Shown: positions 1-64,000 of the stretch, piece after piece
Layout of the letters: each line of letters opens with the position of its first letter
Position numbering within the stretch: the stretch's first letter is position 1
From: Christensenella sp. UBA1750
Lineage (GTDB): Bacteria; Bacillota; Clostridia; Christensenellales; UBA1750
Length of the DNA stretch: 64,000 bases
Direction: 5' to 3'
Assembly (NCBI GenBank): GCA_002315655.1
Contig: DCHO01000044.1
Span: 25,948-89,947 of the forward strand
The notes under the pieces: generated by a model
Databases searched by the model: none
What the model was told of the DNA's origin: nothing
Seen by the model: the letters and a program-made list of their open reading frames with translations, nothing else
Made by a program: the position numbers and the translations under genes

Positions 1-2
1 AT

Positions 3-161
3 CTCAACGACGTGTTGGGCGGCGTGGAGGATCATCTGGATCGCGTGCTCAACGACATCTCCAACAACCGCATGGAAGTGCTGCGCACCGCCCAGCAGAA
101 CCAGCCCCAGCAGCAGAAGAAAGCGCCCGCCCCGCAGGGAAAAAAGCAGATCACCCGCTAA
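3..161 (+). CDS. 3' end of an unidentified protein (partial; start lies outside the window)
   Basis: Frame 3 is open from the window edge to TAA at 159-161 (...NNRMEVLRTAQQNQPQQQKKAPAPQGKKQITR*). A hairpin terminator follows directly. No family was recognised. Confidence 0.45.
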   Translation, partial: LNDVLGGVEDHLDRVLNDISNNRMEVLRTAQQNQPQQQKKAPAPQGKKQITR

Positions 162-173
162 TTGCATAGAACA

Positions 174-209
174 AAACAAGGCCGGTGCAGCGCATCAGCC
201 TTGTTTTTT
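174..209. terminator. Bidirectional rho-independent terminator between the partial CDS (+) and ylbJ (-)
   Basis: There is a perfect 10-bp stem, AAAACAAGGC (174-183) pairing with GCCTTGTTTT (198-207), with T-runs on both strands. It overlaps the ylbJ stop codon. Confidence 0.7.
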
Positions 210-1265
210 GCGTGACCTGCGGCAGCAAAGAAGCAGCAGGGCAAAGGAAAAAAGCAACGAGGCGGCGAATAAAGAGACAGGTTTGGTTTGCGGAACAGCG
301 GATTGCGGGGCAAAGACAGGCACGGGAAAGCGCGGCAGCAGCAAAAGCAGCCGACACAGTGAAAAAGCAAGGAAACCGTGCAGAAGCCGTTGAAGCAAGT
401 AACCTTTTATGGATACCTGCGGAAGAAACGCCTTGACCTGCATCACCATGGAAAGCCCGGAAAAGGCGCACAGCCCGCACAGAAGAGACAGCCGAAGTGG
501 GGAGGAAATGGCGGCATCAAGGCACGCATGGCAGCCGATGCTGACCTCGAAAAGCCCCGACAGCAGCGGCGAGAGCACCGCCTTCGGCAGAAAAAACAGC
601 GTGACCTTATGCAGTGCGTGTTCTATGCGTATTGCGGAGAAAATCCCCCGGATCGCCCCGAACAGCGCCATGCTCCCGCCGATGGTGAGGCAGGAAAGCG
701 ACGCTGTGGACAGTGCCTTTGGCAGAGCACGGGGCAGGGAAACCGGCTTTACGGGTTGCACTTGCATAGGCGATGCTTTGTCGTGTCCTCTGTAAAGAAA
801 GCCCGGAATCAAACCGCTGACGAGCTGCACGGCGTAAATAAACAGTCCGATGAGGGGATTCCCCAGTGTGCCGCCCAATACGGAAATGCAGTAAAGCGGG
901 CTCATCACCGTGGCGACTGAAAGGAACCGCAGAGCCGTTTTCCCGTCCGGGTCGCAGGCGGAGAGCAGCTTTGCCCCGGTGGGTGCGCCGGAAAGCCACG
1001 ACAAACACAGCACGCTGCCCAGAGCTTCGGGCAAATGAAACAATCGGCACATTCCTTTCGTTAATGGATGCAGAGCTTTTATTGCACCGATTTGAATGAG
1101 GCAGAGATTGACCGCCATGCACGGCAGCACGGACGGAAGAACCGCGTTTGCAAAGAGGGAGAGCGAGGAAAGTGCGCCTTCCTTGGCGGCAGCCGGATAG
1201 CACAGAAGCAAAAGCAATAAGATACCACTGAAAAGAACGGATAGAGCGTACTTTATTTTTGACAT
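195..1265 (-). CDS. ylbJ: Sporulation integral membrane protein YlbJ-like (nucleoside-recognition/gate domain membrane protein)
   Basis: I place the start at the internal ATG at 1265 (MSKIKYALSVLFSG...), which has a GGGGGA RBS. The protein is polytopic and hydrophobic. The motifs VLPSVLPCM and SGAPTGAKL resemble B. subtilis YlbJ. It sits next to a ylbK-like patatin and ylbM, as in Bacillus. Confidence 0.7.
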   Translation of the reverse strand: MSKIKYALSVLFSGILLLLLLCYPAAAKEGALSSLSLFANAVLPSVLPCMAVNLCLIQIGAIKALHPLTKGMCRLFHLPEALGSVLCLSWLSGAPTGAKLLSACDPDGKTALRFLSVATVMSPLYCISVLGGTLGNPLIGLFIYAVQLVSGLIPGFLYRGHDKASPMQVQPVKPVSLPRALPKALSTASLSCLTIGGSMALFGAIRGIFSAIRIEHALHKVTLFFLPKAVLSPLLSGLFEVSIGCHACLDAAISSPLRLSLLCGLCAFSGLSMVMQVKAFLPQVSIKGYLLQRLLHGFLAFSLCRLLLLLPRFPVPVFAPQSAVPQTKPVSLFAASLLFSFALLLLCCRRSRKKQG

Positions 1266-1311
1266 ACCATTCCCCCTTTTGACAATAGATATGGAATCAG
1301 GAGGCTTTAAT

Positions 1312-2112
1312 ATGATTGACAACATAAAAATCGGTGTGGCGCTGGGCGGCGGGGCGTTCCGGGGTCTTGCGCACATCGGTGTTTTGCAAACCTTGGAAAA
1401 GTATGGCGTTTTCCCGGACATTGTGGTGGGCACCTCCATGGGCGCCATGGTGGGCGGCGTGTATTCCTGCGGGGTGGATTTGAACCTGCTGGAACGCTAC
1501 GCCTACACGCTCAATGAGAAGGAACTCATCGACCTTGTGGTGCCGCGGGAGGGCTTTATCGAGGGCAGAAAGATCGAGCTGCTGACGAGAACTCTGACCG
1601 GCAACCGCACCTTTGAGCAGACCGTGAAGAAGTTTGCGGCGGTGGCAACGGATTTATACAAGGGCGAGCGCGTGGTCATTCAGGAAGGACTGCTTTATCA
1701 GGCCATCCGCGCCTCCATCTCCATCCCCGGCATTTTTACGCCCTACAATCTGAACGGGCGGCTTATGGTGGACGGCGGCGTGGTGGATCGTGTGCCCTAC
1801 ACCGCGGCGCGGGAGCTGGGCGCGGATTTCGTCATCGGGGTCGATGTGGGCTACCACGGCGAGGAAACGACCTGCAACGGCATCATGGGCACAGTGCTGC
1901 ACGTCTTGGAGGTCATGGAGTGGAAGATCATGGAAAAGACCATCGACACGGCGGATGTGAGCCTGTCCGTGCCCGTATCCGGGGTCAATGCCGCCTCCAC
2001 CGCACAGGCCAGAGAGTGCATCGCGGAAGGCCGCGACTGCGCGGAAAAGATGATGCCGGAAATCTTGGAGAAAATTAAGCGGAAAAAGAAAGAACTGCTT
2101 GCTGCGGAATAA
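1312..2112 (+). CDS. Patatin-like phospholipase (YlbK-like)
   Basis: It has the GGGAFRG oxyanion motif and the GTSMG nucleophile elbow (GxSxG), plus a later DGG motif. A CAGGAGG RBS lies 7 nt upstream of ATG 1312. Confidence 0.85.
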   Translation: MIDNIKIGVALGGGAFRGLAHIGVLQTLEKYGVFPDIVVGTSMGAMVGGVYSCGVDLNLLERYAYTLNEKELIDLVVPREGFIEGRKIELLTRTLTGNRTFEQTVKKFAAVATDLYKGERVVIQEGLLYQAIRASISIPGIFTPYNLNGRLMVDGGVVDRVPYTAARELGADFVIGVDVGYHGEETTCNGIMGTVLHVLEVMEWKIMEKTIDTADVSLSVPVSGVNAASTAQARECIAEGRDCAEKMMPEILEKIKRKKKELLAAE

Positions 2113-2157
2113 AATTGTCGCTCCGAACCGATTGCCGTCGGTTCGGGGCGATTGCTT

Positions 2158-2748
2158 TTAGCCGTCGGATAATTCCTGCAGAAGTTCAAACTGCTCCTTT
2201 GTGACGATTGCTTTGAGTGTGCTCATGGCTTCATCGTATTGATTGTTGTAATGCGAAAAGGTGTCATGCCTTTGCAGACGAAATCCCAGGGAGAGGTAGA
2301 GAAAAATCGCCTTATAGCTCCAGGGCTGGGTGTGAATGTAAACGGGCGGCGTGCGAAAACGATTCATGGCGGCAATGCACAGTGCCTTGCCCAAGCCCAA
2401 CCCCTGCACCTCCTCCGCGACTACCAACCAGTGCAGGGAGGCAACCGGCTGCTCATTTCGCAGGTCAGTCCATGCGATGCAGGAACCGACGACTGCCTTT
2501 TCGGGATTTACAAGAAACAGAATGTCATCAAAGTGCGAGGTGTCCTGCAGATAGAACGAAATGAAGTAATGCTCTGCTTCTTCTGCGGAATCAAAGTCCC
2601 GAAGCGCATATTCCAGCTTCGCCCAAGCGGTTTCATAGCCGGGCTGATAGGGCACGATGGAAAAGCCGCTGGGCAGATGGACAGCCTGTGTCTTGCACAC
2701 ATCGCAGCGCAGTATCATGTTGAAAAAAGGAATGGTTCTGTCGATCAT
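2158..2748 (-). CDS. GNAT family N-acetyltransferase
   Basis: It carries the acetyl-CoA motif VAEEVQGLGLGKAL. Its start ATG (2748) overlaps the upstream stop in an ATGA arrangement, suggesting translational coupling. Confidence 0.8.
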   Translation of the reverse strand: MIDRTIPFFNMILRCDVCKTQAVHLPSGFSIVPYQPGYETAWAKLEYALRDFDSAEEAEHYFISFYLQDTSHFDDILFLVNPEKAVVGSCIAWTDLRNEQPVASLHWLVVAEEVQGLGLGKALCIAAMNRFRTPPVYIHTQPWSYKAIFLYLSLGFRLQRHDTFSHYNNQYDEAMSTLKAIVTKEQFELLQELSDG

Positions 2749-3263
2749 GGCCTGTTCCCCAATGCTATCGTGTAATATTGGCTGATTCTGCCTTTTTTGT
2801 AATTGTCGGTCTCGCACAGCAGCACGCCGCCGTTCTTCAAGATGGTTTTTGCGGAGGCGCGGTTGTCCTTGTAGCAGCCCAAAATGACCTGCTCCATGCC
2901 CTTTTCCCTACAAACCATCAGGGCATAGGCGAGCATCTGCGTGGCGTAACCTTTTCGCCGCTCCGTCGGGCGCACACCGTAGCCGATGTCGCCGAAGGCT
3001 TCGGAGAGGCTTTGTGGCAGGTTGTAGCGGAGGGAGAGCAGCCCCACCAATTTTTCCCCTTCAAAGCAGAGATAAAGCAGCGATTTTCCCCACTGGGCAT
3101 CTCCGACTTCCGCGTTTCGGTGAATCTTTTCCATCCATTGCGCAAAGTCTGTGGAAGAAAGCCCCAGACTTGCACTGATGCTGTTTTCGCCGTTGTCGTG
3201 GTGCTCCTGCACATAGTCCCGTAAAATATCCTTGTCGAAAAGCTCGGGAAGTCTGAAATTCAT
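2745..3263 (-). CDS. GNAT family N-acetyltransferase
   Basis: It has the motif GYGVRPTERRKGYATQML. I place the start at the internal ATG 3263 (MNFRLPELFD), which has an AGGAGAA RBS. The longer ORF-track N-terminus lacks an RBS. Confidence 0.8.
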   Translation of the reverse strand: MNFRLPELFDKDILRDYVQEHHDNGENSISASLGLSSTDFAQWMEKIHRNAEVGDAQWGKSLLYLCFEGEKLVGLLSLRYNLPQSLSEAFGDIGYGVRPTERRKGYATQMLAYALMVCREKGMEQVILGCYKDNRASAKTILKNGGVLLCETDNYKKGRISQYYTIALGNRP

Positions 3264-3279
3264 TGGGGTTCTCCTTGAC

Positions 3280-4407
3280 TTAATCTTTGATGATGCGGAT
3301 TTTCTCGGTGAAATCCCGATGCGCGGGGCGTTTGTTGAGCAAATCCCACACGTTTTGCGCGGCAAGGTCGCTTTGCAGAAGCGGGGAGGGCTTTGCATCC
3401 GCGACCTTCTGGATGACGGGGACTAAGGATTGCTCCTGCATCATTTTCAGCAGCGGCGCGGCGGCTTGTTTGAAGCCCAGCACCCGGGCGTATTCCGGCG
3501 CGGGATGGGCGGCTAGCAGGGACTTGTCCAGCCCTAAAAGCATCTGCACAAGCAGCCGCCGAATGCGCGCCTCGGGATAGCGGCGGGACTTGACAGTTTC
3601 GATGAGCACGGATGCGGAGTTGGTCTGAAACGCCTCGCGGCACAGGCGGTTTTCCAGCCCCTCCGGGATGGAGAAGCGGGCGGCAAGGGCATCCGGGGAC
3701 GTTGTGCGCAGAAGATAGAGGATGGTTTGGCTGAAATCCTCCAACACGGGCATTTTTTGGGGGAGATTTTCGCGCAAGAGGTTTAAGGCGGCAGGCGGCA
3801 TGGCGGCGGCGAAATCCTCCCCGGCAAGGATGCCCTTGCGGATGGCGGTGGAGGAAAATGCGCCGTTGTGGGCGTCCTTTCGGTGTACAGGCACGGGTTG
3901 AATTTTGCTGTTCAGCTTGGATAGGGCGCGGAGGTATTCCACGGCCAAGGTGTCGTTGGGCAGCAGTTCTTTTCCCAAGGCGTTTTGCAGGGCGGCGGGG
4001 TAGGAAAGCCCCTGCGAAAGCATTTCCCTGATTTTTACGGAAAGTTCCGGCGATTCCGGCGCGGCAAGGGACAAAAGCGCGGACAAATCGTCTGTTTCCG
4101 CGCCGAAGGAGAGGTGCGTGACCACGTTTAGGGCATTCAGCAGCGAAACCCCGCCGAAAGCGAAGTCCTGCGCCGCCCGCACGGCAAAGAGCACAGGCAG
4201 CTCAAGAACAACATCCGCGCCGTTTTGAAGTGCCGTTTCCGCCCGCGTCCATTTGTCCAGGATGGCCGGTTCGCCCCGCTGGACGAACGCCCCGGACATC
4301 ACGCAGACCACAAAATCCGCCCCCGTGAGCTGACGGGCTTCGGACAGCTGATAAGCGTGCCCGTTGTGAAAGGGATTGTATTCGCAGATCACGCCGACGA
4401 CCTTCAT
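3280..4407 (-). CDS. tmcAL: tRNA(Met) cytidine acetate ligase TmcAL (YlbM/UPF0348 nucleotidyltransferase)
   Basis: The N-terminus MKVVGVICEYNPFHNGHAYQ contains the HxGH nucleotidyltransferase signature. Length and synteny match ylbM. Confidence 0.85.
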   Translation of the reverse strand: MKVVGVICEYNPFHNGHAYQLSEARQLTGADFVVCVMSGAFVQRGEPAILDKWTRAETALQNGADVVLELPVLFAVRAAQDFAFGGVSLLNALNVVTHLSFGAETDDLSALLSLAAPESPELSVKIREMLSQGLSYPAALQNALGKELLPNDTLAVEYLRALSKLNSKIQPVPVHRKDAHNGAFSSTAIRKGILAGEDFAAAMPPAALNLLRENLPQKMPVLEDFSQTILYLLRTTSPDALAARFSIPEGLENRLCREAFQTNSASVLIETVKSRRYPEARIRRLLVQMLLGLDKSLLAAHPAPEYARVLGFKQAAAPLLKMMQEQSLVPVIQKVADAKPSPLLQSDLAAQNVWDLLNKRPAHRDFTEKIRIIKD

Positions 4408-4949
4408 AAGCGGTTCTCCTTTTTAAGATAGTGGAGCAGACTTTTTTCGTCCGGGCTGGGGGATTTGAGGATGCACGACAGAATGAGCTCTTCCAACACA
4501 GCCAGCAGCGAAAGGATGCACAGCGGCGGCAGAAGCCCCGGAAGAAAGGGGAAAATGACCAGCAGAATCCCTGTGGCCTTTTGCAGAACGGTGTGCAGGA
4601 ACAGCGGCTTTTTGAAGCGGAGCGCGGAGATGAGCCACGACAGCACCTTTGCATTTGCAATGATAAGAATGAGAACAAGAATCGGGGTCGTGAAACCTTC
4701 CCGCAGGACGGGGAACAGGCACACACCCGCGCAGAGGAAAAAGATAAGATCGCACACGCTGTCTAAAATCGCACCGAGACGGGTTTCCGCATGGAACGCT
4801 CTGGCGCAGAAGCCATCCGCTATGTCTGTGAGAACGCAGAGGGTATAGAGCACGGTAAACGGGACGGAGTAGGGCACAAAAATGAGCAACAGCAGAGAAA
4901 ATAGCCCGCGGGAGAGGGTCACGGCAGTCGGAATGTGCTTTGTCACCAT
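4404..4949 (-). CDS. CDP-alcohol phosphatidyltransferase family protein
   Basis: It has the motif D-x2-DG-x2-AR...G...D-x3-D (TDIADGFCARAF...GAILDSVCD). It is a multi-TM protein. It overlaps tmcAL in an ATGA arrangement. Confidence 0.8.
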   Translation of the reverse strand: MVTKHIPTAVTLSRGLFSLLLLIFVPYSVPFTVLYTLCVLTDIADGFCARAFHAETRLGAILDSVCDLIFFLCAGVCLFPVLREGFTTPILVLILIIANAKVLSWLISALRFKKPLFLHTVLQKATGILLVIFPFLPGLLPPLCILSLLAVLEELILSCILKSPSPDEKSLLHYLKKENRL

Positions 4950-5095
4950 CTTTTAACCCTCCAAGCCCTTAAAAAGTGCGCTTTATGCTTTTCAAACGGC
5001 GCAAAAAGCTGTATAATGGTTCCGATTGAGACCATGCGCGGGGAACCCCTCACGCATCCATATCTATGATAACACATTACAGGAGGAAAAGTAAA

Positions 5096-6085
5096 ATGTC
5101 TTTGATGGATCGTATCAAGGCCAAGGCCAAGGCTGACAAAAAGCGCATCGTTCTGCCCGAGGGCGCCGAGGAGCGCACCGTGAAGGCGGCCGCCATTCTG
5201 CTCAAAGAGGGCATCTGCGACGTGATCCTGCTGGGTGATGAGGAAAAGATCAAGGCTTACGGCGAGGATCTCACCGGCGCCACCATCATCGACCCCAAGA
5301 AGGCCGCCAATCTGCAGGAGTATGCCGACACCCTGTACGAGCTGCGCAAGGCCAAGGGCATGACCCCCGAAGCCGCTTTGGAGACCATGAAGGATGAGAC
5401 CTTCTACGGCACCATGATGATGAAGAAGAACGAGGCCGACGGCATGGTTTCCGGCGCGATCCACTCCACCGCCAACACCCTGCGCCCCGCTTTGCAGATC
5501 ATCAAGACCAAGCCCGGCGTCACCACCGCTTCCTCCTGCTTCGTCATGGAGATTCCCAACAAGGCCTACGGTCAGGACGGCGTGATGATTTTTGCCGACT
5601 GCGCCGTGAACATCGAGCCCGATGCCGACCAGCTGGCCGCCATCGCCATCGCCTCCGCCGAGACCGCCAAGACCATCGCCGAGATCGACACCCCCAAGGT
5701 CGCCATGCTGTCCTTCTCCACCAAGGGCTCCGGCAAGGGCGACATGGTTGCCAAGGTTGCCGCCGCCACCGCAAAGGTGCACGAGCTGGCTCCCGATCTG
5801 TGCTGCGACGGCGAATTGCAGGCTGATGCCGCTCTCGTTGAAAAGGTCGGCGCCCTGAAGGCTCCCGGCTCCACCGTTGCCGGTCATGCCAACGTTCTGG
5901 TCTTCCCCTCTCTGGAAGCCGGCAACATCGGCTACAAGCTGGTGCAGCGTCTCGCCGGTGCCGAGGCCATCGGCCCCGTCATGCAGGGTCTGGCCCGTCC
6001 CGTCAACGACCTCTCCCGCGGCTGCTCCACCGAGGACATCGTTTCTCTGTGCGCTCTGACCGCCGTGCAGGCACAGGCAAAGTAG
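5096..6085 (+). CDS. pta: Phosphate acetyltransferase
   Basis: The sequence MSLMDRIKAKAKADKKRIVLPEGAEERTVKAA... is typical of Pta. A CAGGAGGAAAAG RBS lies upstream. ackA is adjacent. Confidence 0.95.
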   Translation: MSLMDRIKAKAKADKKRIVLPEGAEERTVKAAAILLKEGICDVILLGDEEKIKAYGEDLTGATIIDPKKAANLQEYADTLYELRKAKGMTPEAALETMKDETFYGTMMMKKNEADGMVSGAIHSTANTLRPALQIIKTKPGVTTASSCFVMEIPNKAYGQDGVMIFADCAVNIEPDADQLAAIAIASAETAKTIAEIDTPKVAMLSFSTKGSGKGDMVAKVAAATAKVHELAPDLCCDGELQADAALVEKVGALKAPGSTVAGHANVLVFPSLEAGNIGYKLVQRLAGAEAIGPVMQGLARPVNDLSRGCSTEDIVSLCALTAVQAQAK

Positions 6086-6183
6086 CCCTCTCAGTCACCT
6101 GCGGTGACAGCTCTCCCGCACGCGGGCGAGCCTTTTGGTTGCTCCCCCAGCGTGTATCATCACAAAAACAGGAGATAAGTTCA

Positions 6184-7377
6184 ATGAAAGTTTTAGTTAT
6201 CAACGCCGGCTCCTCCTCCATCAAGTATCAGCTGATCGACATGGAGAACGAGAAGGTCATTGCCAAGGGCATGGCCGAGCGCATCAACCGCGACAAGTGC
6301 AACACCACCATCAAGTCCGACAAGGGCGTGTTCGTCGATGAGACCTTCAACAAGGATCATTCCGAAGCACTGAACGTGGTTGTGAAGCTGCTGACCGACC
6401 CCGAAAAGGGCGTTATCAAGTCTATGAGCGAGATCGACGCCGTTGGCCACCGCGTTCTGCACGGCGGCGCGGACTTCACCGAGTCCCAGATCGTCAATGA
6501 TAAGGTCATGGATGCCATCCGTGCCAACATCATCTTAGGGCCTCTGCACAACCCCGCCAACATCATGGGTATCGAAGCCTGCCAGAAGATGATGCCCGGC
6601 GTGCCCAACGTCGCCGTGTTCGACACCGCCTTCCATCAGACCATGCCCAACTATGCGTTCCTCTACGCCCTGCCCTATGATTACTACACCCGCCTGAAAG
6701 TCCGCAAGTACGGCTTCCACGGCACCTCCCACCGCTTCGTCTCCAAGCGCGCCGCAGAGCTGCTGGGCTCTAAGGACGGCAAGGGTCTGAAGATCATCGT
6801 CTGCCACCTGGGCAACGGTTCCTCCCTGTCCGCCGTCAAGGACGGCAAGTGCGTGGATACCTCCATGGGCATCACGCCTCTTGAGGGCATGGTCATGGGC
6901 ACCCGCTCCGGCGACCTTGACCCCGCCGTTGTGCAGTACATCATGAAGAACGACGGCATTTCCATCGACGAGATGCTGGACATCCTCAACAAGAAGTCCG
7001 GTCTGGAAGGCATTTCCGGCATCGGCGATATGCGCGCTCTGACCGCCGCCATGAAGGAAGGCAACGAGAAGGCGACCTTAGCCGTCAAGATGCTGACCTA
7101 CCGCTTGAAGAAGTACATTGCCGCTTACGCCGCCGCTATGGGCGGTGTGGATGCCATCGTCTTCACCGGCGGTATCGGCGAAAACGTGGCGCATATCCGC
7201 AAGTCTGCCGTGGAAGGTCTGGAATACATGGGCGTTGTGCTGGACGACGAGAAGAACAATGCCGCCCGTCCCGACTGCTTCATCGAGGCCGCCGATTCCA
7301 AGGTCAAGCTCATGGTTGTCGAGACCAACGAGGAACTGGCCATCGCCAGAGACACTCTGGAGCTGTGCAGCAAGTAA
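6184..7377 (+). CDS. ackA: Acetate kinase
   Basis: The N-terminus MKVLVINAGSSSIKYQL is the canonical AckA start. A CAGGAGA RBS lies upstream. The ORF-track N-terminal extension overlaps pta and is not supported. Confidence 0.95.
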   Translation: MKVLVINAGSSSIKYQLIDMENEKVIAKGMAERINRDKCNTTIKSDKGVFVDETFNKDHSEALNVVVKLLTDPEKGVIKSMSEIDAVGHRVLHGGADFTESQIVNDKVMDAIRANIILGPLHNPANIMGIEACQKMMPGVPNVAVFDTAFHQTMPNYAFLYALPYDYYTRLKVRKYGFHGTSHRFVSKRAAELLGSKDGKGLKIIVCHLGNGSSLSAVKDGKCVDTSMGITPLEGMVMGTRSGDLDPAVVQYIMKNDGISIDEMLDILNKKSGLEGISGIGDMRALTAAMKEGNEKATLAVKMLTYRLKKYIAAYAAAMGGVDAIVFTGGIGENVAHIRKSAVEGLEYMGVVLDDEKNNAARPDCFIEAADSKVKLMVVETNEELAIARDTLELCSK

Positions 7378-7424
7378 AATGCGTAGGTTTAACAAAGAAT
7401 TTTGTTCAAACCCATAAAATCAAG

Positions 7425-7453
7425 TTGACAAATAAGAGTTTCTTCTCTATAAT
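7425..7453 (+). promoter_or_regulatory. Sigma-A type promoter for yceD-rpmF
   Basis: TTGACA (7425-7430), a 17-nt spacer and TATAAT (7448-7453) match the consensus perfectly. Confidence 0.65.
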
Positions 7454-7480
7454 TTCAATGGTTATGTGAGGTGGCATGGC

Positions 7481-7996
7481 ATGAAAATGTCTGTTGACAA
7501 GGCATTAAGGTTTGAAGGCGTTCCGCAGGAGTTCGAGATTTCGGTTCCCGCGCCCGTTTCCGACTTTGCCGAGGATGATATTTCCTTTGCCGGAGATGTT
7601 GTTTTGCATGGCTCTATGACCGGTATCGGCGAAAATGTCGCGCTGGATGGCGTTTTGACTGCGACCCTGCTCTCTCCCTGCGCAAGGTGCTTGGAGGAAG
7701 CAAAGTACGACATGAAGGTGCCTTTTGAAGAACTCTTTGTCAGGCAGCCTGATCCGGATCATCCCGATGCGTATCTGTATGAGGGAAAAGAGGTCGATGT
7801 GACCGAGCTTACCGTCGCCAACATTGCGATGAATCTGCCGATGCAGTTTCTCTGCAAAGAGGATTGCGCAGGGCTTTGCCCGATGTGCGGACAGAATCTG
7901 AATTTGGGAACGTGCAAGTGTGACCCCGCATTGGAACGCTCGGCGTTTTCCGCGCTGAAAGCGCTGCTTGATGTGAAAGATGACAAGGAGGTGTAG
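7481..7996 (+). CDS. yceD: YceD/YlbN family (DUF177) ribosome-associated protein
   Basis: It has the C-terminal [17 protein letters not shown]ys cluster and lies immediately upstream of rpmF. A GAGGTGG RBS precedes ATG 7481. Confidence 0.85.
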
Positions 7997-8001
7997 GATC
8001 C

Positions 8002-8193
8002 ATGGCAGTACCTAAGGGAAAAACGTCCAAGGCTCGCAAGCACGCCCGTCGTGCCAACTGGAAGCTCTCTCTGCCCGGCATTGTGGAATGCCCCCAGTGC
8101 AAGACTATGAAGCTGGCTCACCGCGTTTGCAAGAAGTGCGGTTACTATGACGGCAAGCAGGTCGTCACCGTCGCCGAAGAAAAGCAGGCGTAA
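8002..8193 (+). CDS. rpmF: 50S ribosomal protein L32
   Basis: The sequence [21 protein letters not shown]...CPQC...CKKCGYY is typical of L32. Confidence 0.95.
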
Positions 8194-8204
8194 TCTTGGA
8201 ATAC

Positions 8205-8242
8205 AAAGCCCGGCAGTCTCGTAATGAGACCACCGGGCTTTT
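8205..8242 (+). terminator. Rho-independent terminator after rpmF
   Basis: The stem AAAGCCCGG...CCGGGCTTT contains an inner GTCTC/GAGAC pairing and is followed by TT. Confidence 0.7.
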
Positions 8243-8261
8243 GCCATGTTCGGAGGAATGT

Positions 8262-9116
8262 ATGTCTTTTGAAAACAATGTTCTGTATGTGACCGACTTG
8301 GACGGAACGCTTCTTGGAGAAATGCCAACCGTGCCCGATAAAGCTACGGAAATGCTCAATCGCATGATCGCTTGCGGGCTGCGTTTTTCCGTGGCCACGG
8401 CGCGGGCGTGGGCTTCCGCAAAGCCAATCTTAGAAAAGCTCAATCTTCACCTTCCCGTGGTGCTCTACAACGGCGCACAGATTCTTGACCCCGGAACCGG
8501 GGAAATTCTGCACAAATGCGACCTTTCCAGACAGCAGCTTGCCGCCATCCATGCCGCCTGCGTATCGCAGGACGTTTGCGGGCGGTTTGAAGGCGAGGTG
8601 GAGGGACGCATACGCTCCTCCTGGATGAAATGCGAGGAAAACGAGGGACTTTACGCCTATAACAGTGCCCGCGTGGGGGACAAGCGTTTCCGCCCCGTGA
8701 CGGACGAAGAACGGCTCTATGACGGGGAAATCATCACCGTCAACGCCTTTGACCGCAGGGAAAAGCTGGAAAGAGTTGTGCAGGACATCAGGAAAATTGA
8801 TGGCGTGACCTATACGCTGATTTCCGACAACTATACGGAGGGCTGGTACTGGCTCTCTGTCATCCGGGCGGACGCGACCAAAGCCATGGGCGTGCTTAAA
8901 TTAAAAGAAATGTGCGGCGCGGAGAGGCTCATCTGCTTTGGGGACAACTTAAACGACCTGACTATGTTTGAAATTGCGGATGAGAGCTGCGCCGTGGCCA
9001 ACGCGCACCCCGATGTTAAATGCGCGGCAACGCACGCCATTTCCTCCAACACGGACTGCGGTGTACCGAAGTTTATTGCCGAAAGAGAGGACTTTTCGGA
9101 TTTCGCCGCCCTGTAA
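8262..9116 (+). CDS. Cof-type HAD-IIB family hydrolase
   Basis: It has the DLDGTLL motif I near the N-terminus and a C-terminal GDNLNDLTMF motif. I place the start at ATG 8262, after a GGAGGAA RBS and downstream of the rpmF terminator. Confidence 0.8.
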   Translation: MSFENNVLYVTDLDGTLLGEMPTVPDKATEMLNRMIACGLRFSVATARAWASAKPILEKLNLHLPVVLYNGAQILDPGTGEILHKCDLSRQQLAAIHAACVSQDVCGRFEGEVEGRIRSSWMKCEENEGLYAYNSARVGDKRFRPVTDEERLYDGEIITVNAFDRREKLERVVQDIRKIDGVTYTLISDNYTEGWYWLSVIRADATKAMGVLKLKEMCGAERLICFGDNLNDLTMFEIADESCAVANAHPDVKCAATHAISSNTDCGVPKFIAEREDFSDFAAL

Positions 9117-9119
9117 ACC

Positions 9120-9148
9120 TTGCATTTTTTATGAAATTTTGCTATGAT
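9120..9148 (+). promoter_or_regulatory. Candidate promoter for plsX-acpP
   Basis: TTGCAT (9120-9125), a 17-nt spacer and TATGAT (9143-9148) are present. A TG lies one nt upstream of the -10, giving an extended -10 element. Confidence 0.5.
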
Positions 9149-9180
9149 GGACGGGAGCCTCATACGAAGGAGGAAATGCG

Positions 9181-10209
9181 ATGATTCGTATTGCTGTGGA
9201 TGCCTACGGCGGCGACAACGCTCCGCTGTCCGTCGTACAGGGCGCGGTGGATGCCGTAAATGAGATCAAAGATTTGTCCGTCACGCTCTTTGGCAGGGAG
9301 GAAGAATTAAACGGCCTGCTTGCCGACAAGACTTACGATAAAGAACGGCTGTTCATTGTTCATGCGCCCGATGAGATCACCAATCATGACCATCCCACCA
9401 TGGCCATCCGCAGAAAGCCGGATTCCTCCATGGTGAAGGCCTTGGATTCCGTGAAAAAGGGCGAGTGTGACGGCATGGTCACCTCCGGCAGCACCGGCGC
9501 ATTTTTAGCCGGCGGCATTTTCCGGGTGGGGCGCATCCGCGGCATTGACCGCCCCGCGCTGGCTCCCGTGATGCCGACTGCCAAAGGATCCCCCGTGATC
9601 TTGGTGGATTCCGGCGCGAACGCCGACTGCAAGCCCGAATATCTGCCCCAATTTGCCCTGATGGGCACCGCGTATATGAAGGGTGTCATGGGTATTTCCG
9701 ATCCCAGGGTAGGGCTGCTCAACATCGGCGCGGAGGAGGAAAAGGGCAACGAGCTGTGCAAGAATGCGCATCCGCTGCTCAAAGAGACCAAAGGCATTGA
9801 TTTTGTCGGCAATGTGGAAGCCAGAGACGGTTTGGCAGGAGATGTGCAGGTGATCGTCTGTGACGGATTTTCCGGCAACGTGTTCTTGAAAGCCACCGAG
9901 GGCGCGGCGATGATGATCATGGGAATGTTAAAGCAGAACCTACTTTCGTCCCTGAAAAGCAAAATCGGTGCGCTGCTTGCCAAGGATGCCTTCAAAAAGG
10001 TCAAAAACAGCATGGATTCCGAGCAGTACGGCGGGGCTGTGCTGCTGGGCGTGAACGGGGCACTCATCAAGGCGCACGGCTCGTCCAAGGCCAAAGGCAT
10101 TGCCAGTGCCATTGCTCAGGCTTATACCATGGTTCAAAATGATGTGTTAAGTTCTATCCGGCGCGAGCTGGAAGCACAGGAAATAAAGGAGGATACCCCC
10201 AATGTTTGA
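9181..10209 (+). CDS. plsX: Phosphate acyltransferase PlsX
   Basis: The N-terminus MIRIAVDAYGGDNAP is canonical for PlsX, and acpP lies downstream. Confidence 0.95.
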   Translation: MIRIAVDAYGGDNAPLSVVQGAVDAVNEIKDLSVTLFGREEELNGLLADKTYDKERLFIVHAPDEITNHDHPTMAIRRKPDSSMVKALDSVKKGECDGMVTSGSTGAFLAGGIFRVGRIRGIDRPALAPVMPTAKGSPVILVDSGANADCKPEYLPQFALMGTAYMKGVMGISDPRVGLLNIGAEEEKGNELCKNAHPLLKETKGIDFVGNVEARDGLAGDVQVIVCDGFSGNVFLKATEGAAMMIMGMLKQNLLSSLKSKIGALLAKDAFKKVKNSMDSEQYGGAVLLGVNGALIKAHGSSKAKGIASAIAQAYTMVQNDVLSSIRRELEAQEIKEDTPNV

Positions 10210-10429
10210 AAAGATTGCTGCCCTGATCGCAGAACAGCTCGGCTTGGATGCCGCTGAGATCAAGCCCGAAACCCGCCTTGTGGAAGATTTGAAGGCCGAT
10301 TCCCTCGATATTGTCGCCATGGTCATGGAGATGGAAAGCCAGTTCGGCGTTGAAATTCCCGATGATGAGCTGGCGAATCTGAAAACCGTCGGTGACGCCG
10401 TGGCTTATGTGGAAAAGCTGAAAAAGTAA
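10202..10429 (+). CDS. acpP: Acyl carrier protein
   Basis: It is 75 aa with the DSLD phosphopantetheine attachment motif (LKADSLDIVAMVMEME). Confidence 0.95.
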   Translation: MFEKIAALIAEQLGLDAAEIKPETRLVEDLKADSLDIVAMVMEMESQFGVEIPDDELANLKTVGDAVAYVEKLKK

Positions 10430-10446
10430 TCCGAAAAACGATATTT

Positions 10447-10480
10447 TGCGCACTGAAAGGAATTTTCTTTTCAGTGCGCA
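10447..10480 (+). promoter_or_regulatory. Perfect 12-bp hairpin between acpP and rnc (terminator-like but lacking a T tail)
   Basis: TGCGCACTGAAA (10447-10458) pairs with TTTCAGTGCGCA (10469-10480). No U-run follows. Confidence 0.5.
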
Positions 10481-10533
10481 GGTATAAATGAGTCAGTTTG
10501 CTGAAAAATTGGCTGATTTATGGAAAGTGAAAG

Positions 10534-11196
10534 ATGAATATGTTTGAAACGCTTGAAAAAGACATCGGCTATGCCTTCAAGGACAAGTCGCTGCTGAAGC
10601 TCGCCATGACTCACCCCTCCTACGGCGGGGAAGCCCATGTGAACAACCAGCGGCTGGAATTTTTAGGCGATGCCGTTCTGCAGTTATGCACCTCCGTCCG
10701 GCTGTATCGGGAGTTTCCCGATCTGCAGGAGGGCAAGCTCTCCCGCAAGCGCGCCATGTGCGTGCAGGAAGGGGCGCTGGAGGTCGCGGCGCGGAAGCTG
10801 AATCTGGGAAAGCACCTGCTCATGGGCAAGGGCGAGGAACTGTCCGGCGGGCGGGAGCGTGCCTCCATTTTGGCGGACGCCTTTGAAGCGCTGCTGGGCG
10901 CGATGTTCTTAGACGGTGCCATTAAGGATGCCAACCGCGTCATTGAAACCTTTGTGCCCATTGCGGACGAGCCCCGGGTGCACGACTATAAGACCCAGTA
11001 TCAGGAGCTGTGCCAGCAGGTAACGGGGGAAACGCCCGTGTACCGCATCACCGGTGAGGAAGGCCCCGCCCATGACCGCACCTTTTTTGCCGAAGCGGTG
11101 CTTTCCGGCAGGGTGACGGGACGCGGATGCGGCAACAGCAAGAAGCACGCAGAGCAGCAGGCGGCGAAAGACGCCCTGGAAAAGCAAGGCCTGTGA
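10534..11196 (+). CDS. rnc: Ribonuclease III
   Basis: It has the RNase III signature NQRLEFLGDAVL and a C-terminal dsRBD-like region. Confidence 0.95.
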   Translation: MNMFETLEKDIGYAFKDKSLLKLAMTHPSYGGEAHVNNQRLEFLGDAVLQLCTSVRLYREFPDLQEGKLSRKRAMCVQEGALEVAARKLNLGKHLLMGKGEELSGGRERASILADAFEALLGAMFLDGAIKDANRVIETFVPIADEPRVHDYKTQYQELCQQVTGETPVYRITGEEGPAHDRTFFAEAVLSGRVTGRGCGNSKKHAEQQAAKDALEKQGL

Positions 11197-11215
11197 GATT
11201 TGGAGAGTTGGTAAG

Positions 11216-14200
11216 TTGCGATTAAAGAAGTTAGAAATATACGGGTTTAAGTCCTTCGCAGACCGCGTGACCATGACCTTTTCGGACGGCATCACGGGTG
11301 TTGTGGGACCCAACGGCAGCGGCAAGAGCAACATCGGCGACGCGGTGCGCTGGGTGTTGGGTGAGCAGAGCGCAAAGACGCTGCGCGGCGGAAAAATGGA
11401 GGACGTGATCTTCGGCGGCAGCGAAAAGCGCAAGCCCCAGGGCTATTGTGAGGTCTCCCTGACCTTCGACAACACCGACGGCACGCTGCCCATCGACTAT
11501 TCCGAGGTGATGATCACGCGCCGGGTCTATCGCTCCGGCGAATCGGAATATTCCATCAACAAAACGAATTGCCGCCTTAAAGACATTGTGGACTTGATGC
11601 GCGACACAGGCATCGGCCGTGAAGGTTATTCTCTGGTCGGGCAGGGGCGCATTGACGAGATTCTGTCCGTCAAGTCCGAGGAACGCAGAAGCGTTTTTGA
11701 GGAAGCGGCGGGCATTTCCAAGTTCAAGGCGCGGAAGACCGAGGCGGAACGGCGGCTGGACAACACCACGCAGAACATGGAGCGCGTGGAGGATATTCTG
11801 ACCGAGGTGGGCGCAAAACTGCCCTCTCTGGAAAAGCAGGCCGGGAACGCCCGGGAATACATGAAGCTGACGGGCGAACTGCGCGGACTTGAAATCAGCT
11901 CCTTCTGCGTGAACTTTGACAGGCTATCCGCCCAGCAGGAAAACGCCGAGCAGCAGATGGCGATCCTCAATGTGCAGGAGGAAAAGAATCAGGCACGCAA
12001 GGAGGCACTGTCCGCAGAATCCCGCGAAAAGGAAGAAGCGATTATTGCCTCCGACAGCCGCATTTCCGCGCTGCATGAGCGGATTTTGGAAAAGACCCGC
12101 GAGGCTGAGGTGCTGGAAGGCGATCTCAATCTGCACAAGGAGCGCATTTCCACCGCGAAAAAGGAAATTGCCCGTTTGCAGGAGGAAAACCGCCAGGCGA
12201 CCTTATCCGATGCGGAAATGCAGAAGAAAATCGCGGAAAATCAGGAAAAACAGGCAGCCTTGCAGAAAAGCATTGCGAAGCTGAACGAAGAAAACGAAGC
12301 ACTGGAAGCACAGACCGAAAGGGCTGCGCAGGAGGTCGCTGACAAGGAAGCGGCTCTGGAAACGGGCAAGGAAGCCATGATTCGCTCCCTAAACGCCCTA
12401 TCCGATGTGCGCTCTGCCACCGCCCGCATAACCGCCACCAAGGAAGCCATCGAAAAGCAGATGGAAAAGGTCGCACCGGCCATGGAACAGGCGAAAGATG
12501 CCTTGGACAAGGCGCAGGAGGAAGCAAAACAGGCGGAAAACGCCCTCATGCAGGAACAGGCAGAGCTTGGAAAAGTCAAGGAACTGCGGACGCAGGCGGC
12601 AGCGAAATTTGCCGCATTGCAGGCGGAAAACCAGCAGCTGAACGGGACAATGCAGCGGGCGTTGGGTGCCCAGCGGGAAGCCGCGTCACGGCTCAAAATG
12701 CTGGAACAGATGCAGCGCGATTACGAAGGCTACGGCGGCGCGGTGAAGGAAGTGCTGCGGCATTTCAGCGGAAACAGCGGGCTGCACGGCGTGGTTGCGG
12801 ACATTCTCTCCGTGCCAAAGGACTTTGAAAAGGCCGTGGAAATGGCGCTGGGCGGCGCGATGCAGAACATCGTCTGCTCCCGCGAGGAAGACGCCAAGGA
12901 AATGATCGACTATCTGCGGCAGAACCGCTACGGCCGTGCCACCTTCCTGCCCATGACCTCCGTGCGCGGGCGTGTGCTGAACAGCTTTGAGCGGCAGGTG
13001 CTCTCTATGGACGGGTGCATGGGGCTGGCCTCCGAGCTTGTGTCCTTTGACCCGAAATATAAGGAGATCGTGGAAAATCTGCTGGGCAGAACGGTGATCG
13101 CAAAGGACTTAAACGCCGGTATCGCCATCATGCGGGCGGGAAAGCACGCCTTCCGACTGGTTACGTTGGAGGGCGACGTGATGCACTCCGGCGGCTCTAT
13201 GACCGGCGGCTCTACCGCGGCAAGAACCACCTCCATTCTGTCCAGAACCAGAGAAATCGAAGAACACAAAGCCGCCGTAAAGACCCTGACCGAAAAGGTC
13301 AGTCAGATTGAAAAGCGGTTTGAGAGCATAAAGATTGACCTTGCGAACGCCCAGAAAAACGTGGACGCGGCGGGGAACGAGGTGCACCAGCAGGACATTG
13401 CCGTGCTGCGCGAGCAGGAAAAACTGACCCGCGCCCGCGAAAAGGTGCAGGAAGCCATTGATAATCAGGAATATCTGTCCGCCCAGAAGGAACAGATGGA
13501 GACCGGCATCGCCCAGATCACGGAAGAACTGGCCGTCATGTCGGAAAAGACAGGCGCGGCGGAGCAGTATTCTACCACCTCCCAGGAGGACATCACCAAG
13601 GGTGCACAGGAAATTGCCCTGCTGCGGCGCGACTTGGACGAGCTGCGCGAAAAGCTGGCGGCGAGCAGAGCCGACGAGGGCGTGAAGCAGACCGAGCTGG
13701 AAGCACTGATCCGTGAGGAAAAACGGCTGAATGAGACCGGAGAGGAAGCGCAGAACGCCATTGCCATCCGCAAACGCGCCGAGGAAAGCCTTTCTCTGCG
13801 GCTTGCCGAGGACGAAGGCAGCATCGGCGGACTGCAAAGTCGCATCACGGAAAGCCGTGAAAATGTGCGGCAGGAAAACCAGACCTTACAGCAGGAAAAC
13901 GAGCAGCGCGAGAGCTTGCGCAGCCGTATTTCCAAGCTCTCCGAGGAGCTGGAAAATGTGCAGGAAGCCATGACAGCGGCGGCGGAAGACAAGCACCGTC
14001 TGGAAATGCTGCAAAACAAAACCGCAAACGAATTGAAGACCCTGCTGGACAGAATCTGGGAGCGGTACGAACTGACCCCCGAAACGGCGAGACCCTTCGT
14101 GCTGCCGGATTATCAGGAAAGCGTGTCCAGAAGCCGCATCGACCAACTCAACCGCGCCGTGCGGGCACTGGGGCCTGTCAACGTGGCGGCGCTGGACGAA

Positions 14201-14797
14201 TATGAGGAAACAAAGACCCGCTTTGACGAAATGAGCAAACAGCGGGATGACCTCAACAAAGCCAAGGTTGATCTGGAAAAAATTATTTCCGACCTGCAAA
14301 AGAATATGGAAGTCCGCTTTGCGGAGGAATTCTATAAGATCAACGAGCATTTTCAGCGCACCTTCAATCGGATGTTCGGCGGCGGCACGGCGAAATTGCA
14401 GTTGCAGGATGAAAAAGATGTGCTGAATTGCGGCATCGACATCATTGCCCAGCCTCCGGGAAAGAAATTGCAGTTGTTATCGCTACTTTCCGGCGGCGAG
14501 CGGGCACTGACCGCCATCGCCATCCTGTTTGCCATGCTGGAAATCCGCCCGTCGCCCTTCTGCATCTTGGATGAAATCGAAGCGGCGCTGGACGAGAGCA
14601 ACGTAGTGAACTTTGCCGAATATTTGAGAGAGTATTCCGAAAAGACCCAGTTTATCGTGGTTTCCCACAGAAAAGGCACCATCGAGCGGTGCGACTCCCT
14701 CTACGGTGTGGCCATGGAGGAAAAGGGCGTGTCGCGCATGGTTTCCGTGCTGTTGAGCGAGCTGGACAAGCATTTGGAGGAGAACGCAAATGAGTGA
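11216..14797 (+). CDS. smc: Chromosome segregation protein SMC
   Basis: It is 1193 aa with a TTG start. It has the N-terminal Walker A GPNGSGKSN, long coiled coils, a hinge, and the C-terminal LSGGE signature with Walker B FCILDEIEAALD. Confidence 0.95.
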   Translation: MRLKKLEIYGFKSFADRVTMTFSDGITGVVGPNGSGKSNIGDAVRWVLGEQSAKTLRGGKMEDVIFGGSEKRKPQGYCEVSLTFDNTDGTLPIDYSEVMITRRVYRSGESEYSINKTNCRLKDIVDLMRDTGIGREGYSLVGQGRIDEILSVKSEERRSVFEEAAGISKFKARKTEAERRLDNTTQNMERVEDILTEVGAKLPSLEKQAGNAREYMKLTGELRGLEISSFCVNFDRLSAQQENAEQQMAILNVQEEKNQARKEALSAESREKEEAIIASDSRISALHERILEKTREAEVLEGDLNLHKERISTAKKEIARLQEENRQATLSDAEMQKKIAENQEKQAALQKSIAKLNEENEALEAQTERAAQEVADKEAALETGKEAMIRSLNALSDVRSATARITATKEAIEKQMEKVAPAMEQAKDALDKAQEEAKQAENALMQEQAELGKVKELRTQAAAKFAALQAENQQLNGTMQRALGAQREAASRLKMLEQMQRDYEGYGGAVKEVLRHFSGNSGLHGVVADILSVPKDFEKAVEMALGGAMQNIVCSREEDAKEMIDYLRQNRYGRATFLPMTSVRGRVLNSFERQVLSMDGCMGLASELVSFDPKYKEIVENLLGRTVIAKDLNAGIAIMRAGKHAFRLVTLEGDVMHSGGSMTGGSTAARTTSILSRTREIEEHKAAVKTLTEKVSQIEKRFESIKIDLANAQKNVDAAGNEVHQQDIAVLREQEKLTRAREKVQEAIDNQEYLSAQKEQMETGIAQITEELAVMSEKTGAAEQYSTTSQEDITKGAQEIALLRRDLDELREKLAASRADEGVKQTELEALIREEKRLNETGEEAQNAIAIRKRAEESLSLRLAEDEGSIGGLQSRITESRENVRQENQTLQQENEQRESLRSRISKLSEELENVQEAMTAAAEDKHRLEMLQNKTANELKTLLDRIWERYELTPETARPFVLPDYQESVSRSRIDQLNRAVRALGPVNVAALDEYEETKTRFDEMSKQRDDLNKAKVDLEKIISDLQKNMEVRFAEEFYKINEHFQRTFNRMFGGGTAKLQLQDEKDVLNCGIDIIAQPPGKKLQLLSLLSGGERALTAIAILFAMLEIRPSPFCILDEIEAALDESNVVNFAEYLREYSEKTQFIVVSHRKGTIERCDSLYGVAMEEKGVSRMVSVLLSELDKHLEENANE

Positions 14798-15716
14798 AGT
14801 GAACGAGAAAAAGGAAAAGAAAGGCCTGTTTGCCCGACTGAAGGAGGGCATGAGCAAGACCAGAGAATCTATCACCCACGCCATTGACACATTGGCGGGC
14901 GTGTATAAGGAGCTGGACGACGATTTCTATGACGAGCTGGAAATGATCCTGATTTCCGCAGATGTGGGCGTTGCCACCACCGAAAAGATCATAGATAAGC
15001 TCAAAGAGGAAGTTCGCGCCCGCAGAGAGGGCAATCCCGAGAACGTCAAGGGGATTTTGAAGGAGATTGTGGCCGACATGATGCAGGCCGAGCCCTTCAA
15101 TCCCCAAAGCCCCACTGTGGTGCTGGTTGTCGGCGTAAACGGCGTTGGCAAAACCACTACCATCGGAAAACTGGGCTGCTACTATAAGGAGCAGGGCAAA
15201 AACGTGATTCTTGCCGCCGCCGATACCTTCCGCGCTGCCGCAACCGAGCAATTAACCATCTGGGCACAGCGGGCGGGTGTGCCCATCGTGGCGCACGGCG
15301 AGGGCGCAGACCCCGCCGCCGTGGTGTTCGACGCTGTGGCCTCCGCCAAGGCGAAAAAGGCTGATCTGCTCATCATTGATACCGCAGGGCGTCTGCACAA
15401 CAAGACGCATTTGATGGAGGAGCTGAAAAAGATCCGCCGCGTCATTGACCGCGACTTCCCCGAGGCCACCGTGCGCGTCTTTATGGTGTTGGACGGCACC
15501 ACGGGACAGAACGGCGTTTCCCAGGCGCGGGTCTTCCGGGATGCCGTGGATGTGGACGGCATCATCTTGACCAAGCTGGACGGCACCGCCAAGGGCGGCG
15601 TGGTCATCTCCATTCAGGAGGAACTGAAACTGCCCGTGTACTTCATCGGTGTGGGCGAACAGAAGGAAGATTTGCAGGTGTTTGATCCAAAGGACTATGC
15701 CGAAGCGATTTTCTGA
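14790..15716 (+). CDS. ftsY: Signal recognition particle receptor FtsY
   Basis: It has the NG domain motifs GVNGVGKTTTIGKL, DTAGRL and TKLDGTAKGG. It overlaps smc by 8 nt. Confidence 0.95.
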   Translation: MSEVNEKKEKKGLFARLKEGMSKTRESITHAIDTLAGVYKELDDDFYDELEMILISADVGVATTEKIIDKLKEEVRARREGNPENVKGILKEIVADMMQAEPFNPQSPTVVLVVGVNGVGKTTTIGKLGCYYKEQGKNVILAAADTFRAAATEQLTIWAQRAGVPIVAHGEGADPAAVVFDAVASAKAKKADLLIIDTAGRLHNKTHLMEELKKIRRVIDRDFPEATVRVFMVLDGTTGQNGVSQARVFRDAVDVDGIILTKLDGTAKGGVVISIQEELKLPVYFIGVGEQKEDLQVFDPKDYAEAIF

Positions 15717-15734
15717 CGATTCGGAGAGCAGAAA

Positions 15735-15974
15735 ATGGAATACACAAACGTGATTTCTGCGGAAGAATACATGAATTTGCGCAAAAGCGTCGGCTGGACG
15801 GAGTTTCCCTTGGAACAGGCGCAACAGGGTATTGACCACACCTATTTCCTCGTTTGCGCCCGCGAGGGCGGCAGGGTGGTCGGCTGCGTCCGGCTTTGCG
15901 GAGCGTCCGAACTATTACGCCGGGGCGGGCATGGAGATCAAATTCATCGGAGAATAGGAAGGAACTTCCCATGA
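15735..15974 (+). pseudogene. GNAT acetyltransferase remnant (internal deletion/frameshift)
   Basis: The N-terminal ~55 aa (MEYTNVISAEEYMNLRKSVGWTEF...VVGCVRL) look like a small GNAT. The acetyl-CoA-binding core is missing. A GNAT-like C-terminal tail (FAERPNYYAGAGMEIKF) appears only in another frame, stopping at 15955-15957. Confidence 0.5.
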
Positions 15975-18124
15975 ATCGGAGAGAAGCGCTGAAAATTCTG
16001 GCCTCAGAGCCGGTGTTCTGGTCACGGATGGGTTTCGGCTACGACCCGCCGCGGCTCAAGGACGGAAAGCCCATCATTTTCAATGAGAATTACGCAGAAT
16101 ACCGGCGGGTGCATGACGATTTCGGCAAAGCCGGCATCCGCATCCACACCTGCATCCTGTTCTCCGGATGGGTGGGCGTGGATAAGTACGACTATTCCGC
16201 CACGGACAGATGCTTGGACGAGCTGTTGGGCGGAAACGATTGGCTCTTTATCCCGCGTATCAAGCTCAATGTGCCGCCGGACTGGTGCAAGGTGCACCCC
16301 GAGGAGGTTTTCGTTTATTGCAACGGTCCCCGCAAAGCCGAGGACATTGCCGCGTTGGTGAACACGGACAAGCACGACTGGTTCGGCTTCGAGTCGCCCG
16401 ACGGCTACCCCGTCAACGGCGGCACGGGCTTTACAGATGACCGTCCAAATGTGGGCGGTGTGATCGGCTTGCAGAGCTTTTCCTCCGAGGTTTGGCTGCA
16501 CGATGCGGGAATCGCGCTGGAAAAGCTCATGGAGCATCTGGAAAATGGGAAGTACGGCGACAGGATCATGGGCTACCATGTAGCCTGGGGCTGCTGCGGC
16601 GAAACGACCCAGTGGGGAGCATGGCGACCCTCAAACGAAAATTATCGCGGGGATTACGGCATTTCGCACCTTGCGGACTTCCGCAGATGGGCAATCGAAA
16701 AGTACGGCAGTGAAAAAGAGGCGCTTGCTTCGTGGAAGCTGTCGGAGGACACCGATTTTGCGCATTTGGAGCCGCCCTGCCCCAATGACCGCGAACGCAC
16801 AGGGCATGATCTGGCAGGGGATTACTATTCGGATTGCGCCCTCATGCCCGACTACAACGCCTTTCTTTCCGAGAAAAATGCCGATGCTGTGGAAGCCCTG
16901 TGCAGACTGGTACACGAAAAGTCCGGCAAGCTGGCGGGTGCGTTTTACGGCTACATGATGGTACCCCAGTGCGCTTATTCCGGGCATCTGGCATTGGAGC
17001 GGATTCTCAACTCGCCCCATGTGGACTTCCTCTGCTCGCCCAAGTCCTACGACTGGCACACCGTCGGCGAACCGGGCGGCGAACAGTGCCCATCCCGCTC
17101 CTACAACCGCAAAAAGCTGTGGCTGGACGAGGTGGACAACCGCACGCACTTGGAGCGGCGCGGCACGAACGACATGACGCACAACATGGAAGAAACCTTG
17201 ACGGTGTTGTGGCGCGAGTGCATGAAAAACCTGACCGGCAACCAGAATTTCTGGTGGATGGACTTAGGCGAGGGCTGGTTTGATGACCCGGAGATCATGG
17301 CAAACATCAAAACCATGTTTGAGGTGCAGAAAAAGGTCAATGAAACGCCGCATCGTTCGGTTTCCGAGGTGCTTCTGGTGGTGGACGAAGATTCTCTGCT
17401 GCGCAGCAAGGTTTCTGTTGGATTAACCGAAGCTCTGCGCAAGCGCTTTGACCGGGAAGCCAAATTGACGGGCGCGCCGGTGGATATGTTCCGCCTCCGC
17501 GACCTTACGGCCATGGATTTGTCGCAATACAAGGTCATTTGCTTCATAGACACAGCCTATCTCCCGGATGCGCTCTGGGAAAAGATTCGCCCCCGGATGA
17601 GGAAAAACGCAACGATTGTGTGGAACTATTGCTGCGGCGTGCTGAACCCGGAATACGATCTGTCACACGGAAAGAAGATCACGGGCTTTGCCGTGCGGGA
17701 AGCGGAAGTCCACAGCAGCTTCCTTTACGACAACATTCACCGCGACTTCACGCCGTTGCGCATCGAGGCGGAAACGGGCGTGACTGCGGTGCTGAAAGAC
17801 GAGAACGGTATCGTGCTGGGCAAAAAGGCGGAGGAGACCGGCATTTCCTACTATGCCGCCGAACCCGTACTGACCTATAATCTCCTGCATGACATTTTCG
17901 CGGAAAGTAATGTGCATTTCTATGCGGACGCGCCCTGTGCCGTCTATGCGGACAATCGCCTGCTGTCGCTGTTCTCCCACTTTTCTGCCGTGGAGGGCGA
18001 AATCACCCTGCCGGAGAAAATGACCCTGCGAAACCTGAAAACAGGGGAGGTATGGGAAAACGTGGACGTTCTGCCCGTTTCCCTGCCCGAAAAGCGCATG
18101 GAATTGTATGAAATCCTACGTTAA
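15971..18124 (+). CDS. Putative GH42-like TIM-barrel glycoside hydrolase (beta-galactosidase-like architecture)
   Basis: I place the start at ATG 15971 (MNRREALKIL...) after an AGGAAGG RBS. Three segments parallel GH42 in order: KAGIRIHTCILFSGWVGVDKYDYSATDRCLDELL (cf. the GH42 KEAG..IFSW...YDF..LD segment), FRRWAIEKYGSEKEALASWKL (cf. the GH42 FR.WL..YGT..ALN.AW segment), and a C-terminal alpha/beta domain. The family assignment is tentative. Confidence 0.5.
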   Translation: MNRREALKILASEPVFWSRMGFGYDPPRLKDGKPIIFNENYAEYRRVHDDFGKAGIRIHTCILFSGWVGVDKYDYSATDRCLDELLGGNDWLFIPRIKLNVPPDWCKVHPEEVFVYCNGPRKAEDIAALVNTDKHDWFGFESPDGYPVNGGTGFTDDRPNVGGVIGLQSFSSEVWLHDAGIALEKLMEHLENGKYGDRIMGYHVAWGCCGETTQWGAWRPSNENYRGDYGISHLADFRRWAIEKYGSEKEALASWKLSEDTDFAHLEPPCPNDRERTGHDLAGDYYSDCALMPDYNAFLSEKNADAVEALCRLVHEKSGKLAGAFYGYMMVPQCAYSGHLALERILNSPHVDFLCSPKSYDWHTVGEPGGEQCPSRSYNRKKLWLDEVDNRTHLERRGTNDMTHNMEETLTVLWRECMKNLTGNQNFWWMDLGEGWFDDPEIMANIKTMFEVQKKVNETPHRSVSEVLLVVDEDSLLRSKVSVGLTEALRKRFDREAKLTGAPVDMFRLRDLTAMDLSQYKVICFIDTAYLPDALWEKIRPRMRKNATIVWNYCCGVLNPEYDLSHGKKITGFAVREAEVHSSFLYDNIHRDFTPLRIEAETGVTAVLKDENGIVLGKKAEETGISYYAAEPVLTYNLLHDIFAESNVHFYADAPCAVYADNRLLSLFSHFSAVEGEITLPEKMTLRNLKTGEVWENVDVLPVSLPEKRMELYEILR

Positions 18125-18160
18125 GATTCTGAAAAAATGCAAACTGTAAAGGCAAAGAGC

Positions 18161-18189
18161 TTGACATTTCAAGGGCGACATTGTATAAT
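18161..18189 (+). promoter_or_regulatory. Consensus sigma-A promoter for ylxM-ffh, embedded in nested palindromes
   Basis: TTGACA (18161-18166), a 17-nt spacer and TATAAT (18184-18189) are present. The 11-bp inverted repeat AGAGCTTGACA (18156-18166) / TGTCAAGCTCT (18198-18208) brackets the promoter. Confidence 0.65.
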
Positions 18190-18247
18190 GTCCGAGGTGT
18201 CAAGCTCTGCTGCTTGATAGGGAAGGTCTGCAAAGGAGGAAAGGCGC

Positions 18248-18589
18248 ATGGAACCGGGAAAAAACGCGGAGATTGCCATGCTGCTGGACTTCTACGGGCC
18301 GCTGCTCACCGAGAAGCAGCGGGAAATGCTCAAATGCCGCGTGGAGGAAGACCTGACCTTGGGCGAGATTGCGGAAAGCTTTTCCGTGTCCCGGCAGGCG
18401 GTCAATGACGCTCTCAAAAAGGCGGAAAAGACCTTGCTGGAAATGGAAGAGAAGCTGCATCTGGTACAGCGGTACAGAACCCTGCACGAGGAGGTCGGAA
18501 AGGCGTATGAAGCCTTGGAGACCGGCGACAGCATGAGCGCGGCACAAATACTGAAAACCATGAGGGAGGAGGGCTTCTATGGCGTTTGA
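18248..18589 (+). CDS. ylxM: YlxM/UPF0122 putative DNA-binding protein (upstream partner of ffh)
   Basis: It has an HTH-like segment LTLGEIAESFSVSRQAVNDALKKAEK and the conserved position immediately upstream of, and overlapping, ffh. Confidence 0.85.
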   Translation: MEPGKNAEIAMLLDFYGPLLTEKQREMLKCRVEEDLTLGEIAESFSVSRQAVNDALKKAEKTLLEMEEKLHLVQRYRTLHEEVGKAYEALETGDSMSAAQILKTMREEGFYGV

Positions 18590-19916
18590 AGGACTTACGG
18601 ATAAGCTGCAGGCGGCGTTTTCAAAATTAAGCGGACGCGGCAAGCTCACCGAAAAGGACGTAAAGGAAGCGATGCGCGAGGTGCGCATGGCGCTGCTGGA
18701 AGCCGACGTCAACTTCCTTGTGGTCAAGGACTTCATCAAGAAGGTCACGGATCGCGCCGTGGGCGAGCAGGTTTTCGACACCCTGAACGCCGGGCAGACC
18801 GTGGTGAAGATCGTCCGCGAGGAAATGACCGCCATGATGGGCGGCACCCATTCCCGCATCGAGTTCACCGGCAATCCCCCCACCGTCATCATGCTGATCG
18901 GTTTGCAGGGTGCAGGTAAAACCACCCTTGCAGGGAAATTGGCCGGAATGCTGCTCAAGCAGGGCAAAAAGCCCATGCTGGTGGCTGCGGACGTGTACCG
19001 TCCCGCCGCCATCAAGCAGTTACAGATCGTAGGCTCTCAGGTGAATGTTCCCGTCTTTGAGATGGGGCAGGATAAGCCCGTTTCCATCGTGCGTGCGGCA
19101 AAGAAGGAAGCCATAAGAACCCTGCATGATGTGATGATCGTCGATACCGCAGGCCGCTTGCAGATCGACGACACGTTAATGACCGAGCTGGAAGACATCA
19201 AGGCCGAGTTGAACCCGCAGGAAATTCTGCTGGTGGTCGATGCCATGACCGGTCAGGAAGCCGTCAATGTGGCCAAGACCTTTGACGAGCGCCTGAACCT
19301 TACCGGCGTTGTGCTCTCCAAGCTGGACGGCGACACAAGAGGCGGCGCGGCGCTCTCCATTCGCGCTGTCACAGGCAAGCCCATCAAGTTCGCCTCCATC
19401 GGCGAAAAGCTGGATCAGATTGAGCCCTTCCACCCCGACCGCATGGCGTCCCGCATCCTCGGCATGGGCGATGTGCTCACCCTCATCGACAAGGCTGTGG
19501 AGGCCGTGGATGAGAAAAAGGCGGTGGAGTTGGAGCAGAAGCTTAGGAAGAACCAGTTCACGCTGGAGGACTTCTTAGAGCAGTTCCAGCAGGTGCGCAA
19601 AATGGGCGGCATGGCCGATATGCTCTCGATGCTCCCCGGCGGCAACAAGATCGCCTCGGAGGTCGATGAGGACGAAGTCAACAAGTCCATGGGCAAGACC
19701 GAGGCCATCATCCGCTCCATGACCCCGAAGGAGAGAAGAAATCCCGGCATCTTAAACGCTTCCCGGAAGCGCAGAATCGCCGCAGGCTCCGGCACAACCG
19801 TGCAGCAGGTCAATCAGCTCTTAAAGCAGTTTGAACAGAGCCAGCAGATGATGAAGCAGTTCACCAAGATGGGAAAAGGCGGAAAATTCGGGAGAAAGTT
19901 CCCCTTCAAATTCTAA
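18579..19916 (+). CDS. ffh: Signal recognition particle protein Ffh
   Basis: It has the motifs GLQGAGKTT, DTAGRL and SKLDGDTRGGAA, plus a Met-rich M domain. Confidence 0.95.
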   Translation: MAFEGLTDKLQAAFSKLSGRGKLTEKDVKEAMREVRMALLEADVNFLVVKDFIKKVTDRAVGEQVFDTLNAGQTVVKIVREEMTAMMGGTHSRIEFTGNPPTVIMLIGLQGAGKTTLAGKLAGMLLKQGKKPMLVAADVYRPAAIKQLQIVGSQVNVPVFEMGQDKPVSIVRAAKKEAIRTLHDVMIVDTAGRLQIDDTLMTELEDIKAELNPQEILLVVDAMTGQEAVNVAKTFDERLNLTGVVLSKLDGDTRGGAALSIRAVTGKPIKFASIGEKLDQIEPFHPDRMASRILGMGDVLTLIDKAVEAVDEKKAVELEQKLRKNQFTLEDFLEQFQQVRKMGGMADMLSMLPGGNKIASEVDEDEVNKSMGKTEAIIRSMTPKERRNPGILNASRKRRIAAGSGTTVQQVNQLLKQFEQSQQMMKQFTKMGKGGKFGRKFPFKF

Positions 19917-19990
19917 ACGATATTGATTCCAAACATCCTTTGGAATGATATAAATTCAACTTTCTACTTTATTTTCGGAGGTACACTAAA

Positions 19991-20236
19991 ATGGCAGTTA
20001 AGATTCGTCTCAAGAGAATGGGTATGCGCGGTGAGCCCTTCTACCGCATCGTCGTGGCTGATTCCCGCACCCCCCGCGATGGCCGTTTCATCGAAGAAAT
20101 CGGCACCTTCAACCCCGTGAAGGGCGACAAGGAAATCTCCCTCGATGTTGAGCGTGCCAAGTATTGGCTGGGCGTCGGCGCACAGCCCACCCAGACCGTC
20201 AAGACCGTTCTGCGCAAGGGCGGCGCGATCGACTAA
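19991..20236 (+). CDS. rpsP: 30S ribosomal protein S16
   Basis: The sequence [38 protein letters not shown] is typical of S16. Confidence 0.95.
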
Positions 20237-20278
20237 TTCCGGTCGATTCCCGTACCACCCCGACAACTGGAGGACAAC

Positions 20279-20506
20279 ATGACGGAACTGGTTAAGTACA
20301 TTGCACAGTCCCTCGTCGATCATCCCGAAGAAGTCACCGTGACCGAGGTGCAGGGTGAGCAGGCGCTCATTCTGGAGCTTCGCGTTGCGCCCGACGATAT
20401 GGGAAAGGTCATCGGCAAGCAGGGACGCATCGCCAAGGCGATCCGCTCCGTGGTGAAGGCCGCAAGCCTCAAATCCGGGCAGACCGTGATGGTTGAAATC
20501 GTGTAA
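20279..20506 (+). CDS. khpA: KH-domain RNA-binding protein KhpA (YlqC)
   Basis: It is 75 aa with the KH GxxG motif VIGKQGRIAKAIRSV. It lies between rpsP and rimM. Confidence 0.9.
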   Translation: MTELVKYIAQSLVDHPEEVTVTEVQGEQALILELRVAPDDMGKVIGKQGRIAKAIRSVVKAASLKSGQTVMVEIV

Positions 20507-20513
20507 ATCAGCA

Positions 20514-20549
20514 AAAAAGGAGCATTCTGAAAGACGGATGCTCCTTTTT
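20514..20549 (+). terminator. Rho-independent terminator/attenuator after khpA
   Basis: AAAAAGGAGCAT pairs with ATGCTCCTTTTT in a 12-bp stem, and the T5 run forms part of the right arm. Confidence 0.7.
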
Positions 20550-20565
20550 CACAAAGGATTTTTGT

Positions 20566-21087
20566 ATGAAAAAGTATTTGATGATCGGGCAGATCGTAAA
20601 ACCCCAGGGCGTGCGCGGCGAAGTGAAGGTTGCTCCCGCAACCGACGACCCCGAGCGCTTCTGCGAGCTTCCCCACGTTTATCTGGATGAAAAGGGCGAA
20701 AAGCAGTTGAAGGTTCTCTCCGGCAGAGTCCGCGAAGGCTATGCGTTCCTCACCTTGGAGGGCATTTCCGACCGCGATCAGGCCGAAGGGCTGCGCAATG
20801 TCTTTCTCTATATCGACCGTGAGAATGCCGTAAAATTGCCTGAGGGCAGATATTACATTTCCGACCTCATCGGCATGGATGTGAAGGACGAAGCGGGCAA
20901 CGCCTTGGGCAAGCTTACCGATGTGTTTCAGGCCGGCGGCAACGATGTGTATGAGGTACGCGGGAATCGCGTGTTCCGCTTCCCGGCGTTGAAGCGTGCC
21001 CTTGTGTCTGTCGATGTGGAAAATGCCGTGATGGTGCTTGATGCCTCCGAGCTTTCCCGCATTGCGGTGTATGACGATGAAGATTAA
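20566..21087 (+). CDS. rimM: 16S rRNA processing protein RimM
   Basis: It has the N-terminal motif IGQIVKPQGVRGEVKV and a PRC barrel-like C-terminus. Confidence 0.9.
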   Translation: MKKYLMIGQIVKPQGVRGEVKVAPATDDPERFCELPHVYLDEKGEKQLKVLSGRVREGYAFLTLEGISDRDQAEGLRNVFLYIDRENAVKLPEGRYYISDLIGMDVKDEAGNALGKLTDVFQAGGNDVYEVRGNRVFRFPALKRALVSVDVENAVMVLDASELSRIAVYDDED

Positions 21088-21883
21088 GATTCTGACGCTG
21101 TTTCCCGATATGTTCCTGCCGGTGCTGGGCGCTTCCATCACAGGCCGCGCCATCGAGCGGGGGATTTTGTCCGTAGAGCCCATCAACATCCGGGATTACA
21201 CGAAAAACAAGCACAAGCGCTGCGACGATTATCCCTTCGGCGGCGGCGCGGGGCTGGTGATGACCCCGCAGCCCCTGTTTGACTGCATCCGCGCTGCAAA
21301 GGAAAATTTCCCGGCTAAGGTGCTGTTCATGTCCCCCAAAGGCGCAACGCTGACCCAGGAAAAGGCAAAGGAACTGGCACAGGAGGAAAACCTCATTTTC
21401 CTCTGCGGGCATTATGAGGGCATCGACCAGCGGGTCATTGACACGTTTGTGGATGAGGAAATCTCCATCGGGGATTATGTGCTGACCGGCGGCGAGCTGC
21501 CCGCCATGGTGGTCATTGACTGCTTATCCCGGCACATTCCGGGGGTGCTGGGCAGTGGGGAATCCGCCGCAGAGGAGAGCTTTTCCGATGGGCTGCTGGA
21601 ATATCCGCAGTACACCCGCCCGGCGGAATATGAAGGCTTGCCTGTGCCGGAGGTACTGCTGTCCGGGCACGATGCCAACATCCTGAAATGGCGCAGAGAG
21701 CAGGCTTTGGATGTGACGCGGGAGCGCCGCCCGGAGCTGCTGCAATCCGCCCCGCTGACGCTTTCCGATAAGGTCTACCTGGGTTGGGAAAAAGCCCCGG
21801 AAAAGCGCAAACGCCGGAAGAAAAAGCCGGTTTCTGCGGAACCCGGCCAGATACCCGATGAGCTTGCGGAAAAAGAACCATAA
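21071..21883 (+). CDS. trmD: tRNA (guanine37-N1)-methyltransferase TrmD with a basic C-terminal extension
   Basis: It has the motifs (MT)MKIKILTLFPDMF, YPFGGGAGLVM and GHYEGIDQRV. The start could be ATG 21071 or 21077. The C-terminus carries an extra KRKRRKKKP-containing tail. Confidence 0.9.
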   Translation: MTMKIKILTLFPDMFLPVLGASITGRAIERGILSVEPINIRDYTKNKHKRCDDYPFGGGAGLVMTPQPLFDCIRAAKENFPAKVLFMSPKGATLTQEKAKELAQEENLIFLCGHYEGIDQRVIDTFVDEEISIGDYVLTGGELPAMVVIDCLSRHIPGVLGSGESAAEESFSDGLLEYPQYTRPAEYEGLPVPEVLLSGHDANILKWRREQALDVTRERRPELLQSAPLTLSDKVYLGWEKAPEKRKRRKKKPVSAEPGQIPDELAEKEP

Positions 21884-21884
21884 T

Positions 21885-21913
21885 TTGACAAAAACCGCCT
21901 GATATGCTATTTT
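21885..21913 (+). promoter_or_regulatory. Promoter for the small toxin-like ORF
   Basis: TTGACA (21885-21890), a 17-nt spacer and TATTTT (21908-21913) are present, preceded by TGC (extended -10 TGn). It lies 2 nt after the trmD stop. Confidence 0.55.
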
Positions 21914-21991
21914 AGTGATGGTGCTTATGCGCCCGGAAAGGTAGCTATATACGGTAGGCGGCTTAGCCCTCTATTCGGAGGGTGATCTTTT

Positions 21992-22012
21992 CGCCCTCTG
22001 CGAAAGGGGGCG
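21992..22012 (+). promoter_or_regulatory. SD-sequestering hairpin in the toxin mRNA leader
   Basis: CGCCCTC (21992-21998) pairs with GGGGGCG (22006-22012). The latter contains the GGGGG Shine-Dalgarno, which lies 8 nt upstream of ATG 22019. Confidence 0.55.
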
Positions 22013-22018
22013 TGTGCT

Positions 22019-22105
22019 ATGGTGACTTATGCTGAATTGATTCAATTCGGACTGTTAGTCGTTTCCATTATTGCACTTGTCTATAAAATGACAAAAAAGA
22101 AATAA
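22019..22105 (+). CDS. 28-aa hydrophobic peptide, putative holin-like type I toxin (Hol-Tox-like)
   Basis: It is not in the ORF track because it is shorter than 60 aa. It runs from ATG 22019 to TAA 22103-22105 and encodes MVTYAELIQFGLLVVSIIALVYKMTKKK. It has one TM helix, a KKK tail and a GGGGG SD. It has its own promoter and a convergent antisense promoter. Confidence 0.65.
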   Translation: MVTYAELIQFGLLVVSIIALVYKMTKKK

Positions 22106-22178
22106 CCGCCCCATACCCAATGCTGCGGTTATTTCTTTAACTACAACTGAGGGCTAACCGTCTATCGGCTGCCTTTCT
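22093..22178 (-). ncRNA. Predicted cis-antisense antitoxin RNA (~85 nt)
   Basis: It would be driven by the consensus minus-strand promoter at 22212-22185. It would end at hairpin 22135-22099 followed by T6 on the minus strand. It is complementary to the last codons and 3'UTR of the peptide mRNA. Both ends are predicted, not observed. Confidence 0.5.
22099..22135. terminator. Bidirectional terminator shared by the toxin mRNA and the antisense RNA
   Basis: GAAATAACCGC (22099-22109) pairs with GCGGTTATTTC (22125-22135). It has TTT on the + side and TTTTTT on the - side. Confidence 0.65.
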
Positions 22179-22184
22179 GTCTAT

Positions 22185-22212
22185 ATTATACCGCAAAAAC
22201 GGAATTTGTCAA
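22185..22212 (-). promoter_or_regulatory. Consensus promoter for the antisense RNA
   Basis: On the minus strand, TTGACA (22212-22207), a 16-nt spacer and TATAAT (22190-22185) are present, pointing toward the peptide ORF. Confidence 0.6.
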
Positions 22213-22256
22213 CTTTTCAACCAAACAAAACTTAACGAAATTTCCGAAAAAAAGGA

Positions 22257-22376
22257 TTGAATTTGCTGCTTTCGGATGGTATAATACTATCTGTTCGCAA
22301 TATGGGACGGTCCTCTGCTGTTTCGACCCATGAGGCAAGAGCATGAACGTCTACACAGGGAAGGAGATATTTACCC
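22257..22376 (+). promoter_or_regulatory. rplS promoter and ~85-nt structured leader (possible L19 autoregulatory leader)
   Basis: TTGAAT (22257-22262), a 17-nt spacer and TATAAT (22280-22285) are present, with a TGg extended -10. The leader contains an ATGGG...CCCAT stem and a GGAAGGAG RBS. An L19 leader RNA is known in Bacilli, but identity here is not verified. Confidence 0.45.
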
Positions 22377-22724
22377 ATGAACGAAATCATTCGCGCCATC
22401 GAAATGGAGCAGCTCCGTACCGACATCCCCAAGTTCGCCATCGGCGACACGGTTCGTGTGCAGGTTAAGGTTGTTGAAGGCAACCGCAAGCGTCTGCAGG
22501 CCTTTGAAGGCACTGTCATCGCCCGTCGTAACGGCTCCTGCCGTGAGACCTTCACCGTCCGCCGCGTTTCTTACGGCGTCGGCGTCGAGCGCACGTTCCC
22601 CATCCACAGCCCCAACGTGGACTCCATCACCGTGATTCGTCGCGGTAAGGTTCGCCGCGCCAAGCTGTACTATCTGCGTGACCGCGTCGGCAAGGCCGCC
22701 AAGGTCAAGGACATCCAGAAGTAA
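22377..22724 (+). CDS. rplS: 50S ribosomal protein L19
   Basis: The sequence ...[34 protein letters not shown]... is typical of L19. Confidence 0.95.
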
Positions 22725-22736
22725 TTTCGGGGATAC

Positions 22737-22776
22737 AAAGACCGCATTCCGATGGCTTATCGGAGTGCGGTCTTTT
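22737..22776 (+). terminator. Rho-independent terminator after rplS
   Basis: AGACCGCATTCCGAT pairs with ATCGGAGTGCGGTCT in a 15-bp stem with one G-U pair, followed by TTTT. Confidence 0.8.
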
Positions 22777-22869
22777 CAATTCCATTATCTGACAAGGTGT
22801 GAAAATATCTTGAAAACGGCGCATATTCATGATAATATAGAGATAAAATAAGATGCGGAGGCGGGGAAT

Positions 22870-23736
22870 TTGGGCGCAGTGAGAACAAAAAGGAACACCA
22901 AGGATACCGTGTTTTCCAGCCTGTTTGGCAGACCGGAATACCAACTGCAGCTCTATCAGACGCTGCACCCGGAGGACACCGCCGTAGATGTGTCCATGCT
23001 CACCGATGTGACCATCCGCAATGTGCTGACGGACAACATCTACAATGATCTGGGCTTCATGGTGCGCAACCGGCTGATGATCCTTGTGGAAGCGCAGAGC
23101 ACATGGTCGGAAAACATCATTATCCGGGCGTTTATGTATCTGGCGCAGAGCTACCATGAGCTGTTCGAGAGCCGGATGGAGAGTTTATACACTACAAGAA
23201 AGATTGAACTGCCGGAGCCGGAGTTGTATGTGATCTACACGGGCGAACGCAGGGAGAAGCCGGATAGCATCACCCTGTCAGGCAGCTTCTTCGGCGGGAA
23301 AAAGACCGCGTTGGAAGTCACGGTGAAGGTGCTCTACGGAGAGGACAGGCAGAGCATCATCGGGCAGTATATTCGTTTCAGCAAGGTGTTTGACGAGCAG
23401 ACCAAGGCTTTCGGTCTGACAGAGGAAGCCATCAGGAGAACGCTTGCCATTTGTAGAGATGAAAACGTATTGTCCGCGTATCTCAAGGAGCACGAAAAGG
23501 AGGCCGTTACCATTATGATGACATTGTTTGACGAGGAATATATACAGAAAGCCTATGGTGCGGAAAAGTTCGCAGAAGGGGAAGCTAAAGGAGAAGCAAG
23601 AGGGGAAGCCAAAGGAGGAAATACACGGGACAGACTTCATGTGCGAAACCTGCGTGCAAAGCATTACTTGGATGAACAGATTGCCGATATTCTTGACATG
23701 AGCCTTGATGAAGTGAAAGCGATTCCGAAGGATTGA
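22870..23736 (+). CDS. Rpn-family recombination-promoting nuclease / PD-(D/E)xK putative transposase
   Basis: It has a TTG start after a GGAGG RBS. The N-terminus KDTVFSSLFGRPEYQLQLYQTLHPED and the nuclease core D-x12-ILVEAQS (cf. the YhgA/Rpn IEHQS motif) are present. It has a Glu/Lys-rich repeat (EGEAKGEARGEAKG) and a C-terminal helical tail. Confidence 0.65.
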   Translation: MGAVRTKRNTKDTVFSSLFGRPEYQLQLYQTLHPEDTAVDVSMLTDVTIRNVLTDNIYNDLGFMVRNRLMILVEAQSTWSENIIIRAFMYLAQSYHELFESRMESLYTTRKIELPEPELYVIYTGERREKPDSITLSGSFFGGKKTALEVTVKVLYGEDRQSIIGQYIRFSKVFDEQTKAFGLTEEAIRRTLAICRDENVLSAYLKEHEKEAVTIMMTLFDEEYIQKAYGAEKFAEGEAKGEARGEAKGGNTRDRLHVRNLRAKHYLDEQIADILDMSLDEVKAIPKD

Positions 23737-23746
23737 CAATGAATCA

Positions 23747-23792
23747 AAATTGCCCGGCAGAACGCGAAAAAAGTACGTTCTGCCGGGCTTTT
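23747..23792. terminator. Bidirectional terminator between the rpn-like gene (+) and the GH2 gene (-)
   Basis: GCCCGGCAGAACG (23752-23764) pairs with CGTTCTGCCGGGC (23776-23788). It is flanked by an A-run and a T-run. Confidence 0.8.
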
Positions 23793-23804
23793 CTATGCGA
23801 AGGG

Positions 23805-25466
23805 TCAGATTTCGTGATAGATTTTTTTCACCGTGAGGTAAGCCAGCTTCGGTCTGCGGTAGAGGTCAACGATGCCTTTGTTGTTCTGGGCTTTGGGGCG
23901 GCGCAGGGCGAACTCGTCCGCGACCTTCACATCGGCAAACTGCCACAGGTACGCGCCGGAAAGCCGCGGCATGGCGTGGATTGCGGTGAGCTGTTCTTCT
24001 AAGATTTCCGCCTGTCGTTCCTCGCTCCACTTAGGCTTGGCAAAGGGATCGTGGTAGCCGTAAATGCCGCCCGCGCCGATCTCGGTGATGAGGATGGGCT
24101 TGGTTTTCGCACCGTGCTCCTCCATCCACGCAACGAGCTTTTCCGTGTAGTGCCTGACCGAATCGTCCTCGTACCAGCGGGGATAGATGTTGTAGGACAC
24201 CACTTCCACAAGATCCAAGCAGATGTCGGTGAACTTGCGGCAGGAGGCAAAGGAGATGGGGCGGGTGGGGTCAAGGGCGCGGAGCTGGGCGATCTGCTCG
24301 GCGTAGACCGTGCGCCCGTACTCCGTGTCGCTTTCGCACTCATTGAGCAAGCCCCAGATGTAAATGCCGGGGTGGTTGCAATGCTGGTGCACCATTTCTT
24401 CGTTGCATACGCGGCACTGCTCCCGAAAAAGGTCGGTGCGGAACACCTCGGAGGGGAGCTGTCGGGCGTGGTTTTCTTCCCAAACCAGCAGCCCCAATGC
24501 GTCGCAGAGGTCGAGAAAGCGCGGGTCGTTGGGGTAGTGGCAGGTGCGCAATGAGTTTGCACCGGTGTCCAAGATGAGCTGCAGATCGTCCATCATGGCA
24601 TCCACCGACAGCGACATTCCGAACTGCCCGTGATCCTCATGGCGGTTGAAGCCCTTGATGCGGACTTCCTTCCCGTTCAGCAGGATGCGCTCGCCCTCGA
24701 TTTTCACCGTGCGGAAGCCCACGCGGTCGATCAAATCATCCGTGAACTGTCCGTTTACGGAAAGGGTTGCGGTGAGGTCATACAGATGTGCGTCCAGCAC
24801 ATCCCATGGAACGACATTCCGAACGGCAAGGTCGAGCTTTATTTCCGCGCTTTCCCCGGCGGAAAGGGCGGGAACGGCAGCTTTTTCGGTGCCGCCCGCA
24901 ACGGACAGCAGCACATCCGCGTTTTCAATGGAAGAAAGTGCCCGGAGGAAAACGGAAACATGGGCAAGATACTTTCCCTTGCCTGTTTCCTCGCAGGAGA
25001 AGGCCATGCGGTCAATGTAGGCTTCTTCCACTTTATGAAGCTCTACAGGGCGGTTGATTCCGCCGTAGGTGGTGTAATCGTTGGGAACGTGCAGGGCGGA
25101 TTTCTCAGAAAAGCGGTTGTCGGCCACAACGGTCAGGGTGTGGCTGCCCGCCGTGACATTTTCCGCCAGAACTTGGAAGGCGGTGAAGGCGTTGTAGTGG
25201 TGCCCTAAGAATTGCCCGTCCAGATATACATCCGCCGTGTGGCTCACGCCGCCGAATTTGAGCAGATAGGTGCCGGGTTCGGCAATTTCGACACTGCGCT
25301 TATAGGTGCAGACCCCGCGAAAGGAAGTAAGGTCGGGGATGCGCTCCCAGACGGAGGGAACGAAAACGGGATAGCTTTTGCCCGAGCCGTTGTCGGGGGT
25401 CAGATTCCACAGCCCGTCCAGACTTTTGACGATTCTTACTTTATGTTCATCAAAGATTCTCTGCAT
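23805..25466 (-). CDS. uidA: GH2 beta-glucuronidase (GUS)-like glycoside hydrolase
   Basis: I place the start at ATG 25466 (MQRIFDEHKV), which has an AGGAG RBS. It parallels E. coli GUS in order: GFNRHEDHG, LLNECES (acid/base NE), LDPTRPI, NIYPRWY, ITEIGAGG (nucleophile E), WQFADV and NNKGIVDLYRRPK (an N-x-K carboxylate-recognition motif). Confidence 0.75.
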   Translation of the reverse strand: MQRIFDEHKVRIVKSLDGLWNLTPDNGSGKSYPVFVPSVWERIPDLTSFRGVCTYKRSVEIAEPGTYLLKFGGVSHTADVYLDGQFLGHHYNAFTAFQVLAENVTAGSHTLTVVADNRFSEKSALHVPNDYTTYGGINRPVELHKVEEAYIDRMAFSCEETGKGKYLAHVSVFLRALSSIENADVLLSVAGGTEKAAVPALSAGESAEIKLDLAVRNVVPWDVLDAHLYDLTATLSVNGQFTDDLIDRVGFRTVKIEGERILLNGKEVRIKGFNRHEDHGQFGMSLSVDAMMDDLQLILDTGANSLRTCHYPNDPRFLDLCDALGLLVWEENHARQLPSEVFRTDLFREQCRVCNEEMVHQHCNHPGIYIWGLLNECESDTEYGRTVYAEQIAQLRALDPTRPISFASCRKFTDICLDLVEVVSYNIYPRWYEDDSVRHYTEKLVAWMEEHGAKTKPILITEIGAGGIYGYHDPFAKPKWSEERQAEILEEQLTAIHAMPRLSGAYLWQFADVKVADEFALRRPKAQNNKGIVDLYRRPKLAYLTVKKIYHEI

Positions 25467-25632
25467 GAGTGCGCTCCTAAAAAATGAATTTGTTACTGAA
25501 TAATTCTTCGCAAGGGTCAAAAACCCCTGCAAAGTTGTGAACAATTCGTGTTTTCAGCATTTTCGGGGTGTACGCAAGCGTCAATCCGTGGTATGATAAC
25601 ATAGATAAAGTCTATGATGGAGGAAAAGTCTT

Positions 25633-26490
25633 TTGAATATACAATGGTACCCCGGGCATATGGCCAAGGCCAAGCGGATGCTGCAGGAGAGCGTGCAATT
25701 AACCGATGTCATCATTGAGATGGTGGACGCCCGCGCCCCGCTTTCCACCCGAAACCCGGATTTTGATTCCCTCTTTGCGGGCAAGCCCCGGGTCATCGTG
25801 CTGAACAAGGCCGATCTGGCCGACCCTGCCTTAACGAAACAGTGGATTTCCTATTACCGCTCCTTAGGCTGGGATGCCATCTCCTTTTCCGCCAACGCCG
25901 GAAAGGGCGTGAAGGAGGCCGTTTCTTTGGTGGAACGCGCCACCAAGCCCGCCGTGGATAAGATGAAGTCAAAGGGCGTGCACAAGACCGTCCGTGCCAT
26001 GATCGTGGGCATCCCCAATGTGGGCAAGTCCACCTTCATCAACCGGCTGCGGGGCGTTACAGTGGCAAAGGCGGGAGACAAGCCCGGCGTGACCCGCGGC
26101 AAGCAGTGGATCATCGTAAACCCCTATTTGGAATTTTTGGACACCCCCGGAATGCTCTGGCCGAAGATCGAAGACCAGACCTCGGGTTTATACTTAGCCT
26201 TTATCGGCTCGGTGCGGGATGAAGCCATCGGCGCGGAGGCGTTGTCTATGCACCTGCTGGAATACCTCAGGGACAATTTCCCTGCCGCCATCGAAACGCG
26301 GCTCAAATTCACACCGGAAAAGGAATGCAGCGGCGAGGAATTGCTGAATCTGGCGTGCCGCAAGCGCGGCTGGCTGCTCTCCGGCGGACGGTTTGACACC
26401 GAGCGCGGCGCGGCGTTGGTGCTGGACGAATTCAGATCAGGAAAAATGGGAAAAATCACCTTGCAGCGTCCCCCGCTGCCGGAGGAATAG
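25633..26490 (+). CDS. rbgA: Ribosome biogenesis GTPase A (YlqF/RbgA)
   Basis: It has a TTG start. The N-terminus (M)NIQWYPGHMAKAKR and the circularly permuted GTPase motifs NKADL and GIPNVGKST are present. Confidence 0.9.
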   Translation: MNIQWYPGHMAKAKRMLQESVQLTDVIIEMVDARAPLSTRNPDFDSLFAGKPRVIVLNKADLADPALTKQWISYYRSLGWDAISFSANAGKGVKEAVSLVERATKPAVDKMKSKGVHKTVRAMIVGIPNVGKSTFINRLRGVTVAKAGDKPGVTRGKQWIIVNPYLEFLDTPGMLWPKIEDQTSGLYLAFIGSVRDEAIGAEALSMHLLEYLRDNFPAAIETRLKFTPEKECSGEELLNLACRKRGWLLSGGRFDTERGAALVLDEFRSGKMGKITLQRPPLPEE

Positions 26491-26492
26491 AC

Positions 26493-27119
26493 ATGGGTAG
26501 AGAAACCAAGGAAGAACGCCTTTCCCGCATGACGGAATACGAACGCCCGATATGGGAAAGCGGACACACCGTCGGCGGCGTGGACGAGGCGGGCAGAGGG
26601 CCACTGGCGGGGCCGGTGGTGGCGGCGTGCGTGGTCATGCCGGATCACGACTTTCTGCCGGACATCAACGACAGCAAGAAGGTCAGCGAGAAAAAGCGCG
26701 AGGAATTATATCCGCTTATATTGGAGCGGGCGATTTCCTACGGCGTGGGCATCGCCACGGTGCAGGAGATCGAGGAATTGAACATCAAAAACGCCGCACG
26801 GCTGGCCATGAAACGCGCCATCGAGCAGGCGAACCCGGAGCGCATTTTCGTGGATGCGGAGCGGAATCTCGATGTGGAAATGCCGCAGGAGGCCATCATT
26901 CACGGCGACGCAGTGAGCTATTCCATCGCGGCGGCCTCCATCATCGCAAAAGTGACCCGTGACCGCATGATGCTGGAACTGGATAAGCAGTACCCGCAGT
27001 ACGGCTTTGCCAAGCACAAGGGTTACGGCACGGCGGAGCACTACGCGGCCTTGCGGGAGTTCGGGGCGACCAAGGAGCACCGCAAGCTGTTCATCCGCTC
27101 GGCCTTTGAGGACAAATAA
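26493..27119 (+). CDS. rnhB: Ribonuclease HII
   Basis: It has the motifs GVDEAGRGPLAGPVV and DSKK. Confidence 0.95.
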   Translation: MGRETKEERLSRMTEYERPIWESGHTVGGVDEAGRGPLAGPVVAACVVMPDHDFLPDINDSKKVSEKKREELYPLILERAISYGVGIATVQEIEELNIKNAARLAMKRAIEQANPERIFVDAERNLDVEMPQEAIIHGDAVSYSIAAASIIAKVTRDRMMLELDKQYPQYGFAKHKGYGTAEHYAALREFGATKEHRKLFIRSAFEDK

Positions 27120-27488
27120 ATGATCGGAAACAAGAAGGGCAACATCGGCGAGGAGACCGCCGCAAAATACCTGATGAGCAAGGGCTACACCCATCTGCAA
27201 TCGAATCTGAAGGTAGGCCATGACGAGATCGACCTGCTGATGCAGGACGGGCGCACTTACGTTTTCGTGGAGGTCAAACTGCGGGCGGCAGGAGGCGGCG
27301 CGGCGGCGGTGGACAAGCGCAAGCAGGCGCGAATCTCCAAGGCGGCTATTACCTTCCTCTATGAAAACGGCTTGCTTGAACAGCCCGCACGGTTTGACGT
27401 GGTGGAGATCGCCTTCAAGGATGTGGGCATGGACATCACCCATTACGAAAACGCTTTCCCCGTGATCCGGGGCAGGTTCTTCTTTTGA
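27120..27488 (+). CDS. yraN: YraN family (UPF0102) endonuclease-like protein
   Basis: The sequence GEETAAKYLMSKGYTHL...HDEIDLLMQDGRTYVFVEVKLR is present, and it follows rnhB as in many Firmicutes. Confidence 0.85.
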   Translation: MIGNKKGNIGEETAAKYLMSKGYTHLQSNLKVGHDEIDLLMQDGRTYVFVEVKLRAAGGGAAAVDKRKQARISKAAITFLYENGLLEQPARFDVVEIAFKDVGMDITHYENAFPVIRGRFFF

Positions 27489-27502
27489 TAAACGGAGAGG
27501 TT

Positions 27503-30500
27503 ATGAAGAAAAAACTATTGGTTCTGCTTCTGACAGTGCTGCTCACACTGTCCTGTGTGCCGGTGCTTGCCGACACAGGTGAAAATCTCATCCAAAACGG
27601 GGATTTCTCGGAGCTCAACGAAAGCGGTCTGCCGATTGGCTGGACGTATGACGCATGGGAGACGGATGAGAGCGTTTCGACCTTCTGGACGGAGGATAAG
27701 GACGAGGACTACTGCGTCCGGCTGGAAAACTTCGATTACAATGATGCGCGGCTGATTCAGGAAGTGAAGGTGAAGGGCAACACGCTCTACCACATTTCCG
27801 CAAAGGTGAAGGCGCAGGGCTGCGACCCGGAGGCCGTTGCCGCGAATTTATCGGTGCTTGATACCTTCGTCATTTCCGGCGACTGGGTGGACACGGACGG
27901 ACAGTGGGAGACCGTTGACCTCTACGGCAAGACCACGCTTTTGCAGGGCACAATCACCGTTGCGCTGCGGCTGGGCTATTACGGGGACGAAAACTTAGGT
28001 TCAGCATGGTTTGACGATGTGGTAGTGGAGCAGGTGGATGCCGCTCCCGCTGGGTATGAGATCAACACCTTCAAGGTGGAAAAGGCACAGGCCGACACTT
28101 CCACCGAGGACGGCGAGGGCGCGGACTGGATTCCCACACAGATTTTCCTCTCCTGCCTGTTTGTGCTGGTGATGATCTATCTGCTGCTGCGGGCAAGGGA
28201 CGTAAAGGCCGACAATAAAACCATCGAAATCGCCCTTGTTTGGGTGCTGGCGGCGGCGTTTGTTCTGCGGCTCATTCTGGCTGTCAAAAATCCCGGGTAT
28301 TCTGTGGACATCGGGTGCTTTACGGGCTGGGGACAGATGGTGATGCAGTACGGCTGTGCGGATTTCTACGAGCAGGGCTTTTGCGACTATCCGCCGGGCT
28401 ATCTCTATGTGCTGGCGGGGCAGGCGTGGCTTTCCGATCTGCTGAATATCCCCACGGGCAGCGGCGCCTATGGGCTGCTGATTAAGACCGTTCCCATGCT
28501 CTGCGACCTTGGCACGGCGTATCTGCTCTATGCCATTGCAAAGAAGCTGGACAGGCCGGTTTACGGCTTTATTGCCGCGGCGGCCTATGCCTTTGCGCCC
28601 GCGGTGCTCATGGACAGTGCCATGTGGGGGCAGATGGACAGCGTGCTTGTGCTGCTCATGCTGCTGGTGATTCAGGCGTTCCTGGACAAAAAGACATTGA
28701 AGGCCGCGATTCTCTACGGCATTGCCGTGACCGTGAAGCCTCAGGCACTCATGCTGGGCACCGTCATGCTCTGCGGCTATGTGCTGGAAATCATCGAAGA
28801 CCCGAAGCAGGGAATGAAGAAGCTGCTGGCGGGCGTCGGCGTGTGCATCGCGGTGATGGCGGTCATCTGTGTGCCGTTCCTTGTGCATCAGCCCGTCACT
28901 TATATCCTTGAAAAATACATTTCCACCGTGACCTCCTACCCCTATGCCACGGTCAATGCCATGAACCTTTTCTACCTGCTGGGCGGCAACTGGGCTTCGC
29001 AGGAGAACGTGATTTTAGGGCTGTCCTTTGCAAATTGGGGCACCGTCGGCATGGCGTTAAGTGTTATTATCGGCTGTGTGCTGTGCTTTGTTTCCCGCGA
29101 AAAGCGTGCCATTCCGCTGACAAGTGCGCTGACGCTTGCGGGGGTGTTCTTCTTAGGCTGCCGGATGCACGAACGGTATATGTTCCCCATCCTCATGCTG
29201 CTGCTCCTTGCCGCCATTCTCTATCACGATAAGCGGCTGTGGGCGATCTTCGGGGGCTATTCCGTCACCAACGCGGTCAATATCTATGTGGTGCTGCAAA
29301 ACGAGCATATTTTGGATGCGAACCGCTGGGTCGGCGTTGCCGTGGGGCTTCTCAATCTGCTGCTGCTCCTGTTCCTCCTGGAAACCGCCATCGAATTGTG
29401 CTTGAGAAAGGAAGCCGTGCTGCTGGGCGATAAGCACACAAAACCCCTGCGGCGGCAAATTTTACACGCAAAGCTGCCGGATGCCTTTTCCGCAGGAGAC
29501 CGCCGCGCCTTCCGTATGACGAAGATAGATTGGATTCTCATGGCGGCACTGACGGTCGTGTATGCCGTGTTTGCGTTCTTCATGCTGGGCGAGACCACTG
29601 CACCGCAGACCTATTGGGAAGGAAATGCGGGGGATGAAGTCGTTTTCGATTTAGGCACGGAAAAGGGAATCGAGCGGTTCCAGTATTACGGAGAGATCGC
29701 CTACGGTGATTTTGCCGTGAGCTTCTCTACTGACGGCGAAACCTACACCGACGAATACGCCGAAACCATGAGCATTTACGATATGTTCAAGTGGGAGGGC
29801 GAGGACTATGTGGGCGTGACAGCGCGTTACGCCAAGGTCTCCGTTACCTCCGGCACGGTGCGGCTGATGGAGGTGGCCTTCCGGGACGACAGGGACAACC
29901 TTCTGCCCATCGAGGAATGTTCCGCTTCAGAGGTCTGTGACGAGCAGACCATCGTGCCGGTTGAAAGCAGCTACCTAAATTCCATGTACTTTGACGAGAG
30001 CTACCATGGCAGAACCGCCTATGAGCAGATGCACAACATGGAGTGGTATGAAAACACCCATCCGCCGCTCGGGAAGATGCTCATGTCGTGGTCTATCGCC
30101 ATCTTCGGCATGACGGCCTTTGCCTGGCGCTTTGCGGGCACGCTGGCAGGCGTTCTCATGGTGCCGGTGATGTATCTTCTGTGCAAGCTGCTGTTCAGAA
30201 AGGAATGGATCGCCTTCTTGGGCGCATTCCTGCTGACCTTCGACTTTATGCACTTGTCGCAGACCCGTCTGGCGACCATCGACAGCTATCCCGTGCTGTT
30301 CATTTTGCTGGAATTTTATTTCATGCTGCGTTACGCCTACCACAGCTTCTATCACGAAAAGCTCTGGAAAACCTTTGTGCCGCTTTTCTTCTCCGGCATC
30401 TTCATGGGGCTTGGCATGGCGGCCAAGTGGATCGGCATTTACGCGGGCTTCGGGCTGGCAGTGCTGTTCTTCTGCATCCTGTCGCAGCGTGTTTCGGAAT

Positions 30501-31246
30501 ATGTCCGGGCGAGAAAAGCCATCAAAAGCGAAACGCTTTCCAATGAAAAGCAAGCGCAGCTGGAAAGCATCGTGAAGGGCTTCCCGAAAAAACTCACATT
30601 CACCCTGCTTGCCTGTGTTGCGTTCTTTATCGTCATTCCCCTTTGCATCTATGTGGGGTCGTATTATCAGTTCCTGCGCATTGACGCGCCGAACCACGGA
30701 CTTAGGGAAGTCTGGAACTACCAGACCCACATGCTCAACTACCACAAGGGCGTGTTTTCCAGCCATCCCTTCGCTTCTTCCTGGTACGAATGGCCGCTGG
30801 ACATCCGCAACATCTGGTACTATGACGGCGATGTCGGGGAAGGTATGGTCTCCACCATCACCTCCATGGGCAACCCGCTCATCTGGTGGCTGGGGCTTGC
30901 GGCGTTCCTTTGGGTGCTTGTGCGCTTCCTGCGCGGCTACGGCAGACAGGACAAGCGGTACGTCTTCCTGCTCATCGGCTTTGCCACGAACTACCTGCCG
31001 TGGGTGCTGGTGCCCCGTATCACCTTTGTCTACCACTATTTCGCCTCCGTACCCTTCCTCATCCTGTGCATCTGCATGGCGGCGGAGGACTGCTACGACA
31101 AAAAGTGGTGGAAGCCGGTTTGCATCGGCTTCATGGCACTTGTGTTTGTGCTGTTTGTGCTGTATTACCCGGTGCTGACCGGCCTTGCCGTGCCCGAAAA
31201 TTACGCCAAGCTGTTGGAGCTGATGCCCGCTTGGACATTTGTGTGA
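27503..31246 (+). CDS. Giant fused membrane glycosyltransferase: signal peptide + CBM-like jelly-roll + GT-C module 1 + discoidin-like domain + PMT/GT39-like GT-C module 2
   Basis: I place the start at ATG 27503 (MKKKLLVLLL) after a GGAGAGG RBS. Around 20 or more predicted TM helices fall in two blocks. The first-loop motifs are SVDIGCFTGWGQ...DYPPGY for module 1 and NSMYFDESYHGRTAYE...THPPLGK (PMT-type DE motif) for module 2. No stop codon separates the two modules. Confidence 0.7.
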   Translation: MKKKLLVLLLTVLLTLSCVPVLADTGENLIQNGDFSELNESGLPIGWTYDAWETDESVSTFWTEDKDEDYCVRLENFDYNDARLIQEVKVKGNTLYHISAKVKAQGCDPEAVAANLSVLDTFVISGDWVDTDGQWETVDLYGKTTLLQGTITVALRLGYYGDENLGSAWFDDVVVEQVDAAPAGYEINTFKVEKAQADTSTEDGEGADWIPTQIFLSCLFVLVMIYLLLRARDVKADNKTIEIALVWVLAAAFVLRLILAVKNPGYSVDIGCFTGWGQMVMQYGCADFYEQGFCDYPPGYLYVLAGQAWLSDLLNIPTGSGAYGLLIKTVPMLCDLGTAYLLYAIAKKLDRPVYGFIAAAAYAFAPAVLMDSAMWGQMDSVLVLLMLLVIQAFLDKKTLKAAILYGIAVTVKPQALMLGTVMLCGYVLEIIEDPKQGMKKLLAGVGVCIAVMAVICVPFLVHQPVTYILEKYISTVTSYPYATVNAMNLFYLLGGNWASQENVILGLSFANWGTVGMALSVIIGCVLCFVSREKRAIPLTSALTLAGVFFLGCRMHERYMFPILMLLLLAAILYHDKRLWAIFGGYSVTNAVNIYVVLQNEHILDANRWVGVAVGLLNLLLLLFLLETAIELCLRKEAVLLGDKHTKPLRRQILHAKLPDAFSAGDRRAFRMTKIDWILMAALTVVYAVFAFFMLGETTAPQTYWEGNAGDEVVFDLGTEKGIERFQYYGEIAYGDFAVSFSTDGETYTDEYAETMSIYDMFKWEGEDYVGVTARYAKVSVTSGTVRLMEVAFRDDRDNLLPIEECSASEVCDEQTIVPVESSYLNSMYFDESYHGRTAYEQMHNMEWYENTHPPLGKMLMSWSIAIFGMTAFAWRFAGTLAGVLMVPVMYLLCKLLFRKEWIAFLGAFLLTFDFMHLSQTRLATIDSYPVLFILLEFYFMLRYAYHSFYHEKLWKTFVPLFFSGIFMGLGMAAKWIGIYAGFGLAVLFFCILSQRVSEYVRARKAIKSETLSNEKQAQLESIVKGFPKKLTFTLLACVAFFIVIPLCIYVGSYYQFLRIDAPNHGLREVWNYQTHMLNYHKGVFSSHPFASSWYEWPLDIRNIWYYDGDVGEGMVSTITSMGNPLIWWLGLAAFLWVLVRFLRGYGRQDKRYVFLLIGFATNYLPWVLVPRITFVYHYFASVPFLILCICMAAEDCYDKKWWKPVCIGFMALVFVLFVLYYPVLTGLAVPENYAKLLELMPAWTFV

Positions 31247-31249
31247 TGA

Positions 31250-31654
31250 ATGATGGAAAAAATTAAAGAGCTATTTCATCAGGCCGTCAAATTCGGTCTG
31301 GTCGGGGTCATCAACACCCTGATTGATTACGCGGTCACGAACCTGCTGGTGCTTCTTCCCTTCTTTGAAAAGTATTACATTGCGGCCAATGTCATCGGTT
31401 TTCTCTGCGGCATGGGCAACTCTCTTGTGATGAACAAGAAGTGGACGTTCAAGCAGAAGGAAAAGATGACGGCAAAGCAGCTTTTCAGCTTTCTTGTTGT
31501 GAACCTTATCGCCTTGGGTGTTTCATCTCTTGTGCTGACGTTTACACAGGAAAATATGAGCCTGCCTTTCTACATCGGAAAGGCGGTGGCCGCCGCAGCC
31601 TCCGTCGGGGTCAACTTTATCGGGAACAAAATACTGGTTTTTCGGGATAAATAA
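31250..31654 (+). CDS. GtrA family membrane protein (polyprenol-phosphate-sugar handling)
   Basis: It is 134 aa with 4 TM helices. The N-terminal motif KFGLVGVINTLIDYAVTNLL is typical of GtrA-like proteins. Confidence 0.8.
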   Translation: MMEKIKELFHQAVKFGLVGVINTLIDYAVTNLLVLLPFFEKYYIAANVIGFLCGMGNSLVMNKKWTFKQKEKMTAKQLFSFLVVNLIALGVSSLVLTFTQENMSLPFYIGKAVAAAASVGVNFIGNKILVFRDK

Positions 31655-31678
31655 CGTGAGTTTTGAGGAGGACAAACC

Positions 31679-33208
31679 ATGCTTTCCTCGGTTTTGAGCT
31701 TTGGGAGATTGGGCATTGAGGGCTACCCCATGCGGGTGGAGGTCGATGTGCGCGAGGGTCTGCCGCAGATGGAAATGGTGGGCTTGCCGGACGCGGCAGT
31801 AAAGGAGTCCCGGGAACGGGTGCGCACCGCCATGAAAAATTCGGGCTTCACCTTTCCTCCGGCGCAGATCACGGTGAACTTTGCCCCGGCGGACATCAAA
31901 AAGGAAGGCCCCTGGTACGATCTGCCCATTGCGTTGGGGATCATGGCTTCTTCCTCCCAGATCAAGGCGGAGGCCTTGAAAGGGCTGCTCATCTTGGGTG
32001 AATTATCGCTGGACGGCACGGTGGGCAAGGTTTCCGGCGCGCTGCCCATGCTGTTGGCGGCGAAAAAGCAGGGCGTGAAAAAGGCGCTGTTGCCGGTAGC
32101 AAACGCGAAGGAATGTGCCTGCGTGTCCGGCATTGCCATTTACCCTGCCATGAGCCTCAAATCCGCCGTGGCGTTTCTGCGCGGGCAGGAGAGCCTTGCA
32201 CCGGTATCCTTTGACGGCTATCAGAATTTTGCGGACGAGAACGACCCGGAAATCGACTTATCCCGCGTGAAAGGACAATATGCCGCACGGCGGGCGCTGG
32301 AGATCGCGGCCTCAGGCGGGCACAATCTGCTGCTCATCGGCACGGCGGGAAGCGGCAAAACCATGCTGGCACGGGCGCTGCCGGGGATTTTGCCCCGCAT
32401 GACCGAGCAGGAGGCGCTGGAAACCACCGTGATTCATTCCGTCACGGAGGGCTTTGAGGGCGGCCTTATGACCAAACGCCCCTTCTCCGCGCCGCACCAC
32501 ACCACTTCTCCCGCGGCACTCATCGGCGGCGGCAGAACCGCGCTGCCCGGGGAAATCTCCTTAGCCCACAACGGCGTTCTCTTTTTGGATGAATTGCCCG
32601 AATATCCCCGCCCCGTGCTGGAAGCCCTGCGGCAGCCCATGGAGGACGGCGAGGTCACGGTGTCCCGCGTCAATGCGCGGTGCATTTATCCCGCCAAATT
32701 CCAACTGGTCTGCGCTATGAATCCATGTCCTTGCGGCAACTTCGGTTCCCGCACGAAGGAATGCCGGTGCACACCCCATGAGGTGCAGCGGTACTTATCC
32801 CGCATCTCCGGCCCTCTGCTGGACAGAATCGACATGGTGGTGGAGATGGATGCCGTGACCCCGGAGGAAGTGTTCCAAGGGAAGGAGCAGCCGGAGAGCA
32901 GCGCCGTGATCCGGCAGCGCGTGGAGAAAACGCGGCAGGTGCAAAGCGAGCGGTATGCAGACACGGGCTACTTCTGCAACGCCCGCATTCCCTCAAAGAC
33001 TTTGGAGGAAACCTGCAAGCGCACGGACGCGGCACAGGCCTTGCTCATGCGCTGTATGAAGGAATTGGGGCTGTCCATGCGTGCTTACACGCGGGTGCTT
33101 CGGGTCTCCCGCACCATTGCGGACATGGAGGGCAGCAAAATCATCGAGGAAAAGCACATCGCCGAGGCGGTGTCCTACCGCAGCATCAACGAGAAATACT
33201 GGAACTGA
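31679..33208 (+). CDS. comM: YifB/ComM family Mg-chelatase-like AAA+ ATPase
   Basis: It has an N-terminal Lon-protease-like domain, Walker A GTAGSGKTMLA, Walker B VLFLDELPE and the Cys cluster CPCGNFGSRTKECRC. Confidence 0.9.
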   Translation: MLSSVLSFGRLGIEGYPMRVEVDVREGLPQMEMVGLPDAAVKESRERVRTAMKNSGFTFPPAQITVNFAPADIKKEGPWYDLPIALGIMASSSQIKAEALKGLLILGELSLDGTVGKVSGALPMLLAAKKQGVKKALLPVANAKECACVSGIAIYPAMSLKSAVAFLRGQESLAPVSFDGYQNFADENDPEIDLSRVKGQYAARRALEIAASGGHNLLLIGTAGSGKTMLARALPGILPRMTEQEALETTVIHSVTEGFEGGLMTKRPFSAPHHTTSPAALIGGGRTALPGEISLAHNGVLFLDELPEYPRPVLEALRQPMEDGEVTVSRVNARCIYPAKFQLVCAMNPCPCGNFGSRTKECRCTPHEVQRYLSRISGPLLDRIDMVVEMDAVTPEEVFQGKEQPESSAVIRQRVEKTRQVQSERYADTGYFCNARIPSKTLEETCKRTDAAQALLMRCMKELGLSMRAYTRVLRVSRTIADMEGSKIIEEKHIAEAVSYRSINEKYWN

Positions 33209-33235
33209 CGGAATTTCGGCTGGGAGGAAAGCGTT

Positions 33236-34195
33236 ATGCAGGAGAACGGAAAAATCTGGAGGGATGTGCAGGGGAATGTTCTGCACGCCCACGGCGGGTG
33301 CATCCTTTTTGCGGAAGGCTACTATTGGTGGTACGGCGAAAACCGGCTGGGCAACCGCTATGTGTCCGTGTACCGCTCCAAGGATCTGGAAAATTGGGAG
33401 TTCCGCAATGACATTCTGACCACGGAGAGCAAAACGGAGCCCATTCGGCAGAAAACCGACTTAACCCTGAAACGGGAAAACGGCAAGGTCAACATCGAGC
33501 GTCCCAAGGTGCTTTTCTGCGAAAAAACGGGAAAATATGTGCTCTGGGCGCACTATGAGAACGGCGAAAACTATCTGGATGCCCGCATCTGCATTGCCAC
33601 CTGCGACACCCCCGACGGCGACTTTACCTACCACGGCTCCTTCAACCCGTATGGCTATATGTCGCGGGACTGCACCCTTTTCCGCGACGACGACGGCAGA
33701 ACCTATTTCCTCTCCGCCTCCCGGGACAACGCCGATCTGCACGTTTATCTGCTGACTGACGACTTGCTCAATGTGAAAAAGCACATCAACACCTTATGGC
33801 AGGGGGAATACCGGGAAGCCCCGGCGGTCTTTAAGAAAAACGGGAAGTATTATATTTTATCCTCCTACTGCACCGGCTGGCGACCCAATCAGGGCGCATG
33901 GGCAGTGGGCGACAGCATGGACGGGGAGTTCACCGAGCTGTGCAATTTCGGGGACGAGACCACCTTCCATTCCCAGCCCGCCTTTGTGCTGCCGGTGGAA
34001 AAGAACGGGGAAACGAAGTATATCTACTATGGCGACAGATGGTGCTATAAGGGCGATGAACTGACAGTGGCGGAGGATTTCGGCGACAGCATGAGCTATT
34101 ATATCCGCTCCACCTACATTGTTCTGCCCATTCGCTTTACGGCGGAAGACGAACCTTATATTGAATATGAAGACCGATTCAAGGACGGAATTTAG
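33236..34195 (+). CDS. GH43-like five-bladed beta-propeller glycoside hydrolase (tentative)
   Basis: The N-terminus VLHAHGGCILFAEGYYWWYGENR and repeated W/Y-rich blade-like segments are present. The family was assigned by pattern recognition only. Confidence 0.5.
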   Translation: MQENGKIWRDVQGNVLHAHGGCILFAEGYYWWYGENRLGNRYVSVYRSKDLENWEFRNDILTTESKTEPIRQKTDLTLKRENGKVNIERPKVLFCEKTGKYVLWAHYENGENYLDARICIATCDTPDGDFTYHGSFNPYGYMSRDCTLFRDDDGRTYFLSASRDNADLHVYLLTDDLLNVKKHINTLWQGEYREAPAVFKKNGKYYILSSYCTGWRPNQGAWAVGDSMDGEFTELCNFGDETTFHSQPAFVLPVEKNGETKYIYYGDRWCYKGDELTVAEDFGDSMSYYIRSTYIVLPIRFTAEDEPYIEYEDRFKDGI

Positions 34196-34207
34196 GAGGA
34201 ATCGGCT

Positions 34208-35299
34208 GTGAAAAACACTTATAGAACCGCGCTTTGCGTGACGCTGTTCGGCGAAAGCCACGGAGACATGATCGGTTGCGTGCTGGACGGGCTGGCTGCC
34301 GGAATCCCGGTGGAGGAAGAAAAAATATCTTTTGCGCTGTCCCTGCGCAGACCCGAGGGGAATTTGACCACAGCGCGGCGCGAGGAAGACGATTTTTCCA
34401 TCGTCAGCGGCGTGCTGAACGGGAGAACCACGGGCGCACCGCTGACCATTCTCATTCCGAATAAGGACGTTCGGCGCGAGGATTATGCCGAAATGCAGGC
34501 AAAGCCGCGCCCGAACCATGCGGATTACCCGGCGTATGTCAAGTACCACGGCTGCGAGGATGCAAGCGGCGGCGGGCATTTCAGCGGGCGGCTGACCGCG
34601 CCGCTGGTGGCGGCAGGGGCGATTGTCCGTGCCGCCTTGGAGGAAAAAGGAATTTTGGTGGCGTCGCACATTGCGCGGATCGGAAGCGTTTCGGATGCGC
34701 GGTTTGGCAACGTGAAAACGGATTTTGAGCGGATTTATATGAAGAAATTTCCGCTGCTGGATGAAAATGTGCGTACCGAAATGGAGAAAGAAATTGCGGA
34801 AGTGAAAGCCGTTGGGGACAGCGTGGGCGGTGTCATCGAGACCGCCGTGTGTGGGTTGCCTGCCGGGGTTGGCGAGCCGTGGTTCGATTCCGTGGAGGGC
34901 GTGATCGCCAAAGCCATGTTCGCCATTCCGTCCATAAAGGGCGTGGAGTTCGGGGACGGGTTTGACTTAGGAAAGATGCGGGGAAACGAGGCGGCGGACG
35001 AGCTGCGGATTGAGAACGGAGAAGTTCATATTTCGACAAATCACATGGGCGGCATCTCCGGCGGCATCACCAACGGAAACCCCATTCTGTTCCGCTGCGC
35101 CGTGAAACCCACGCCGACTTTGGGAAAAACGCTTCGGACGGTTGACTTGAATACCATGGAAAATGCGGAAATACAGGGAAAAGGGAGACACGACCCGTGC
35201 ATCGCCCTGCGCATTCCCGTGGTGATCGACAGCGTGACCGCGCTGGTGGTTTATGACCTGATGGCGCAGACCTACGGCGTGGATTGGATCGTAAAATGA
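34208..35299 (+). CDS. aroC: Chorismate synthase
   Basis: It has a GTG start and the motifs FGESHG, RPGHADY-like (RPNHADY) and GRHDPC. Confidence 0.9.
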   Translation: MKNTYRTALCVTLFGESHGDMIGCVLDGLAAGIPVEEEKISFALSLRRPEGNLTTARREEDDFSIVSGVLNGRTTGAPLTILIPNKDVRREDYAEMQAKPRPNHADYPAYVKYHGCEDASGGGHFSGRLTAPLVAAGAIVRAALEEKGILVASHIARIGSVSDARFGNVKTDFERIYMKKFPLLDENVRTEMEKEIAEVKAVGDSVGGVIETAVCGLPAGVGEPWFDSVEGVIAKAMFAIPSIKGVEFGDGFDLGKMRGNEAADELRIENGEVHISTNHMGGISGGITNGNPILFRCAVKPTPTLGKTLRTVDLNTMENAEIQGKGRHDPCIALRIPVVIDSVTALVVYDLMAQTYGVDWIVK

Positions 35300-35784
35300 T
35301 GAAATATGAAACCATTGCACTTATCGGAATGCCTGGCTGCGGCAAGTCCACGGTAGGGGCTTTTCTCGCGCAATATCTTGATAAACCCTTTGTCGATCTG
35401 GACGAGGCAATCACCCGGGATACGGGTCGCACCCCGGAAGCCATCATCCGCGAGGACGGCGAAGCGGCCTTTCGCGCCGTTGAAACGGAGGTGCTGCGAA
35501 AGGTCTCCGAGCGGCGCGGCATCGTGCTTTCCACCGGCGGCGGGACGGTGACAAGAAGCGAAAATGTGCAGATTCTGCGAAATAATAGCTTCGTCATTTT
35601 TCTGGATCGCCCTTTATCCGACATTCGCCCCAGCGCGGACAGACCCCTTTCCCAGAACCGGGAGGCACTGGAAAAGCTCTACCGTGAGCGGCTGCCCATT
35701 TACCGGGAGTCCTGCGATCTGCGGATTGCCTGCGGGAGCAGCGTCACAGAAACCGTTGCCCGCATTGTGGAGAATTTGTCATGA
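35296..35784 (+). CDS. aroK: Shikimate kinase
   Basis: It has the P-loop GMPGCGKSTVG and the motif DLDEAI. It overlaps the aroC stop in an ATGA arrangement. Confidence 0.9.
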   Translation: MMKYETIALIGMPGCGKSTVGAFLAQYLDKPFVDLDEAITRDTGRTPEAIIREDGEAAFRAVETEVLRKVSERRGIVLSTGGGTVTRSENVQILRNNSFVIFLDRPLSDIRPSADRPLSQNREALEKLYRERLPIYRESCDLRIACGSSVTETVARIVENLS

Positions 35785-36989
35785 ATGTCACGTTTTTGCC
35801 GTCCGTCGCAATCGGAAAGGTCACTGCGCCGCCTTCCAAATCCATGGCGCACAGGGCTTTGCTCTGCGGAGCAATGAGCGCGGGAAGTATCGTAAAGAAT
35901 GTTATAGAATCAGAAGATATTGCTGCGACAAAACGCTGCCTTACATCTATGGGAGCGGCATTTGCCGAAGCGGAAAACGGACTGTCCGTAGGCGGACTGA
36001 ATCCCTTCGCCCTGCCCGAAAATCTTATGTTGGACTGCGGCGAAAGCGGTTCCACCCTGCGGTTTTTGCTGCCGCTGTGTCTGCTTTCCGGGAAGAAAAT
36101 CACATTAACCGGCAGAGTACGTCTGCTGGAACGTCCGCTGACGATATACGAAGAAATTTGCCGAAAACAAGGATTTTTCTATGAAAAAACAACGGACAGC
36201 GTGACGGTCTGCGGCACCCTGCGCCCGGACGATTTCACCGTGGACGGCGGCATTTCCAGCCAGTTCATTTCCGGGCTGTTCTTTGCGCTGCCGCTGCTTG
36301 CCGGGGAGAGCAAAATCAAATTGACAGGAAAAATCGAGAGCGCACCGTATATCGAAATGACGCGGCAGACGCTTGCGCAATTCGGTGTGAAAATCGACAA
36401 AATTGCGGAAAATGAATATCGGATTCCCGGAAAACAGGCTTACAAATCGCGGACTGTGACCGTGGAGGGTGACTATACCAACGCGGCGTATCTCATGGCG
36501 TGGAACGCCTTGGGCGGGAAGGTGGAGGTCACGGATCTTCTGCCCGAAACCCTGCAAGGGGACGCGATTTTTACAGATTATTTCGACAAAATCCGACAAG
36601 ATTCGCCAACGCTGGACGTTTCCGACTGCCCCGACCTTGCACCCATCCTCTTTGCGCTGGCGGGGCTGTATCACGGCGCGGCCTTCACGGGCACAAGGCG
36701 GCTGCGGCTCAAGGAGAGCGACCGCGTTGCCGCCATGAAGGAAGAACTAAATAAGTTCGGCATTGTGCTTTTCGACAGCGAAAATGAAGTTTATATCCCG
36801 AAAGCCACGCCCCACGCGCCGAGCGAACCCGTTTCCGGGCACAACGACCATCGTATCGTGATGGCGGCATCGCTGCTGTGCGGAAAGTTCGGCGGAACAA
36901 TCCACGGCACGGAGGCGGTGCGCAAGAGCTTCCCGGACTTTTTCGAGAAGCTGCGTGCGCTGAACGTTGGCTATAAAGTAGAAGAATGA
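35781..36989 (+). CDS. aroA: 3-phosphoshikimate 1-carboxyvinyltransferase (EPSP synthase)
   Basis: It has the motifs PPSKSMAHRALL, GESGSTLRFL and DHRIVMA. It overlaps aroK in an ATGA arrangement. Confidence 0.9.
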   Translation: MNVTFLPSVAIGKVTAPPSKSMAHRALLCGAMSAGSIVKNVIESEDIAATKRCLTSMGAAFAEAENGLSVGGLNPFALPENLMLDCGESGSTLRFLLPLCLLSGKKITLTGRVRLLERPLTIYEEICRKQGFFYEKTTDSVTVCGTLRPDDFTVDGGISSQFISGLFFALPLLAGESKIKLTGKIESAPYIEMTRQTLAQFGVKIDKIAENEYRIPGKQAYKSRTVTVEGDYTNAAYLMAWNALGGKVEVTDLLPETLQGDAIFTDYFDKIRQDSPTLDVSDCPDLAPILFALAGLYHGAAFTGTRRLRLKESDRVAAMKEELNKFGIVLFDSENEVYIPKATPHAPSEPVSGHNDHRIVMAASLLCGKFGGTIHGTEAVRKSFPDFFEKLRALNVGYKVEE

Positions 36990-36998
36990 GGATAGACT

Positions 36999-37322
36999 AT
37001 GACCTGGAACATTCCGAATCTGACGCTGACGGACACGATAAGCCCATTGGGCGGCGTGACCGTGGGCAAGCTGTTTTTGCAAAAGGACGAATATATCTGT
37101 GTGATACTGGTGGACAACGGGCATTTCCAGACCATTGGGCAACTCACGCAGGATGAGTTTGAGATTCTGTCAGGCTGCGGGGATGTGTGCGAGTTCCCGC
37201 CCGCATTTGTGGCGGCGCTGGGGCGCAAGTGGCTGCTGTGCAGCACCGCCCCGCACGCAAAGGACGCTTTTTCGGAAGCGGATCTTTGCTCCTACTGGGT
37301 CTATCGGGTCATGCACCAATAA
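36999..37322 (+). CDS. Hypothetical 107-aa protein
   Basis: It is an ORF with a plausible RBS (GAGGATAG) lying between aroA and dprA. No family was recognised. It contains 5 Cys residues. Confidence 0.4.
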   Translation: MTWNIPNLTLTDTISPLGGVTVGKLFLQKDEYICVILVDNGHFQTIGQLTQDEFEILSGCGDVCEFPPAFVAALGRKWLLCSTAPHAKDAFSEADLCSYWVYRVMHQ

Positions 37323-37340
37323 AACAAAGGAGGCGCGGAC

Positions 37341-38426
37341 ATGAATCTTCGGGAAGGCGTTTGGGTCTATTTATCGCAGAGTGGCATTTCTCCCGGGAGA
37401 AGCCGCGCCTTGGTGGATTATTTCGGTTCGGAGGAAGAACTGTGGGGCGCAAACGAGAGCGATTACCGCGAGGCGGTGGGGGAGAAGATTGCTCACAGGC
37501 TCATGGAGGCCAAGGACGGCGGCAGCATCAACGCCCATGTGAAGGCCATGCAGGAGCGCGGCATTGTGCTTTTGACCCCGGCCAGCGAGAATTACCCTTC
37601 CGCGCTGCGTGATCTGTATGACCCGCCCTGTGCGCTGTACGCCAAGGGCGACTTATCCTTGCTGGAAAGCGATTCCATCGTCATCACCGGCACGCGCCGG
37701 GGCACACGCTACGGCAAAAAAGTGACCGCGCTGTTTGCAGGCGAGCTGGCGAAAGCCGGGATCCCCATATTGACCGGGCTTGCGGAAGGGTTGGACGCGA
37801 TTGCGGCGGAAGCGGCGCTGGAGGCCGGAGGAAAGGTGATCGCCCTGCTGTGCTGCGGTTTTGACCAGCACTACCCGGCGGGAAACGCGGCCTTGCAGGA
37901 CAGAATCGAGAAGGAAGGGCTGCTGCTCTCCGAATGTCCGCCGGACGCCCATGCGGAAAAGTATTCCTTCGCCGCCCGGGCGCGGCTGCTGGCGGGGCTG
38001 TCCAAAGCGGTGCTGCTCACCGAAGCCGGGGAGAAGTCCGGCACCTTATCCACGGTGGAAAGCGCCATGGAATTGGGGCGCGAGGTCTTTGTGGTGCCGG
38101 GAAATATCGACTCACCCTCCTCCTTAGCGACCAACCGCTTAATGCGCACCTCGGCGGAAATCGCCCTTGCACCTTCTGACATTCTGCCGTATTTTGGCAT
38201 CGAAACAGGCGGGACGGGCGAAAGTGCGGCGGGAAAAGCGAAGATCGAGCTGACGGCGGAGGAAGAGATCCTGTTCAATCTGCTCAAAAAAGAGCCGCTT
38301 TCCTTTGATGAATTGGCAAATTTGTGTGATTTTTCTGCGTCACAGCTAAATTCACTCTTGACAATGTTGCAGTTAAAGGGAATAATAGACCAAGCGGCAG
38401 GACGTGTTTATTCCGCCGCGTACTGA
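37341..38426 (+). CDS. dprA: DNA-processing protein DprA (Smf)
   Basis: It has a Rossmann-like core (ITGTRRGTRYGKKV...LAEGLDAIAAEAAL...GFDQHYP) and a C-terminal winged-helix-like tail. Confidence 0.9.
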   Translation: MNLREGVWVYLSQSGISPGRSRALVDYFGSEEELWGANESDYREAVGEKIAHRLMEAKDGGSINAHVKAMQERGIVLLTPASENYPSALRDLYDPPCALYAKGDLSLLESDSIVITGTRRGTRYGKKVTALFAGELAKAGIPILTGLAEGLDAIAAEAALEAGGKVIALLCCGFDQHYPAGNAALQDRIEKEGLLLSECPPDAHAEKYSFAARARLLAGLSKAVLLTEAGEKSGTLSTVESAMELGREVFVVPGNIDSPSSLATNRLMRTSAEIALAPSDILPYFGIETGGTGESAAGKAKIELTAEEEILFNLLKKEPLSFDELANLCDFSASQLNSLLTMLQLKGIIDQAAGRVYSAAY

Positions 38427-38466
38427 AAAATCAGCAGTTACTTCATTTATATACGGGGGTTAGGAA

Positions 38467-40578
<2,112 letters not shown>

Positions 40579-40582
40579 AAAC

Positions 40583-40610
40583 AAAAGGGGCACGCTTTGT
40601 GCCTCTTTTT
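40583..40610 (+). terminator. Rho-independent terminator after topA
   Basis: AAAAGGGGCAC pairs with GTGCCTCTTTT (one G-U pair), with a T-run. Confidence 0.7.
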
Positions 40611-40630
40611 GATAAGGATAGGGGAACAAC

Positions 40631-41944
40631 ATGAAAGTAAATGTAATCGGCGCGGGTCTGGCGGGCAGCGAGGCCGCGTGGCAGCTGCTCAAGCGCGGCT
40701 ATGAAGTGACGCTGTATGAGATGAAGCCCGAAAAATACAGCCCGGCGCACCACAAGGAGGGCTTTGCGGAGCTGGTCTGCTCCAACTCCCTGCGCTCGGA
40801 CAGGCTGGAAAACGCCGTGGGACTGCTGAAGGAGGAAATGCGGCGCATCGGTTCTGTGATTATGGAATCCGCCGAAAATGCCCGGGTTCCCGCCGGCGGA
40901 GCAATGGCGGTGGACAGGGACAAATTTTCCGGCGGGGTGACGGAAAGACTGACCAATCATCCCAACCTCACACTGATTCGCGGCGAGGTGACGGAACTGC
41001 CCAAAGGCCCCACCATCATTGCCACAGGCCCACTCACTTCCGATGCCTTTGCGGAGAAAATCGTGGAGCTGACGGGCAAGACCGGGCTTTCCTTCTTTGA
41101 CGCCGCCGCGCCCATCGTGACGCTGGAATCCATCGACATGGCCAAGGCCTTCCGCGCCTCCCGCTATGGGCGGGGCGACGGGGACGATTACATCAACTGT
41201 CCCATGACCGAGGAGGAGTACAACGCCTTCTATGACGCGCTTGTTTCCGCCGAGACTGCCGAGGTGCACGGGTTCGAGAAGAACCGCGTGTTCGAGGGCT
41301 GTATGCCCGTGGAGGTCATGGCGGCGCGGGGCAGGCAGACGCTGACCTTCGGCCCGTTGAAGCCCGTGGGACTCAAAGACCCGCGCACCGACAAGATGCC
41401 CTTTGCGGTGTTGCAGCTTCGGCAGGACGATGCGGCCAACACGCTATATAACCTTGTGGGCTTTCAGACCCGGCTTAAATGGGGCGAGCAGAAGCGCGTT
41501 TTCGGCATGATTCCCGGCATGGAGCACGCGGAGTTCGTGCGCTACGGGGTCATGCACCGCAACACGTTCTTAAATTCCCCGGGACTGCTGGACGACCACT
41601 TCAAGCTGCGGGACGGACTGTATTTCGCCGGGCAGATGACAGGCGTGGAGGGCTACATTGAGTCCGCTGCCTCCGGGATGCTGGCGGGAATTTCGCTGGC
41701 GCAGGAATTGGCGGGAAAGAGCCGCACGGACTTTACCGACCTGACCTGCATCGGCGCGATGGGCAAGTACGTTTCCACGCCCAACGCCTCCTTCCAGCCC
41801 ATGAACGCAGCCTTCGGCGTGATGGCTCCCTTGGAGGGTAAAAAGGTGCGCAACAAAAAGGAGCGCTACGGCCTCATTGCCGAGCGCGCCTTGACAAAAC
41901 TTGACGAATTGCTGCCCGAAATCCGCGAGCTGGAACAAAAATAG
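40631..41944 (+). CDS. trmFO: Methylenetetrahydrofolate--tRNA-(uracil54-C5)-methyltransferase TrmFO (Gid)
   Basis: It has the FAD motif [15 protein letters not shown], and its size and synteny (topA-gid) fit TrmFO. Confidence 0.9.
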
Positions 41945-42064
41945 CGCGTCAACCGTTTTTTCTATTGACAGGTCTGACCCTGCGGCACTTTATACTTGTG
42001 ATCTTTGCGATTCTGTTTGCCGTCGGGCACATTTATGTTACTATAAACAATTCGGAGGAAGAAA

Positions 42065-42613
42065 ATGTCTGAAAATAAATCGGTCTTTCGCGGCACGACC
42101 ATTGTGGCCGTGCAGAAAAACGGCGTGACCGCCGTGGCGGGTGACGGACAGGTCACCATGGGCGAGCACACCATCATGAAGCACGGGGCGAAGAAGGTGC
42201 GCCGGCTCTACCACGATTCCGTTGTGGTGGGCTTTGCGGGCTCCGTGGCGGATGCCTTTGCGCTGTCCGAGCGCTTTGAAGGGTATTTGGAGCAGTTTTC
42301 CGGCAACCTGCCCAGAGCGGCTGTGGAGCTGGCCTCCAACTGGCGCATGGACAAGGGAATGCGGCAATTAGAAGCCATGCTGCTTGCCGCGGACAAGGAA
42401 AATCTGCTGCTCATTTCCGGTACGGGTGAGGTCATTGCGCCGGACGACGGCGTTTTAGCCATCGGCTCCGGCGGCAACTTTGCGCTGTCTGCCGCAAGAG
42501 CACTCGTGCAGAATACCGATCTCCCACCCAAGGTCATTGTGCGCAAGGCCATGGAGATTGCCTCGGAAATCTGCGTCTATACCAATGACCATATCACGGT
42601 GGAGGAGGTGTAG
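42065..42613 (+). CDS. hslV: ATP-dependent protease subunit HslV (ClpQ)
   Basis: It has the N-terminal Thr protease motif [11 protein letters not shown]...GDGQVT. Confidence 0.9.
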
Positions 42614-42616
42614 CAC

Positions 42617-43996
42617 ATGGCCAATCAGATGACCCCGAGAGAGATCGTTGCGGAGCTTGACAAATACATCATCGGGCAGGACGAGGCCAAGCGCGCCGTT
42701 GCCATTGCCCTGCGCAACCGCTACCGTAGGGCGCGGCTGGCTCCCGAAATCCGGGAGGAAATCAGCCCGAAGAATATCCTCATGGTAGGTCCCACCGGCG
42801 TCGGCAAGACCGAAATTGCAAGAAGACTGGCAAAGCTGGTGGACGCGCCGCTGGTCAAGGTGGAGGCCACCAAGTTTACCGAGGTCGGCTATGTGGGGCG
42901 CGATGTGGATTCCATGGTGCGCGATCTGGTGGAAACCTCCCTGCGGCTGGTCAAGGAGCGCATGGGCAAGGATGTGGAGCTGACCGCCGAGCAGAATGTG
43001 CAGGAAATTATACTGGATGCGCTGGTCGCCAAGGAAAAGGGCGAGAAAAAGAGCGACATCAACCCCATCGAGGCGCTGTTGGGCACCCTCAAAAAGCCCG
43101 AGGACAACGAGACCCCCGAGGTGCGCGAGAGCAAAAAGAAGCAGCGCGAACGCCTGCAAATGGAGCTGCTGTGCGGTTCTTTGGAGGGGGAGATCATCGA
43201 AATCGAGGTGCAGGACGCGCCCTCCGGTGATATGCTCCCCGGCACCGAAATGAACATCGGCGACATCATGGGCGGTTTTTTGCCCAAGCGGACGAAAGTG
43301 CGCAAGGTCTCCGTCATTGAAGCCCGCAAAATCCTGAAACAGGAGGAGATCGGGAAGCTCATCGACATGGACAAGGCCACTTCTGAGGCCATCTACAAGG
43401 CCGAGGAGGACGGCATCATCTTCATTGACGAGATGGATAAGGTTGCAGGGCGCGGCTCGCAGGGCAGCGGCCCCGATGTGTCCCGTGAGGGCGTACAGAG
43501 AGACATTCTGCCCATCGTGGAGGGCTGCACCGTCAACACCAAGTACGGCCCCGTCAAGACCGACCACATCCTGTTCATCGCGGCGGGCGCGTTCCATGTG
43601 GCAAAGGTCACGGACTTGATCCCCGAATTGCAGGGACGCTTCCCCGTGCAGGTGAACTTAAAAGCCCTGACCGAAAGCGATTTTAAGCAGATTCTCACCG
43701 CGCCGGAAAACGCGCTGATTAAGCAGTATCAGGCGCTGCTGTCGGTGGATGATGTGGAGCTGGAATTTACCGAGGATGCGCTGTCCGAAATGGCGCATAT
43801 TGCCGCCGAGATGAACGACAGCCGCGAAAACATCGGCGCAAGACGGCTGCACACGCTGATGGAGGCGCTGTTGGATGAGATTTCCTTCACTGCCGGGGAA
43901 AACGGAGCGGAAAAGGTCACAATCGACGCGGAATATGTCAAAAAACAGCTGCTTTCCGAGGTGCAGACCTTTGACGTGGCAAAGCATATCGTGTAA
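42617..43996 (+). CDS. hslU: ATP-dependent protease ATPase subunit HslU (ClpY)
   Basis: It has the motifs MTPREIVAELDKYIIGQ, Walker A GPTGVGKTEIARRLA and IIFIDEMDKV. Confidence 0.95.
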   Translation: MANQMTPREIVAELDKYIIGQDEAKRAVAIALRNRYRRARLAPEIREEISPKNILMVGPTGVGKTEIARRLAKLVDAPLVKVEATKFTEVGYVGRDVDSMVRDLVETSLRLVKERMGKDVELTAEQNVQEIILDALVAKEKGEKKSDINPIEALLGTLKKPEDNETPEVRESKKKQRERLQMELLCGSLEGEIIEIEVQDAPSGDMLPGTEMNIGDIMGGFLPKRTKVRKVSVIEARKILKQEEIGKLIDMDKATSEAIYKAEEDGIIFIDEMDKVAGRGSQGSGPDVSREGVQRDILPIVEGCTVNTKYGPVKTDHILFIAAGAFHVAKVTDLIPELQGRFPVQVNLKALTESDFKQILTAPENALIKQYQALLSVDDVELEFTEDALSEMAHIAAEMNDSRENIGARRLHTLMEALLDEISFTAGENGAEKVTIDAEYVKKQLLSEVQTFDVAKHIV

Positions 43997-44010
43997 AAAA
44001 AGAACATCAT

Positions 44011-44042
44011 AAAAGGGGAGCGGGAGACCGTTTCCCTTTTTT
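44011..44042 (+). terminator. Rho-independent terminator after hslU
   Basis: A stem of AAAAGGGGA...TCCCTTTT is followed by a T-run. Confidence 0.6.
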
Positions 44043-44077
44043 AGTGGGTGGAAAACGGAATGCAGTACAAGTTTAAC

Positions 44078-44107
44078 TTGCCAGATATAGGCACATGGGA
44101 ATATAAT
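44078..44107 (+). promoter_or_regulatory. Candidate promoter giving a ~290-nt leader for rnj
   Basis: TTGCCA (44078-44083), an 18-nt spacer and TATAAT (44102-44107) are present. Confidence 0.4.
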
Positions 44108-44400
44108 ATACACGATGGATTTCGCTTGAAAGCAATGTCCCGGGAAATGGGAAGGCGAAACGTGCAGGAGCAGCGCACCTGAGCGCGGTCGGGTGCGTCA
44201 AGCACGGCAGAGCTTTTCTCATACGCGGACAGGATTTTAAGTGCGGACACAAGACGAATACCCCGCAATTTGAAAAAACGGGGCGCATAAGTGTGTTTTC
44301 GGATCGTGGTTTGCGGCAACATTTCGCAAGCCCATGTTTTGTTGTGTCAAAAATCAAAATCAGATAAAGACAGAGTAAGAAAAGGAGTGATTGATACAAA

Positions 44401-46074
44401 ATGTCATCCAAAGGAAAACTGAAAATAATCCCCCTGGGCGGGGTTGAGGAAATCGGAAAAAATATATATGTCATCGAGTACGGCGAGGATATTGTCATCA
44501 TCGACTGCGGATCCATCTTCCCCCAGGAGGATATGCTGGGCATCGACTTAGTGATTCCCGATGTGACCTATCTGCAGAAGAACCGGGAGCGCATCCGCGG
44601 CTTCCTCATCACCCACGGGCATGAGGATCACATCGGCGCGATTCCTTATGTATTAAAGCAGTTAGGCGGCATTGTGCCCATTTATGCGACCCGCTTAACC
44701 ATGGCGCTGATTGAGCTGAAATTGAAGGAGCACAAGCTCTCCGGCAGCGCCGACCTTCATGTCATTTCCCCCGGCGACACCGAAAAAATCGGTGGGTTTG
44801 ATGTGGACTTTATCAAGATGAGCCATTCCATCGCGGGCGCGGTGGCACTGGCCATCAAGTGCCCCGTGGGCGTGGTTGTGACCACGGGCGACTTCAAAGT
44901 GGACTACACCCCCGTGGACGGGGAGATCATGGATTTCGGGAAACTGGCCGATTTGGGCAAAAAAGGCGTGCTGGCGCTGCTCATGGAATCCACCAACGTG
45001 GAGCGCGAGGGCTACACCATGTCCGAAAAGAAGGTCGGGGAGACCTTCAATTCCCTGTTCCCCCGGGCAAACGGGCGCATTATCATTGCCATGTTCGCCA
45101 GCAACATCCACCGTATTCAGCAGGTGGTGGAGTCCGCCCAGCGGTTTGGCAGAAAGGTCTGTCTGACCGGCCGCAGCATGATCAACGTCTCCACCGTGGC
45201 CATGGAATTGGGAGAGCTGCACATTCCCGATGAAATGCTCATTTCCGTGGACGATCTGGATCGCTATCCCGATGATGAAATCGTCATTTTAACCACCGGC
45301 TCTCAGGGCGAGCAGATGAGCGGCCTTACCCGCATGGCGTTCTCCGAGCACCGTAAACTGGACATCAAGGCCTCCGACATGGTGGTCATTTCCGCAAACC
45401 CCATCCCCGGCAACGAGATTTCCGTCTCCCGCGTCATTGACCAGCTGCTGCGCAAGGGCGCGGATGTGATCTACGAATCGCTGGCCGAGGTGCACGTTTC
45501 CGGCCACGCCCGCCGCGAGGAGCTCAAGCTCATGCACGCGCTGATTAAGCCGAAATATTTCATCCCCGTGCACGGCGAATACAGAATGTTATCGCTACAT
45601 AAGAAACTGGCCGTGTCCATGGGTATGGAAGAGGAAAACATCATCATCCCCCGTTTGGGCGATGTGATTGAGGTCTCCAAGAACTCCTGCCGGGTTGCGT
45701 CCTCCGTGCCTGCCGGGGCGGTGCTGGTGGACGGTCTCGGCATCGGCGATGTGGGCAATGTGGTGCTGCGGGATCGCCGCCATCTGGCGCAGGACGGGTT
45801 GCTTACCGTGGTTGTGGGGCTTTCCAAGGAGGACAGCAAGCTGATCTCCGGCCCCGACATCGTAACGCGAGGCTTTGTGTACGTCCGCGAAAACGAGGAA
45901 CTGATGGACGAAGCGCGGGACGTGGTCATCAAGAGCGTGAACGACTGCATTCTGGAAGACCGCCACGCCGACTGGGGCTCCATAAAAGGCCGCATCCGGG
46001 ACGATCTGCGGGAGTTCCTCTACCAGAAAACCAAGCGTTCTCCCATGATTTTACCCATCATTATGGAGGTGTAG
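44401..46074 (+). CDS. rnj: Ribonuclease J (beta-CASP metallo-beta-lactamase RNase)
   Basis: It has the N-terminal segment KIIPLGGVEEIGKN and the metal-binding motif HGHEDHIG. Its length of 557 aa is typical. Confidence 0.95.
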   Translation: MSSKGKLKIIPLGGVEEIGKNIYVIEYGEDIVIIDCGSIFPQEDMLGIDLVIPDVTYLQKNRERIRGFLITHGHEDHIGAIPYVLKQLGGIVPIYATRLTMALIELKLKEHKLSGSADLHVISPGDTEKIGGFDVDFIKMSHSIAGAVALAIKCPVGVVVTTGDFKVDYTPVDGEIMDFGKLADLGKKGVLALLMESTNVEREGYTMSEKKVGETFNSLFPRANGRIIIAMFASNIHRIQQVVESAQRFGRKVCLTGRSMINVSTVAMELGELHIPDEMLISVDDLDRYPDDEIVILTTGSQGEQMSGLTRMAFSEHRKLDIKASDMVVISANPIPGNEISVSRVIDQLLRKGADVIYESLAEVHVSGHARREELKLMHALIKPKYFIPVHGEYRMLSLHKKLAVSMGMEEENIIIPRLGDVIEVSKNSCRVASSVPAGAVLVDGLGIGDVGNVVLRDRRHLAQDGLLTVVVGLSKEDSKLISGPDIVTRGFVYVRENEELMDEARDVVIKSVNDCILEDRHADWGSIKGRIRDDLREFLYQKTKRSPMILPIIMEV

Positions 46075-46075
46075 C

Positions 46076-46426
46076 ATGGCGGTCAACCTTTATGATTTAG
46101 CCAACAACTTAGCCCGCGAGATGAAAAACTCCGAGGAATACAGGGAATACATCCGCACCCGCGACATTGCCATGGAAAACGAAACCCAAGCCGCGCTGCT
46201 GAAAGAATACAAAAAATTACAGTTTCAGGTGCAGGTCGCCATGGCGGGCGGCAAAACCAACCCGGAGGAGATGGAGCGGCTGCAAAAGATCATGCAGGTG
46301 CTGCAGCTCTCCCGAGAGGCCACCGATTACATCATGGCGGAGTTCCGCTTTCAGAAGCTGCTGTCCGACATTTACAAGATTTTAGGCGACGCGGCGGGCA
46401 TTGATCTGGATATGCTTAAAAGTTGA
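46076..46426 (+). CDS. YlbF/YmcA/YheA family (UPF0342) regulatory protein
   Basis: It is a 116-aa helical protein. The N-terminus LANNLAREMKNSEEYREYIRTRD and the segment LLKEYKKLQ are typical of the family. Its start lies 1 nt after the rnj stop. Confidence 0.6.
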   Translation: MAVNLYDLANNLAREMKNSEEYREYIRTRDIAMENETQAALLKEYKKLQFQVQVAMAGGKTNPEEMERLQKIMQVLQLSREATDYIMAEFRFQKLLSDIYKILGDAAGIDLDMLKS

Positions 46427-46482
46427 GAAACAAAGAGACGCTTTTTGTCGTTTGATAAGAGAAATTCATTGCATTTGGGGGA

Positions 46483-47628
46483 ATGGCCATGACAGACAAC
46501 AACAGGGGCAGAGGATGGAACATCGTTTGGCTGATTTTCCGTCCCATCATCATTTTTCTGTGCGCCTGTGTGCTGGTGGCGGGCATTTTGGTTTCCGCAT
46601 GGAAGTATGCCTACACCCACTACATCATGCCGCCCGACCCGAACGATTCTACCGAGATCGAGTTTGTGGTCAAATCGGGTTCTTCCGTTTCGTCCATTGC
46701 GCGGCAGTTGAAGGAAGCCGACCTTGTCCGCAACAAGGGCGTTTTCCAGTACCTTTCCGAGTTCATCGGCAAAGGGCACAAGCTGAAGGCCGGTACCTAC
46801 ACGCTATCCCGGAACATGGAGCTGACCGAGATCATTGACATTTTGGCGGCGGGCAACGAGGCTGTCGAGGTCATGAAGTTCACCATTGTGGAAGGCCTCA
46901 CCGTGGAGGGGATTGCCAATTCTCTCGTGGAGCAGGGCGTGTTTACCGACACCACCCGCTTCTTAGAGCTGTGCCGCACGGGCGCGGGCATCGCGGAGAA
47001 CTACGATTTCCTCAAAACCGCGCAGGAGAACGCGCAGGAGGGGCGCACTTATCTGCTGGAAGGCTACCTGTTCCCCGACACCTACGAAATCTACGTCGGT
47101 TCCTCCGAGGAGACCGTCATCGGCAAGATGCTGGATCGCATGAACGTGATCTACGGCGTTTCCTACAAGAAACGTGCAGAAGAACTGGGAATGACCACGG
47201 ATGAAGTCATCATCTTAGCATCCATCATCGAGAAGGAAGGCAAGAGCTCCACCTTCAACAAGATTTCCGCCGTGTTCCACAACCGTTTGGAGGACAACAT
47301 TGCGCTTGGCTCCGACGTGACCGTGCAGTACGCCCTTGGCGTCAAACGGCTGGTGCTCACTGATGCGGATTTGGCGGTGGAATCCGCGTACAACACCTAC
47401 ACCCACAAGGGGCTGCCCGTGGGCGCGATCTGCAACCCCGGTGACGCGGCCATTCAGGCAGCGCTGTACCCCGATGCGGACTATCTGGAGGAAAAGTACC
47501 TCTACTTCACCCTGACCGACCCGGAGACCGGCGAGCTGGCCTTCTCCAAGACGCTGGAGGAGCACAACGAGATCGCGGCGCAGTACAAGGAGCTGTGGGC
47601 GGAATACGACAAGAAAAACGGAAATTAG
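46483..47628 (+). CDS. mltG: Endolytic peptidoglycan transglycosylase MltG (YceG-like)
   Basis: It has an N-terminal TM helix and the catalytic region YLLEGYLFPDTYE. Confidence 0.9.
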   Translation: MAMTDNNRGRGWNIVWLIFRPIIIFLCACVLVAGILVSAWKYAYTHYIMPPDPNDSTEIEFVVKSGSSVSSIARQLKEADLVRNKGVFQYLSEFIGKGHKLKAGTYTLSRNMELTEIIDILAAGNEAVEVMKFTIVEGLTVEGIANSLVEQGVFTDTTRFLELCRTGAGIAENYDFLKTAQENAQEGRTYLLEGYLFPDTYEIYVGSSEETVIGKMLDRMNVIYGVSYKKRAEELGMTTDEVIILASIIEKEGKSSTFNKISAVFHNRLEDNIALGSDVTVQYALGVKRLVLTDADLAVESAYNTYTHKGLPVGAICNPGDAAIQAALYPDADYLEEKYLYFTLTDPETGELAFSKTLEEHNEIAAQYKELWAEYDKKNGN

Positions 47629-47689
47629 GACAAATGAAAGCGGACGGTGAATCGCCGCCCGCTTTTTCTGCGTGAGAGAGGAAAAAACT

Positions 47690-48901
47690 ATGGAAAAACC
47701 TGAATTGCTGGCTCCGGCGGGAGCCATGCCCCAGCTCATTGCCGCCCTGCGTTACGGCGCGGATGCCGTCTATTGCGGCGGCACGAATTTCGGCTTGCGG
47801 GCTTATGCGGGGAATTTCAACGAAAGCGAGCTGCCGAAGGCGGTTGAATTGGTGCACAGCAAGGGAAAGCGCATCCATGTGACGCTGAATGCTTACCTTT
47901 ACAACGCCGATCTGGACGGGCTGGCGGACGCGGCGCGGAATTTGGAAAAGATTGGCGTGGATGCCGCCATCGTGGCGGATCCTGCCGCGGTGGAGATCTG
48001 CCGCGAGGTCGCCCCGAAGCTGCCGCTGCACCTGTCCACACAGGCCAACACCTTAAACTATCGCACGGCGAACTTCTGGCACCGGCAGGGCGTAAAGCGC
48101 GTCATTTTGGCGCGGGAGCTCAACATGGAGGATGTGCGGGGCATCTGTGCAAAGCGGGACGAGGGGCTGGAAATCGAGACTTTTGTCCACGGCGCGGTGT
48201 GCGCCAGCTACTCCGGGCGGTGCGTGCTCTCCAATTACCTGACCGGGCGCGACGCCAATCAGGGGCAGTGCGCCCAGGCCTGCCGCTGGAAATACACGCT
48301 GATGGAGGAAAAGCGCCCCGGGGAATATCTGCCCGTGTTCGAGGACGATCACGGCACCTACTTCTATTCCTCCCACGACCTGTGCATGATCGCGCACCTC
48401 CGTGATTTGTGGGGTGCGGGCGTGTGCTCCTTTAAGATCGAAGGCCGCATGAAAACCGACTATTACGTTGCCACGGTGGTGGGCGCGTACCGCAGAGCCA
48501 TCGACAATATGCTGGAACATCCCGATGCGCCCTTTGACGAGAGCCTGCTTTATGAGGTGGGCAACGCCAGCCACCGTCAGGCCTCCACGGGCTTCTATTA
48601 CACAAGAAGACCCGCCGACCCGCCGGGAGGGGTGGAGTACGAGCGCAACGCGGACTACATCGCCAAGGTGCTGGAAGAAAGAGACAACGGCCTGTTCCTT
48701 GTGGAGCAGAAGAACAAGTTCTCCGTGGGTGAAACCCTGCAGGTGCTCTCCCCCGGCATCGTCCGGCAGTTTACCGTGGATTCCATGACCGACGCGGAGG
48801 GAAATCCCATTGAGTCCGCCCCGCACCCCAAGGAACTGGTGCTCCTGCACCTGCCCGAGGGCACCGTGGCCGGGGATTACCTGCGCCGAAGCCTGTTGTA
48901 A
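47690..48901 (+). CDS. Peptidase U32 family protein (YrrN/YrrO-, TrhP-like)
   Basis: I place the start at ATG 47690 (MEKPELLAPAG). It has U32 motifs (ADAVYCGG, ILARELNMED, E.FVHGA.C.SYSGRC.LS). It lies after mltG, as yrrL-yrrN/O do in B. subtilis. Confidence 0.85.
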   Translation: MEKPELLAPAGAMPQLIAALRYGADAVYCGGTNFGLRAYAGNFNESELPKAVELVHSKGKRIHVTLNAYLYNADLDGLADAARNLEKIGVDAAIVADPAAVEICREVAPKLPLHLSTQANTLNYRTANFWHRQGVKRVILARELNMEDVRGICAKRDEGLEIETFVHGAVCASYSGRCVLSNYLTGRDANQGQCAQACRWKYTLMEEKRPGEYLPVFEDDHGTYFYSSHDLCMIAHLRDLWGAGVCSFKIEGRMKTDYYVATVVGAYRRAIDNMLEHPDAPFDESLLYEVGNASHRQASTGFYYTRRPADPPGGVEYERNADYIAKVLEERDNGLFLVEQKNKFSVGETLQVLSPGIVRQFTVDSMTDAEGNPIESAPHPKELVLLHLPEGTVAGDYLRRSLL

Positions 48902-48916
48902 TTTTCATGAATATAG

Positions 48917-48955
48917 AAAAGTGACTTTCTTCGAGGTGGAAGAAAGTCACTTTTT
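48917..48955. terminator. Bidirectional terminator between the U32 gene (+) and the MFS gene (-)
   Basis: AAAAGTGACTTTCTTC pairs with GAAGAAAGTCACTTTT in a perfect 16-bp stem. Confidence 0.85.
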
Positions 48956-48964
48956 GTGTGTCTA

Positions 48965-50332
48965 TCAGTATCTCTTTTTGCTGAAAATGCCCTTGATCAT
49001 GTCTCTTGTGGTGTACTCGCGGTCGTTTTTTAGACGCGGGACGAAAAGCATGACGATGATGAAGCGGATGGTGCAGCCGATGAGTGTCAGCATCTTATAG
49101 CGGTCAAAGCCGGTGGGGAAGGTGAAATTCTGCATCCATTCCAGCAGGTAGCCGCCGGACATGATGCCTAAGAACGTGCCCGCCAGTGCCGTGACGCAGG
49201 CGAACATGGCGATGCACCCGGCGCGGTTTTCATCGGAGGAATAGGAGAGCTGTAATTGGTTGCACATGAGGTCGCCCGCGCACCAGAAGGACGCGCCGAT
49301 GACGTTGTGCAGCAGCATCGGCCACCATGCGCCGTCATAGCACAGCAGGAAGAAGAGCTGGGTTAAGGAAGCCACGATGCAGCTCACCATCAGCACAGGT
49401 TTGGAGCCGTACTGGTTGGCCAGCCGTCCCCAGCGTCCCACCATGAGCACCGTCATAAGCGAGGCGGCGATGGTGCCGCAGATGGTCACCTGCATATAGG
49501 TGATTCCGTGTTCGGAGACCACATAGCGGGTCAGGTATGCGCCGGAGAAGTTGGCGGAGAAGCACCACAGCGTCCAGAACAGCATGAACTGCATGAACAG
49601 CTTGTTGCCGAAAATGTCACGCCCCATGGATTTGAGTGAGGGCTTGACGGGCGGCGCGGCGTAGACCTCCTTGCAGAAGCCGAAGAAGATCATGTCGATG
49701 ATGCCCGCCAAAGAGCCGATGCCGAAGATGATGGCGTACTTGATCGGCGCGGGGAGCGCATCCAGCAGCCAGGCTGTGACCAGACCCACGATGATGGAGG
49801 TGGAGGATATGAGCGCGCCTCTTGTGGAGAACCACTGACTGCGGATGCTCATGGGGGCAAGGTCGCCCAGCCACGGGAACCAGCAGACTTGAATCATGGA
49901 GGACAGCGCGGAGGAAATGCCAAGCAGGAACAGAATCGTCCACATCTGAATCTGCGCATCGCTCATGGGCATAATCAGCGGCACAAGACCGATGATCATC
50001 CACAGAAAGCGCGAGATGAGGCCGTAGGTGAGCAGGTATTTTTTGCGCTTCTGCGTCCAGTTGACCAGCATGGCCGCCGGAATTTGCAGCAGCACCGCCA
50101 CCTGCGGAATGGCGTTCAGAATACCGAAGGCAAGGTCGCCGGCGTGCAGGCTGTTGGCCAGGTCGATCATGGTGTTGGTTCCGGCACCGCAGACGGTGCC
50201 GAAGAAGGTGCCCATGATGTTGCTGCCGATCATAAAGCGTAAAGACCGCGCCACGTCCGGCTCAATCTGGCACTGCCGGAAGGCCTGATTCAGCGAAGCC
50301 ATCGGGTTTAAGTTGATCTTTTTGAGAGCCAT
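48965..50332 (-). CDS. MFS transporter
   Basis: It is 455 aa with about 12 predicted TM helices in a 6+6 arrangement. Confidence 0.7.
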   Translation of the reverse strand: MALKKINLNPMASLNQAFRQCQIEPDVARSLRFMIGSNIMGTFFGTVCGAGTNTMIDLANSLHAGDLAFGILNAIPQVAVLLQIPAAMLVNWTQKRKKYLLTYGLISRFLWMIIGLVPLIMPMSDAQIQMWTILFLLGISSALSSMIQVCWFPWLGDLAPMSIRSQWFSTRGALISSTSIIVGLVTAWLLDALPAPIKYAIIFGIGSLAGIIDMIFFGFCKEVYAAPPVKPSLKSMGRDIFGNKLFMQFMLFWTLWCFSANFSGAYLTRYVVSEHGITYMQVTICGTIAASLMTVLMVGRWGRLANQYGSKPVLMVSCIVASLTQLFFLLCYDGAWWPMLLHNVIGASFWCAGDLMCNQLQLSYSSDENRAGCIAMFACVTALAGTFLGIMSGGYLLEWMQNFTFPTGFDRYKMLTLIGCTIRFIIVMLFVPRLKNDREYTTRDMIKGIFSKKRY

Positions 50333-50423
50333 TGCATAATCTCCTTTGTCGAGATTAATTCTTATCCTATTATAGCATTTGTTCTGTGCTTTGCAATGCT
50401 TCTTCTGTTATCTGTCTGTGACT

Positions 50424-52445
50424 TTACTTACCCGCAGCCGCGCCCACATAAGCCTTCTTTTTCGTGCCCATGCGGAAGTCGAACTTCTCGGGCGGGTCGG
50501 TTTCGTCCCGGTCAAAGGGCTTTCCGTCGCGTGCGGCCTTGGCCTCCTCGATTTCGTACCACAGGTCGGTGATGGAGACCTCGCCCTCTTTGATGTCGGT
50601 CACTTCAATGCCGCCGTCGGCATAGAGCAGCTTCTCGGCCTCATCCAGCTTGCCGGTTTTAAGCAGCGCAAAGCAACGGCACAGCGCAACGCGGGGCAGC
50701 TTGTTGATTTCGTCTGTGAGCTTGCCGGTGAAGTCCAGAATGCCCATATACATTTTCGCATCCAGCATGGCGCGGGTCGCGGCGACGGCTAAGGAGGCGT
50801 CGGAGGGGTTTAAGGAGGCGGCGGCCAGCATCATGCGGGCGGATTTCTCCGAATTGCCCTTGGCGGCTTCCAGCAGTGCCAGAACGTACTGCGCCCAGCA
50901 GTTGGGTTTCAGCAACATGGAGCGGTTCAGAATTTCTTCCGCAAAGCGGAACTGACGATGGGCGTAATACGCGCAGCCTAATTGCAGATGAGTGTACCAG
51001 TTGTATTTGTCCGCGCCGTCCACGGCTTCCTCCATGCGCTCGATCCACTCATTTGCACGCATATAGGACACGGGCGCGGCGTTCACGTCGGGCTGGGACA
51101 TAAAGCCGTTTTGCAGCAGCTCGACCCAAGGAGCCTGATCGTCCTGCACAGAGCCAAAATCCAGATATTCGGGCAGGGGCTTGTCGCCCTCGGCGGCGCG
51201 GCGGGCATTTTCCAGCGCGCCCCAGCCGGAGCCGGTGAGCAGCTGCTTTTCCGCCTTGGCGGTGGCCATCTTATAGGTGTCACGGAGCTTCTGCTCCAAG
51301 GCTTCCTCGGTGATGAAAGCATCCAGCTTTTCTTCCACGGCCTCCTGTGCCACATGATAATCGGGGTTGTGCGCCTTCTTCGGGTCACAGGTGATCGCGC
51401 CGTAGCCTTCCAGCCACTCCCAGGCGGTCTTGGGCGGCATGGGGATGTGCTCGGCCTGGGTGTTGCCCACGCCCGCCTGCAATTCCACATAGCGTCCCGC
51501 ACAGCCGTTGCCGGAGAGGAACTTCTGCCACATGGTTCCGCCCGCGCCCTGTCCCCAGACGAACATCTTGCGGGATTTCAGGCGGTGGGTGGAAAGGTGC
51601 AGCAGACCGTAGCCGTTGCCGTCCACATGGGCGACATAGCGGCGGCGATCCTCGGGGATGCGGTAGAAATAGTCCCGGGCGACGGGGATGTTCACGGAAT
51701 AGGACACATCGGTGCCGTCCACATAGGGGGTCTTGACGTTGTAAACGCCCTGAGGTCCGAAGGTGTAAGCATCGTCACAGGGGGCGATGGCTCTTGCTTC
51801 CTTGATTTCCGGCACGGCTATGTTGCTCCACCAGTACATCGAGGTCGCGTCTTCGTTGGAGTTGACCACGCGCACGCGCAGATAGAGCAGCGCGGAATCC
51901 TCCGGCAGGAAGAAATCGAGCTGATAGGTCAGCCGGCGCATCCGTTCGTATTCGTACATTCTGAGAACGGGAGTGCCGTCTTCCAGCTTGGTGGTTGCGG
52001 TAAACAGGGTCTCGCAGGTGTAGGGGTGATGGCCTCTCGCGCCGATGTTGAACTCCACGCCGCCGGACGTCCAGGCGTTGCGCAGGGCAAGGTTGCAGTA
52101 GCGCACAACGGGGTTTGAGAACAGCAGCTCCTTGCCCTGCACCTTGTCATAAAGGCTCCACAGCTTACCGCCGAAGTTGGGCATCAGCGTGGCTTTCAGC
52201 TTGTTGTTTTCCAGAATCACGGCGTCAAACTGGCGGTCGATGAGCCGTCTGTCGTACCTGTCCTGTGTGGTGTAGGGGAAAGCGGCATACACATTGTCGT
52301 AGTCCACCCACAATTCGTCGGTCTCGGAGAGCTCGGATAAGGACTTGGGCTTCTTATAGGGAATGCCGGCCAGCAGCGGCAGCGTGCTTCTGCCGTTCAG
52401 TCCGGCGGCGGGCATGGTGATCTTGGTGAAATTCAGTGTGGTCAT
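50424..52445 (-). CDS. DUF5107-like protein (beta-sandwich N-domain + C-terminal TPR-like helical repeats)
   Basis: It is 673 aa. The N-terminal half (LKATLMPNFGGKLWSLYDK...RNAWTSGGVEFNIG) recalls aldose-epimerase-like/DUF5107 proteins. The C-terminal half is helical and repeat-like. The assignment is tentative. Confidence 0.45.
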   Translation of the reverse strand: MTTLNFTKITMPAAGLNGRSTLPLLAGIPYKKPKSLSELSETDELWVDYDNVYAAFPYTTQDRYDRRLIDRQFDAVILENNKLKATLMPNFGGKLWSLYDKVQGKELLFSNPVVRYCNLALRNAWTSGGVEFNIGARGHHPYTCETLFTATTKLEDGTPVLRMYEYERMRRLTYQLDFFLPEDSALLYLRVRVVNSNEDATSMYWWSNIAVPEIKEARAIAPCDDAYTFGPQGVYNVKTPYVDGTDVSYSVNIPVARDYFYRIPEDRRRYVAHVDGNGYGLLHLSTHRLKSRKMFVWGQGAGGTMWQKFLSGNGCAGRYVELQAGVGNTQAEHIPMPPKTAWEWLEGYGAITCDPKKAHNPDYHVAQEAVEEKLDAFITEEALEQKLRDTYKMATAKAEKQLLTGSGWGALENARRAAEGDKPLPEYLDFGSVQDDQAPWVELLQNGFMSQPDVNAAPVSYMRANEWIERMEEAVDGADKYNWYTHLQLGCAYYAHRQFRFAEEILNRSMLLKPNCWAQYVLALLEAAKGNSEKSARMMLAAASLNPSDASLAVAATRAMLDAKMYMGILDFTGKLTDEINKLPRVALCRCFALLKTGKLDEAEKLLYADGGIEVTDIKEGEVSITDLWYEIEEAKAARDGKPFDRDETDPPEKFDFRMGTKKKAYVGAAAGK

Positions 52446-52592
52446 GGAAGAACACCTTCACTTTCTTGATTTGTATATTCAGTATATCATATTGGTCGGG
52501 GAAATCAAAGAACGAGTTGTAGAATGTTTCATCTTTCGGGACAGGCAAGAGGGAGAGATATTTTGCATAAACTGGTGAAAAAGGAGTGTGGA

Positions 52593-53291
52593 ATGATGCT
52601 GGAATGGCTGCTGGTGCTGTCAAAGCTGTTGTTCTTCCTGTCCTCGGTGTCGGGGCGGGATGTTTTTCCGAAAAGGCTGTCCAAAGAGGAGGAGGATGCG
52701 GCTATCGAAAGGATGTTGCAGGGCGATTCCGAGGCCTCACAGAAGCTCATCGAGCACAATCTGCGGCTGGTGGCGCACATTGCGGGGAAATACCGCCATT
52801 CCTCCTTGGAGGAGGACGACAGAATCTCCATCGGCACCATCGGGCTCATCAAGGCGGTGCGCTCGTTTTCACCCAAGGCGGGCAATTCGCTGTCCACCTA
52901 CGCGGCGCGGTGCATCGAGAACGAGATTCTGATGGCGCTTCGGGCGGGGAAGAAGTTCAAGCGGGAAACCTCCATCGAGGAACCCATCGGGGTGGATAAG
53001 GAGGGCAATGAGGTGCGCCTGCTGGACATTTTGGGCACGGAGAGTGATGCGGTGGAAAGCGAGGCGGAACGCGCCTTCACCGGGGGGAAACTGCGGGAGC
53101 TGCTGGCGCTGCTGGATTCCCGGGAAAGGGTGGTCATCGAGCTGCGGTACGGACTTTCCGGCAAAGCGCCTATGCCCCAGCGGGAGGTCGCGGAGGTGCT
53201 GGGCATCTCGCGGTCGTACATTTCCCGCATCGAGAAGCACGCAATTTCTGTGCTGACGGAGGCCTGCCGCGGAGACAAGGAGGCTTTTTGA
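52593..53291 (+). CDS. sigK: Sporulation sigma factor SigK (pro-sigma-K, uninterrupted)
   Basis: I place the start at ATG 52593 after an AGGAG RBS. It has a hydrophobic pro-sequence (MMLEWLLVLSKLLFFLSSVSGRDVFPKRLS). Region 2 (IEHNLRLVAHI, TYAARCIENEILM) and region 4 (GISRSYISRIEKHA) match B. subtilis SigK better than SigE. Confidence 0.8.
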   Translation: MMLEWLLVLSKLLFFLSSVSGRDVFPKRLSKEEEDAAIERMLQGDSEASQKLIEHNLRLVAHIAGKYRHSSLEEDDRISIGTIGLIKAVRSFSPKAGNSLSTYAARCIENEILMALRAGKKFKRETSIEEPIGVDKEGNEVRLLDILGTESDAVESEAERAFTGGKLRELLALLDSRERVVIELRYGLSGKAPMPQREVAEVLGISRSYISRIEKHAISVLTEACRGDKEAF

Positions 53292-53299
53292 CAGAGCAA

Positions 53300-53332
53300 C
53301 GCCCCCGTGCGGAAGCAATCTGCATGGGGGCG
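53300..53332. terminator. Hairpin between the convergent sigK and MATE genes
   Basis: CGCCCCC (53300-53306) pairs with GGGGGCG (53326-53332). T-runs are weak. Confidence 0.45.
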
Positions 53333-53338
53333 ATAAAT

Positions 53339-55009
53339 TTATCTGGAGAACACGAAACCGTTGCGGTTGAAGGAGTTGGTCAGCGCATAGCTCTTTTGCG
53401 GAATTTCGGAAAATACGGAATCCTTTTCGTTCAGGAAATTGACGATTCTGCCGTTGTCCCGGATGATGACGCGCAGCTTGTCCTTTCCGAAAAGCAGAAT
53501 GTACTCCGAAAGCACCTTCTTTTTCGGGTTGGCTTCCATGATTTTGCCGTAAAGTGCGTCCGTGATTTGGTCAATAGGTTCTGTATCAAACCCGTGCTGT
53601 GCGGCGGCGTTTGCGATGGCTTTGCGCAATTTTGTGATGCTCTCTGCATTGACGGTAAGGTCGAAGCCCACGGCATCCTCACCGTAATCCGGCAGATAGA
53701 GCGGGAATCCGGCCTTGCCGAGCCATGATCGGACAGGAACAGAGAACAGCACCGCCACAAGATAGGAGCTTAGCGCCATCCCCAAGGTGATGCCGGTGAA
53801 GCCGAAACGGAACGCCAGCGGCACGGAGAGCAGCAGCGGGCAGAGCAGGTTGTTGAGGAAACAGAGCAGCATACTCATTCCCGGATGCTCCAGCGTGGCG
53901 TACAAATCGACCCCGATGAAGCAGAACCCGAAGGGCAGAGCGGTGAAGGCCATGGTGCGGGCGGCGCGAACGGAAGATAAAACGGTCTCTGCCGAGGTCA
54001 TGCCGTAAAGCCTCGGAAACAGGGGCGCACAGAAGAAGAACAGCGCGGACAAGGCAAGGGAGGTGAGGGCGGCGGTTTTGACGACGATGCGCATGACGCT
54101 GCGGATGCCGTAATTGTTCCTCTCTCCCAGATAGGAGGCCAGAAAGCCTTCTGCGGAATCGAACACCGCGCCGCAGGTCTGGAACACGGAAAAGGCGAGG
54201 TTGATGACGGAATAGGCCGGGATGAGGCTTTCCGAGCAGGTGATGAGAATCACCTTATTCACAAGAATGTCCACAAGCCCGATGAACAGATAGCCTGCGC
54301 TTCGGCTTATGCTGAGTTTCAGTGCGGAGAAAAAAGCCTTCCGGGAAAAATGAAACCGGAAGCGGATGGAATTGGTGCGCCGCAGCAGATGGAGCGGGTA
54401 AACAAGCGTGCTTGCCGCGGCGGCGATGGCGGTGGCGATGCCCAGTCCCGCAATGCCGACCCTTCGGCAGAGGAAGAAGGACAGAAAAGCATTGAGCAGG
54501 ATTTCGGAAATGGTGCTGAAAAAGACCACCGAAGAATCACTGTCCGCCATGGTGAGGTAGTACAGTGCCACATTGAAGGGGTGAATGGCGGCATAGACAA
54601 TGACCCAGTTGAAATAGATGGTGGCTTCTTCCTGCAAAGCGCCTGTGCAGTTGTAATAGGCAAGATAGGGCTTTCGGATGAGCAGGAGCGAGAGCACTAA
54701 GAAAACAGCGGTCATAAAAGCGTGAAGCACGCTCTGCCCTGCGGTCTTGTAGGCTTCTTCGGTCTCAAACGCGCCCAAGTGCTTGCCGTAGAGCACGCCG
54801 TAGCCGGGAGAGAACATATACTCGAAAAAATACACCACCGAAAACAGCGGCGCGACGATGGAAACTGCCGTCAGTGCCGTTTCTCCCAGCTGATTGCCGC
54901 CCAAGATCGCGTCGATCATGAGGTTCATGGAGTAGGAGGAAAAGGCCAGCAGGTTGACAAAGAACAGCTTTGCGAATTTATCTCGGATGAAGGAACCGGG
55001 CTTTTGCAT
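53339..55009 (-). CDS. MATE-family efflux transporter with an extra ~115-aa cytoplasmic C-terminal domain
   Basis: It has about 12 TM helices (residues ~1-440) with MATE-like composition. A soluble tail follows (ESITKLRKAIANAAAQHGF...LRVIIRDNGRIVN). Confidence 0.65.
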   Translation of the reverse strand: MQKPGSFIRDKFAKLFFVNLLAFSSYSMNLMIDAILGGNQLGETALTAVSIVAPLFSVVYFFEYMFSPGYGVLYGKHLGAFETEEAYKTAGQSVLHAFMTAVFLVLSLLLIRKPYLAYYNCTGALQEEATIYFNWVIVYAAIHPFNVALYYLTMADSDSSVVFFSTISEILLNAFLSFFLCRRVGIAGLGIATAIAAAASTLVYPLHLLRRTNSIRFRFHFSRKAFFSALKLSISRSAGYLFIGLVDILVNKVILITCSESLIPAYSVINLAFSVFQTCGAVFDSAEGFLASYLGERNNYGIRSVMRIVVKTAALTSLALSALFFFCAPLFPRLYGMTSAETVLSSVRAARTMAFTALPFGFCFIGVDLYATLEHPGMSMLLCFLNNLLCPLLLSVPLAFRFGFTGITLGMALSSYLVAVLFSVPVRSWLGKAGFPLYLPDYGEDAVGFDLTVNAESITKLRKAIANAAAQHGFDTEPIDQITDALYGKIMEANPKKKVLSEYILLFGKDKLRVIIRDNGRIVNFLNEKDSVFSEIPQKSYALTNSFNRNGFVFSR

Positions 55010-55040
55010 GAAGTGTTACTCCTGTTTGGGTTCGGCTTTG

Positions 55041-55061
55041 GAAAATACGGGAAAATGCGCC
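55041..55061 (+). repeat. 21-bp direct repeat, copy 1 (candidate operator)
   Basis: GAAAATACGGGAAAATGCGCC lies exactly 100 bp from copy 2. Confidence 0.6.
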
Positions 55062-55106
55062 CAATCGGCGTTTTTCAGGGAATCAGTATAGCACAAACAC
55101 GCCGGA

Positions 55107-55134
55107 TTGACAATGCGGACAGATGTGATACACT
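55107..55134 (+). promoter_or_regulatory. Candidate promoter for the GH127-like gene
   Basis: TTGACA (55107-55112), a 16-nt spacer and TACACT (55129-55134) are present. Confidence 0.45.
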
Positions 55135-55140
55135 ATAAGC

Positions 55141-55161
55141 GAAAATACGGCAAAATGAGCC
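55141..55161 (+). repeat. 21-bp direct repeat, copy 2 (candidate operator)
   Basis: GAAAATACGGCAAAATGAGCC matches copy 1 at 19 of 21 positions. It lies between the -10 element and the RBS of the GH127-like gene. Confidence 0.6.
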
Positions 55162-55179
55162 GAAAGGAACGGAGCAATT

Positions 55180-57060
55180 ATGAAAACTGCGATTGATTAT
55201 CGGAATAACCCGGTCTATTCCCCGAGAATGGCCACGGACACCCTCTTTGAAATCCCCTTCACGGCGGAATCTACCGCCGTGCCCTTTGAGACCGTGCGCT
55301 TCTTGGAAAACAAACAGCTCCTGCGCACCGATTTGTGGGAATTGTTCGTCCGGCAGTTTGCCATTCGTCCCGATGCGGTGGATTCCGGCTGGCGCGGCGA
55401 ATACTGGGGCAAAATGATGCGCGCCGCCTGTTTCTGTGCGAGACTTACGGGAAATAAAGTCCTCTATGCCACGCTGGAAAAGACCGTGCTGGATGTGTTG
55501 GCCACTGCCGATGCGGACGGCAGAATCTCCTCCTACATCCGCGAGGACGAGTTCAAGGGCTGGGATATGTGGAGCCGGAAATACATTCTGCTGGGCTGCG
55601 AGTATTTCTGGGACATCTGCGAAAACGAGCAGGTGAAGGACACCATCGTAAAAGGGCTGTGCGGGCATCTGGATTATATCATTGACCATATCGGTGAAGG
55701 TGAAGGCAAGAGAAGCATTCTGGACACCTCCGCATGGTGGGGCTGCATCAATTCCTGTTCCATCTTAGAGCCCGTCATGCGGCTTTACAACATCACAAAG
55801 AAACCGGAATATCTGGCCTTTGCGGACTATATCGTTTCAACCGGCGGCAGCAATTTAGGCAATATGGTGGAGCTTGCCCTGAAAAACGAGATTCTGCCCT
55901 ATCAGTATCCCGTCATCAAGGCGTATGAAACCATGTCCTTCTTTGAAGGTCTGCTGGAATACTACCGCGTGACGGGCAAGGAAGATTACAAGACCGCCGT
56001 TGTAAACTTTGTGGATCGCGTGCTGGATTCCGATTACACCATTATCGGCAACTGCGGCTGCACCCATGAGCTGTTTGACAATTCCAACGTAAAGCAGACC
56101 GAACCGAACCCGCAGGTGGCGCAGGAGACCTGCGTGGCGGTCACGCTGTCCAAGATTCTCTATCAGGTCTATTGCGTGACCGGCGATCCCAAATACGCCG
56201 ACGCGATGGAGCGCACCTATTACAACTGCATCTTGGGCTCTGTCAACTTTGAGGGCAACGTGCGTCTGCGCCTGGAAGAAGCCGTTGGGCGCGACGAGGA
56301 CTATTCCCGCAGCGTGGAATTCTGCAAGAAGATCGGCGGCTTTGCCTTTGACAGCTATGCGCCGCTGTATAAGTCCCGCCGGAACCGCGCCATCGGCGGC
56401 TACAAGGACATGGAAAACGGCACCGCTTACGGCTGCTGCGCCTGCATCGGAGCGGCTGGGGCTGCGCTGCTGCCGCTGACCGCCGTGATGGCGGCAAAGG
56501 ACGGCATTGTGCTGAATCAGTACATGGACGGCACCTTTCGCATTTTACCCGACGGGAAGAACGAAGTGACCGTCACCATGAAGACCCGCTATCCCTATGA
56601 AGGAAGGGTGCTGGTGGAGATCGAAAACCCCGCGAAGCTGAACACGGTGCTGAAACTGCGCATCCCCGCTTGGAGCGATGCGAACATAGCTGTGGACGGA
56701 CAGAAGGTTTTTGCCAAAGCCGGAACCTTCTGCGAGGTGAAGCTGAACAAGGCCTCCGTAGCGCTTCTGCTGGATTTTGACACCACGGTGCACACCGTTG
56801 TGCTCAACAAAAAGGTCGCCGTGGAGCAGGGCTGCATCGTGCTGGCGGCGGACAACCGCTGCGCCGACCCCGACACCGTGCTCTCCGCCGGCGTTTCCTC
56901 CGTGCAGGAAGCAAAGACGGAATTTGCCTCCCGCACTTGTGTCGATGTGACCTTTGACAACGGCGCAAAGGTGAGACTCGTGGATTATGCCTCCGCCGGA
57001 AGCAACTGGGACAGCGAGGACACCTACATGACCGCGTGGTTCGATTCCGACATTCGGTAA
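55180..57060 (+). CDS. GH127-like (DUF1680, beta-L-arabinofuranosidase family) glycoside hydrolase
   Basis: It is 626 aa. It has an (alpha/alpha)6-like N-region and Cys clusters (GNCGCTHE and YGCCACIG) reminiscent of the Cys3-Glu zinc/catalytic Cys site of GH127. The assignment is tentative. Confidence 0.55.
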   Translation: MKTAIDYRNNPVYSPRMATDTLFEIPFTAESTAVPFETVRFLENKQLLRTDLWELFVRQFAIRPDAVDSGWRGEYWGKMMRAACFCARLTGNKVLYATLEKTVLDVLATADADGRISSYIREDEFKGWDMWSRKYILLGCEYFWDICENEQVKDTIVKGLCGHLDYIIDHIGEGEGKRSILDTSAWWGCINSCSILEPVMRLYNITKKPEYLAFADYIVSTGGSNLGNMVELALKNEILPYQYPVIKAYETMSFFEGLLEYYRVTGKEDYKTAVVNFVDRVLDSDYTIIGNCGCTHELFDNSNVKQTEPNPQVAQETCVAVTLSKILYQVYCVTGDPKYADAMERTYYNCILGSVNFEGNVRLRLEEAVGRDEDYSRSVEFCKKIGGFAFDSYAPLYKSRRNRAIGGYKDMENGTAYGCCACIGAAGAALLPLTAVMAAKDGIVLNQYMDGTFRILPDGKNEVTVTMKTRYPYEGRVLVEIENPAKLNTVLKLRIPAWSDANIAVDGQKVFAKAGTFCEVKLNKASVALLLDFDTTVHTVVLNKKVAVEQGCIVLAADNRCADPDTVLSAGVSSVQEAKTEFASRTCVDVTFDNGAKVRLVDYASAGSNWDSEDTYMTAWFDSDIR

Positions 57061-57069
57061 TTGTCAATG

Positions 57070-57114
57070 AAAAAGCTCTGTATGGAAAAATGCGTTCCAT
57101 ACAGAGCTTTTTTT
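57070..57114. terminator. Bidirectional terminator between the GH127-like gene (+) and the methyltransferase-like operon (-)
   Basis: AAAAAGCTCTGTATGGAA pairs with TTCCATACAGAGCTTTTT in a perfect 18-bp stem. Confidence 0.85.
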
Positions 57115-58180
57115 AATCATGGGTGAGCTTCGCCACCTGCTTTTCGATGGCTTGCGCTTCTTCCTTGGTTTCGGTGGTGGTGATGAGATACAGCCCCTTG
57201 GAGGAGAGGTTTTCCATGATGGGCTGAATCTGCTCCGGCTCCACAAGGATGATGAGGCTCTTTCCCGCGGCCTGTATCTTTTTGAGATACGGGAAGAACT
57301 CGGTGCAAGGCGGCTGACCCGCCACCTGCGTCCACTGAATTGCCCGCAGCTCCTTGATGGAGAGCAGATCGTCCAAATGCCGCGTCTGCTCAAAGCCGTC
57401 AAAGTGGTAAAGCGGATAATCTAAGAATTTGCACTGGGTCTGCAATTCGGGCAGTACAAATTCCTTGAACAGCGGGTTGGAGATCATCACGGACATATCG
57501 CACTGCATCTGCGCGTGGAAGCCTGGCGCCCAAGTGGAGAGCCAATCCACCACGCAGCCGCCCTCGTTCGTGTCCTTTACGATGGAATAGACGTTTTTCA
57601 TGACCTTTTCGTAGGCTGCTTCGATCTTCTGCAGAGCATCGGAGACCCCTTCCGGGTCTTCCAGCATAGCCATCATCAGGTTTTCGCTGCCCATCAGGTG
57701 TGCAAGGGCATCGGCGTTGCCGGTGGAGTCGGGCATGGAGATGAAGTAATCGCCCTTGCTATCCTCCGCATAAGCCTTGGCCAGCTCCAAAGTCTTCTGA
57801 TACAGGAAGCTGTTTTCGTCAAAGGTCAGATCGTTCGGGTCTTCTAAGGAAGGATGGAACCACACCGAGTCCCCGAAGTAATATTTGGCGCCCTTGAAGA
57901 AGCCCGCGTGCCCGCCTGCGCCCAAGTCCACGAAGATGGCGGGGAAGGAATCGCCGCCGTAGTAGGTGTGTTCCATGCGCTCCCGATTGCGTTTGATGAC
58001 CAGATTCGGGTCTGTCCAATACTGAATGCGCTCCTCGTCCGTGCCGGGAACAAGACGCACGGTGGAGAGTGCCTTGTGGTCAAAGGCCTTGACGGACACG
58101 CAGCAGCGGTCAACGAGCTCCTGATTCCAGAAGGCGGTGAGCCTCTTTTTTGAGGCCTCCCAGTTTTCCTTGTAAAGCAT
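57113..58180 (-). CDS. Uncharacterised 355-aa protein, paralog A (possibly URO-D/MtaA-like TIM-barrel fold, no HxC zinc motif)
   Basis: It is the last gene of the minus-strand operon. It is ~68% identical (243/355 by hand alignment) to the adjacent paralog B. It has YHFDG where MtaA-type enzymes have HxCG. Confidence 0.6.
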   Translation of the reverse strand: MLYKENWEASKKRLTAFWNQELVDRCCVSVKAFDHKALSTVRLVPGTDEERIQYWTDPNLVIKRNRERMEHTYYGGDSFPAIFVDLGAGGHAGFFKGAKYYFGDSVWFHPSLEDPNDLTFDENSFLYQKTLELAKAYAEDSKGDYFISMPDSTGNADALAHLMGSENLMMAMLEDPEGVSDALQKIEAAYEKVMKNVYSIVKDTNEGGCVVDWLSTWAPGFHAQMQCDMSVMISNPLFKEFVLPELQTQCKFLDYPLYHFDGFEQTRHLDDLLSIKELRAIQWTQVAGQPPCTEFFPYLKKIQAAGKSLIILVEPEQIQPIMENLSSKGLYLITTTETKEEAQAIEKQVAKLTHD

Positions 58181-58210
58181 AACGGTTCCTCCTATATGAT
58201 GTTTATGATG

Positions 58211-59278
58211 TTATTCGTGGGTGAGCTTTGTCACCTGTTTTTCGATGAACTGCGCTTCCTCTTTGGTCTGCACCGTCGTTACGAGGAACAGCCCTTTGGA
58301 GGACAGGTTTTCCATAAGCGGCTCGATCTGCTCCGGGGTCACGACGATGACCAGGCTCTTGCCTGCCGCCTGTATTCTTTTCAGATACGGCAGATATTCC
58401 GTGCAGGGCGGCTGCCCCGCCACCTGTGTCCACTGGATCGCCCGCAGCTCCCTGACGGATAAAATGTCGTCCAAGTGCCGTGTCTGCTCGAAGCCGTCCA
58501 GATGATACATGGAATAGTCCAAAAACCGACTTTCGGTCTGTAATTCCGGCAGAGCAAATTCCTTAAACATGGGGTTGGAGATCATCACGGAAAGGTCGCA
58601 CTGCATGAGGGCGTGAAGCCCCGGCGCCCAGGTGGAGAGCCAGCCGACGCAACTCCCGCCGCGGTTTACGCCCTTTACGATGGCGTAAAGCTCGCTCATG
58701 ATGCGCTCGTAGGCATATTCCAGCTTGTTTAGTGCGTCTTTTACGCCCTCGGGGTCTTCGATCATGGAAATCAGCAGGTTTTCCGGCCCCATGAGGTTTT
58801 GCAGCGCGTCGAGATTTCCCGAAAGGTCGGGCATCCCGATCATGTAGTCCCCGCGGCTGTCCTCCGCAAAGGCCTTGGCCAATTCTATCGTTTTGTGATA
58901 GATAAAGCTCTGCTCGTCAAATTCCAATTCGGCGGGGTCTTCCAAGGTCGGATAAATCCACAGCGTATCGCCAAAGGTATATTTCGCGTTTTTGAAGAAG
59001 GCCGAATGGGCGCTGACCCCCATATACATGGCAATGCCGGGATAGCTTTCGCCACCGTAATAGGTGTGCTCCATGCGGGCGCGGTTGCGCGCAATCACCA
59101 CATCGGGGTCTGTCCAGTAGCGGAGACATTCCTCCGGCGTGCCGAGCTTTTTGAGCGTGCCCAGCGGCGCGGCATTGCCCAGCCCCATAACGGACACGCA
59201 GCTGCGATCAACAAGCTCCTGATTCCAGAACGCGGCAAGCCGTTTTTCGCAGGCCTCCCAGTTTTCCTTATAGCGCAT
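58211..59278 (-). CDS. Uncharacterised 355-aa protein, paralog B
   Basis: It is a tandem duplicate of 57113-58180 with identical length and a 30-bp spacer. It has YHLDG at the equivalent position. Confidence 0.6.
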   Translation of the reverse strand: MRYKENWEACEKRLAAFWNQELVDRSCVSVMGLGNAAPLGTLKKLGTPEECLRYWTDPDVVIARNRARMEHTYYGGESYPGIAMYMGVSAHSAFFKNAKYTFGDTLWIYPTLEDPAELEFDEQSFIYHKTIELAKAFAEDSRGDYMIGMPDLSGNLDALQNLMGPENLLISMIEDPEGVKDALNKLEYAYERIMSELYAIVKGVNRGGSCVGWLSTWAPGLHALMQCDLSVMISNPMFKEFALPELQTESRFLDYSMYHLDGFEQTRHLDDILSVRELRAIQWTQVAGQPPCTEYLPYLKRIQAAGKSLVIVVTPEQIEPLMENLSSKGLFLVTTVQTKEEAQFIEKQVTKLTHE

Positions 59279-59302
59279 GATCTGTCCTCCCCAACGTGAT
59301 TC

Positions 59303-60655
59303 CTATACCCGTTTTGCCTCGTCCATGGCGATGCGCACCCATTCCTTTGCGTTGTCGGCAGAATAGGCCAGCGTGCGAATGTCGCGGTTCAGCACCTCAA
59401 CGGGGCAGCCCAGCTTGCCTGTGTAGGCAAAGGTGTCGTGGATTTTTTCGCGGATGGCTTCCCTGTCGATGTGCGGCACGGCGATCTCCGCCGCGCTCAT
59501 CTTCCAGCAATAGACATAATCCTTTCCCAGCTTGTCCGCCATGATGCGTGTGTCCGCCCACGGGGACACCGTGACCTTGCGCAGACGCGGTATCTTTTCT
59601 TTGAGAATGTCGATCCAGTTGTCCAGCGGCTCGCAGCAGCCGTAAACATTCAGCCCGAATTTTTCCAGAATGGGAAGCTGGAAAGGCAACACGAACTCCG
59701 CAAAGGCCTCGGGCGAAATGACGCCGCTTTCCTGACTTTCGCAATAGCCCCACATATCCATAGGGCGCACATGATCAGGGTCAAAGCCCGGCGCGGGCAA
59801 TTCGTCGCACCAGCCGTAGCCGCCGGTGCCCATGAACTCGCCGCCGTTGTTGCAGGAGAGCAGCCTGTTGTCTTCCAATAAGGAAAGTTTGTGCAGGGCA
59901 TTGTCCCGCAAAAAGCCCATTAAGGCCTTCACCTCGTCGGGATAATCGTATAGGTCATATAGGAAATTTTCATAGCCGCGCAGGAAAATGAACTCCGAGG
60001 TCAGGCCGAGAGAGAACCACCACGAATTGTCCGTAACCACAGGAAGGATGCCGTCAAACACATCATGGGCGACAGTGAGCAGCTTTTCGGAGGCCTCCTT
60101 ATCGTAATAAAGGTCTGTAAAATGGAGCTTGGGCAGGTCTTCATCGTAGTCCTTTATCGCGGGGTCAATGTGATACGCGCCGTAGTTTTCTCCGCCGGTG
60201 TGGCGGGTCTTTATACCCATGTCCGTGAAGTGCACAACAGACTGCACGGAAAATTCTTTGCGGCACACGCGGTCGTCCCCGATTTCCTCCTGCCAGTAGA
60301 TTTCCTTCCGCAGACGGTATTCCCAGATTCGCGCCAGAGGGGATGTGCATTTTAAGCAGGTGTGGGGCATGATCTCATACCACGCAAGCTCCGGGTCGAT
60401 GAACACCAGCGGGCGGGTCTGCTTTAAGGAAAGATGGTCTTTCCAGAGCTGTTTTCGCTCCTGCTGAATGGGTAAATCGGCCAAACCTGCCACGCGGGAG
60501 GCAAGCTTACGCAAAATGCCCTTTTCCTCCTGCGAAACGGAAAAGGAGGGGAGGCTTGCCATGAGCCCGTTCATCTCGCACAGCCACGAAAGCGCGCCGG
60601 AAGCCGCAAGGCCGATGCCGAGCTGTTCCTGTTTGAGTCGTTCTCTTTCCTCCAT
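59303..60655 (-). CDS. Uncharacterised 450-aa protein (possibly URO-D-like fold; YGCCE motif)
   Basis: It is an in-operon ORF with coding-like composition. The C-terminal half (GLNVYGCCEPLDNW...VTVSPWAD) resembles the C-terminal strands of URO-D/MtaA-family barrels. The assignment is tentative. Confidence 0.55.
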   Translation of the reverse strand: MEERERLKQEQLGIGLAASGALSWLCEMNGLMASLPSFSVSQEEKGILRKLASRVAGLADLPIQQERKQLWKDHLSLKQTRPLVFIDPELAWYEIMPHTCLKCTSPLARIWEYRLRKEIYWQEEIGDDRVCRKEFSVQSVVHFTDMGIKTRHTGGENYGAYHIDPAIKDYDEDLPKLHFTDLYYDKEASEKLLTVAHDVFDGILPVVTDNSWWFSLGLTSEFIFLRGYENFLYDLYDYPDEVKALMGFLRDNALHKLSLLEDNRLLSCNNGGEFMGTGGYGWCDELPAPGFDPDHVRPMDMWGYCESQESGVISPEAFAEFVLPFQLPILEKFGLNVYGCCEPLDNWIDILKEKIPRLRKVTVSPWADTRIMADKLGKDYVYCWKMSAAEIAVPHIDREAIREKIHDTFAYTGKLGCPVEVLNRDIRTLAYSADNAKEWVRIAMDEAKRV

Positions 60656-60664
60656 GCGTGCCTC

Positions 60665-62152
60665 CTATTCCTGCTCCGGGAAGAGCATATTGTCCATATA
60701 GCGTTCGTTGAACTTGGGATTGCCGCCCAAGGGAACATGAACGGCGTTCTTTGCGATTTCCCGCGCCCGCGCTGTGGCTTCCTTATGAAGAAGGAGCTGC
60801 GCCGCGCCGGAGAGGGCGGCATTGCCCAAGACGGTTGTGCAGGCAACCAGTTCCTCCGGCAGAAGGCCGATGGCGGCGGCGGAGCGGAGATTCAGATTGC
60901 TGCCGAAGCCCCCAGCCAGATCAAAGGAGGAAACGTCCTTCGGTTTGATGCCCGCCGAATCCAGCAGGGTTTCCAGCCCGGCGGCGATGGCGGCCTTGGC
61001 AAGCTGCACGGCGCGAACGTCCTTGGGAAACAGGGAAACCGCGCCGCCCAAGGGGAACTCGTCCTCCTCCATGGCTCCCGTTTCGTCGATTTCCTCCAAC
61101 GCCAGCCCCACCGCGATGGCGTCCAACAGGCCGCTGCCGCAGAGGGATTGGGCTTCCGTGTTGCCGATGACGGAAACGTGGGGCTTGCCGTTTACGATGC
61201 TGACTCCGTTGATCGCCCCGGTCACGCTGCCGCTGCCCATGGTGATGCCCGCGCCCTCAAAGGCGGGGCCGGCGGCGGTGGATGCAACATAGAGCCTGCC
61301 GTCCTTCCACAGCGCCATTTCGCCGTTGGTGCCGATGTCACACAGCGCGGCGGTTTCATTGCCCCGGCAAAGGTGGGAAACCAGAATGGCACAGGTGATG
61401 TCCGCACCCACAAAGGCGTGGGCGCAGGGCGGCAGATAGGAAGGAATCCCGAACAAGTCTATGGTTTCGTCAAAGAGACAGTCGGCTTCAAAGGGGGCGT
61501 GGGACAGTGCTTCCGGGTCGCGCCCGGTCAGCAGATAGAGCATGGTCGTGTTGCCCGTGACCACCATTTTTGTGACGGTATTTGCCGCAATTTCCGCTTT
61601 TTCACAGGCTTCCTGAAGCAGGGCTTCGATGGCGCCTGTCACCTGCTGCCTCAAAAGGTCGCGCTTGCCGCCCATGGATGCGCCGATGCGCCCCATCACG
61701 TCCGCCGCGACGCTGCCCTGCGGGTTCAGCATGGCGGCAGAGGCAAGTTCCGCGAAGGATTGAAGGTCGTAGAGCTTTAACGCCATGGTGGTGGTGCCGA
61801 TGTCCACCGCCGCGCCAATCTTCCCGGAGGAAATGCCGGAGCTCTGCACGGTTTCCGCCTGTCCGCTGCCGGTTTCGATCATCATGTCCTGCCTGTCCTC
61901 GGGCAGAATGACTTCGCAGTCCCCCGTGATTTCCGCCTGACAGGACAGGCGGCAGCCTGCCTTTTGCTCCAAAGCGTTGGGCGCGGAAACGCTGCCGGTG
62001 ATCTCCACCCGGCATTTGCCGCAGACCCCGCGCCCGCCGCAGGGATGAATGGTAGAAAGCCCGTTTTGCAAAAGAAGGTCAGACAGCTTCATCCGACCTT
62101 CAAACTTGATATTCTGTGTGATTTTTCCCTTGTGTACCTTCAAAATTGCCAT
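60665..62152 (-). CDS. RACo-type reductive activator of corrinoid proteins (N-terminal [2Fe-2S] ferredoxin + ASKHA/DUF4445 ATPase)
   Basis: It has the plant-type ferredoxin Cys pattern HPCGGRGVCGKCRV...CRLSC. It has the ASKHA phosphate-1 motif AAVDIGTTTMA. Its size of about 495 aa fits. Confidence 0.8.
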   Translation of the reverse strand: MAILKVHKGKITQNIKFEGRMKLSDLLLQNGLSTIHPCGGRGVCGKCRVEITGSVSAPNALEQKAGCRLSCQAEITGDCEVILPEDRQDMMIETGSGQAETVQSSGISSGKIGAAVDIGTTTMALKLYDLQSFAELASAAMLNPQGSVAADVMGRIGASMGGKRDLLRQQVTGAIEALLQEACEKAEIAANTVTKMVVTGNTTMLYLLTGRDPEALSHAPFEADCLFDETIDLFGIPSYLPPCAHAFVGADITCAILVSHLCRGNETAALCDIGTNGEMALWKDGRLYVASTAAGPAFEGAGITMGSGSVTGAINGVSIVNGKPHVSVIGNTEAQSLCGSGLLDAIAVGLALEEIDETGAMEEDEFPLGGAVSLFPKDVRAVQLAKAAIAAGLETLLDSAGIKPKDVSSFDLAGGFGSNLNLRSAAAIGLLPEELVACTTVLGNAALSGAAQLLLHKEATARAREIAKNAVHVPLGGNPKFNERYMDNMLFPEQE

Positions 62153-62156
62153 TTTG

Positions 62157-62702
62157 TCAGTCCTCGAACAGCAGCATTCCGAAATAGGTCACGGTGTTGG
62201 TTCCGTTGATGTATTTAAGCTCCGTGCTCTTGGTGGTGTTGTAAACGTCCACGCCGGAGCCTTCCAGAGAATAAATGATGTCGTTGGGATGGCGGCAGGG
62301 CAATTCGTCTCGCTTTGCGCACTTTTCGCACAGATGGCAGCCGCCGGAGCCCAAGAGAGAGGTTCTACCGGAAAAAAGCGGCAGCAGATTCTTTTTGATA
62401 TTCTGGCAGACCTGCGCGTGGGTTTTGGCGACCTCGCCCATGCCCTCAAAATCGAAGCTGTCCTCGATTTCGCCTACGGTCTGGAACCACAGCCCGTGGG
62501 GGAAGGAGCGCACCTTTTCCATCAATTCTTCAATTTCGCCGTCAAAGGGCGGGCACGTCCAGCATCTGTTATAATTGCCGCAACCGTTGTTTTCACAGAT
62601 TTTGCGGAATTCGGCGGAAAGCACAATGCTTTCCTGCTTAATTACCGTGGCTTTGGTCGCGCCGCAGGAAAGGGCGGCGGCGACGAGAGATTCATAGTCC
62701 AT
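62157..62702 (-). CDS. DUF2284 family metal-binding protein
   Basis: It has the motifs CGNYNRCWTCPP and GGCHLCEKC. The family is commonly found beside corrinoid methyltransferase genes. Confidence 0.7.
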   Translation of the reverse strand: MDYESLVAAALSCGATKATVIKQESIVLSAEFRKICENNGCGNYNRCWTCPPFDGEIEELMEKVRSFPHGLWFQTVGEIEDSFDFEGMGEVAKTHAQVCQNIKKNLLPLFSGRTSLLGSGGCHLCEKCAKRDELPCRHPNDIIYSLEGSGVDVYNTTKSTELKYINGTNTVTYFGMLLFED

Positions 62703-62705
62703 TTT

Positions 62706-63707
62706 TCAGCCCTCCCACTTTGCAAGGGTGTCAAAGAATGCGTGGATGTTTTCCCATTTGGCCTTCGGGGGAATGTCGCAGCCGGAGGAGGGCAGGAAGT
62801 TGCTCTCTTTGCCGCAATTTTCCATAAGCGAAACAACAGCCGCCTGCATGGATTCCACCGTGCCGCCGGCAAACTCGCCCGCCGGGTCAATGTTGCCCAT
62901 GCACAGGCAGTCCTTCGGCGCTTTGTCCAAAATTTCCCGCATATTCACGGCGTTTCCGAAATGGTACGCCGCCGCGCCCTGGGCAAAGATGCTGTCCGTT
63001 AAGTGAGGCACCGCGTTGCCGCAGTTGTGGTAGATGACGGAAAACTCTTCTTCCTGCGTGCTTTCAATGAGACGGGTGACGTAGGGCTTGGAGAACTCGT
63101 CAAAGAGCTCGGGGGAAAGCAGCCCCGCCAGCGGCTCCGCCAGCACCACGCCGTCCGCGCCGATTGCCTTGAAAGCATTGATATAATTGATGAGGAAGTC
63201 CGTGACCTTGGATAAGACTTTGTGAACCAGCTCCGGCTCATCGTAGCACTGATAAAGGATTTCGGTCACATCCAGCAACCGCCCCGCCAGCGAATAAGGG
63301 CCGATGACCCCGGCCAGAACAGGCCGGTCGGTGATGGTTTCCTTGGCCTTTCTGACGGCTTCCAAGCACAAGCCTGTGCGTCCTGCGCCCACTTCGGGGA
63401 GGACAAGCGCGTCGGCCTCGTCCTCATCGGAAACCAAAGTCCCGGTGATGGTGGGCACTTCGTTTTCCGCAAAGCGCACCGTTGCGCCGAAGGCCTCGGC
63501 TTCCACGGATAAGTCCATCAGCGTGACGGAGGCAAGAGAGGGCACTTCGTCGGCCACGATCTTCATCGCCTTGGCCTGATTGTCCGCAGAGGACACCAGC
63601 TCGTGGACGGAAATGCCCATTTTCTGCACAGCGGGGAAAGAGAGCAGGGGCAGAGCCTTCTTAACCGGCTTTGCGGCCTCTTCCCAGAGAAATGTCGAGA
63701 GATTCAT
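62706..63707 (-). CDS. MtaA/CmuA-family (uroporphyrinogen decarboxylase-like) methylcobamide methyltransferase
   Basis: It is 333 aa. It has the zinc motif VIYHNCGN (HxCG) plus the distal Cys in SSGCDIPP. The layout is typical of the URO-D family. Confidence 0.75.
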   Translation of the reverse strand: MNLSTFLWEEAAKPVKKALPLLSFPAVQKMGISVHELVSSADNQAKAMKIVADEVPSLASVTLMDLSVEAEAFGATVRFAENEVPTITGTLVSDEDEADALVLPEVGAGRTGLCLEAVRKAKETITDRPVLAGVIGPYSLAGRLLDVTEILYQCYDEPELVHKVLSKVTDFLINYINAFKAIGADGVVLAEPLAGLLSPELFDEFSKPYVTRLIESTQEEEFSVIYHNCGNAVPHLTDSIFAQGAAAYHFGNAVNMREILDKAPKDCLCMGNIDPAGEFAGGTVESMQAAVVSLMENCGKESNFLPSSGCDIPPKAKWENIHAFFDTLAKWEG

Positions 63708-63759
63708 AAAGGTCTGCCCCTTTTCATGGAGTATTTGTGTTCAGCGGAAGAACAGAACG

Positions 63760-63956
63760 GTGAAATAAATCCCAACGGGATTTGTGAAATACATTTCATT
63801 TGTGAAATAGGGCTGCGCCCTGTGAAATACGCTGTGGCGTGTGAAAGGAAAGTATCTTCACCGAATGCGAAGCATTCGATTTCACATTCCCATGGAATAT
63901 TTCACATTGACCGCCAAAGGCAGGTCAATATTTCACATCCCGCAGGGATATTTTAC
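63760..63956. repeat. Mirrored array of nine GTGAAATA / TATTTCAC octamers separated by short unique palindromes
   Basis: Forward copies start at 63760, 63784, 63802 and 63822, with a degenerate GTGAAAGG at 63841. Reverse copies lie at 63878-63885, 63898-63905 and 63929-63936, with a degenerate TATTTTAC at 63949-63956. The spacers contain hairpins: AAATCCC/GGGATTT, GGGC/GCCC, CGAATGC/GCATTCG, ATTCC/GGAAT, TTGACC/GGTCAA and ATCCC/GGGAT. Confidence 0.85.
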
Positions 63957-63960
63957 TGAT

Positions 63961-64000
63961 CTACTTGCAGAAGGCAGCGGCGGCGTCGGCAGCGGAGGCC
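63961..64000 (-). CDS. 3' end of an upstream minus-strand gene (partial)
   Basis: The reverse frame is open to the window edge and ends ...ASAADAAAAFCK with TAG (complement of 63961-63963). Its identity is unknown. Confidence 0.4.
   Translation of the reverse strand, partial: ASAADAAAAFCK

What the first reader, a model, noticed from the sequence alone, without database searches (positions are those of the whole stretch)
57113..63707. Six-gene corrinoid-type methyl-transfer operon with three divergent, zinc-motif-less components of unknown substrate
A tightly packed minus-strand operon, with gaps of 3-30 bp, runs from 63707 down to 57113. It is bounded by the repeat array upstream and an 18-bp-stem terminator downstream. 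Its genes, in transcription order, are:
- an MtaA/CmuA-like URO-D-family methyltransferase with the HxCG...C zinc motif
- a DUF2284 Cys-rich protein
- a RACo-type activator ([2Fe-2S] + ASKHA)
- a 450-aa protein
- two 355-aa paralogs

From established knowledge, MtaA-like methyltransferase, a corrinoid protein and a RACo activator are the hallmarks of corrinoid-dependent methyltransferase/demethylase systems. Examples are methanol, methylamine, O-demethylase and quaternary-amine systems of anaerobes. In those systems the substrate-specific methyltransferase varies.

I infer that the 450-aa and 355-aa proteins are candidate substrate-activating (MT-I-like) or accessory subunits of an undescribed demethylation system. 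They are not MttB-, MtaB- or MtbB-like by eye. They carry YHFDG/YGCCE where MtaA has HxCG.

No B12-binding protein (DxHxxG) lies inside the window. The truncated gene at 63961-64000 or genes further upstream may supply it. The flanking genes are glycan-active (GH127-like, MFS, DUF5107-like). A methylated sugar or methoxylated plant compound is therefore a speculative substrate.
Basis: partly seen in the sequence, partly recalled or inferred. Interest (0 to 1): 0.75.

Follow-up and report, generated by a model that had tools for sequence, protein, structure and literature searches.

The report
Corrinoid methyl-transfer operon, novel barrel enzymes
An uncultured gut Clostridia bacterium carries a vitamin-B12-protein methyl-transfer operon whose three unannotated proteins are very divergent MtaA/uroporphyrinogen-decarboxylase-fold enzymes from two large uncharacterised families that mostly sit in sugar-utilisation loci, making them candidates for the unknown anaerobic route that removes methyl groups from methylated sugars.

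Summary
Six tightly packed minus-strand genes (63707 to 57113) end in an 18-bp hairpin.

The missing corrinoid protein exists. The truncated gene at 63961-64000 is the 3' end of a 209-aa B12-binding protein with DxHxxG, and a divergent PocR-AraC regulator lies beyond it.

The "repeat array" is two inverted copies of the Rfam Gut-1 RNA motif.

The 450-aa protein and both 355-aa paralogs have no Pfam, NCBIfam or PDB sequence match. Confident AlphaFold models (pLDDT 93-94) hit only MtaA and UroD barrels. Profile alignment puts YHFDG and YGCCE on the MtaA HxC zinc motif.

CP / Zn-URO-D / DUF2284 / RACo is a conserved core cassette found elsewhere without these three genes, so they are add-on cargo.

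Evidence for a corrinoid role:
- Several independent loci link both families to corrinoid genes.
- One operon type reads 450-family / homocysteine S-methyltransferase / CP / DUF2284 / RACo.

Evidence against:
- Over 90% of 355-family loci lack corrinoid genes within 10 kb.
- About 90% of longer 450-family loci lack a corrinoid protein or activase. Most sit beside glycoside hydrolases, CE15 esterases and sugar transporters.

Best reading: substrate-specific methyl-donor:corrinoid methyltransferases, probably acting on methylated carbohydrates. This is unproven.

The parts
63961..64000 (-). 3' end (last 12 codons plus stop) of the 209-aa corrinoid protein gene; the rest lies beyond the window
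   Evidence: The identical 93-kb contig L001 shows a 209-aa B12-binding_2 + B12-binding protein directly upstream. Its translation ends ...AASAADAAAAFCK*, which matches window 64000-63961, and it carries DxHxxG (GDLHDIG).
63874..63958 (-). Gut-1 RNA motif copy, same sense as the operon, in the spacer between the corrinoid-protein and URO-D genes
   Evidence: Rfam RF01706, 56.2 bits (gathering 50), full model 1-77.
63758..63833 (+). Gut-1 RNA motif copy, antisense to the operon
   Evidence: Rfam RF01706, 57.7 bits (gathering 50), full model. The GTGAAAT triple repeat occurs 3 times here against 0 expected.
62706..63707 (-). 333-aa Zn-type MtaA/MtbA-like URO-D methyltransferase; proposed methyl-corrinoid:acceptor (thiol) methyltransferase
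   Evidence: Pfam URO-D E 1.7e-52. NCBIfam MtaA-type models match but below their cut-offs. Alignment to MtaA 4ay7 keeps HxC and the distal Cys.
62157..62702 (-). 181-aa DUF2284 Cys-rich predicted metal-binding protein; part of the conserved core cassette
   Evidence: Pfam DUF2284 E 9e-44. It always lies between the methyltransferase or corrinoid protein and RACo in related cassettes.
60665..62152 (-). 495-aa RACo-type ATP-dependent reductive activase of corrinoid proteins ([2Fe-2S] + middle + ASKHA domains)
   Evidence: Pfam Fer2, Raco_middle and RACo_C_ter. NCBIfam AcsV/RamA-type models match but below their cut-offs.
59303..60655 (-). 450-aa protein of a Pfam-less family with a divergent URO-D fold; invariant C340-C341-E342 lies where MtaA has HxC; proposed methyl-donor:corrinoid methyltransferase
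   Evidence: No Pfam, NCBIfam or PDB sequence match. AF2 pLDDT 93.4. The top 20 Foldseek hits are all UroD. hhalign against a URO-D alignment gives 98.1% probability, E 1e-13. Homologues occur in operons with corrinoid protein, RACo and a homocysteine methyltransferase.
58211..59278 (-). 355-aa paralog a, of a Pfam-less family with an MtaA/URO-D fold and HxD (YHLDG) in place of HxC
   Evidence: 69% identical to paralog b. It is a row of alignment A1 and keeps every invariant column.
57113..58180 (-). 355-aa paralog b, same family; proposed substrate-specific methyl-donor:corrinoid methyltransferase acting on a carbohydrate-derived substrate
   Evidence: AF2 pLDDT 94.4. Foldseek top hits are M. 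mazei MtaA 4ay8/4ay7 (E 2.5e-8, TM 0.64-0.66), then UroD. hhalign against URO-D gives 96.2% probability, E 2e-9. The family has 2665 50%-identity clusters.
57070..57112 (.). Bidirectional intrinsic-terminator-like hairpin between the operon and the convergent GH127 gene
   Evidence: 18-bp stem, -25.5 kcal/mol, z -7.9.

Best explanation
The locus encodes a corrinoid-protein-dependent methyl-transfer system made of two layers.

Layer 1 is a conserved core cassette under a divergent PocR-AraC regulator:
- the corrinoid protein, which carries the methyl group on cobalt
- a Zn-type MtaA-like URO-D enzyme
- a DUF2284 metalloprotein
- a RACo activase, which uses ATP and an electron to return oxidised Co(II) to active Co(I)

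Layer 2 is three 'cargo' genes, the 450-aa protein and the two 355-aa paralogs. They encode extremely divergent URO-D-fold barrels with altered metal motifs.

Proposed mechanism (inferred, not shown):
1. The cargo enzymes bind a methylated substrate and let Co(I) of the corrinoid protein take its methyl group (the MT-I half-reaction).
2. The Zn-type URO-D enzyme passes the methyl from CH3-Co(III) to a thiol acceptor such as homocysteine (the MT-II half-reaction).
3. The two 355-aa paralogs and the 450-aa protein would supply different substrate specificities.

The substrate is most likely an O-methylated sugar or another carbohydrate-linked methyl group released by neighbouring glycan-degrading enzymes. 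This last step is the weakest; I put it at about 0.3 on its own.
For: Shown:
- The corrinoid protein with DxHxxG lies directly upstream.
- URO-D, DUF2284 and RACo domains are present.
- The zinc ligands of the 333-aa enzyme align with those of MtaA.
- The cargo proteins have MtaA/UroD folds at high model confidence.
- They are homologous to URO-D by profile-profile alignment, with motif substitutions exactly at the HxC site.
- Invariant residues fall just after predicted barrel strands.
- The core cassette recurs without cargo in other species. In one of them a cobalamin riboswitch lies in the equivalent spacer.

Independent linkage of the cargo families to corrinoid genes:
- 355-family: L012, L013 and L059. 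In L026 the operon reads URO-D / corrinoid protein / 355, with 57 bp between the last two.
- 450-family: L087/L099, directly upstream of RACo plus two URO-D genes.
- 450-family: L096/L097, a divergent 411-aa homologue next to the cassette (hhalign probability 100%, E 2.5e-42).
- 450-family: L109, L110 and L152, where a corrinoid protein, DUF2284 and RACo follow the 450-family gene and no URO-D-type enzyme was detected. In L109 the gene between them is a homocysteine S-methyltransferase (Pfam-confirmed), the arrangement expected if the 450-family protein is the methyl-donor module.

Carbohydrate link for the 355-family:
- Genes lie within 40 bp of GH29, GH31, GH3, GH42 or GH2 genes, and near CE15 glucuronoyl esterase genes in 6 loci.
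- 37 of 80 loci hold sugar transporters or such enzymes within 7 kb.
- One 1025-aa fusion has a weak glycosidase-like C-terminal part.
Against: - Only 5 of 80 species-level 355-family loci have a corrinoid protein within 10 kb; 3 have RACo.
- Only 2-3 of 28 longer 450-family loci have them.
- Close homologues (51-73% identical) stand alone next to AraC or LacI regulators and transporters, or in a sugar-acid cluster of a Caldilineales MAG.
- The canonical zinc triad is absent from all three cargo proteins.
- No pterin-binding methyltransferase or Wood-Ljungdahl gene is in the window, so the acceptor is unknown.
- No biochemical precedent for corrinoid-dependent demethylation of sugar methyl ethers was found in the literature searched.
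- The 253-bp spacer with Gut-1 motifs leaves open whether the corrinoid-protein gene is co-transcribed.
Confidence: 0.5

Rival explanations
1. The machinery is a corrinoid methyl-transfer system, but the methyl donor is not a carbohydrate. Candidates are methoxylated aromatics from lignin or flavonoids, methanol from pectin, or methyl-sulfur/methyl-selenium compounds, as proposed for type 1 mlp gene clusters. The cargo proteins are then the MT-I enzymes for such compounds.
For: - Every characterised URO-D-type corrinoid methyltransferase acts on aryl methyl ethers, methylthiols or CoM (established knowledge; PMC10418091 read).
- Like type 1 mlp clusters, the operon has MtaA-like enzyme(s), a corrinoid protein and an activase, and lacks a tetrahydrofolate methyltransferase.
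- CE15 esterases, which neighbour 355-family genes, act at lignin-carbohydrate junctions (enzyme role from established knowledge).
- The PocR sensor domain is associated with small hydrophobic ligands (ligand class from my own knowledge).
Against: - 355-family genes are translationally adjacent to exo-glycosidases, FucU and sugar ABC transporters, not to aromatic-compound genes.
- 450-family genes sit behind LacI regulators and in sugar-acid or kinase clusters.
- Only one Pfam-level URO-D protein is present here, whereas type 1 mlp clusters are defined by two or three.
Confidence: 0.2
2. The 355-aa and/or 450-aa proteins are not corrinoid-dependent. They are cofactor-independent carbohydrate-active enzymes built on a URO-D-like barrel, for example a new glycosidase, esterase, decarboxylase or isomerase. 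In this operon they only prepare or consume the sugar substrate, or are simply co-located with an independent corrinoid cassette.
For: - More than 90% of 355-family loci and about 90% of 450-family loci lack corrinoid genes nearby.
- The core cassette exists on its own.
- UroD itself is a cofactor-free decarboxylase with the same fold (established knowledge; UroD structures dominate the fold hits).
- Conserved pockets are rich in Trp, Asp and Glu, as in sugar-binding sites.
- The canonical zinc motif is lost.
Against: - Operonic linkage to a corrinoid protein or RACo recurs in several unrelated contigs for both families.
- In L109-type operons the 450-family protein is the only candidate for the methyl-donor half-reaction.
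- Bona fide Pfam URO-D (MtaA-like, HxC-bearing) proteins accompany both families in sugar loci that also lack a corrinoid protein. A missing neighbouring corrinoid-protein gene is therefore not specific evidence against methyl transfer.
Confidence: 0.22
3. The roles are reversed. The Zn-type 333-aa enzyme loads the corrinoid from a simple donor such as a methylthiol or methanol. The divergent barrels unload it onto hydroxyl groups of sugars or other acceptors, giving B12-dependent O-methylation rather than demethylation.
For: URO-D-type enzymes can catalyse either half-reaction, and MtsA catalyses both (established knowledge). Nothing in the sequence fixes the direction.
Against: - The genomic context is catabolic: glycoside hydrolases, uptake transporters, kinases.
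- In L109 the partner is a homocysteine S-methyltransferase domain, a classical methyl acceptor module.
Confidence: 0.05

Closest known systems
Bacterial O-demethylase systems (Acetobacterium dehalogenans OdmABCD/Vdm, Desulfitobacterium hafniense; archaeal MtoABCD)
   Same: Four-component logic: a substrate-specific URO-D-superfamily MT I, a small corrinoid protein with DxHxxG, a second methyltransferase, and a RACo/RamA-type ATP-dependent activase, encoded together (PMC10418091 and PMC8630106 for the known systems).
   Different: - Known systems use a pterin-binding MT II that methylates tetrahydrofolate. None is present here.
- The candidate MT I proteins match no Pfam URO-D model and have HxD or CCE at the metal site.
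- The context is carbohydrate, not aromatic.
Methanogen methanol/methylamine:CoM systems (MtaA/MtbA + MtaC + RamA)
   Same: The 333-aa enzyme is closest to MtaA (PDB 4ay7, E 1e-18) and keeps the HxC...C zinc site. A corrinoid protein and an activase are present.
   Different: - It scores far below the NCBIfam MtaA/MtbA cut-offs (137 against 244 bits).
- There is no MtaB/MttB/MtbB/MtmB-type MT I.
- The host is bacterial, with no known coenzyme M.
Type 1 mlp gene clusters (Kountz & Balskus, PMC10418091)
   Same: [quoted passage not shown] A thiol, selenol or methionine-directed flow is proposed for them.
   Different: - Those clusters are defined by two or three bona fide URO-D Mlps (Mlp2 + Mlp3). 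Here only one protein passes the URO-D model, and the others belong to two separate Pfam-less families.
- DUF2284 is not mentioned in that paper.
- Orthology to Mlp1-3 could not be tested.
Cobalamin-dependent methionine synthase MetH (modular: Hcy-binding, pterin-binding, B12-binding, reactivation)
   Same: The related L109 operon is a split analogue: homocysteine S-methyltransferase domain protein + corrinoid protein + reductive activase.
   Different: The methyl-donor module is the 450-family barrel instead of the pterin-binding domain. Reactivation is by RACo/DUF2284, not by a SAM-binding domain. In the window the Hcy domain is replaced by a Zn URO-D enzyme.
Cytochrome P450 6-O-methyl-galactose demethylase of marine bacteria (PMC6292453)
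   Same: It is the only sugar O-demethylase found in the literature searches. It is likewise encoded within glycan-utilisation loci.
   Different: Its chemistry is oxygen-dependent and releases formaldehyde, and its fold is unrelated. The present system would be anaerobic and would conserve the methyl group.

Membership tests
Corrinoid-dependent methyltransferase system (MT I / corrinoid protein / MT II / activase) | Corrinoid protein with a B12-binding domain and the DxHxxG...SxL...GG signature, encoded with the methyltransferases | tested here: met
   A 209-aa protein with B12-binding_2 + B12-binding, GDLHDIG, SALL and MIGGAP lies directly upstream. Its last 12 codons are window 63961-64000.
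Corrinoid-dependent methyltransferase system (MT I / corrinoid protein / MT II / activase) | ATP-dependent reductive activase (RACo/RamA type) | tested here: met
   Fer2 + Raco_middle + RACo_C_ter, E 1.5e-58.
Corrinoid-dependent methyltransferase system (MT I / corrinoid protein / MT II / activase) | A methyltransferase of a family known to unload methyl-corrinoid (Zn URO-D type or pterin-binding type) | tested here: met
   The 333-aa URO-D protein has HxC...C aligned to MtaA. No pterin-binding protein is in the window.
Corrinoid-dependent methyltransferase system (MT I / corrinoid protein / MT II / activase) | A substrate:corrinoid methyltransferase from a recognised MT-I family (MtaB, MttB superfamily, MtbB, MtmB, Pfam-level URO-D O-demethylase) | tested here: not met
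   The 450-aa and 355-aa proteins match no Pfam or NCBIfam model above threshold. Only fold-level and profile-level similarity to URO-D was found.
Corrinoid-dependent methyltransferase system (MT I / corrinoid protein / MT II / activase) | Demonstrated methyl transfer to and from the cobalt of the corrinoid protein | not testable with these tools
   This needs anaerobic reconstitution.
URO-D superfamily (Pfam PF01208), applied to the 355-aa and 450-aa proteins | Score above the Pfam gathering threshold (23.9 bits) | tested here: not met
   450 aa: 12.1 bits, E 0.099. 355 aa: no hit.
URO-D superfamily (Pfam PF01208), applied to the 355-aa and 450-aa proteins | URO-D/MtaA-type distorted (beta/alpha)8 barrel fold | tested here: met
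   Foldseek for the 355-aa model: MtaA 4ay8 E 2.5e-8, TM 0.64-0.66, then UroD. For the 450-aa model the top 20 are all UroD, best E 2.4e-5, TM 0.59 on the target. Models have pLDDT 93-94. hhalign probability 96% and 98%.
URO-D superfamily (Pfam PF01208), applied to the 355-aa and 450-aa proteins | MtaA-type zinc site HxC...C | tested here: not met
   355 family: YH(F/L)DG, with His kept and Cys replaced by Asp, and no aligned distal Cys. 450 family: YGCCE, with His replaced by Gly and Cys kept.
Type 1 mlp gene cluster (PMC10418091) | [quoted passage not shown] | tested here: inconclusive
   The corrinoid protein and activase are present. Only one Pfam-level URO-D protein is present.
Gut-1 RNA (Rfam RF01706), applied to the upstream repeat array | Covariance-model score at or above the gathering score (50 bits) over the full model | tested here: met
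   57.7 and 56.2 bits, model positions 1-77 of 77, on opposite strands.

The most novel reading that the evidence does not exclude
The two Pfam-less URO-D-fold families (355-aa type, 2665 50%-identity clusters at E<=0.001; 450-aa type, at least 829 90%-identity clusters) are the missing anaerobic carbohydrate O-demethylases. They would be corrinoid-dependent MT-I enzymes that strip methyl ethers from plant and algal sugars such as 2-O-methyl-fucose, 2-O-methyl-xylose, 4-O-methyl-glucuronate or 6-O-methyl-galactose. The methyl group would then pass, through a small corrinoid protein and a Zn thiol methyltransferase, to homocysteine or another acceptor. Gut Clostridia would thereby both unblock methylated sugars for fermentation and harvest their methyl groups.
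Probability: 0.22. Interest if true: 0.85.

Novelty: new variant of a known kind. Interest (0 to 1): 0.66.

Why it matters
Methyl-etherified sugars are common in plant cell walls and red algae: 4-O-methyl-glucuronate in xylan, 2-O-methyl-fucose and 2-O-methyl-xylose in rhamnogalacturonan II, and 6-O-methyl-galactose in porphyran. The only sugar demethylase found in the literature searched here is an oxygen-dependent P450. How strict anaerobes in guts and sediments deal with these sugars is not covered by anything I could find.

This locus gives a concrete and testable candidate. Two large, unannotated enzyme families with the fold of corrinoid methyltransferases are encoded beside glycosidases across Clostridia, Spirochaetes and others. 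Here, and in several other organisms, they are wired directly to a corrinoid protein and its activase.

Even if the substrate proves different, three results stand:
- the conserved CP / URO-D / DUF2284 / RACo cassette with exchangeable cargo genes
- the split-MetH-like operon (450-family / homocysteine methyltransferase / CP / DUF2284 / RACo)
- a fold assignment and a working hypothesis for thousands of 'hypothetical proteins', some misnamed 'trimethylamine corrinoid protein 2'

Tried and rejected
- Sequence searches of the 355-aa and 450-aa proteins and their family profiles against PDB gave nothing meaningful. The only low E-value was a designed helical repeat protein over 47 residues.
- Pfam and NCBIfam gave no family. 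A DUF2922 hit (19.7 bits, below cut-off) and a beta-lactamase hit are noise.
- Direct BLASTP of the 355-aa against the 450-aa protein found nothing. Profile-profile comparison gave only 59% probability. I treat them as two separate families that each relate to URO-D, not as paralogs.
- I considered that C417 of the 450 family might be the distal zinc Cys, because its spacing resembles that in MtaA. I rejected this: the hhalign alignment ends there, before the MtaA Cys position, and C417 lies just before the start of the last predicted strand (419-423), not after its end.
- An exact cluster look-up to name the organism returned no names.
- Gut-1 was not found in 15 related loci, so it is not a general feature of these operons.
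- My simple greedy ORF caller produced spurious antisense ORFs in GC-rich loci (cluster C11). Counts of corrinoid genes were therefore redone with HMMs on all six-frame ORFs, with the same result.
- Seven literature searches found no paper on corrinoid-dependent sugar demethylation, on 'trimethylamine corrinoid protein 2', or on a function for DUF2284.
- One Pfam call failed on wrong coordinates.

Full report
**Observation**

The gaps between them are 3, 4, 9, 24 and 30 bp.

Pfam assigns the first three:
- 333 aa: URO-D, E 1.7e-52
- 181 aa: DUF2284, E 9e-44
- 495 aa: a RACo-type activase with Fer2, Raco_middle and RACo_C_ter domains

NCBIfam models for MtaA/MtbA and for AcsV/RamA match these proteins, but well below their curated cut-offs.

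The 333-aa enzyme aligns with Methanosarcina mazei MtaA (PDB 4ay7, E 1e-18). YHNCGN lies on LHICGN and SSGCDIPP on APGCGIAP, so the HxC...C zinc motif is present.

The two 355-aa proteins are 69% identical.

The hairpin between the operon and the convergent GH127 gene has an 18-bp stem, -25.5 kcal/mol, z = -7.9.

**What lies beyond the window**

An identical 93-kb metagenome contig (JGI 3300001598; locus L001) carries the same genes. Directly upstream of the URO-D gene it encodes a 209-aa protein with B12-binding_2 and B12-binding domains. This protein carries GDLHDIG (DxHxxG), SALL and MIGGAP, and its C-terminus is the truncated ORF at window 63961-64000. A 416-aa PocR-sensor/AraC regulator is transcribed divergently from it.

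The unit most likely has seven genes.

**The upstream repeat array**

The 253-bp spacer between the corrinoid-protein and URO-D genes holds two full-length matches to the Rfam Gut-1 RNA motif (RF01706). They score 57.7 and 56.2 bits against a gathering score of 50, and lie on opposite strands. They are the only Rfam matches in the 64-kb window.

Gut-1 is an orphan motif known only from human-gut metagenomes. Its authors judged it not to be cis-regulatory (PMC2864571). It is absent from 15 related loci.

In one related cassette (L093) the equivalent spacer holds a cobalamin riboswitch, followed by a DUF4430 gene. That independently ties the cassette to B12.

**The three unknown proteins**

None has a Pfam, NCBIfam or PDB sequence match.

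Both families are large:
- 355-aa family: 512 90%-identity clusters in the word-index search. An exhaustive profile search found 2665 50%-identity clusters at E <= 0.001, of which 1717 are at E <= 1e-10.
- 450-aa family: 829 clusters in the word-index search.

Almost all members are unnamed. One 355-family protein is labelled 'trimethylamine corrinoid protein 2' at NCBI. That is a misnomer, since no B12-binding domain was detected in the two window members scanned.

AlphaFold2 models built on family alignments are confident:
- 355 aa: pLDDT 94.4, pTM 0.91
- 450 aa: pLDDT 93.4, pTM 0.92

Foldseek against the PDB:
- 355-aa model: M. mazei MtaA first (4ay8/4ay7, E 2.5e-8, TM 0.64-0.66, full length), then uroporphyrinogen decarboxylases.
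- 450-aa model: uroporphyrinogen decarboxylases in all top-20 places (best E 2.4e-5, TM 0.59 on the target).

Profile-profile alignment against an alignment of Pfam-type URO-D proteins from this and related loci:
- 355 family: 96.2% probability, E 2e-9. YHFDG lies on YHNCGN.
- 450 family: 98.1% probability, E 1e-13. YGCCE lies on the same site.

Both families are very divergent members of the URO-D/MtaA fold, with the zinc motif changed to HxD or (G)CCE.

Invariant residues fall just after predicted barrel strands, the usual active-site face of such barrels (my inference from sequence position; no 3D mapping was done). They are rich in Trp, Asp and Glu. Both 355-aa paralogs keep every invariant position.

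**Modular architecture**

Close homologues of the 333-aa enzyme (65-70% identity) are very numerous. In the contigs examined they sit in the same cassette without any 355 or 450 gene: a divergent PocR-AraC or plain AraC regulator, then corrinoid protein, URO-D(330), DUF2284 and RACo. The window's operon is therefore a conserved core plus three cargo genes.

**Is the cargo really tied to corrinoid chemistry?**

For:
- 355-family genes share an operon with a corrinoid protein in L012 and L013, which have full synteny including DUF2284 and RACo, and in L059.
- In L026 the order is URO-D / corrinoid protein / 355, with 57 bp between the last two. The PocR-AraC gene and the orthologue of the 333-aa enzyme are divergent.
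- A 61%-identical 450-family gene lies directly upstream of RACo and two URO-D genes (L087/L099).
- A divergent 411-aa homologue (hhalign probability 100%, E 2.5e-42) lies next to the AraC gene of a core cassette (L096/L097).
- In L109, L110 and L152 a corrinoid protein, DUF2284 and RACo follow the 450-family gene, and no URO-D-type enzyme was detected. In L109, Pfam confirms the order: 450-family / homocysteine S-methyltransferase (PF02574) / corrinoid protein / DUF2284 / RACo.

The L109 arrangement is a split analogue of methionine synthase in which the 450-family barrel occupies the place of the methyl-donor module. It is the strongest single argument that this family loads methyl groups onto a corrinoid. 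It also suggests that the Zn URO-D enzyme of the window plays the thiol-methylating role.

Against:
- In 80 species-level genomic loci that hold a 355-family gene, a corrinoid protein lies within 10 kb in only 5, RACo in 3 and DUF2284 in 2.
- In 28 metagenome loci of at least 6 kb that hold a 450-family gene, the counts are 2, 3 and 2.
- Close homologues stand next to an AraC regulator and an oligopeptide/oligosaccharide-type ABC transporter, alone, behind a LacI regulator, or in a sugar-acid cluster of a Caldilineales MAG with FGGY kinase, KDPG aldolase, DHDPS-like and 2-hydroxyacid dehydrogenase genes.

**What accompanies these families otherwise**

Carbohydrate utilisation genes. Within 7 kb of the 355-family gene, clustering of neighbours found:

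| Neighbour | Loci (of 80) |
|---|---|
| AraC regulators | 22 |
| ABC sugar permeases | 21 |
| SBP_bac_1 binding proteins | 16 |
| YesM/YesN-type two-component systems | 15-16 |
| GH3 | 9 |
| GH29 alpha-L-fucosidase | 8 |
| CE15 glucuronoyl esterase | 6 |
| GH31 | 5 |
| GH42 | 4 |
| GH2 | 4 |

Several of these genes are within 3-40 bp on the same strand.

A recurrent trio occurs in loci without a corrinoid protein: a 355-family gene, a Pfam-type URO-D gene (HxC kept, distal Cys lost) and a 450-like gene. It appears with GH29, a FucO-like alcohol dehydrogenase, FucU, GH31 and GH38 genes (L038, L050, L072, L082).

Pfam-type URO-D genes neighbour 17 of 80 355-family loci and 14 of 28 450-family loci. 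So bona fide MtaA-like proteins also sit in sugar loci without an adjacent corrinoid-protein gene. This softens the negative evidence.

One 1025-aa protein fuses a 355-type domain to a region with weak (alpha/alpha)6 glycosidase-like matches.

The enzymes named above act on fucosides (GH29), on alpha-xylosides or alpha-glucosides (GH31), and on 4-O-methyl-glucuronoyl esters (CE15). These are the contexts in which methyl-etherified sugars occur in plant walls. The enzyme specificities come from established knowledge; that these loci target methylated sugars is my inference.

In the window itself the neighbours are GH127, a MatE transporter, DUF5107 and an MFS transporter, with GH43 and GH2 further away. 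The rest is housekeeping. There is no pterin-binding methyltransferase or Wood-Ljungdahl gene.

**Mechanism I commit to (confidence 0.5)**

1. The corrinoid protein cycles between Co(I) and CH3-Co(III).
2. The 450-aa and 355-aa barrels are substrate-specific methyl-donor:corrinoid methyltransferases.
3. The Zn URO-D enzyme transfers the methyl group to a thiol acceptor, possibly homocysteine.
4. RACo, perhaps with DUF2284 as a redox partner, repairs Co(II).
5. PocR-AraC controls expression.

Shown: the domain content, the folds, the motif substitutions and the genomic linkages. Inferred: which enzyme performs which half-reaction, the acceptor, and the substrate.

A methylated carbohydrate is the most likely donor class, at about 0.3 absolute.

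Rivals:
- The same machinery acts on non-carbohydrate donors (0.2).
- The barrels are corrinoid-independent carbohydrate enzymes (0.22).
- The direction is reversed (0.05).

**Comparison with what is known**

[quoted passage not shown] Those clusters also lack a tetrahydrofolate methyltransferase.

It differs in three ways:
- It uses two Pfam-less barrel families with altered metal sites.
- It has the DUF2284 component.
- Its context is carbohydrate.

The literature library held no report of corrinoid-dependent sugar demethylation. Only the aerobic P450 route for 6-O-methyl-galactose turned up (PMC6292453).

I therefore rate the finding a new variant of a known kind, with interest 0.66.

Noticed in passing
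window 63758-63833 (+) and 63874-63958 (-): Two full-length copies of the orphan Gut-1 RNA motif (RF01706) lie in inverted orientation inside one 253-bp intergenic spacer. They are the only Rfam hits in the window. Each is three hairpins separated by GUGAAAU. Occurrence on both strands raises the question of whether it acts as RNA or as a DNA-level repeat or operator.
   Followed up: partly
L093:6778-6952 (+): In a related core cassette of another species, the spacer after the corrinoid-protein gene holds a cobalamin riboswitch (97.8 bits). It is followed by a DUF4430 gene and a 168-aa gene with no Pfam match, then by the URO-D gene.
   Followed up: partly
L109:~10001-14883 (also L110, L152): A split-MetH-like operon: 450-family protein / homocysteine S-methyltransferase (PF02574) / corrinoid protein / DUF2284 / RACo, with a tetrapyrrole methylase gene nearby. 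The gene order is Pfam-confirmed for L109 only. L110 and L152 show the same corrinoid protein / DUF2284 / RACo series after the 450-family gene by HMM.
   Followed up: partly
L043, L044, L045, L047, L049, L051 (e.g. L047:3626-4705 and 4929-6005): 355-family genes are followed on the same strand, 216-2439 bp downstream, by CE15 glucuronoyl esterase genes in six Oscillospiraceae/Ruminococcaceae-type loci. CE15 enzymes act on 4-O-methyl-glucuronoyl esters.
   Followed up: partly
L038, L050, L072, L082 (e.g. L082:10001-17846, Faecalicatena contorta JCM 6483): A recurrent trio of URO-D-superfamily genes (355-type, Pfam-type URO-D with HxC but no distal Cys, 420-aa 450-like) is embedded among GH38, GH31, GH29, FucU, FucO-like dehydrogenase and lyxose-isomerase-like cupin genes. 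No corrinoid protein lies within 10 kb.
   Followed up: partly
protein P0452 (1025 aa): A natural fusion of a full 355-type domain (residues 5-358) to a ~650-residue C-terminal region. That region has only weak matches to (alpha/alpha)6-barrel glycosidase families (GH47, GH76, C5-epimerase C-terminal domain).
   Followed up: partly
protein P0049 (NCBI MBQ3125715.1): A 355-family member is named 'trimethylamine corrinoid protein 2' at NCBI. The window's two members of this family show no B12-binding domain and model as MtaA-like barrels, so the name is misleading.
   Followed up: yes
L087:7458-7865 (+): A 135-aa DUF3842 gene lies immediately upstream of the 450-like / RACo / URO-D / URO-D cluster, which has no recognisable corrinoid-protein gene. 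Whether DUF3842 could be a cofactor carrier was not examined.
   Followed up: no
window 27485-31246 (+): A 1253-aa ORF whose C-terminal third matches dolichyl-phosphate-mannose protein mannosyltransferase domains (PMT, PMT_2, PMT_4TMC). The N-terminal ~800 residues have no Pfam match.
   Followed up: no
window 15854-18124 (+), 195-1448 (-), 4943-5887 (-), 20320-21189 (-), 22870-23736 (+): Five long ORFs (756, 417, 314, 289 and 288 aa) among housekeeping genes have no Pfam match at E <= 1e-5. Whether all are real genes was not checked.
   Followed up: no

What the first reader, a model, noticed from the sequence alone, without database searches (positions are those of the whole stretch)
63760..63956. 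Mirrored array of nine GTGAAATA octamers interleaved with unique mini-palindromes upstream of the corrinoid methyltransferase operon
The 253-bp gap lies between the end of an upstream minus-strand gene (63961) and the MtaA-like start (63707).

The plus strand there shows five forward copies of (T)GTGAAATA, at 63760, 63784, 63802, 63822 and a degenerate copy at 63841. Four reverse copies TATTTCAC(A) follow, at 63878, 63898, 63929 and a degenerate copy at 63949. Spacing is mostly 18-24 bp.

Nearly every spacer is a different short GC-rich palindrome: AAATCCCaacGGGATTT, GGGCtgcGCCC, CGAATGCgaaGCATTCG, ATTCCcatGGAAT, TTGACCgccaaaggcaGGTCAA and ATCCCgcaGGGAT.

As RNA on the operon strand, the left octamers could pair with the right octamers. 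That would give a rod of 8-bp helices punctuated by paired hairpins, that is, stacked multi-way junctions. As DNA, it is an array of TGTGA/TCACA-type half-sites (CRP/FNR/Rex-like) on one helical face, roughly every two turns.

I know of no described riboswitch, CRISPR, REP or iteron class with this layout. Its function, whether a regulatory RNA, a protein-binding array or a recombination site, is open.
Basis: seen in the sequence. Interest (0 to 1): 0.8.

Follow-up and report, generated by a model that had tools for sequence, protein, structure and literature searches.

The report
Stray copy of Gut-1 hairpin repeat
The mirrored octamer-and-hairpin array is real, but it is two facing copies of the already catalogued Gut-1 motif (Rfam RF01706), a repeat of unknown function that normally sits just after tRNA genes in gut Clostridia; here it has landed inside a corrinoid methyltransferase operon and is not a dedicated switch for that operon.

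Summary
All six exact GTGAAATA copies in the 64-kb window lie within 63760-63936 (0.98 expected), and the spacers are palindromes.

It is not an undescribed class. Both halves match Rfam RF01706 (Gut-1 RNA; Weinberg 2010; function unknown) above the gathering score: 63758-63833 (+) at 57.7 bits and 63874-63958 (-) at 56.2 bits.

The mirrored layout is the family norm. Sixty-three other copies in gut and rumen Clostridia MAGs show forward GTGAAAT x3-4 followed by reverse ATTTCAC x3-4.

The usual position is tRNA-CCA, then an intrinsic terminator, then the element. An outward promoter follows in 14 of 63, and a PF05635 four-helix-bundle gene in 15 of 61.

The window copy is atypical. It lies between the corrinoid-protein gene and the URO-D/MtaA-like gene, inside the operon rather than upstream of it. 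It has no tRNA or terminator, and its long-range helix is lost.

The closest relative (80% identical MtaA-like protein) lacks it. Relatives at about 70% identity carry a cobalamin riboswitch at that position.

Best reading: a displaced, partly decayed family copy that is co-transcribed and at most acts as a passive structured spacer. The family's own mechanism is unresolved, and several features point to DNA rather than to an sRNA.

The parts
63758..63833 (+). Short arm; Rfam RF01706 Gut-1 match
   Evidence: 57.7 bits against a gathering score of 50, full model 1-77. My own model R1 of the short-arm domain matches 63764-63861 (+) at 56.7 bits; canonical copies score 100-136.
63874..63958 (-). 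Long arm; second Rfam RF01706 Gut-1 match, facing the first
   Evidence: 56.2 bits against a gathering score of 50, full model 1-77.
63760..63847 (+). Five forward heptamers: GTGAAAT at 63760, 63784, 63802 and 63822, and a degenerate GTGAAAG at 63841
63855..63956 (+). Five reverse heptamers: degenerate TCTTCAC at 63855, ATTTCAC at 63879, 63899 and 63930, and degenerate ATTTTAC at 63950
63767..63840 (.). Short-arm palindromic spacers: AAATCCCaacGGGATTT (63767-63783), decayed ACATTTCATTT (63791-63801), AGGGCtgcGCCCT (63809-63821), ACGCtgtgGCGT (63829-63840)
   Evidence: Family-wide, spacers are 87-93% Watson-Crick paired from the outside in, against 28% after letter shuffling.
63862..63949 (.). 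Long-arm palindromic spacers: CGAATGCgaaGCATTCG (63862-63878), ATTCCcatGGAAT (63886-63898), ATTGACCgccaaaggcaGGTCAAT (63906-63929), ATCCCgcaGGGAT (63937-63949)
   Evidence: CGAAG and CGCAG loops lie on the + strand here and CGCAG on the - strand in the short arm, which is the same loop polarity as the rest of the family.
63961..64000 (-). 3' end of the corrinoid (B12-binding, 209 aa) protein gene, cut by the window edge
   Evidence: Same contig fetched as L120: PF02607/PF02310 gene at 2463-3092, then the 253-nt gap, then URO-D.
62706..63707 (-). URO-D family (MtaA-like) methyltransferase gene, the first gene after the element
   Evidence: PF01208, 179 bits. It is followed by DUF2284, RACo and three further ORFs.

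Best explanation
The array is one full unit of the Gut-1 repeat family, consisting of a short arm and a long arm facing each other.

Shown for the family:
- In gut Clostridia the unit normally lies directly after a tRNA gene and its intrinsic terminator, always in one orientation.
- It is often followed by an outward promoter and a variable gene, frequently a PF05635 four-helix-bundle gene.
- Units recur as direct repeats that flank small gene blocks.

Shown for the window copy:
- It lies in the 253-nt spacer between the corrinoid-protein gene and the URO-D/MtaA-like gene.
- It lacks the tRNA, the terminator and the promoter.
- It has lost the family's long-range helix, and one hairpin has decayed.
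- The closest relative with the same gene pair does not have it.

Inferred: no promoter or strong terminator is detectable in the spacer, so the element is probably transcribed as part of the operon mRNA. There it would fold into a very stable branched rod of about 200 nt. The most it would do is act like a REP/BIME or ERIC element. It could slow 3'-to-5' decay of the upstream corrinoid-protein message. It could also cause some pausing or termination before mtaA, which would uncouple expression of the two genes. It does not sense a ligand and is not a dedicated regulator of this operon.
For: Family membership:
- Rfam RF01706 matches both arms above the gathering score.

Family layout:
- The same mirrored layout occurs in 63 other genomic loci, 10 in viral-collection loci and 13 in the GTGATAT subfamily.
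- A co-oriented tRNA ends less than 200 nt upstream of the short arm in 31 of 55 elements and in 0 on the long-arm side. Fourteen tRNA identities are involved.
- In all 17 loci scanned, a Gut-1 hit follows on the tRNA strand.

Window context and decay:
- The window copy lies inside the operon.
- It scores 56.7 bits with my short-arm model, against 100-136 for canonical copies, and its X'' partner for helix P1 is missing.
- No promoter-like site and only one weak terminator-like site, on the non-operon strand, were found in 63400-64000.
- The operon-strand fold has an energy of -85.1 kcal/mol, z = -5.75, and leaves the mtaA ribosome-binding region unpaired.

Relatives:
- The relative with 80% identical MtaA (L123) has a 132-nt spacer with no heptamers and no Rfam hit.
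- Relatives at about 70% identity carry a cobalamin riboswitch (RF00174, 97.8 bits) plus two extra genes at that position.
Against: - There are no expression data, so co-transcription and any effect on mRNA are inferred.
- The copy still scores above the Rfam threshold on both arms and keeps 8 of 10 heptamers, so it is not badly decayed and could retain the family's unknown function.
- The only relative that lacks it is at 80% protein identity, so gain in this lineage cannot be told from loss in the other.
- No insertion boundaries or target duplication could be mapped.
- Three contigs from independent samples are 100% identical across the spacer, which says nothing about constraint.
Confidence: 0.55

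Rival explanations
1. The Gut-1 unit works at the DNA level and still does so here. It would be a two-armed array of heptamer sites read by a family-specific protein, with spacers that extrude as hairpins. It would serve as a recombination-associated or insulating junction module for gene cassettes that accumulate at tRNA 3' ends.
For: - All 8-9 heptamers in an element switch together between subfamilies: GTGAAAT, GTGATAT, ATGAAAT and GTGATGT. That fits a trans-acting reader better than arm-to-arm pairing.
- The arms are inverted repeats of one asymmetric unit. Of 170 short loops, 117 are G..A in the ATTTCAC sense of each arm and 0 in the other sense. C-GNA-G loops, including GCGAAGC, are common.
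- G-T wobbles are no more frequent than A-C mismatches: 15 against 23 in the short-arm hairpins and 11 against 7 in the long arm. This is unlike typical structured RNAs.
- No promoter reads into the element. A terminator precedes it in at least 35 of 59, and 14 of 63 have a promoter abutting the last heptamer and pointing away.
- An identical block of terminator, element, PF05635 gene and MazG-like gene lies after tRNA-Pro, after tRNA-Arg and after the end of an element encoding two large serine recombinases. The left junction is always at CCA|G.
- Direct tandem units flank small gene blocks in L007, L013, L066, L037, L092 and L360.
- The two arms reassort between elements.
Against: - No binding protein has been identified.
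- An integrase lies next to the element in only 1-2 of about 69 loci.
- The mapped crossover points fall at the CCA/A-tract junction, to the left of the terminator, not inside the array.
- The window copy has no cassette-like surroundings.
- There is no match in plasmid or phage collections.
Confidence: 0.2
2. The element acts on nascent RNA as a two-way fail-safe terminator or pause array. Polymerases that read through in either direction would meet a run of stable hairpins, each followed by AUUUCAC. In the window this would act as a partial intercistronic attenuator.
For: - On the strand where the loops are G..A, every hairpin is followed by A-UUU-CAC, and this holds for both outward directions.
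- The usual position is at the end of highly transcribed tRNA operons and ahead of the next promoter.
- The reading needs no promoter of its own.
Against: - Three U residues after the stem make a weak terminator, and the scan flags only one terminator-like site in the window copy.
- It does not explain the exact conservation of the heptamer, its concerted variation between subfamilies, or the competing X/X'/X'' helices.
Confidence: 0.12
3. As Rfam classifies it, each arm is a small RNA gene read in the GUGAAAU sense. The window would then hold two convergent sRNA genes.
For: - Rfam type is 'Gene; sRNA', and Weinberg 2010 rated it 'RNA: Y' on covariation.
- Compensatory changes in the hairpins and in helix P1 are very strong: 96% of cells paired, against 74% after shuffling, and 21 of 23 pairs show changes on both sides.
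Against: - There is no promoter for either arm.
- In its home context the short arm starts 2-10 nt after a terminator's T-run.
- In the GUGAAAU sense the loops are U..C, not a known stable class.
- There is no excess of G-U pairs.
- In the window the right arm starts 3 nt after a stop codon, and the left arm would be antisense to the operon.
Confidence: 0.08
4. One reading: the array is a cis-regulatory RNA or an operator array (CRP/FNR/Rex-like) dedicated to the corrinoid methyltransferase operon.
For: It lies next to mtaA, it is strongly structured, and the heptamer contains TGTGA.
Against: - The family is tied to tRNA 3' ends, not to corrinoid genes.
- It is absent from the closest relative.
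- Relatives use a genuine cobalamin riboswitch at this position.
- It lies inside the operon, and the divergent PocR/AraC regulator and the likely promoter are upstream of the corrinoid-protein gene.
- Half-site spacing does not fit any CRP, FNR or Rex operator.
Confidence: 0.03

Closest known systems
Gut-1 RNA motif (Rfam RF01706; Weinberg et al. 2010, PMC2864571)
   Same: Both arms match the covariance model above the gathering score. The layout is the same: four (G)UGAAAU copies separated by three hairpins of variable sequence. The hosts are uncultured gut bacteria.
   Different: The paper and Rfam describe a single 77-nt sRNA candidate, with one sentence of text and no function. They do not mention the facing second arm, the long-range helix P1, the position after a tRNA terminator, the PF05635 neighbour or the heptamer subfamilies. 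All of these are visible in my data, and the facing second arm, the tRNA-terminator position and the GTGATAT heptamer variant also show in the flanks of their own alignment. The window copy is also out of the usual context.
REP/BIME, ERIC and Correia-type intergenic repeats
   Same: These are multi-copy, imperfectly palindromic, hairpin-forming units found between genes and sometimes inside operons. They often occur as inverted pairs and can affect mRNA stability or termination when transcribed.
   Different: Those repeats keep their palindrome sequence within a genome. Gut-1 keeps only a 7-nt linker and lets each hairpin vary by compensatory change. No RAYT-type or other transposase gene was seen (only an ORF motif screen, and a few neighbour genes checked in Pfam), and no target duplication was found. 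Copies within one genome differ (L007 against L048).
Integron attC sites
   Same: Both are structured, imperfectly palindromic sites whose sequence varies while short inverted core motifs and the fold are kept. Both lie at the boundary of each mobile gene cassette, with cassettes in tandem in one orientation.
   Different: Gut-1 has no GTTRRRY/RYYYAAC cores and no IntI integrase. It has many hairpins rather than one bulged stem. The junctions mapped here lie outside the array, at CCA|GAAAA. This is an analogy only.
Arm-type site arrays of tyrosine-integrase attP sites at tRNA genes (lambda, L5, HP1)
   Same: Both consist of short repeats (7-11 bp) in direct and inverted sets spread over about 200 bp next to a crossover point at the 3' end of a tRNA gene.
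   Different: Known arms have no palindromic spacers, and each integrase targets one specific tRNA. Here 14 tRNA identities are used, and an integrase is adjacent only in L015, with L095 as a regex-only candidate.

Membership tests
Rfam RF01706 Gut-1 | Covariance-model score at or above the curated gathering score (50 bits) | tested here: met
   57.7 bits for 63758-63833 (+) and 56.2 bits for 63874-63958 (-), both covering the full model.
Rfam RF01706 Gut-1 | Four (G)UGAAAU linkers separated by three hairpins whose sequence varies but whose pairing is kept | tested here: met
   Alignment to the consensus. Family-wide covariation: 96.3% of cells paired, and 21 of 23 pairs show changes on both sides.
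Rfam RF01706 Gut-1 | Found in uncultured gut bacteria | tested here: met
   The window's contig and its relatives come from metagenomes. The nearest named relatives are Candidatus Limiplasma, Aristaeellaceae and Clostridiales MAGs. Other copies are in gut and rumen Clostridia MAGs.
Gut-1 full unit as defined here | Position directly after a co-oriented tRNA gene and an intrinsic terminator | tested here: not met
   There is no tRNA anywhere in the window and no terminator next to the short arm. The window copy is between two protein-coding genes.
Gut-1 full unit as defined here | Long-range helix P1 (GAAAT+X pairing with X''+ATTTC) enclosing about 70 nt | tested here: not met
   Helix P1 is present in 70 of 76 copies. 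The window has GGAAAGTATCTTC where X'' should be.
Riboswitch or cis-regulatory leader of the corrinoid operon | A conserved aptamer at the same position in related operons, plus an expression platform | tested here: not met
   No riboswitch family hit in the window. The element is absent from L123, and the relatives at about 70% identity carry a real cobalamin riboswitch there.
CRISPR array | Direct repeats of 23 nt or more, all in one orientation, separated by non-palindromic spacers of about 26-50 nt | tested here: not met
   The repeats are 7-9 nt, in two opposed blocks, and the spacers are 9-24-nt palindromes.
CRP/FNR/Rex-type operator | Inverted TGTGA/TCACA-type half-sites separated by a fixed 4-6 nt | tested here: not met
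   The nearest inverted pair is 34-57 nt apart, and spacing within an arm varies from 16 to 31 nt.
MITE (miniature inverted-repeat transposable element) | Terminal inverted repeats, a target-site duplication, and near-identical copies within a genome | tested here: inconclusive
   The ends are symmetric (CAGTGAAAT...ATTTCACTG-like). No duplication was found. Copies in one MAG differ in hairpin sequence (L007 against L048). Mobility of larger blocks that contain the element is shown.
Plasmid or phage iterons or origin | Identical 17-22-bp direct repeats next to a rep gene on a replicon | tested here: not met
   Only 7 nt are conserved. There is no match in 72,556 plasmid or 50,697 phage records.

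The most novel reading that the evidence does not exclude
Gut-1 may not be an sRNA at all. It may be one arm of a DNA-level module of about 170-250 bp. The module would consist of a bidirectional terminator, two opposed arrays of a heptamer read by a specific protein and spaced by extrudable GNA-loop mini-hairpins, and often an outward promoter. It would mark the boundaries of gene cassettes that are swapped in and out at the CCA end of many different tRNA genes in gut Clostridia. That would be an attC-like or arm-site-like system with an unknown recombinase or reader. The ubiquitous PF05635 '23S rRNA intervening sequence' protein is a candidate partner.
Probability: 0.22. Interest if true: 0.8.

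Novelty: new member of a known kind. Interest (0 to 1): 0.4.

Why it matters
For this window, the result removes a false lead. The array is not a new regulator of corrinoid methyltransferases. It is a copy of a catalogued repeat that happens to sit in the operon.

For the family, the work adds facts missing from the single published sentence on Gut-1:
- It is a two-armed unit with a covarying long-range helix and a competing local helix.
- It is tied to tRNA terminators in one orientation.
- It comes in heptamer subfamilies that switch in concert.
- It is linked to PF05635 genes.
- It sits at a junction where identical gene blocks appear next to different tRNAs.

If the DNA-level reading is right, it would reclassify an Rfam 'sRNA'. 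It would also point to a cassette-exchange system in abundant uncultured gut bacteria, and give PF05635 proteins a first testable role outside diversity-generating retroelements.

Tried and rejected
- Other Rfam families. Only chance-level hits turned up: sR34, PyrR205 and Fluoride, all far below their gathering scores.
- CRISPR, iteron and CRP/Rex readings. These were rejected on repeat length, orientation and spacing.
- Promoter and terminator scan of the spacer. It found nothing useful.
- Later literature on Gut-1 or RF01706. There is none beyond Weinberg 2010.
- Literature on PF05635. It covers only diversity-generating retroelements, rRNA intervening sequences and cas-catalogue contexts.
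- Mapping the insertion boundaries by aligning the window spacer with that of the 80% relative. The spacers do not align.
- BLAST of a canonical unit against plasmid and phage collections. No match.
- Viral-contig scan. Ten mirrored copies were found. The six I inspected have the usual layout; five of the nine loci carry an adjacent tRNA (tRNA-Ser). This looks like host flank, though I did not check where the prophage boundaries lie.
- MAFFT alignment of whole units. It mis-registered subfamilies with different hairpin lengths, so I built a covariance model instead.
- Strand assignment from wobble pairs. An early count of 22 against 8 did not hold up on the model-based alignment, which gave 15 G-T against 23 A-C. 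I now treat the lack of bias as the result.
- Screen for integrases next to the element. Only L015 is a clear case.
- A tRNA-like cloverleaf reading of the short-arm domain. ARAGORN does not support it.
- Heptamers as -10 or -35 promoter elements, or as DnaA, PhoP or Spo0A boxes. The matches are poor; this rests on inspection only.

Full report
**1. The observation**

On the + strand, GTGAAAT(A) starts at 63760, 63784, 63802 and 63822, with a degenerate GTGAAAG at 63841. The reverse form ATTTCAC lies at 63879, 63899 and 63930, with degenerate copies at 63855 (TCTTCAC) and 63950 (ATTTTAC).

Exact GTGAAATA occurs six times in the 64-kb window, all within 177 bp. The expected number is 0.98, and no shuffle out of 100 reached six. 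The spacers are short palindromes, one of which (63791-63801) has decayed.

The 253-nt gap folds far better than shuffled sequence on both strands, with z = -5.75 and -6.34.

**2. What it is**

A scan against Rfam gives two matches to RF01706, the Gut-1 RNA motif, both above the gathering score of 50 bits. They are 63758-63833 (+) at 57.7 bits and 63874-63958 (-) at 56.2 bits. The Gut-1 consensus is four (G)UGAAAU copies separated by three variable hairpins.

The motif was published by Weinberg et al. 2010 (PMC2864571). They reported 43 members, from human gut metagenomes only. They rated it an RNA on covariation, and neither cis-regulatory nor a riboswitch. Their entire text on it is one sentence. 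I found no later paper. The class is therefore known, and its function is not.

**3. The mirrored layout is the family norm**

A pattern scan of one genome per species returned 119 or more loci. Sixty-three of them have the same layout as the window. Almost all are gut or rumen MAGs labelled Clostridia, Eubacteriales, Oscillospiraceae, Acutalibacteraceae, Christensenellaceae or Ruminococcus. In each, GTGAAAT x3-4 is followed by ATTTCAC x3-4, never the reverse order, over 150-190 bp.

The unit is asymmetric. The short arm has hairpins of 9-13 nt and corresponds to the Rfam model. The long arm has four heptamers spaced 24-25 nt apart with hairpins of 17-18 nt. It scores only 50-57 bits with the Rfam model, or falls below threshold.

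The flanks of Weinberg's own alignment already show the second arm and a GTGATAT variant.

**4. Family structure**

The spacers are 87-93% Watson-Crick paired from the outside in, against 28% after shuffling.

I built a covariance model of the short-arm domain and aligned 80 copies.
- 96.3% of cells are paired, against 73.7% after shuffling.
- 21 of 23 pairs show changes on both sides.
- Sliding the partner columns drops pairing to 29-53%.
- One caveat: the alignment was fitted to the model's own structure.

The alignment supports a long-range helix, P1. It joins the 5' GAAAT+X to a central X''+ATTTC and encloses a constant 69-74 nt. X occurs in six covarying classes.

X is also complementary to an adjacent X'. 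The local pairing holds in 73 of 76 copies, the distal pairing in 70 of 76, and both in 70 of 76. The two helices are therefore mutually exclusive.

**5. Polarity and concerted heptamers**

Of 170 loops of 3-4 nt, 117 are G..A (GNA or GNNA, mostly closed by a C:G pair) when each arm is read in its ATTTCAC sense. None is G..A in the GTGAAAT sense. C-GNA-G occurs in 37 of 66 short-arm spacers and 34 of 127 long-arm spacers, and GCGAAGC is frequent. From memory, GCGAAGC is the classic very stable DNA mini-hairpin. The favoured loop sense therefore lies on opposite strands for the two arms, and it is opposite to the Rfam strand.

G-T wobbles are rare, about 1-2% of pairs, and no more common than A-C mismatches. 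This is unusual for a functional RNA.

Whole elements switch all of their heptamers together. This is seen in a GTGATAT subfamily (13 metagenomic copies with the same layout), an ATGAAAT form (L360:3248-3560) and a GTGATGT form (L111:1399-1504). Concerted change of 8-9 short sites, alongside freely covarying hairpins, points to a trans-acting reader of the heptamer rather than to mere arm-to-arm pairing. This step is inference.

**6. Family context**

- With the short arm placed first, 31 of 55 elements with enough flank have a co-oriented tRNA gene ending less than 200 nt upstream.
- None has a tRNA on the long-arm side. Fourteen tRNA identities are involved.
- Between the tRNA and the element lies CCA-GAAAAAAGC-hairpin-GCTTTTTTCA, a bidirectional intrinsic terminator. 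It has a perfect stem in 35 of 59.
- In 14 of 63 copies, a TTGAAA-17-TATAAT promoter abuts the last heptamer and points away. Thirteen of these are TG-extended. A shuffled control gave 1 in 63.
- In 15 of 61 copies, the gene that starts 16-60 nt after the element is a PF05635 '23S rRNA intervening sequence' four-helix-bundle protein (85 bits). Two weaker fragments also occur. None is found on the tRNA side.
- The same linkage holds in the GTGATAT subfamily.
- That 115-aa protein has more than 8000 clusters at 86-94% identity, mostly on contigs shorter than 2 kb.

**7. Evidence of mobility**

One identical block consists of CCA|GAAAAGAAAC-terminator, the element, a promoter, a PF05635 gene and a MazG-like gene. 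It lies in three places:
- after tRNA-Pro in L354;
- after tRNA-Arg in L360, where a 1020-bp cassette sits in front of a resident terminator plus an ATGAAAT-type element;
- after the end of an element with two large serine recombinases in L353.

Units occur as direct tandem repeats around small gene blocks in L007, L013, L066, L037, L092 and L197.

Short and long arms reassort between elements: the correlation between short-arm and long-arm identity is r = 0.32. L077, for example, combines the short arm of L053 with the long arm of L116.

The unit is absent from plasmid and phage collections.

**8. The window copy**

The same contig, fetched as L120, shows the gene order:
- a PocR/AraC regulator, transcribed divergently;
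- the corrinoid (B12-binding) protein gene;
- the 253-nt gap that holds the element;
- URO-D/MtaA-like, DUF2284, RACo and three further ORFs.

The element is therefore intercistronic. It has no tRNA, terminator or promoter. It scores 56.7 bits with my model against 100-136 for canonical copies. It lacks X''/P1, and one hairpin is broken. Its loop polarity still follows the family.

The nearest relative, at 80% MtaA identity, has a 132-nt spacer with no heptamers and no Rfam hit. Relatives at about 70% identity carry a cobalamin riboswitch (97.8 bits) and two extra genes there. Three contigs from independent samples are identical across the spacer and are uninformative.

**9. Verdict**

The most likely account of this locus is a displaced, partly decayed Gut-1 unit that is carried along in the operon mRNA. 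At most it would have a REP-like structural effect.

The family mechanism remains open. I rank the readings in this order:
1. a DNA-level module read by a heptamer-specific protein;
2. a two-way terminator or pause array acting on nascent RNA;
3. the sRNA reading.

None of these was tested experimentally here.

Noticed in passing
L124:1778-1952 (+); same in L125-L129: Relatives at about 70% identity carry a cobalamin riboswitch (RF00174, 97.8 bits), a DUF4430 gene and a 168-aa gene between the corrinoid-protein gene and the URO-D gene. The window has the Gut-1 unit at that position.
   Followed up: partly
L360:3248-3560; L111:1399-1504: Further heptamer subfamilies (ATGAAAT/ATTTCAT and GTGATGT) show the same layout of terminator, X hairpin, helix P1 and long arm. 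The L360 ATGAAAT copy falls below the Rfam gathering score; L111:1399-1504 also gave no Rfam hit. The family is therefore wider than RF01706 detects.
   Followed up: partly
L353:2050-2228; also L013 about 4980-5010, L078 about 330-360, and L231 next to its element: The end of an element encoding two large serine recombinases carries TGCACCCC(C) four times, spaced about 22 bp apart. It terminates in TATCAAAATTAGAGTCATTTG|CCA, exactly where the terminator-plus-Gut-1 block begins. A similar end motif precedes Gut-1 units in three other species.
   Followed up: partly
L353-L362:2501-3177: A PF05635 four-helix-bundle gene (115 aa) overlaps a 110-aa MazG-like gene. The pair is extremely abundant, with more than 8000 clusters at about 90% identity, and lies mostly on very short contigs. 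This suggests multiple copies per genome or recent spread.
   Followed up: partly
L027:1201-1657 (-): Three short-arm domains lie in tandem: 1201-1300, 1458-1561 and 1562-1657.
   Followed up: no
Long arms of L025, L043, L044, L052, L086, L098 and L105: Each long-arm hairpin slot has a small pool of alternative sequences that reassort independently between elements. The short-arm domain, by contrast, is inherited as a unit.
   Followed up: partly
L015:about 1030-1870, 297 nt after the element: In this locus a tyrosine recombinase gene (PF00589, 101.7 bits) is the first gene after the Gut-1 unit that follows tRNA-Glu. It is the only clear adjacent integrase among about 69 loci.
   Followed up: no
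L123:674-805: The spacer of the 80% relative contains unrelated hairpins, GTCCTGTTTCGGCttgCCGAAACAGGAC and TTGCgaaGCAA. The second resembles a Gut-1 hairpin core, so it could be a relic.
   Followed up: no
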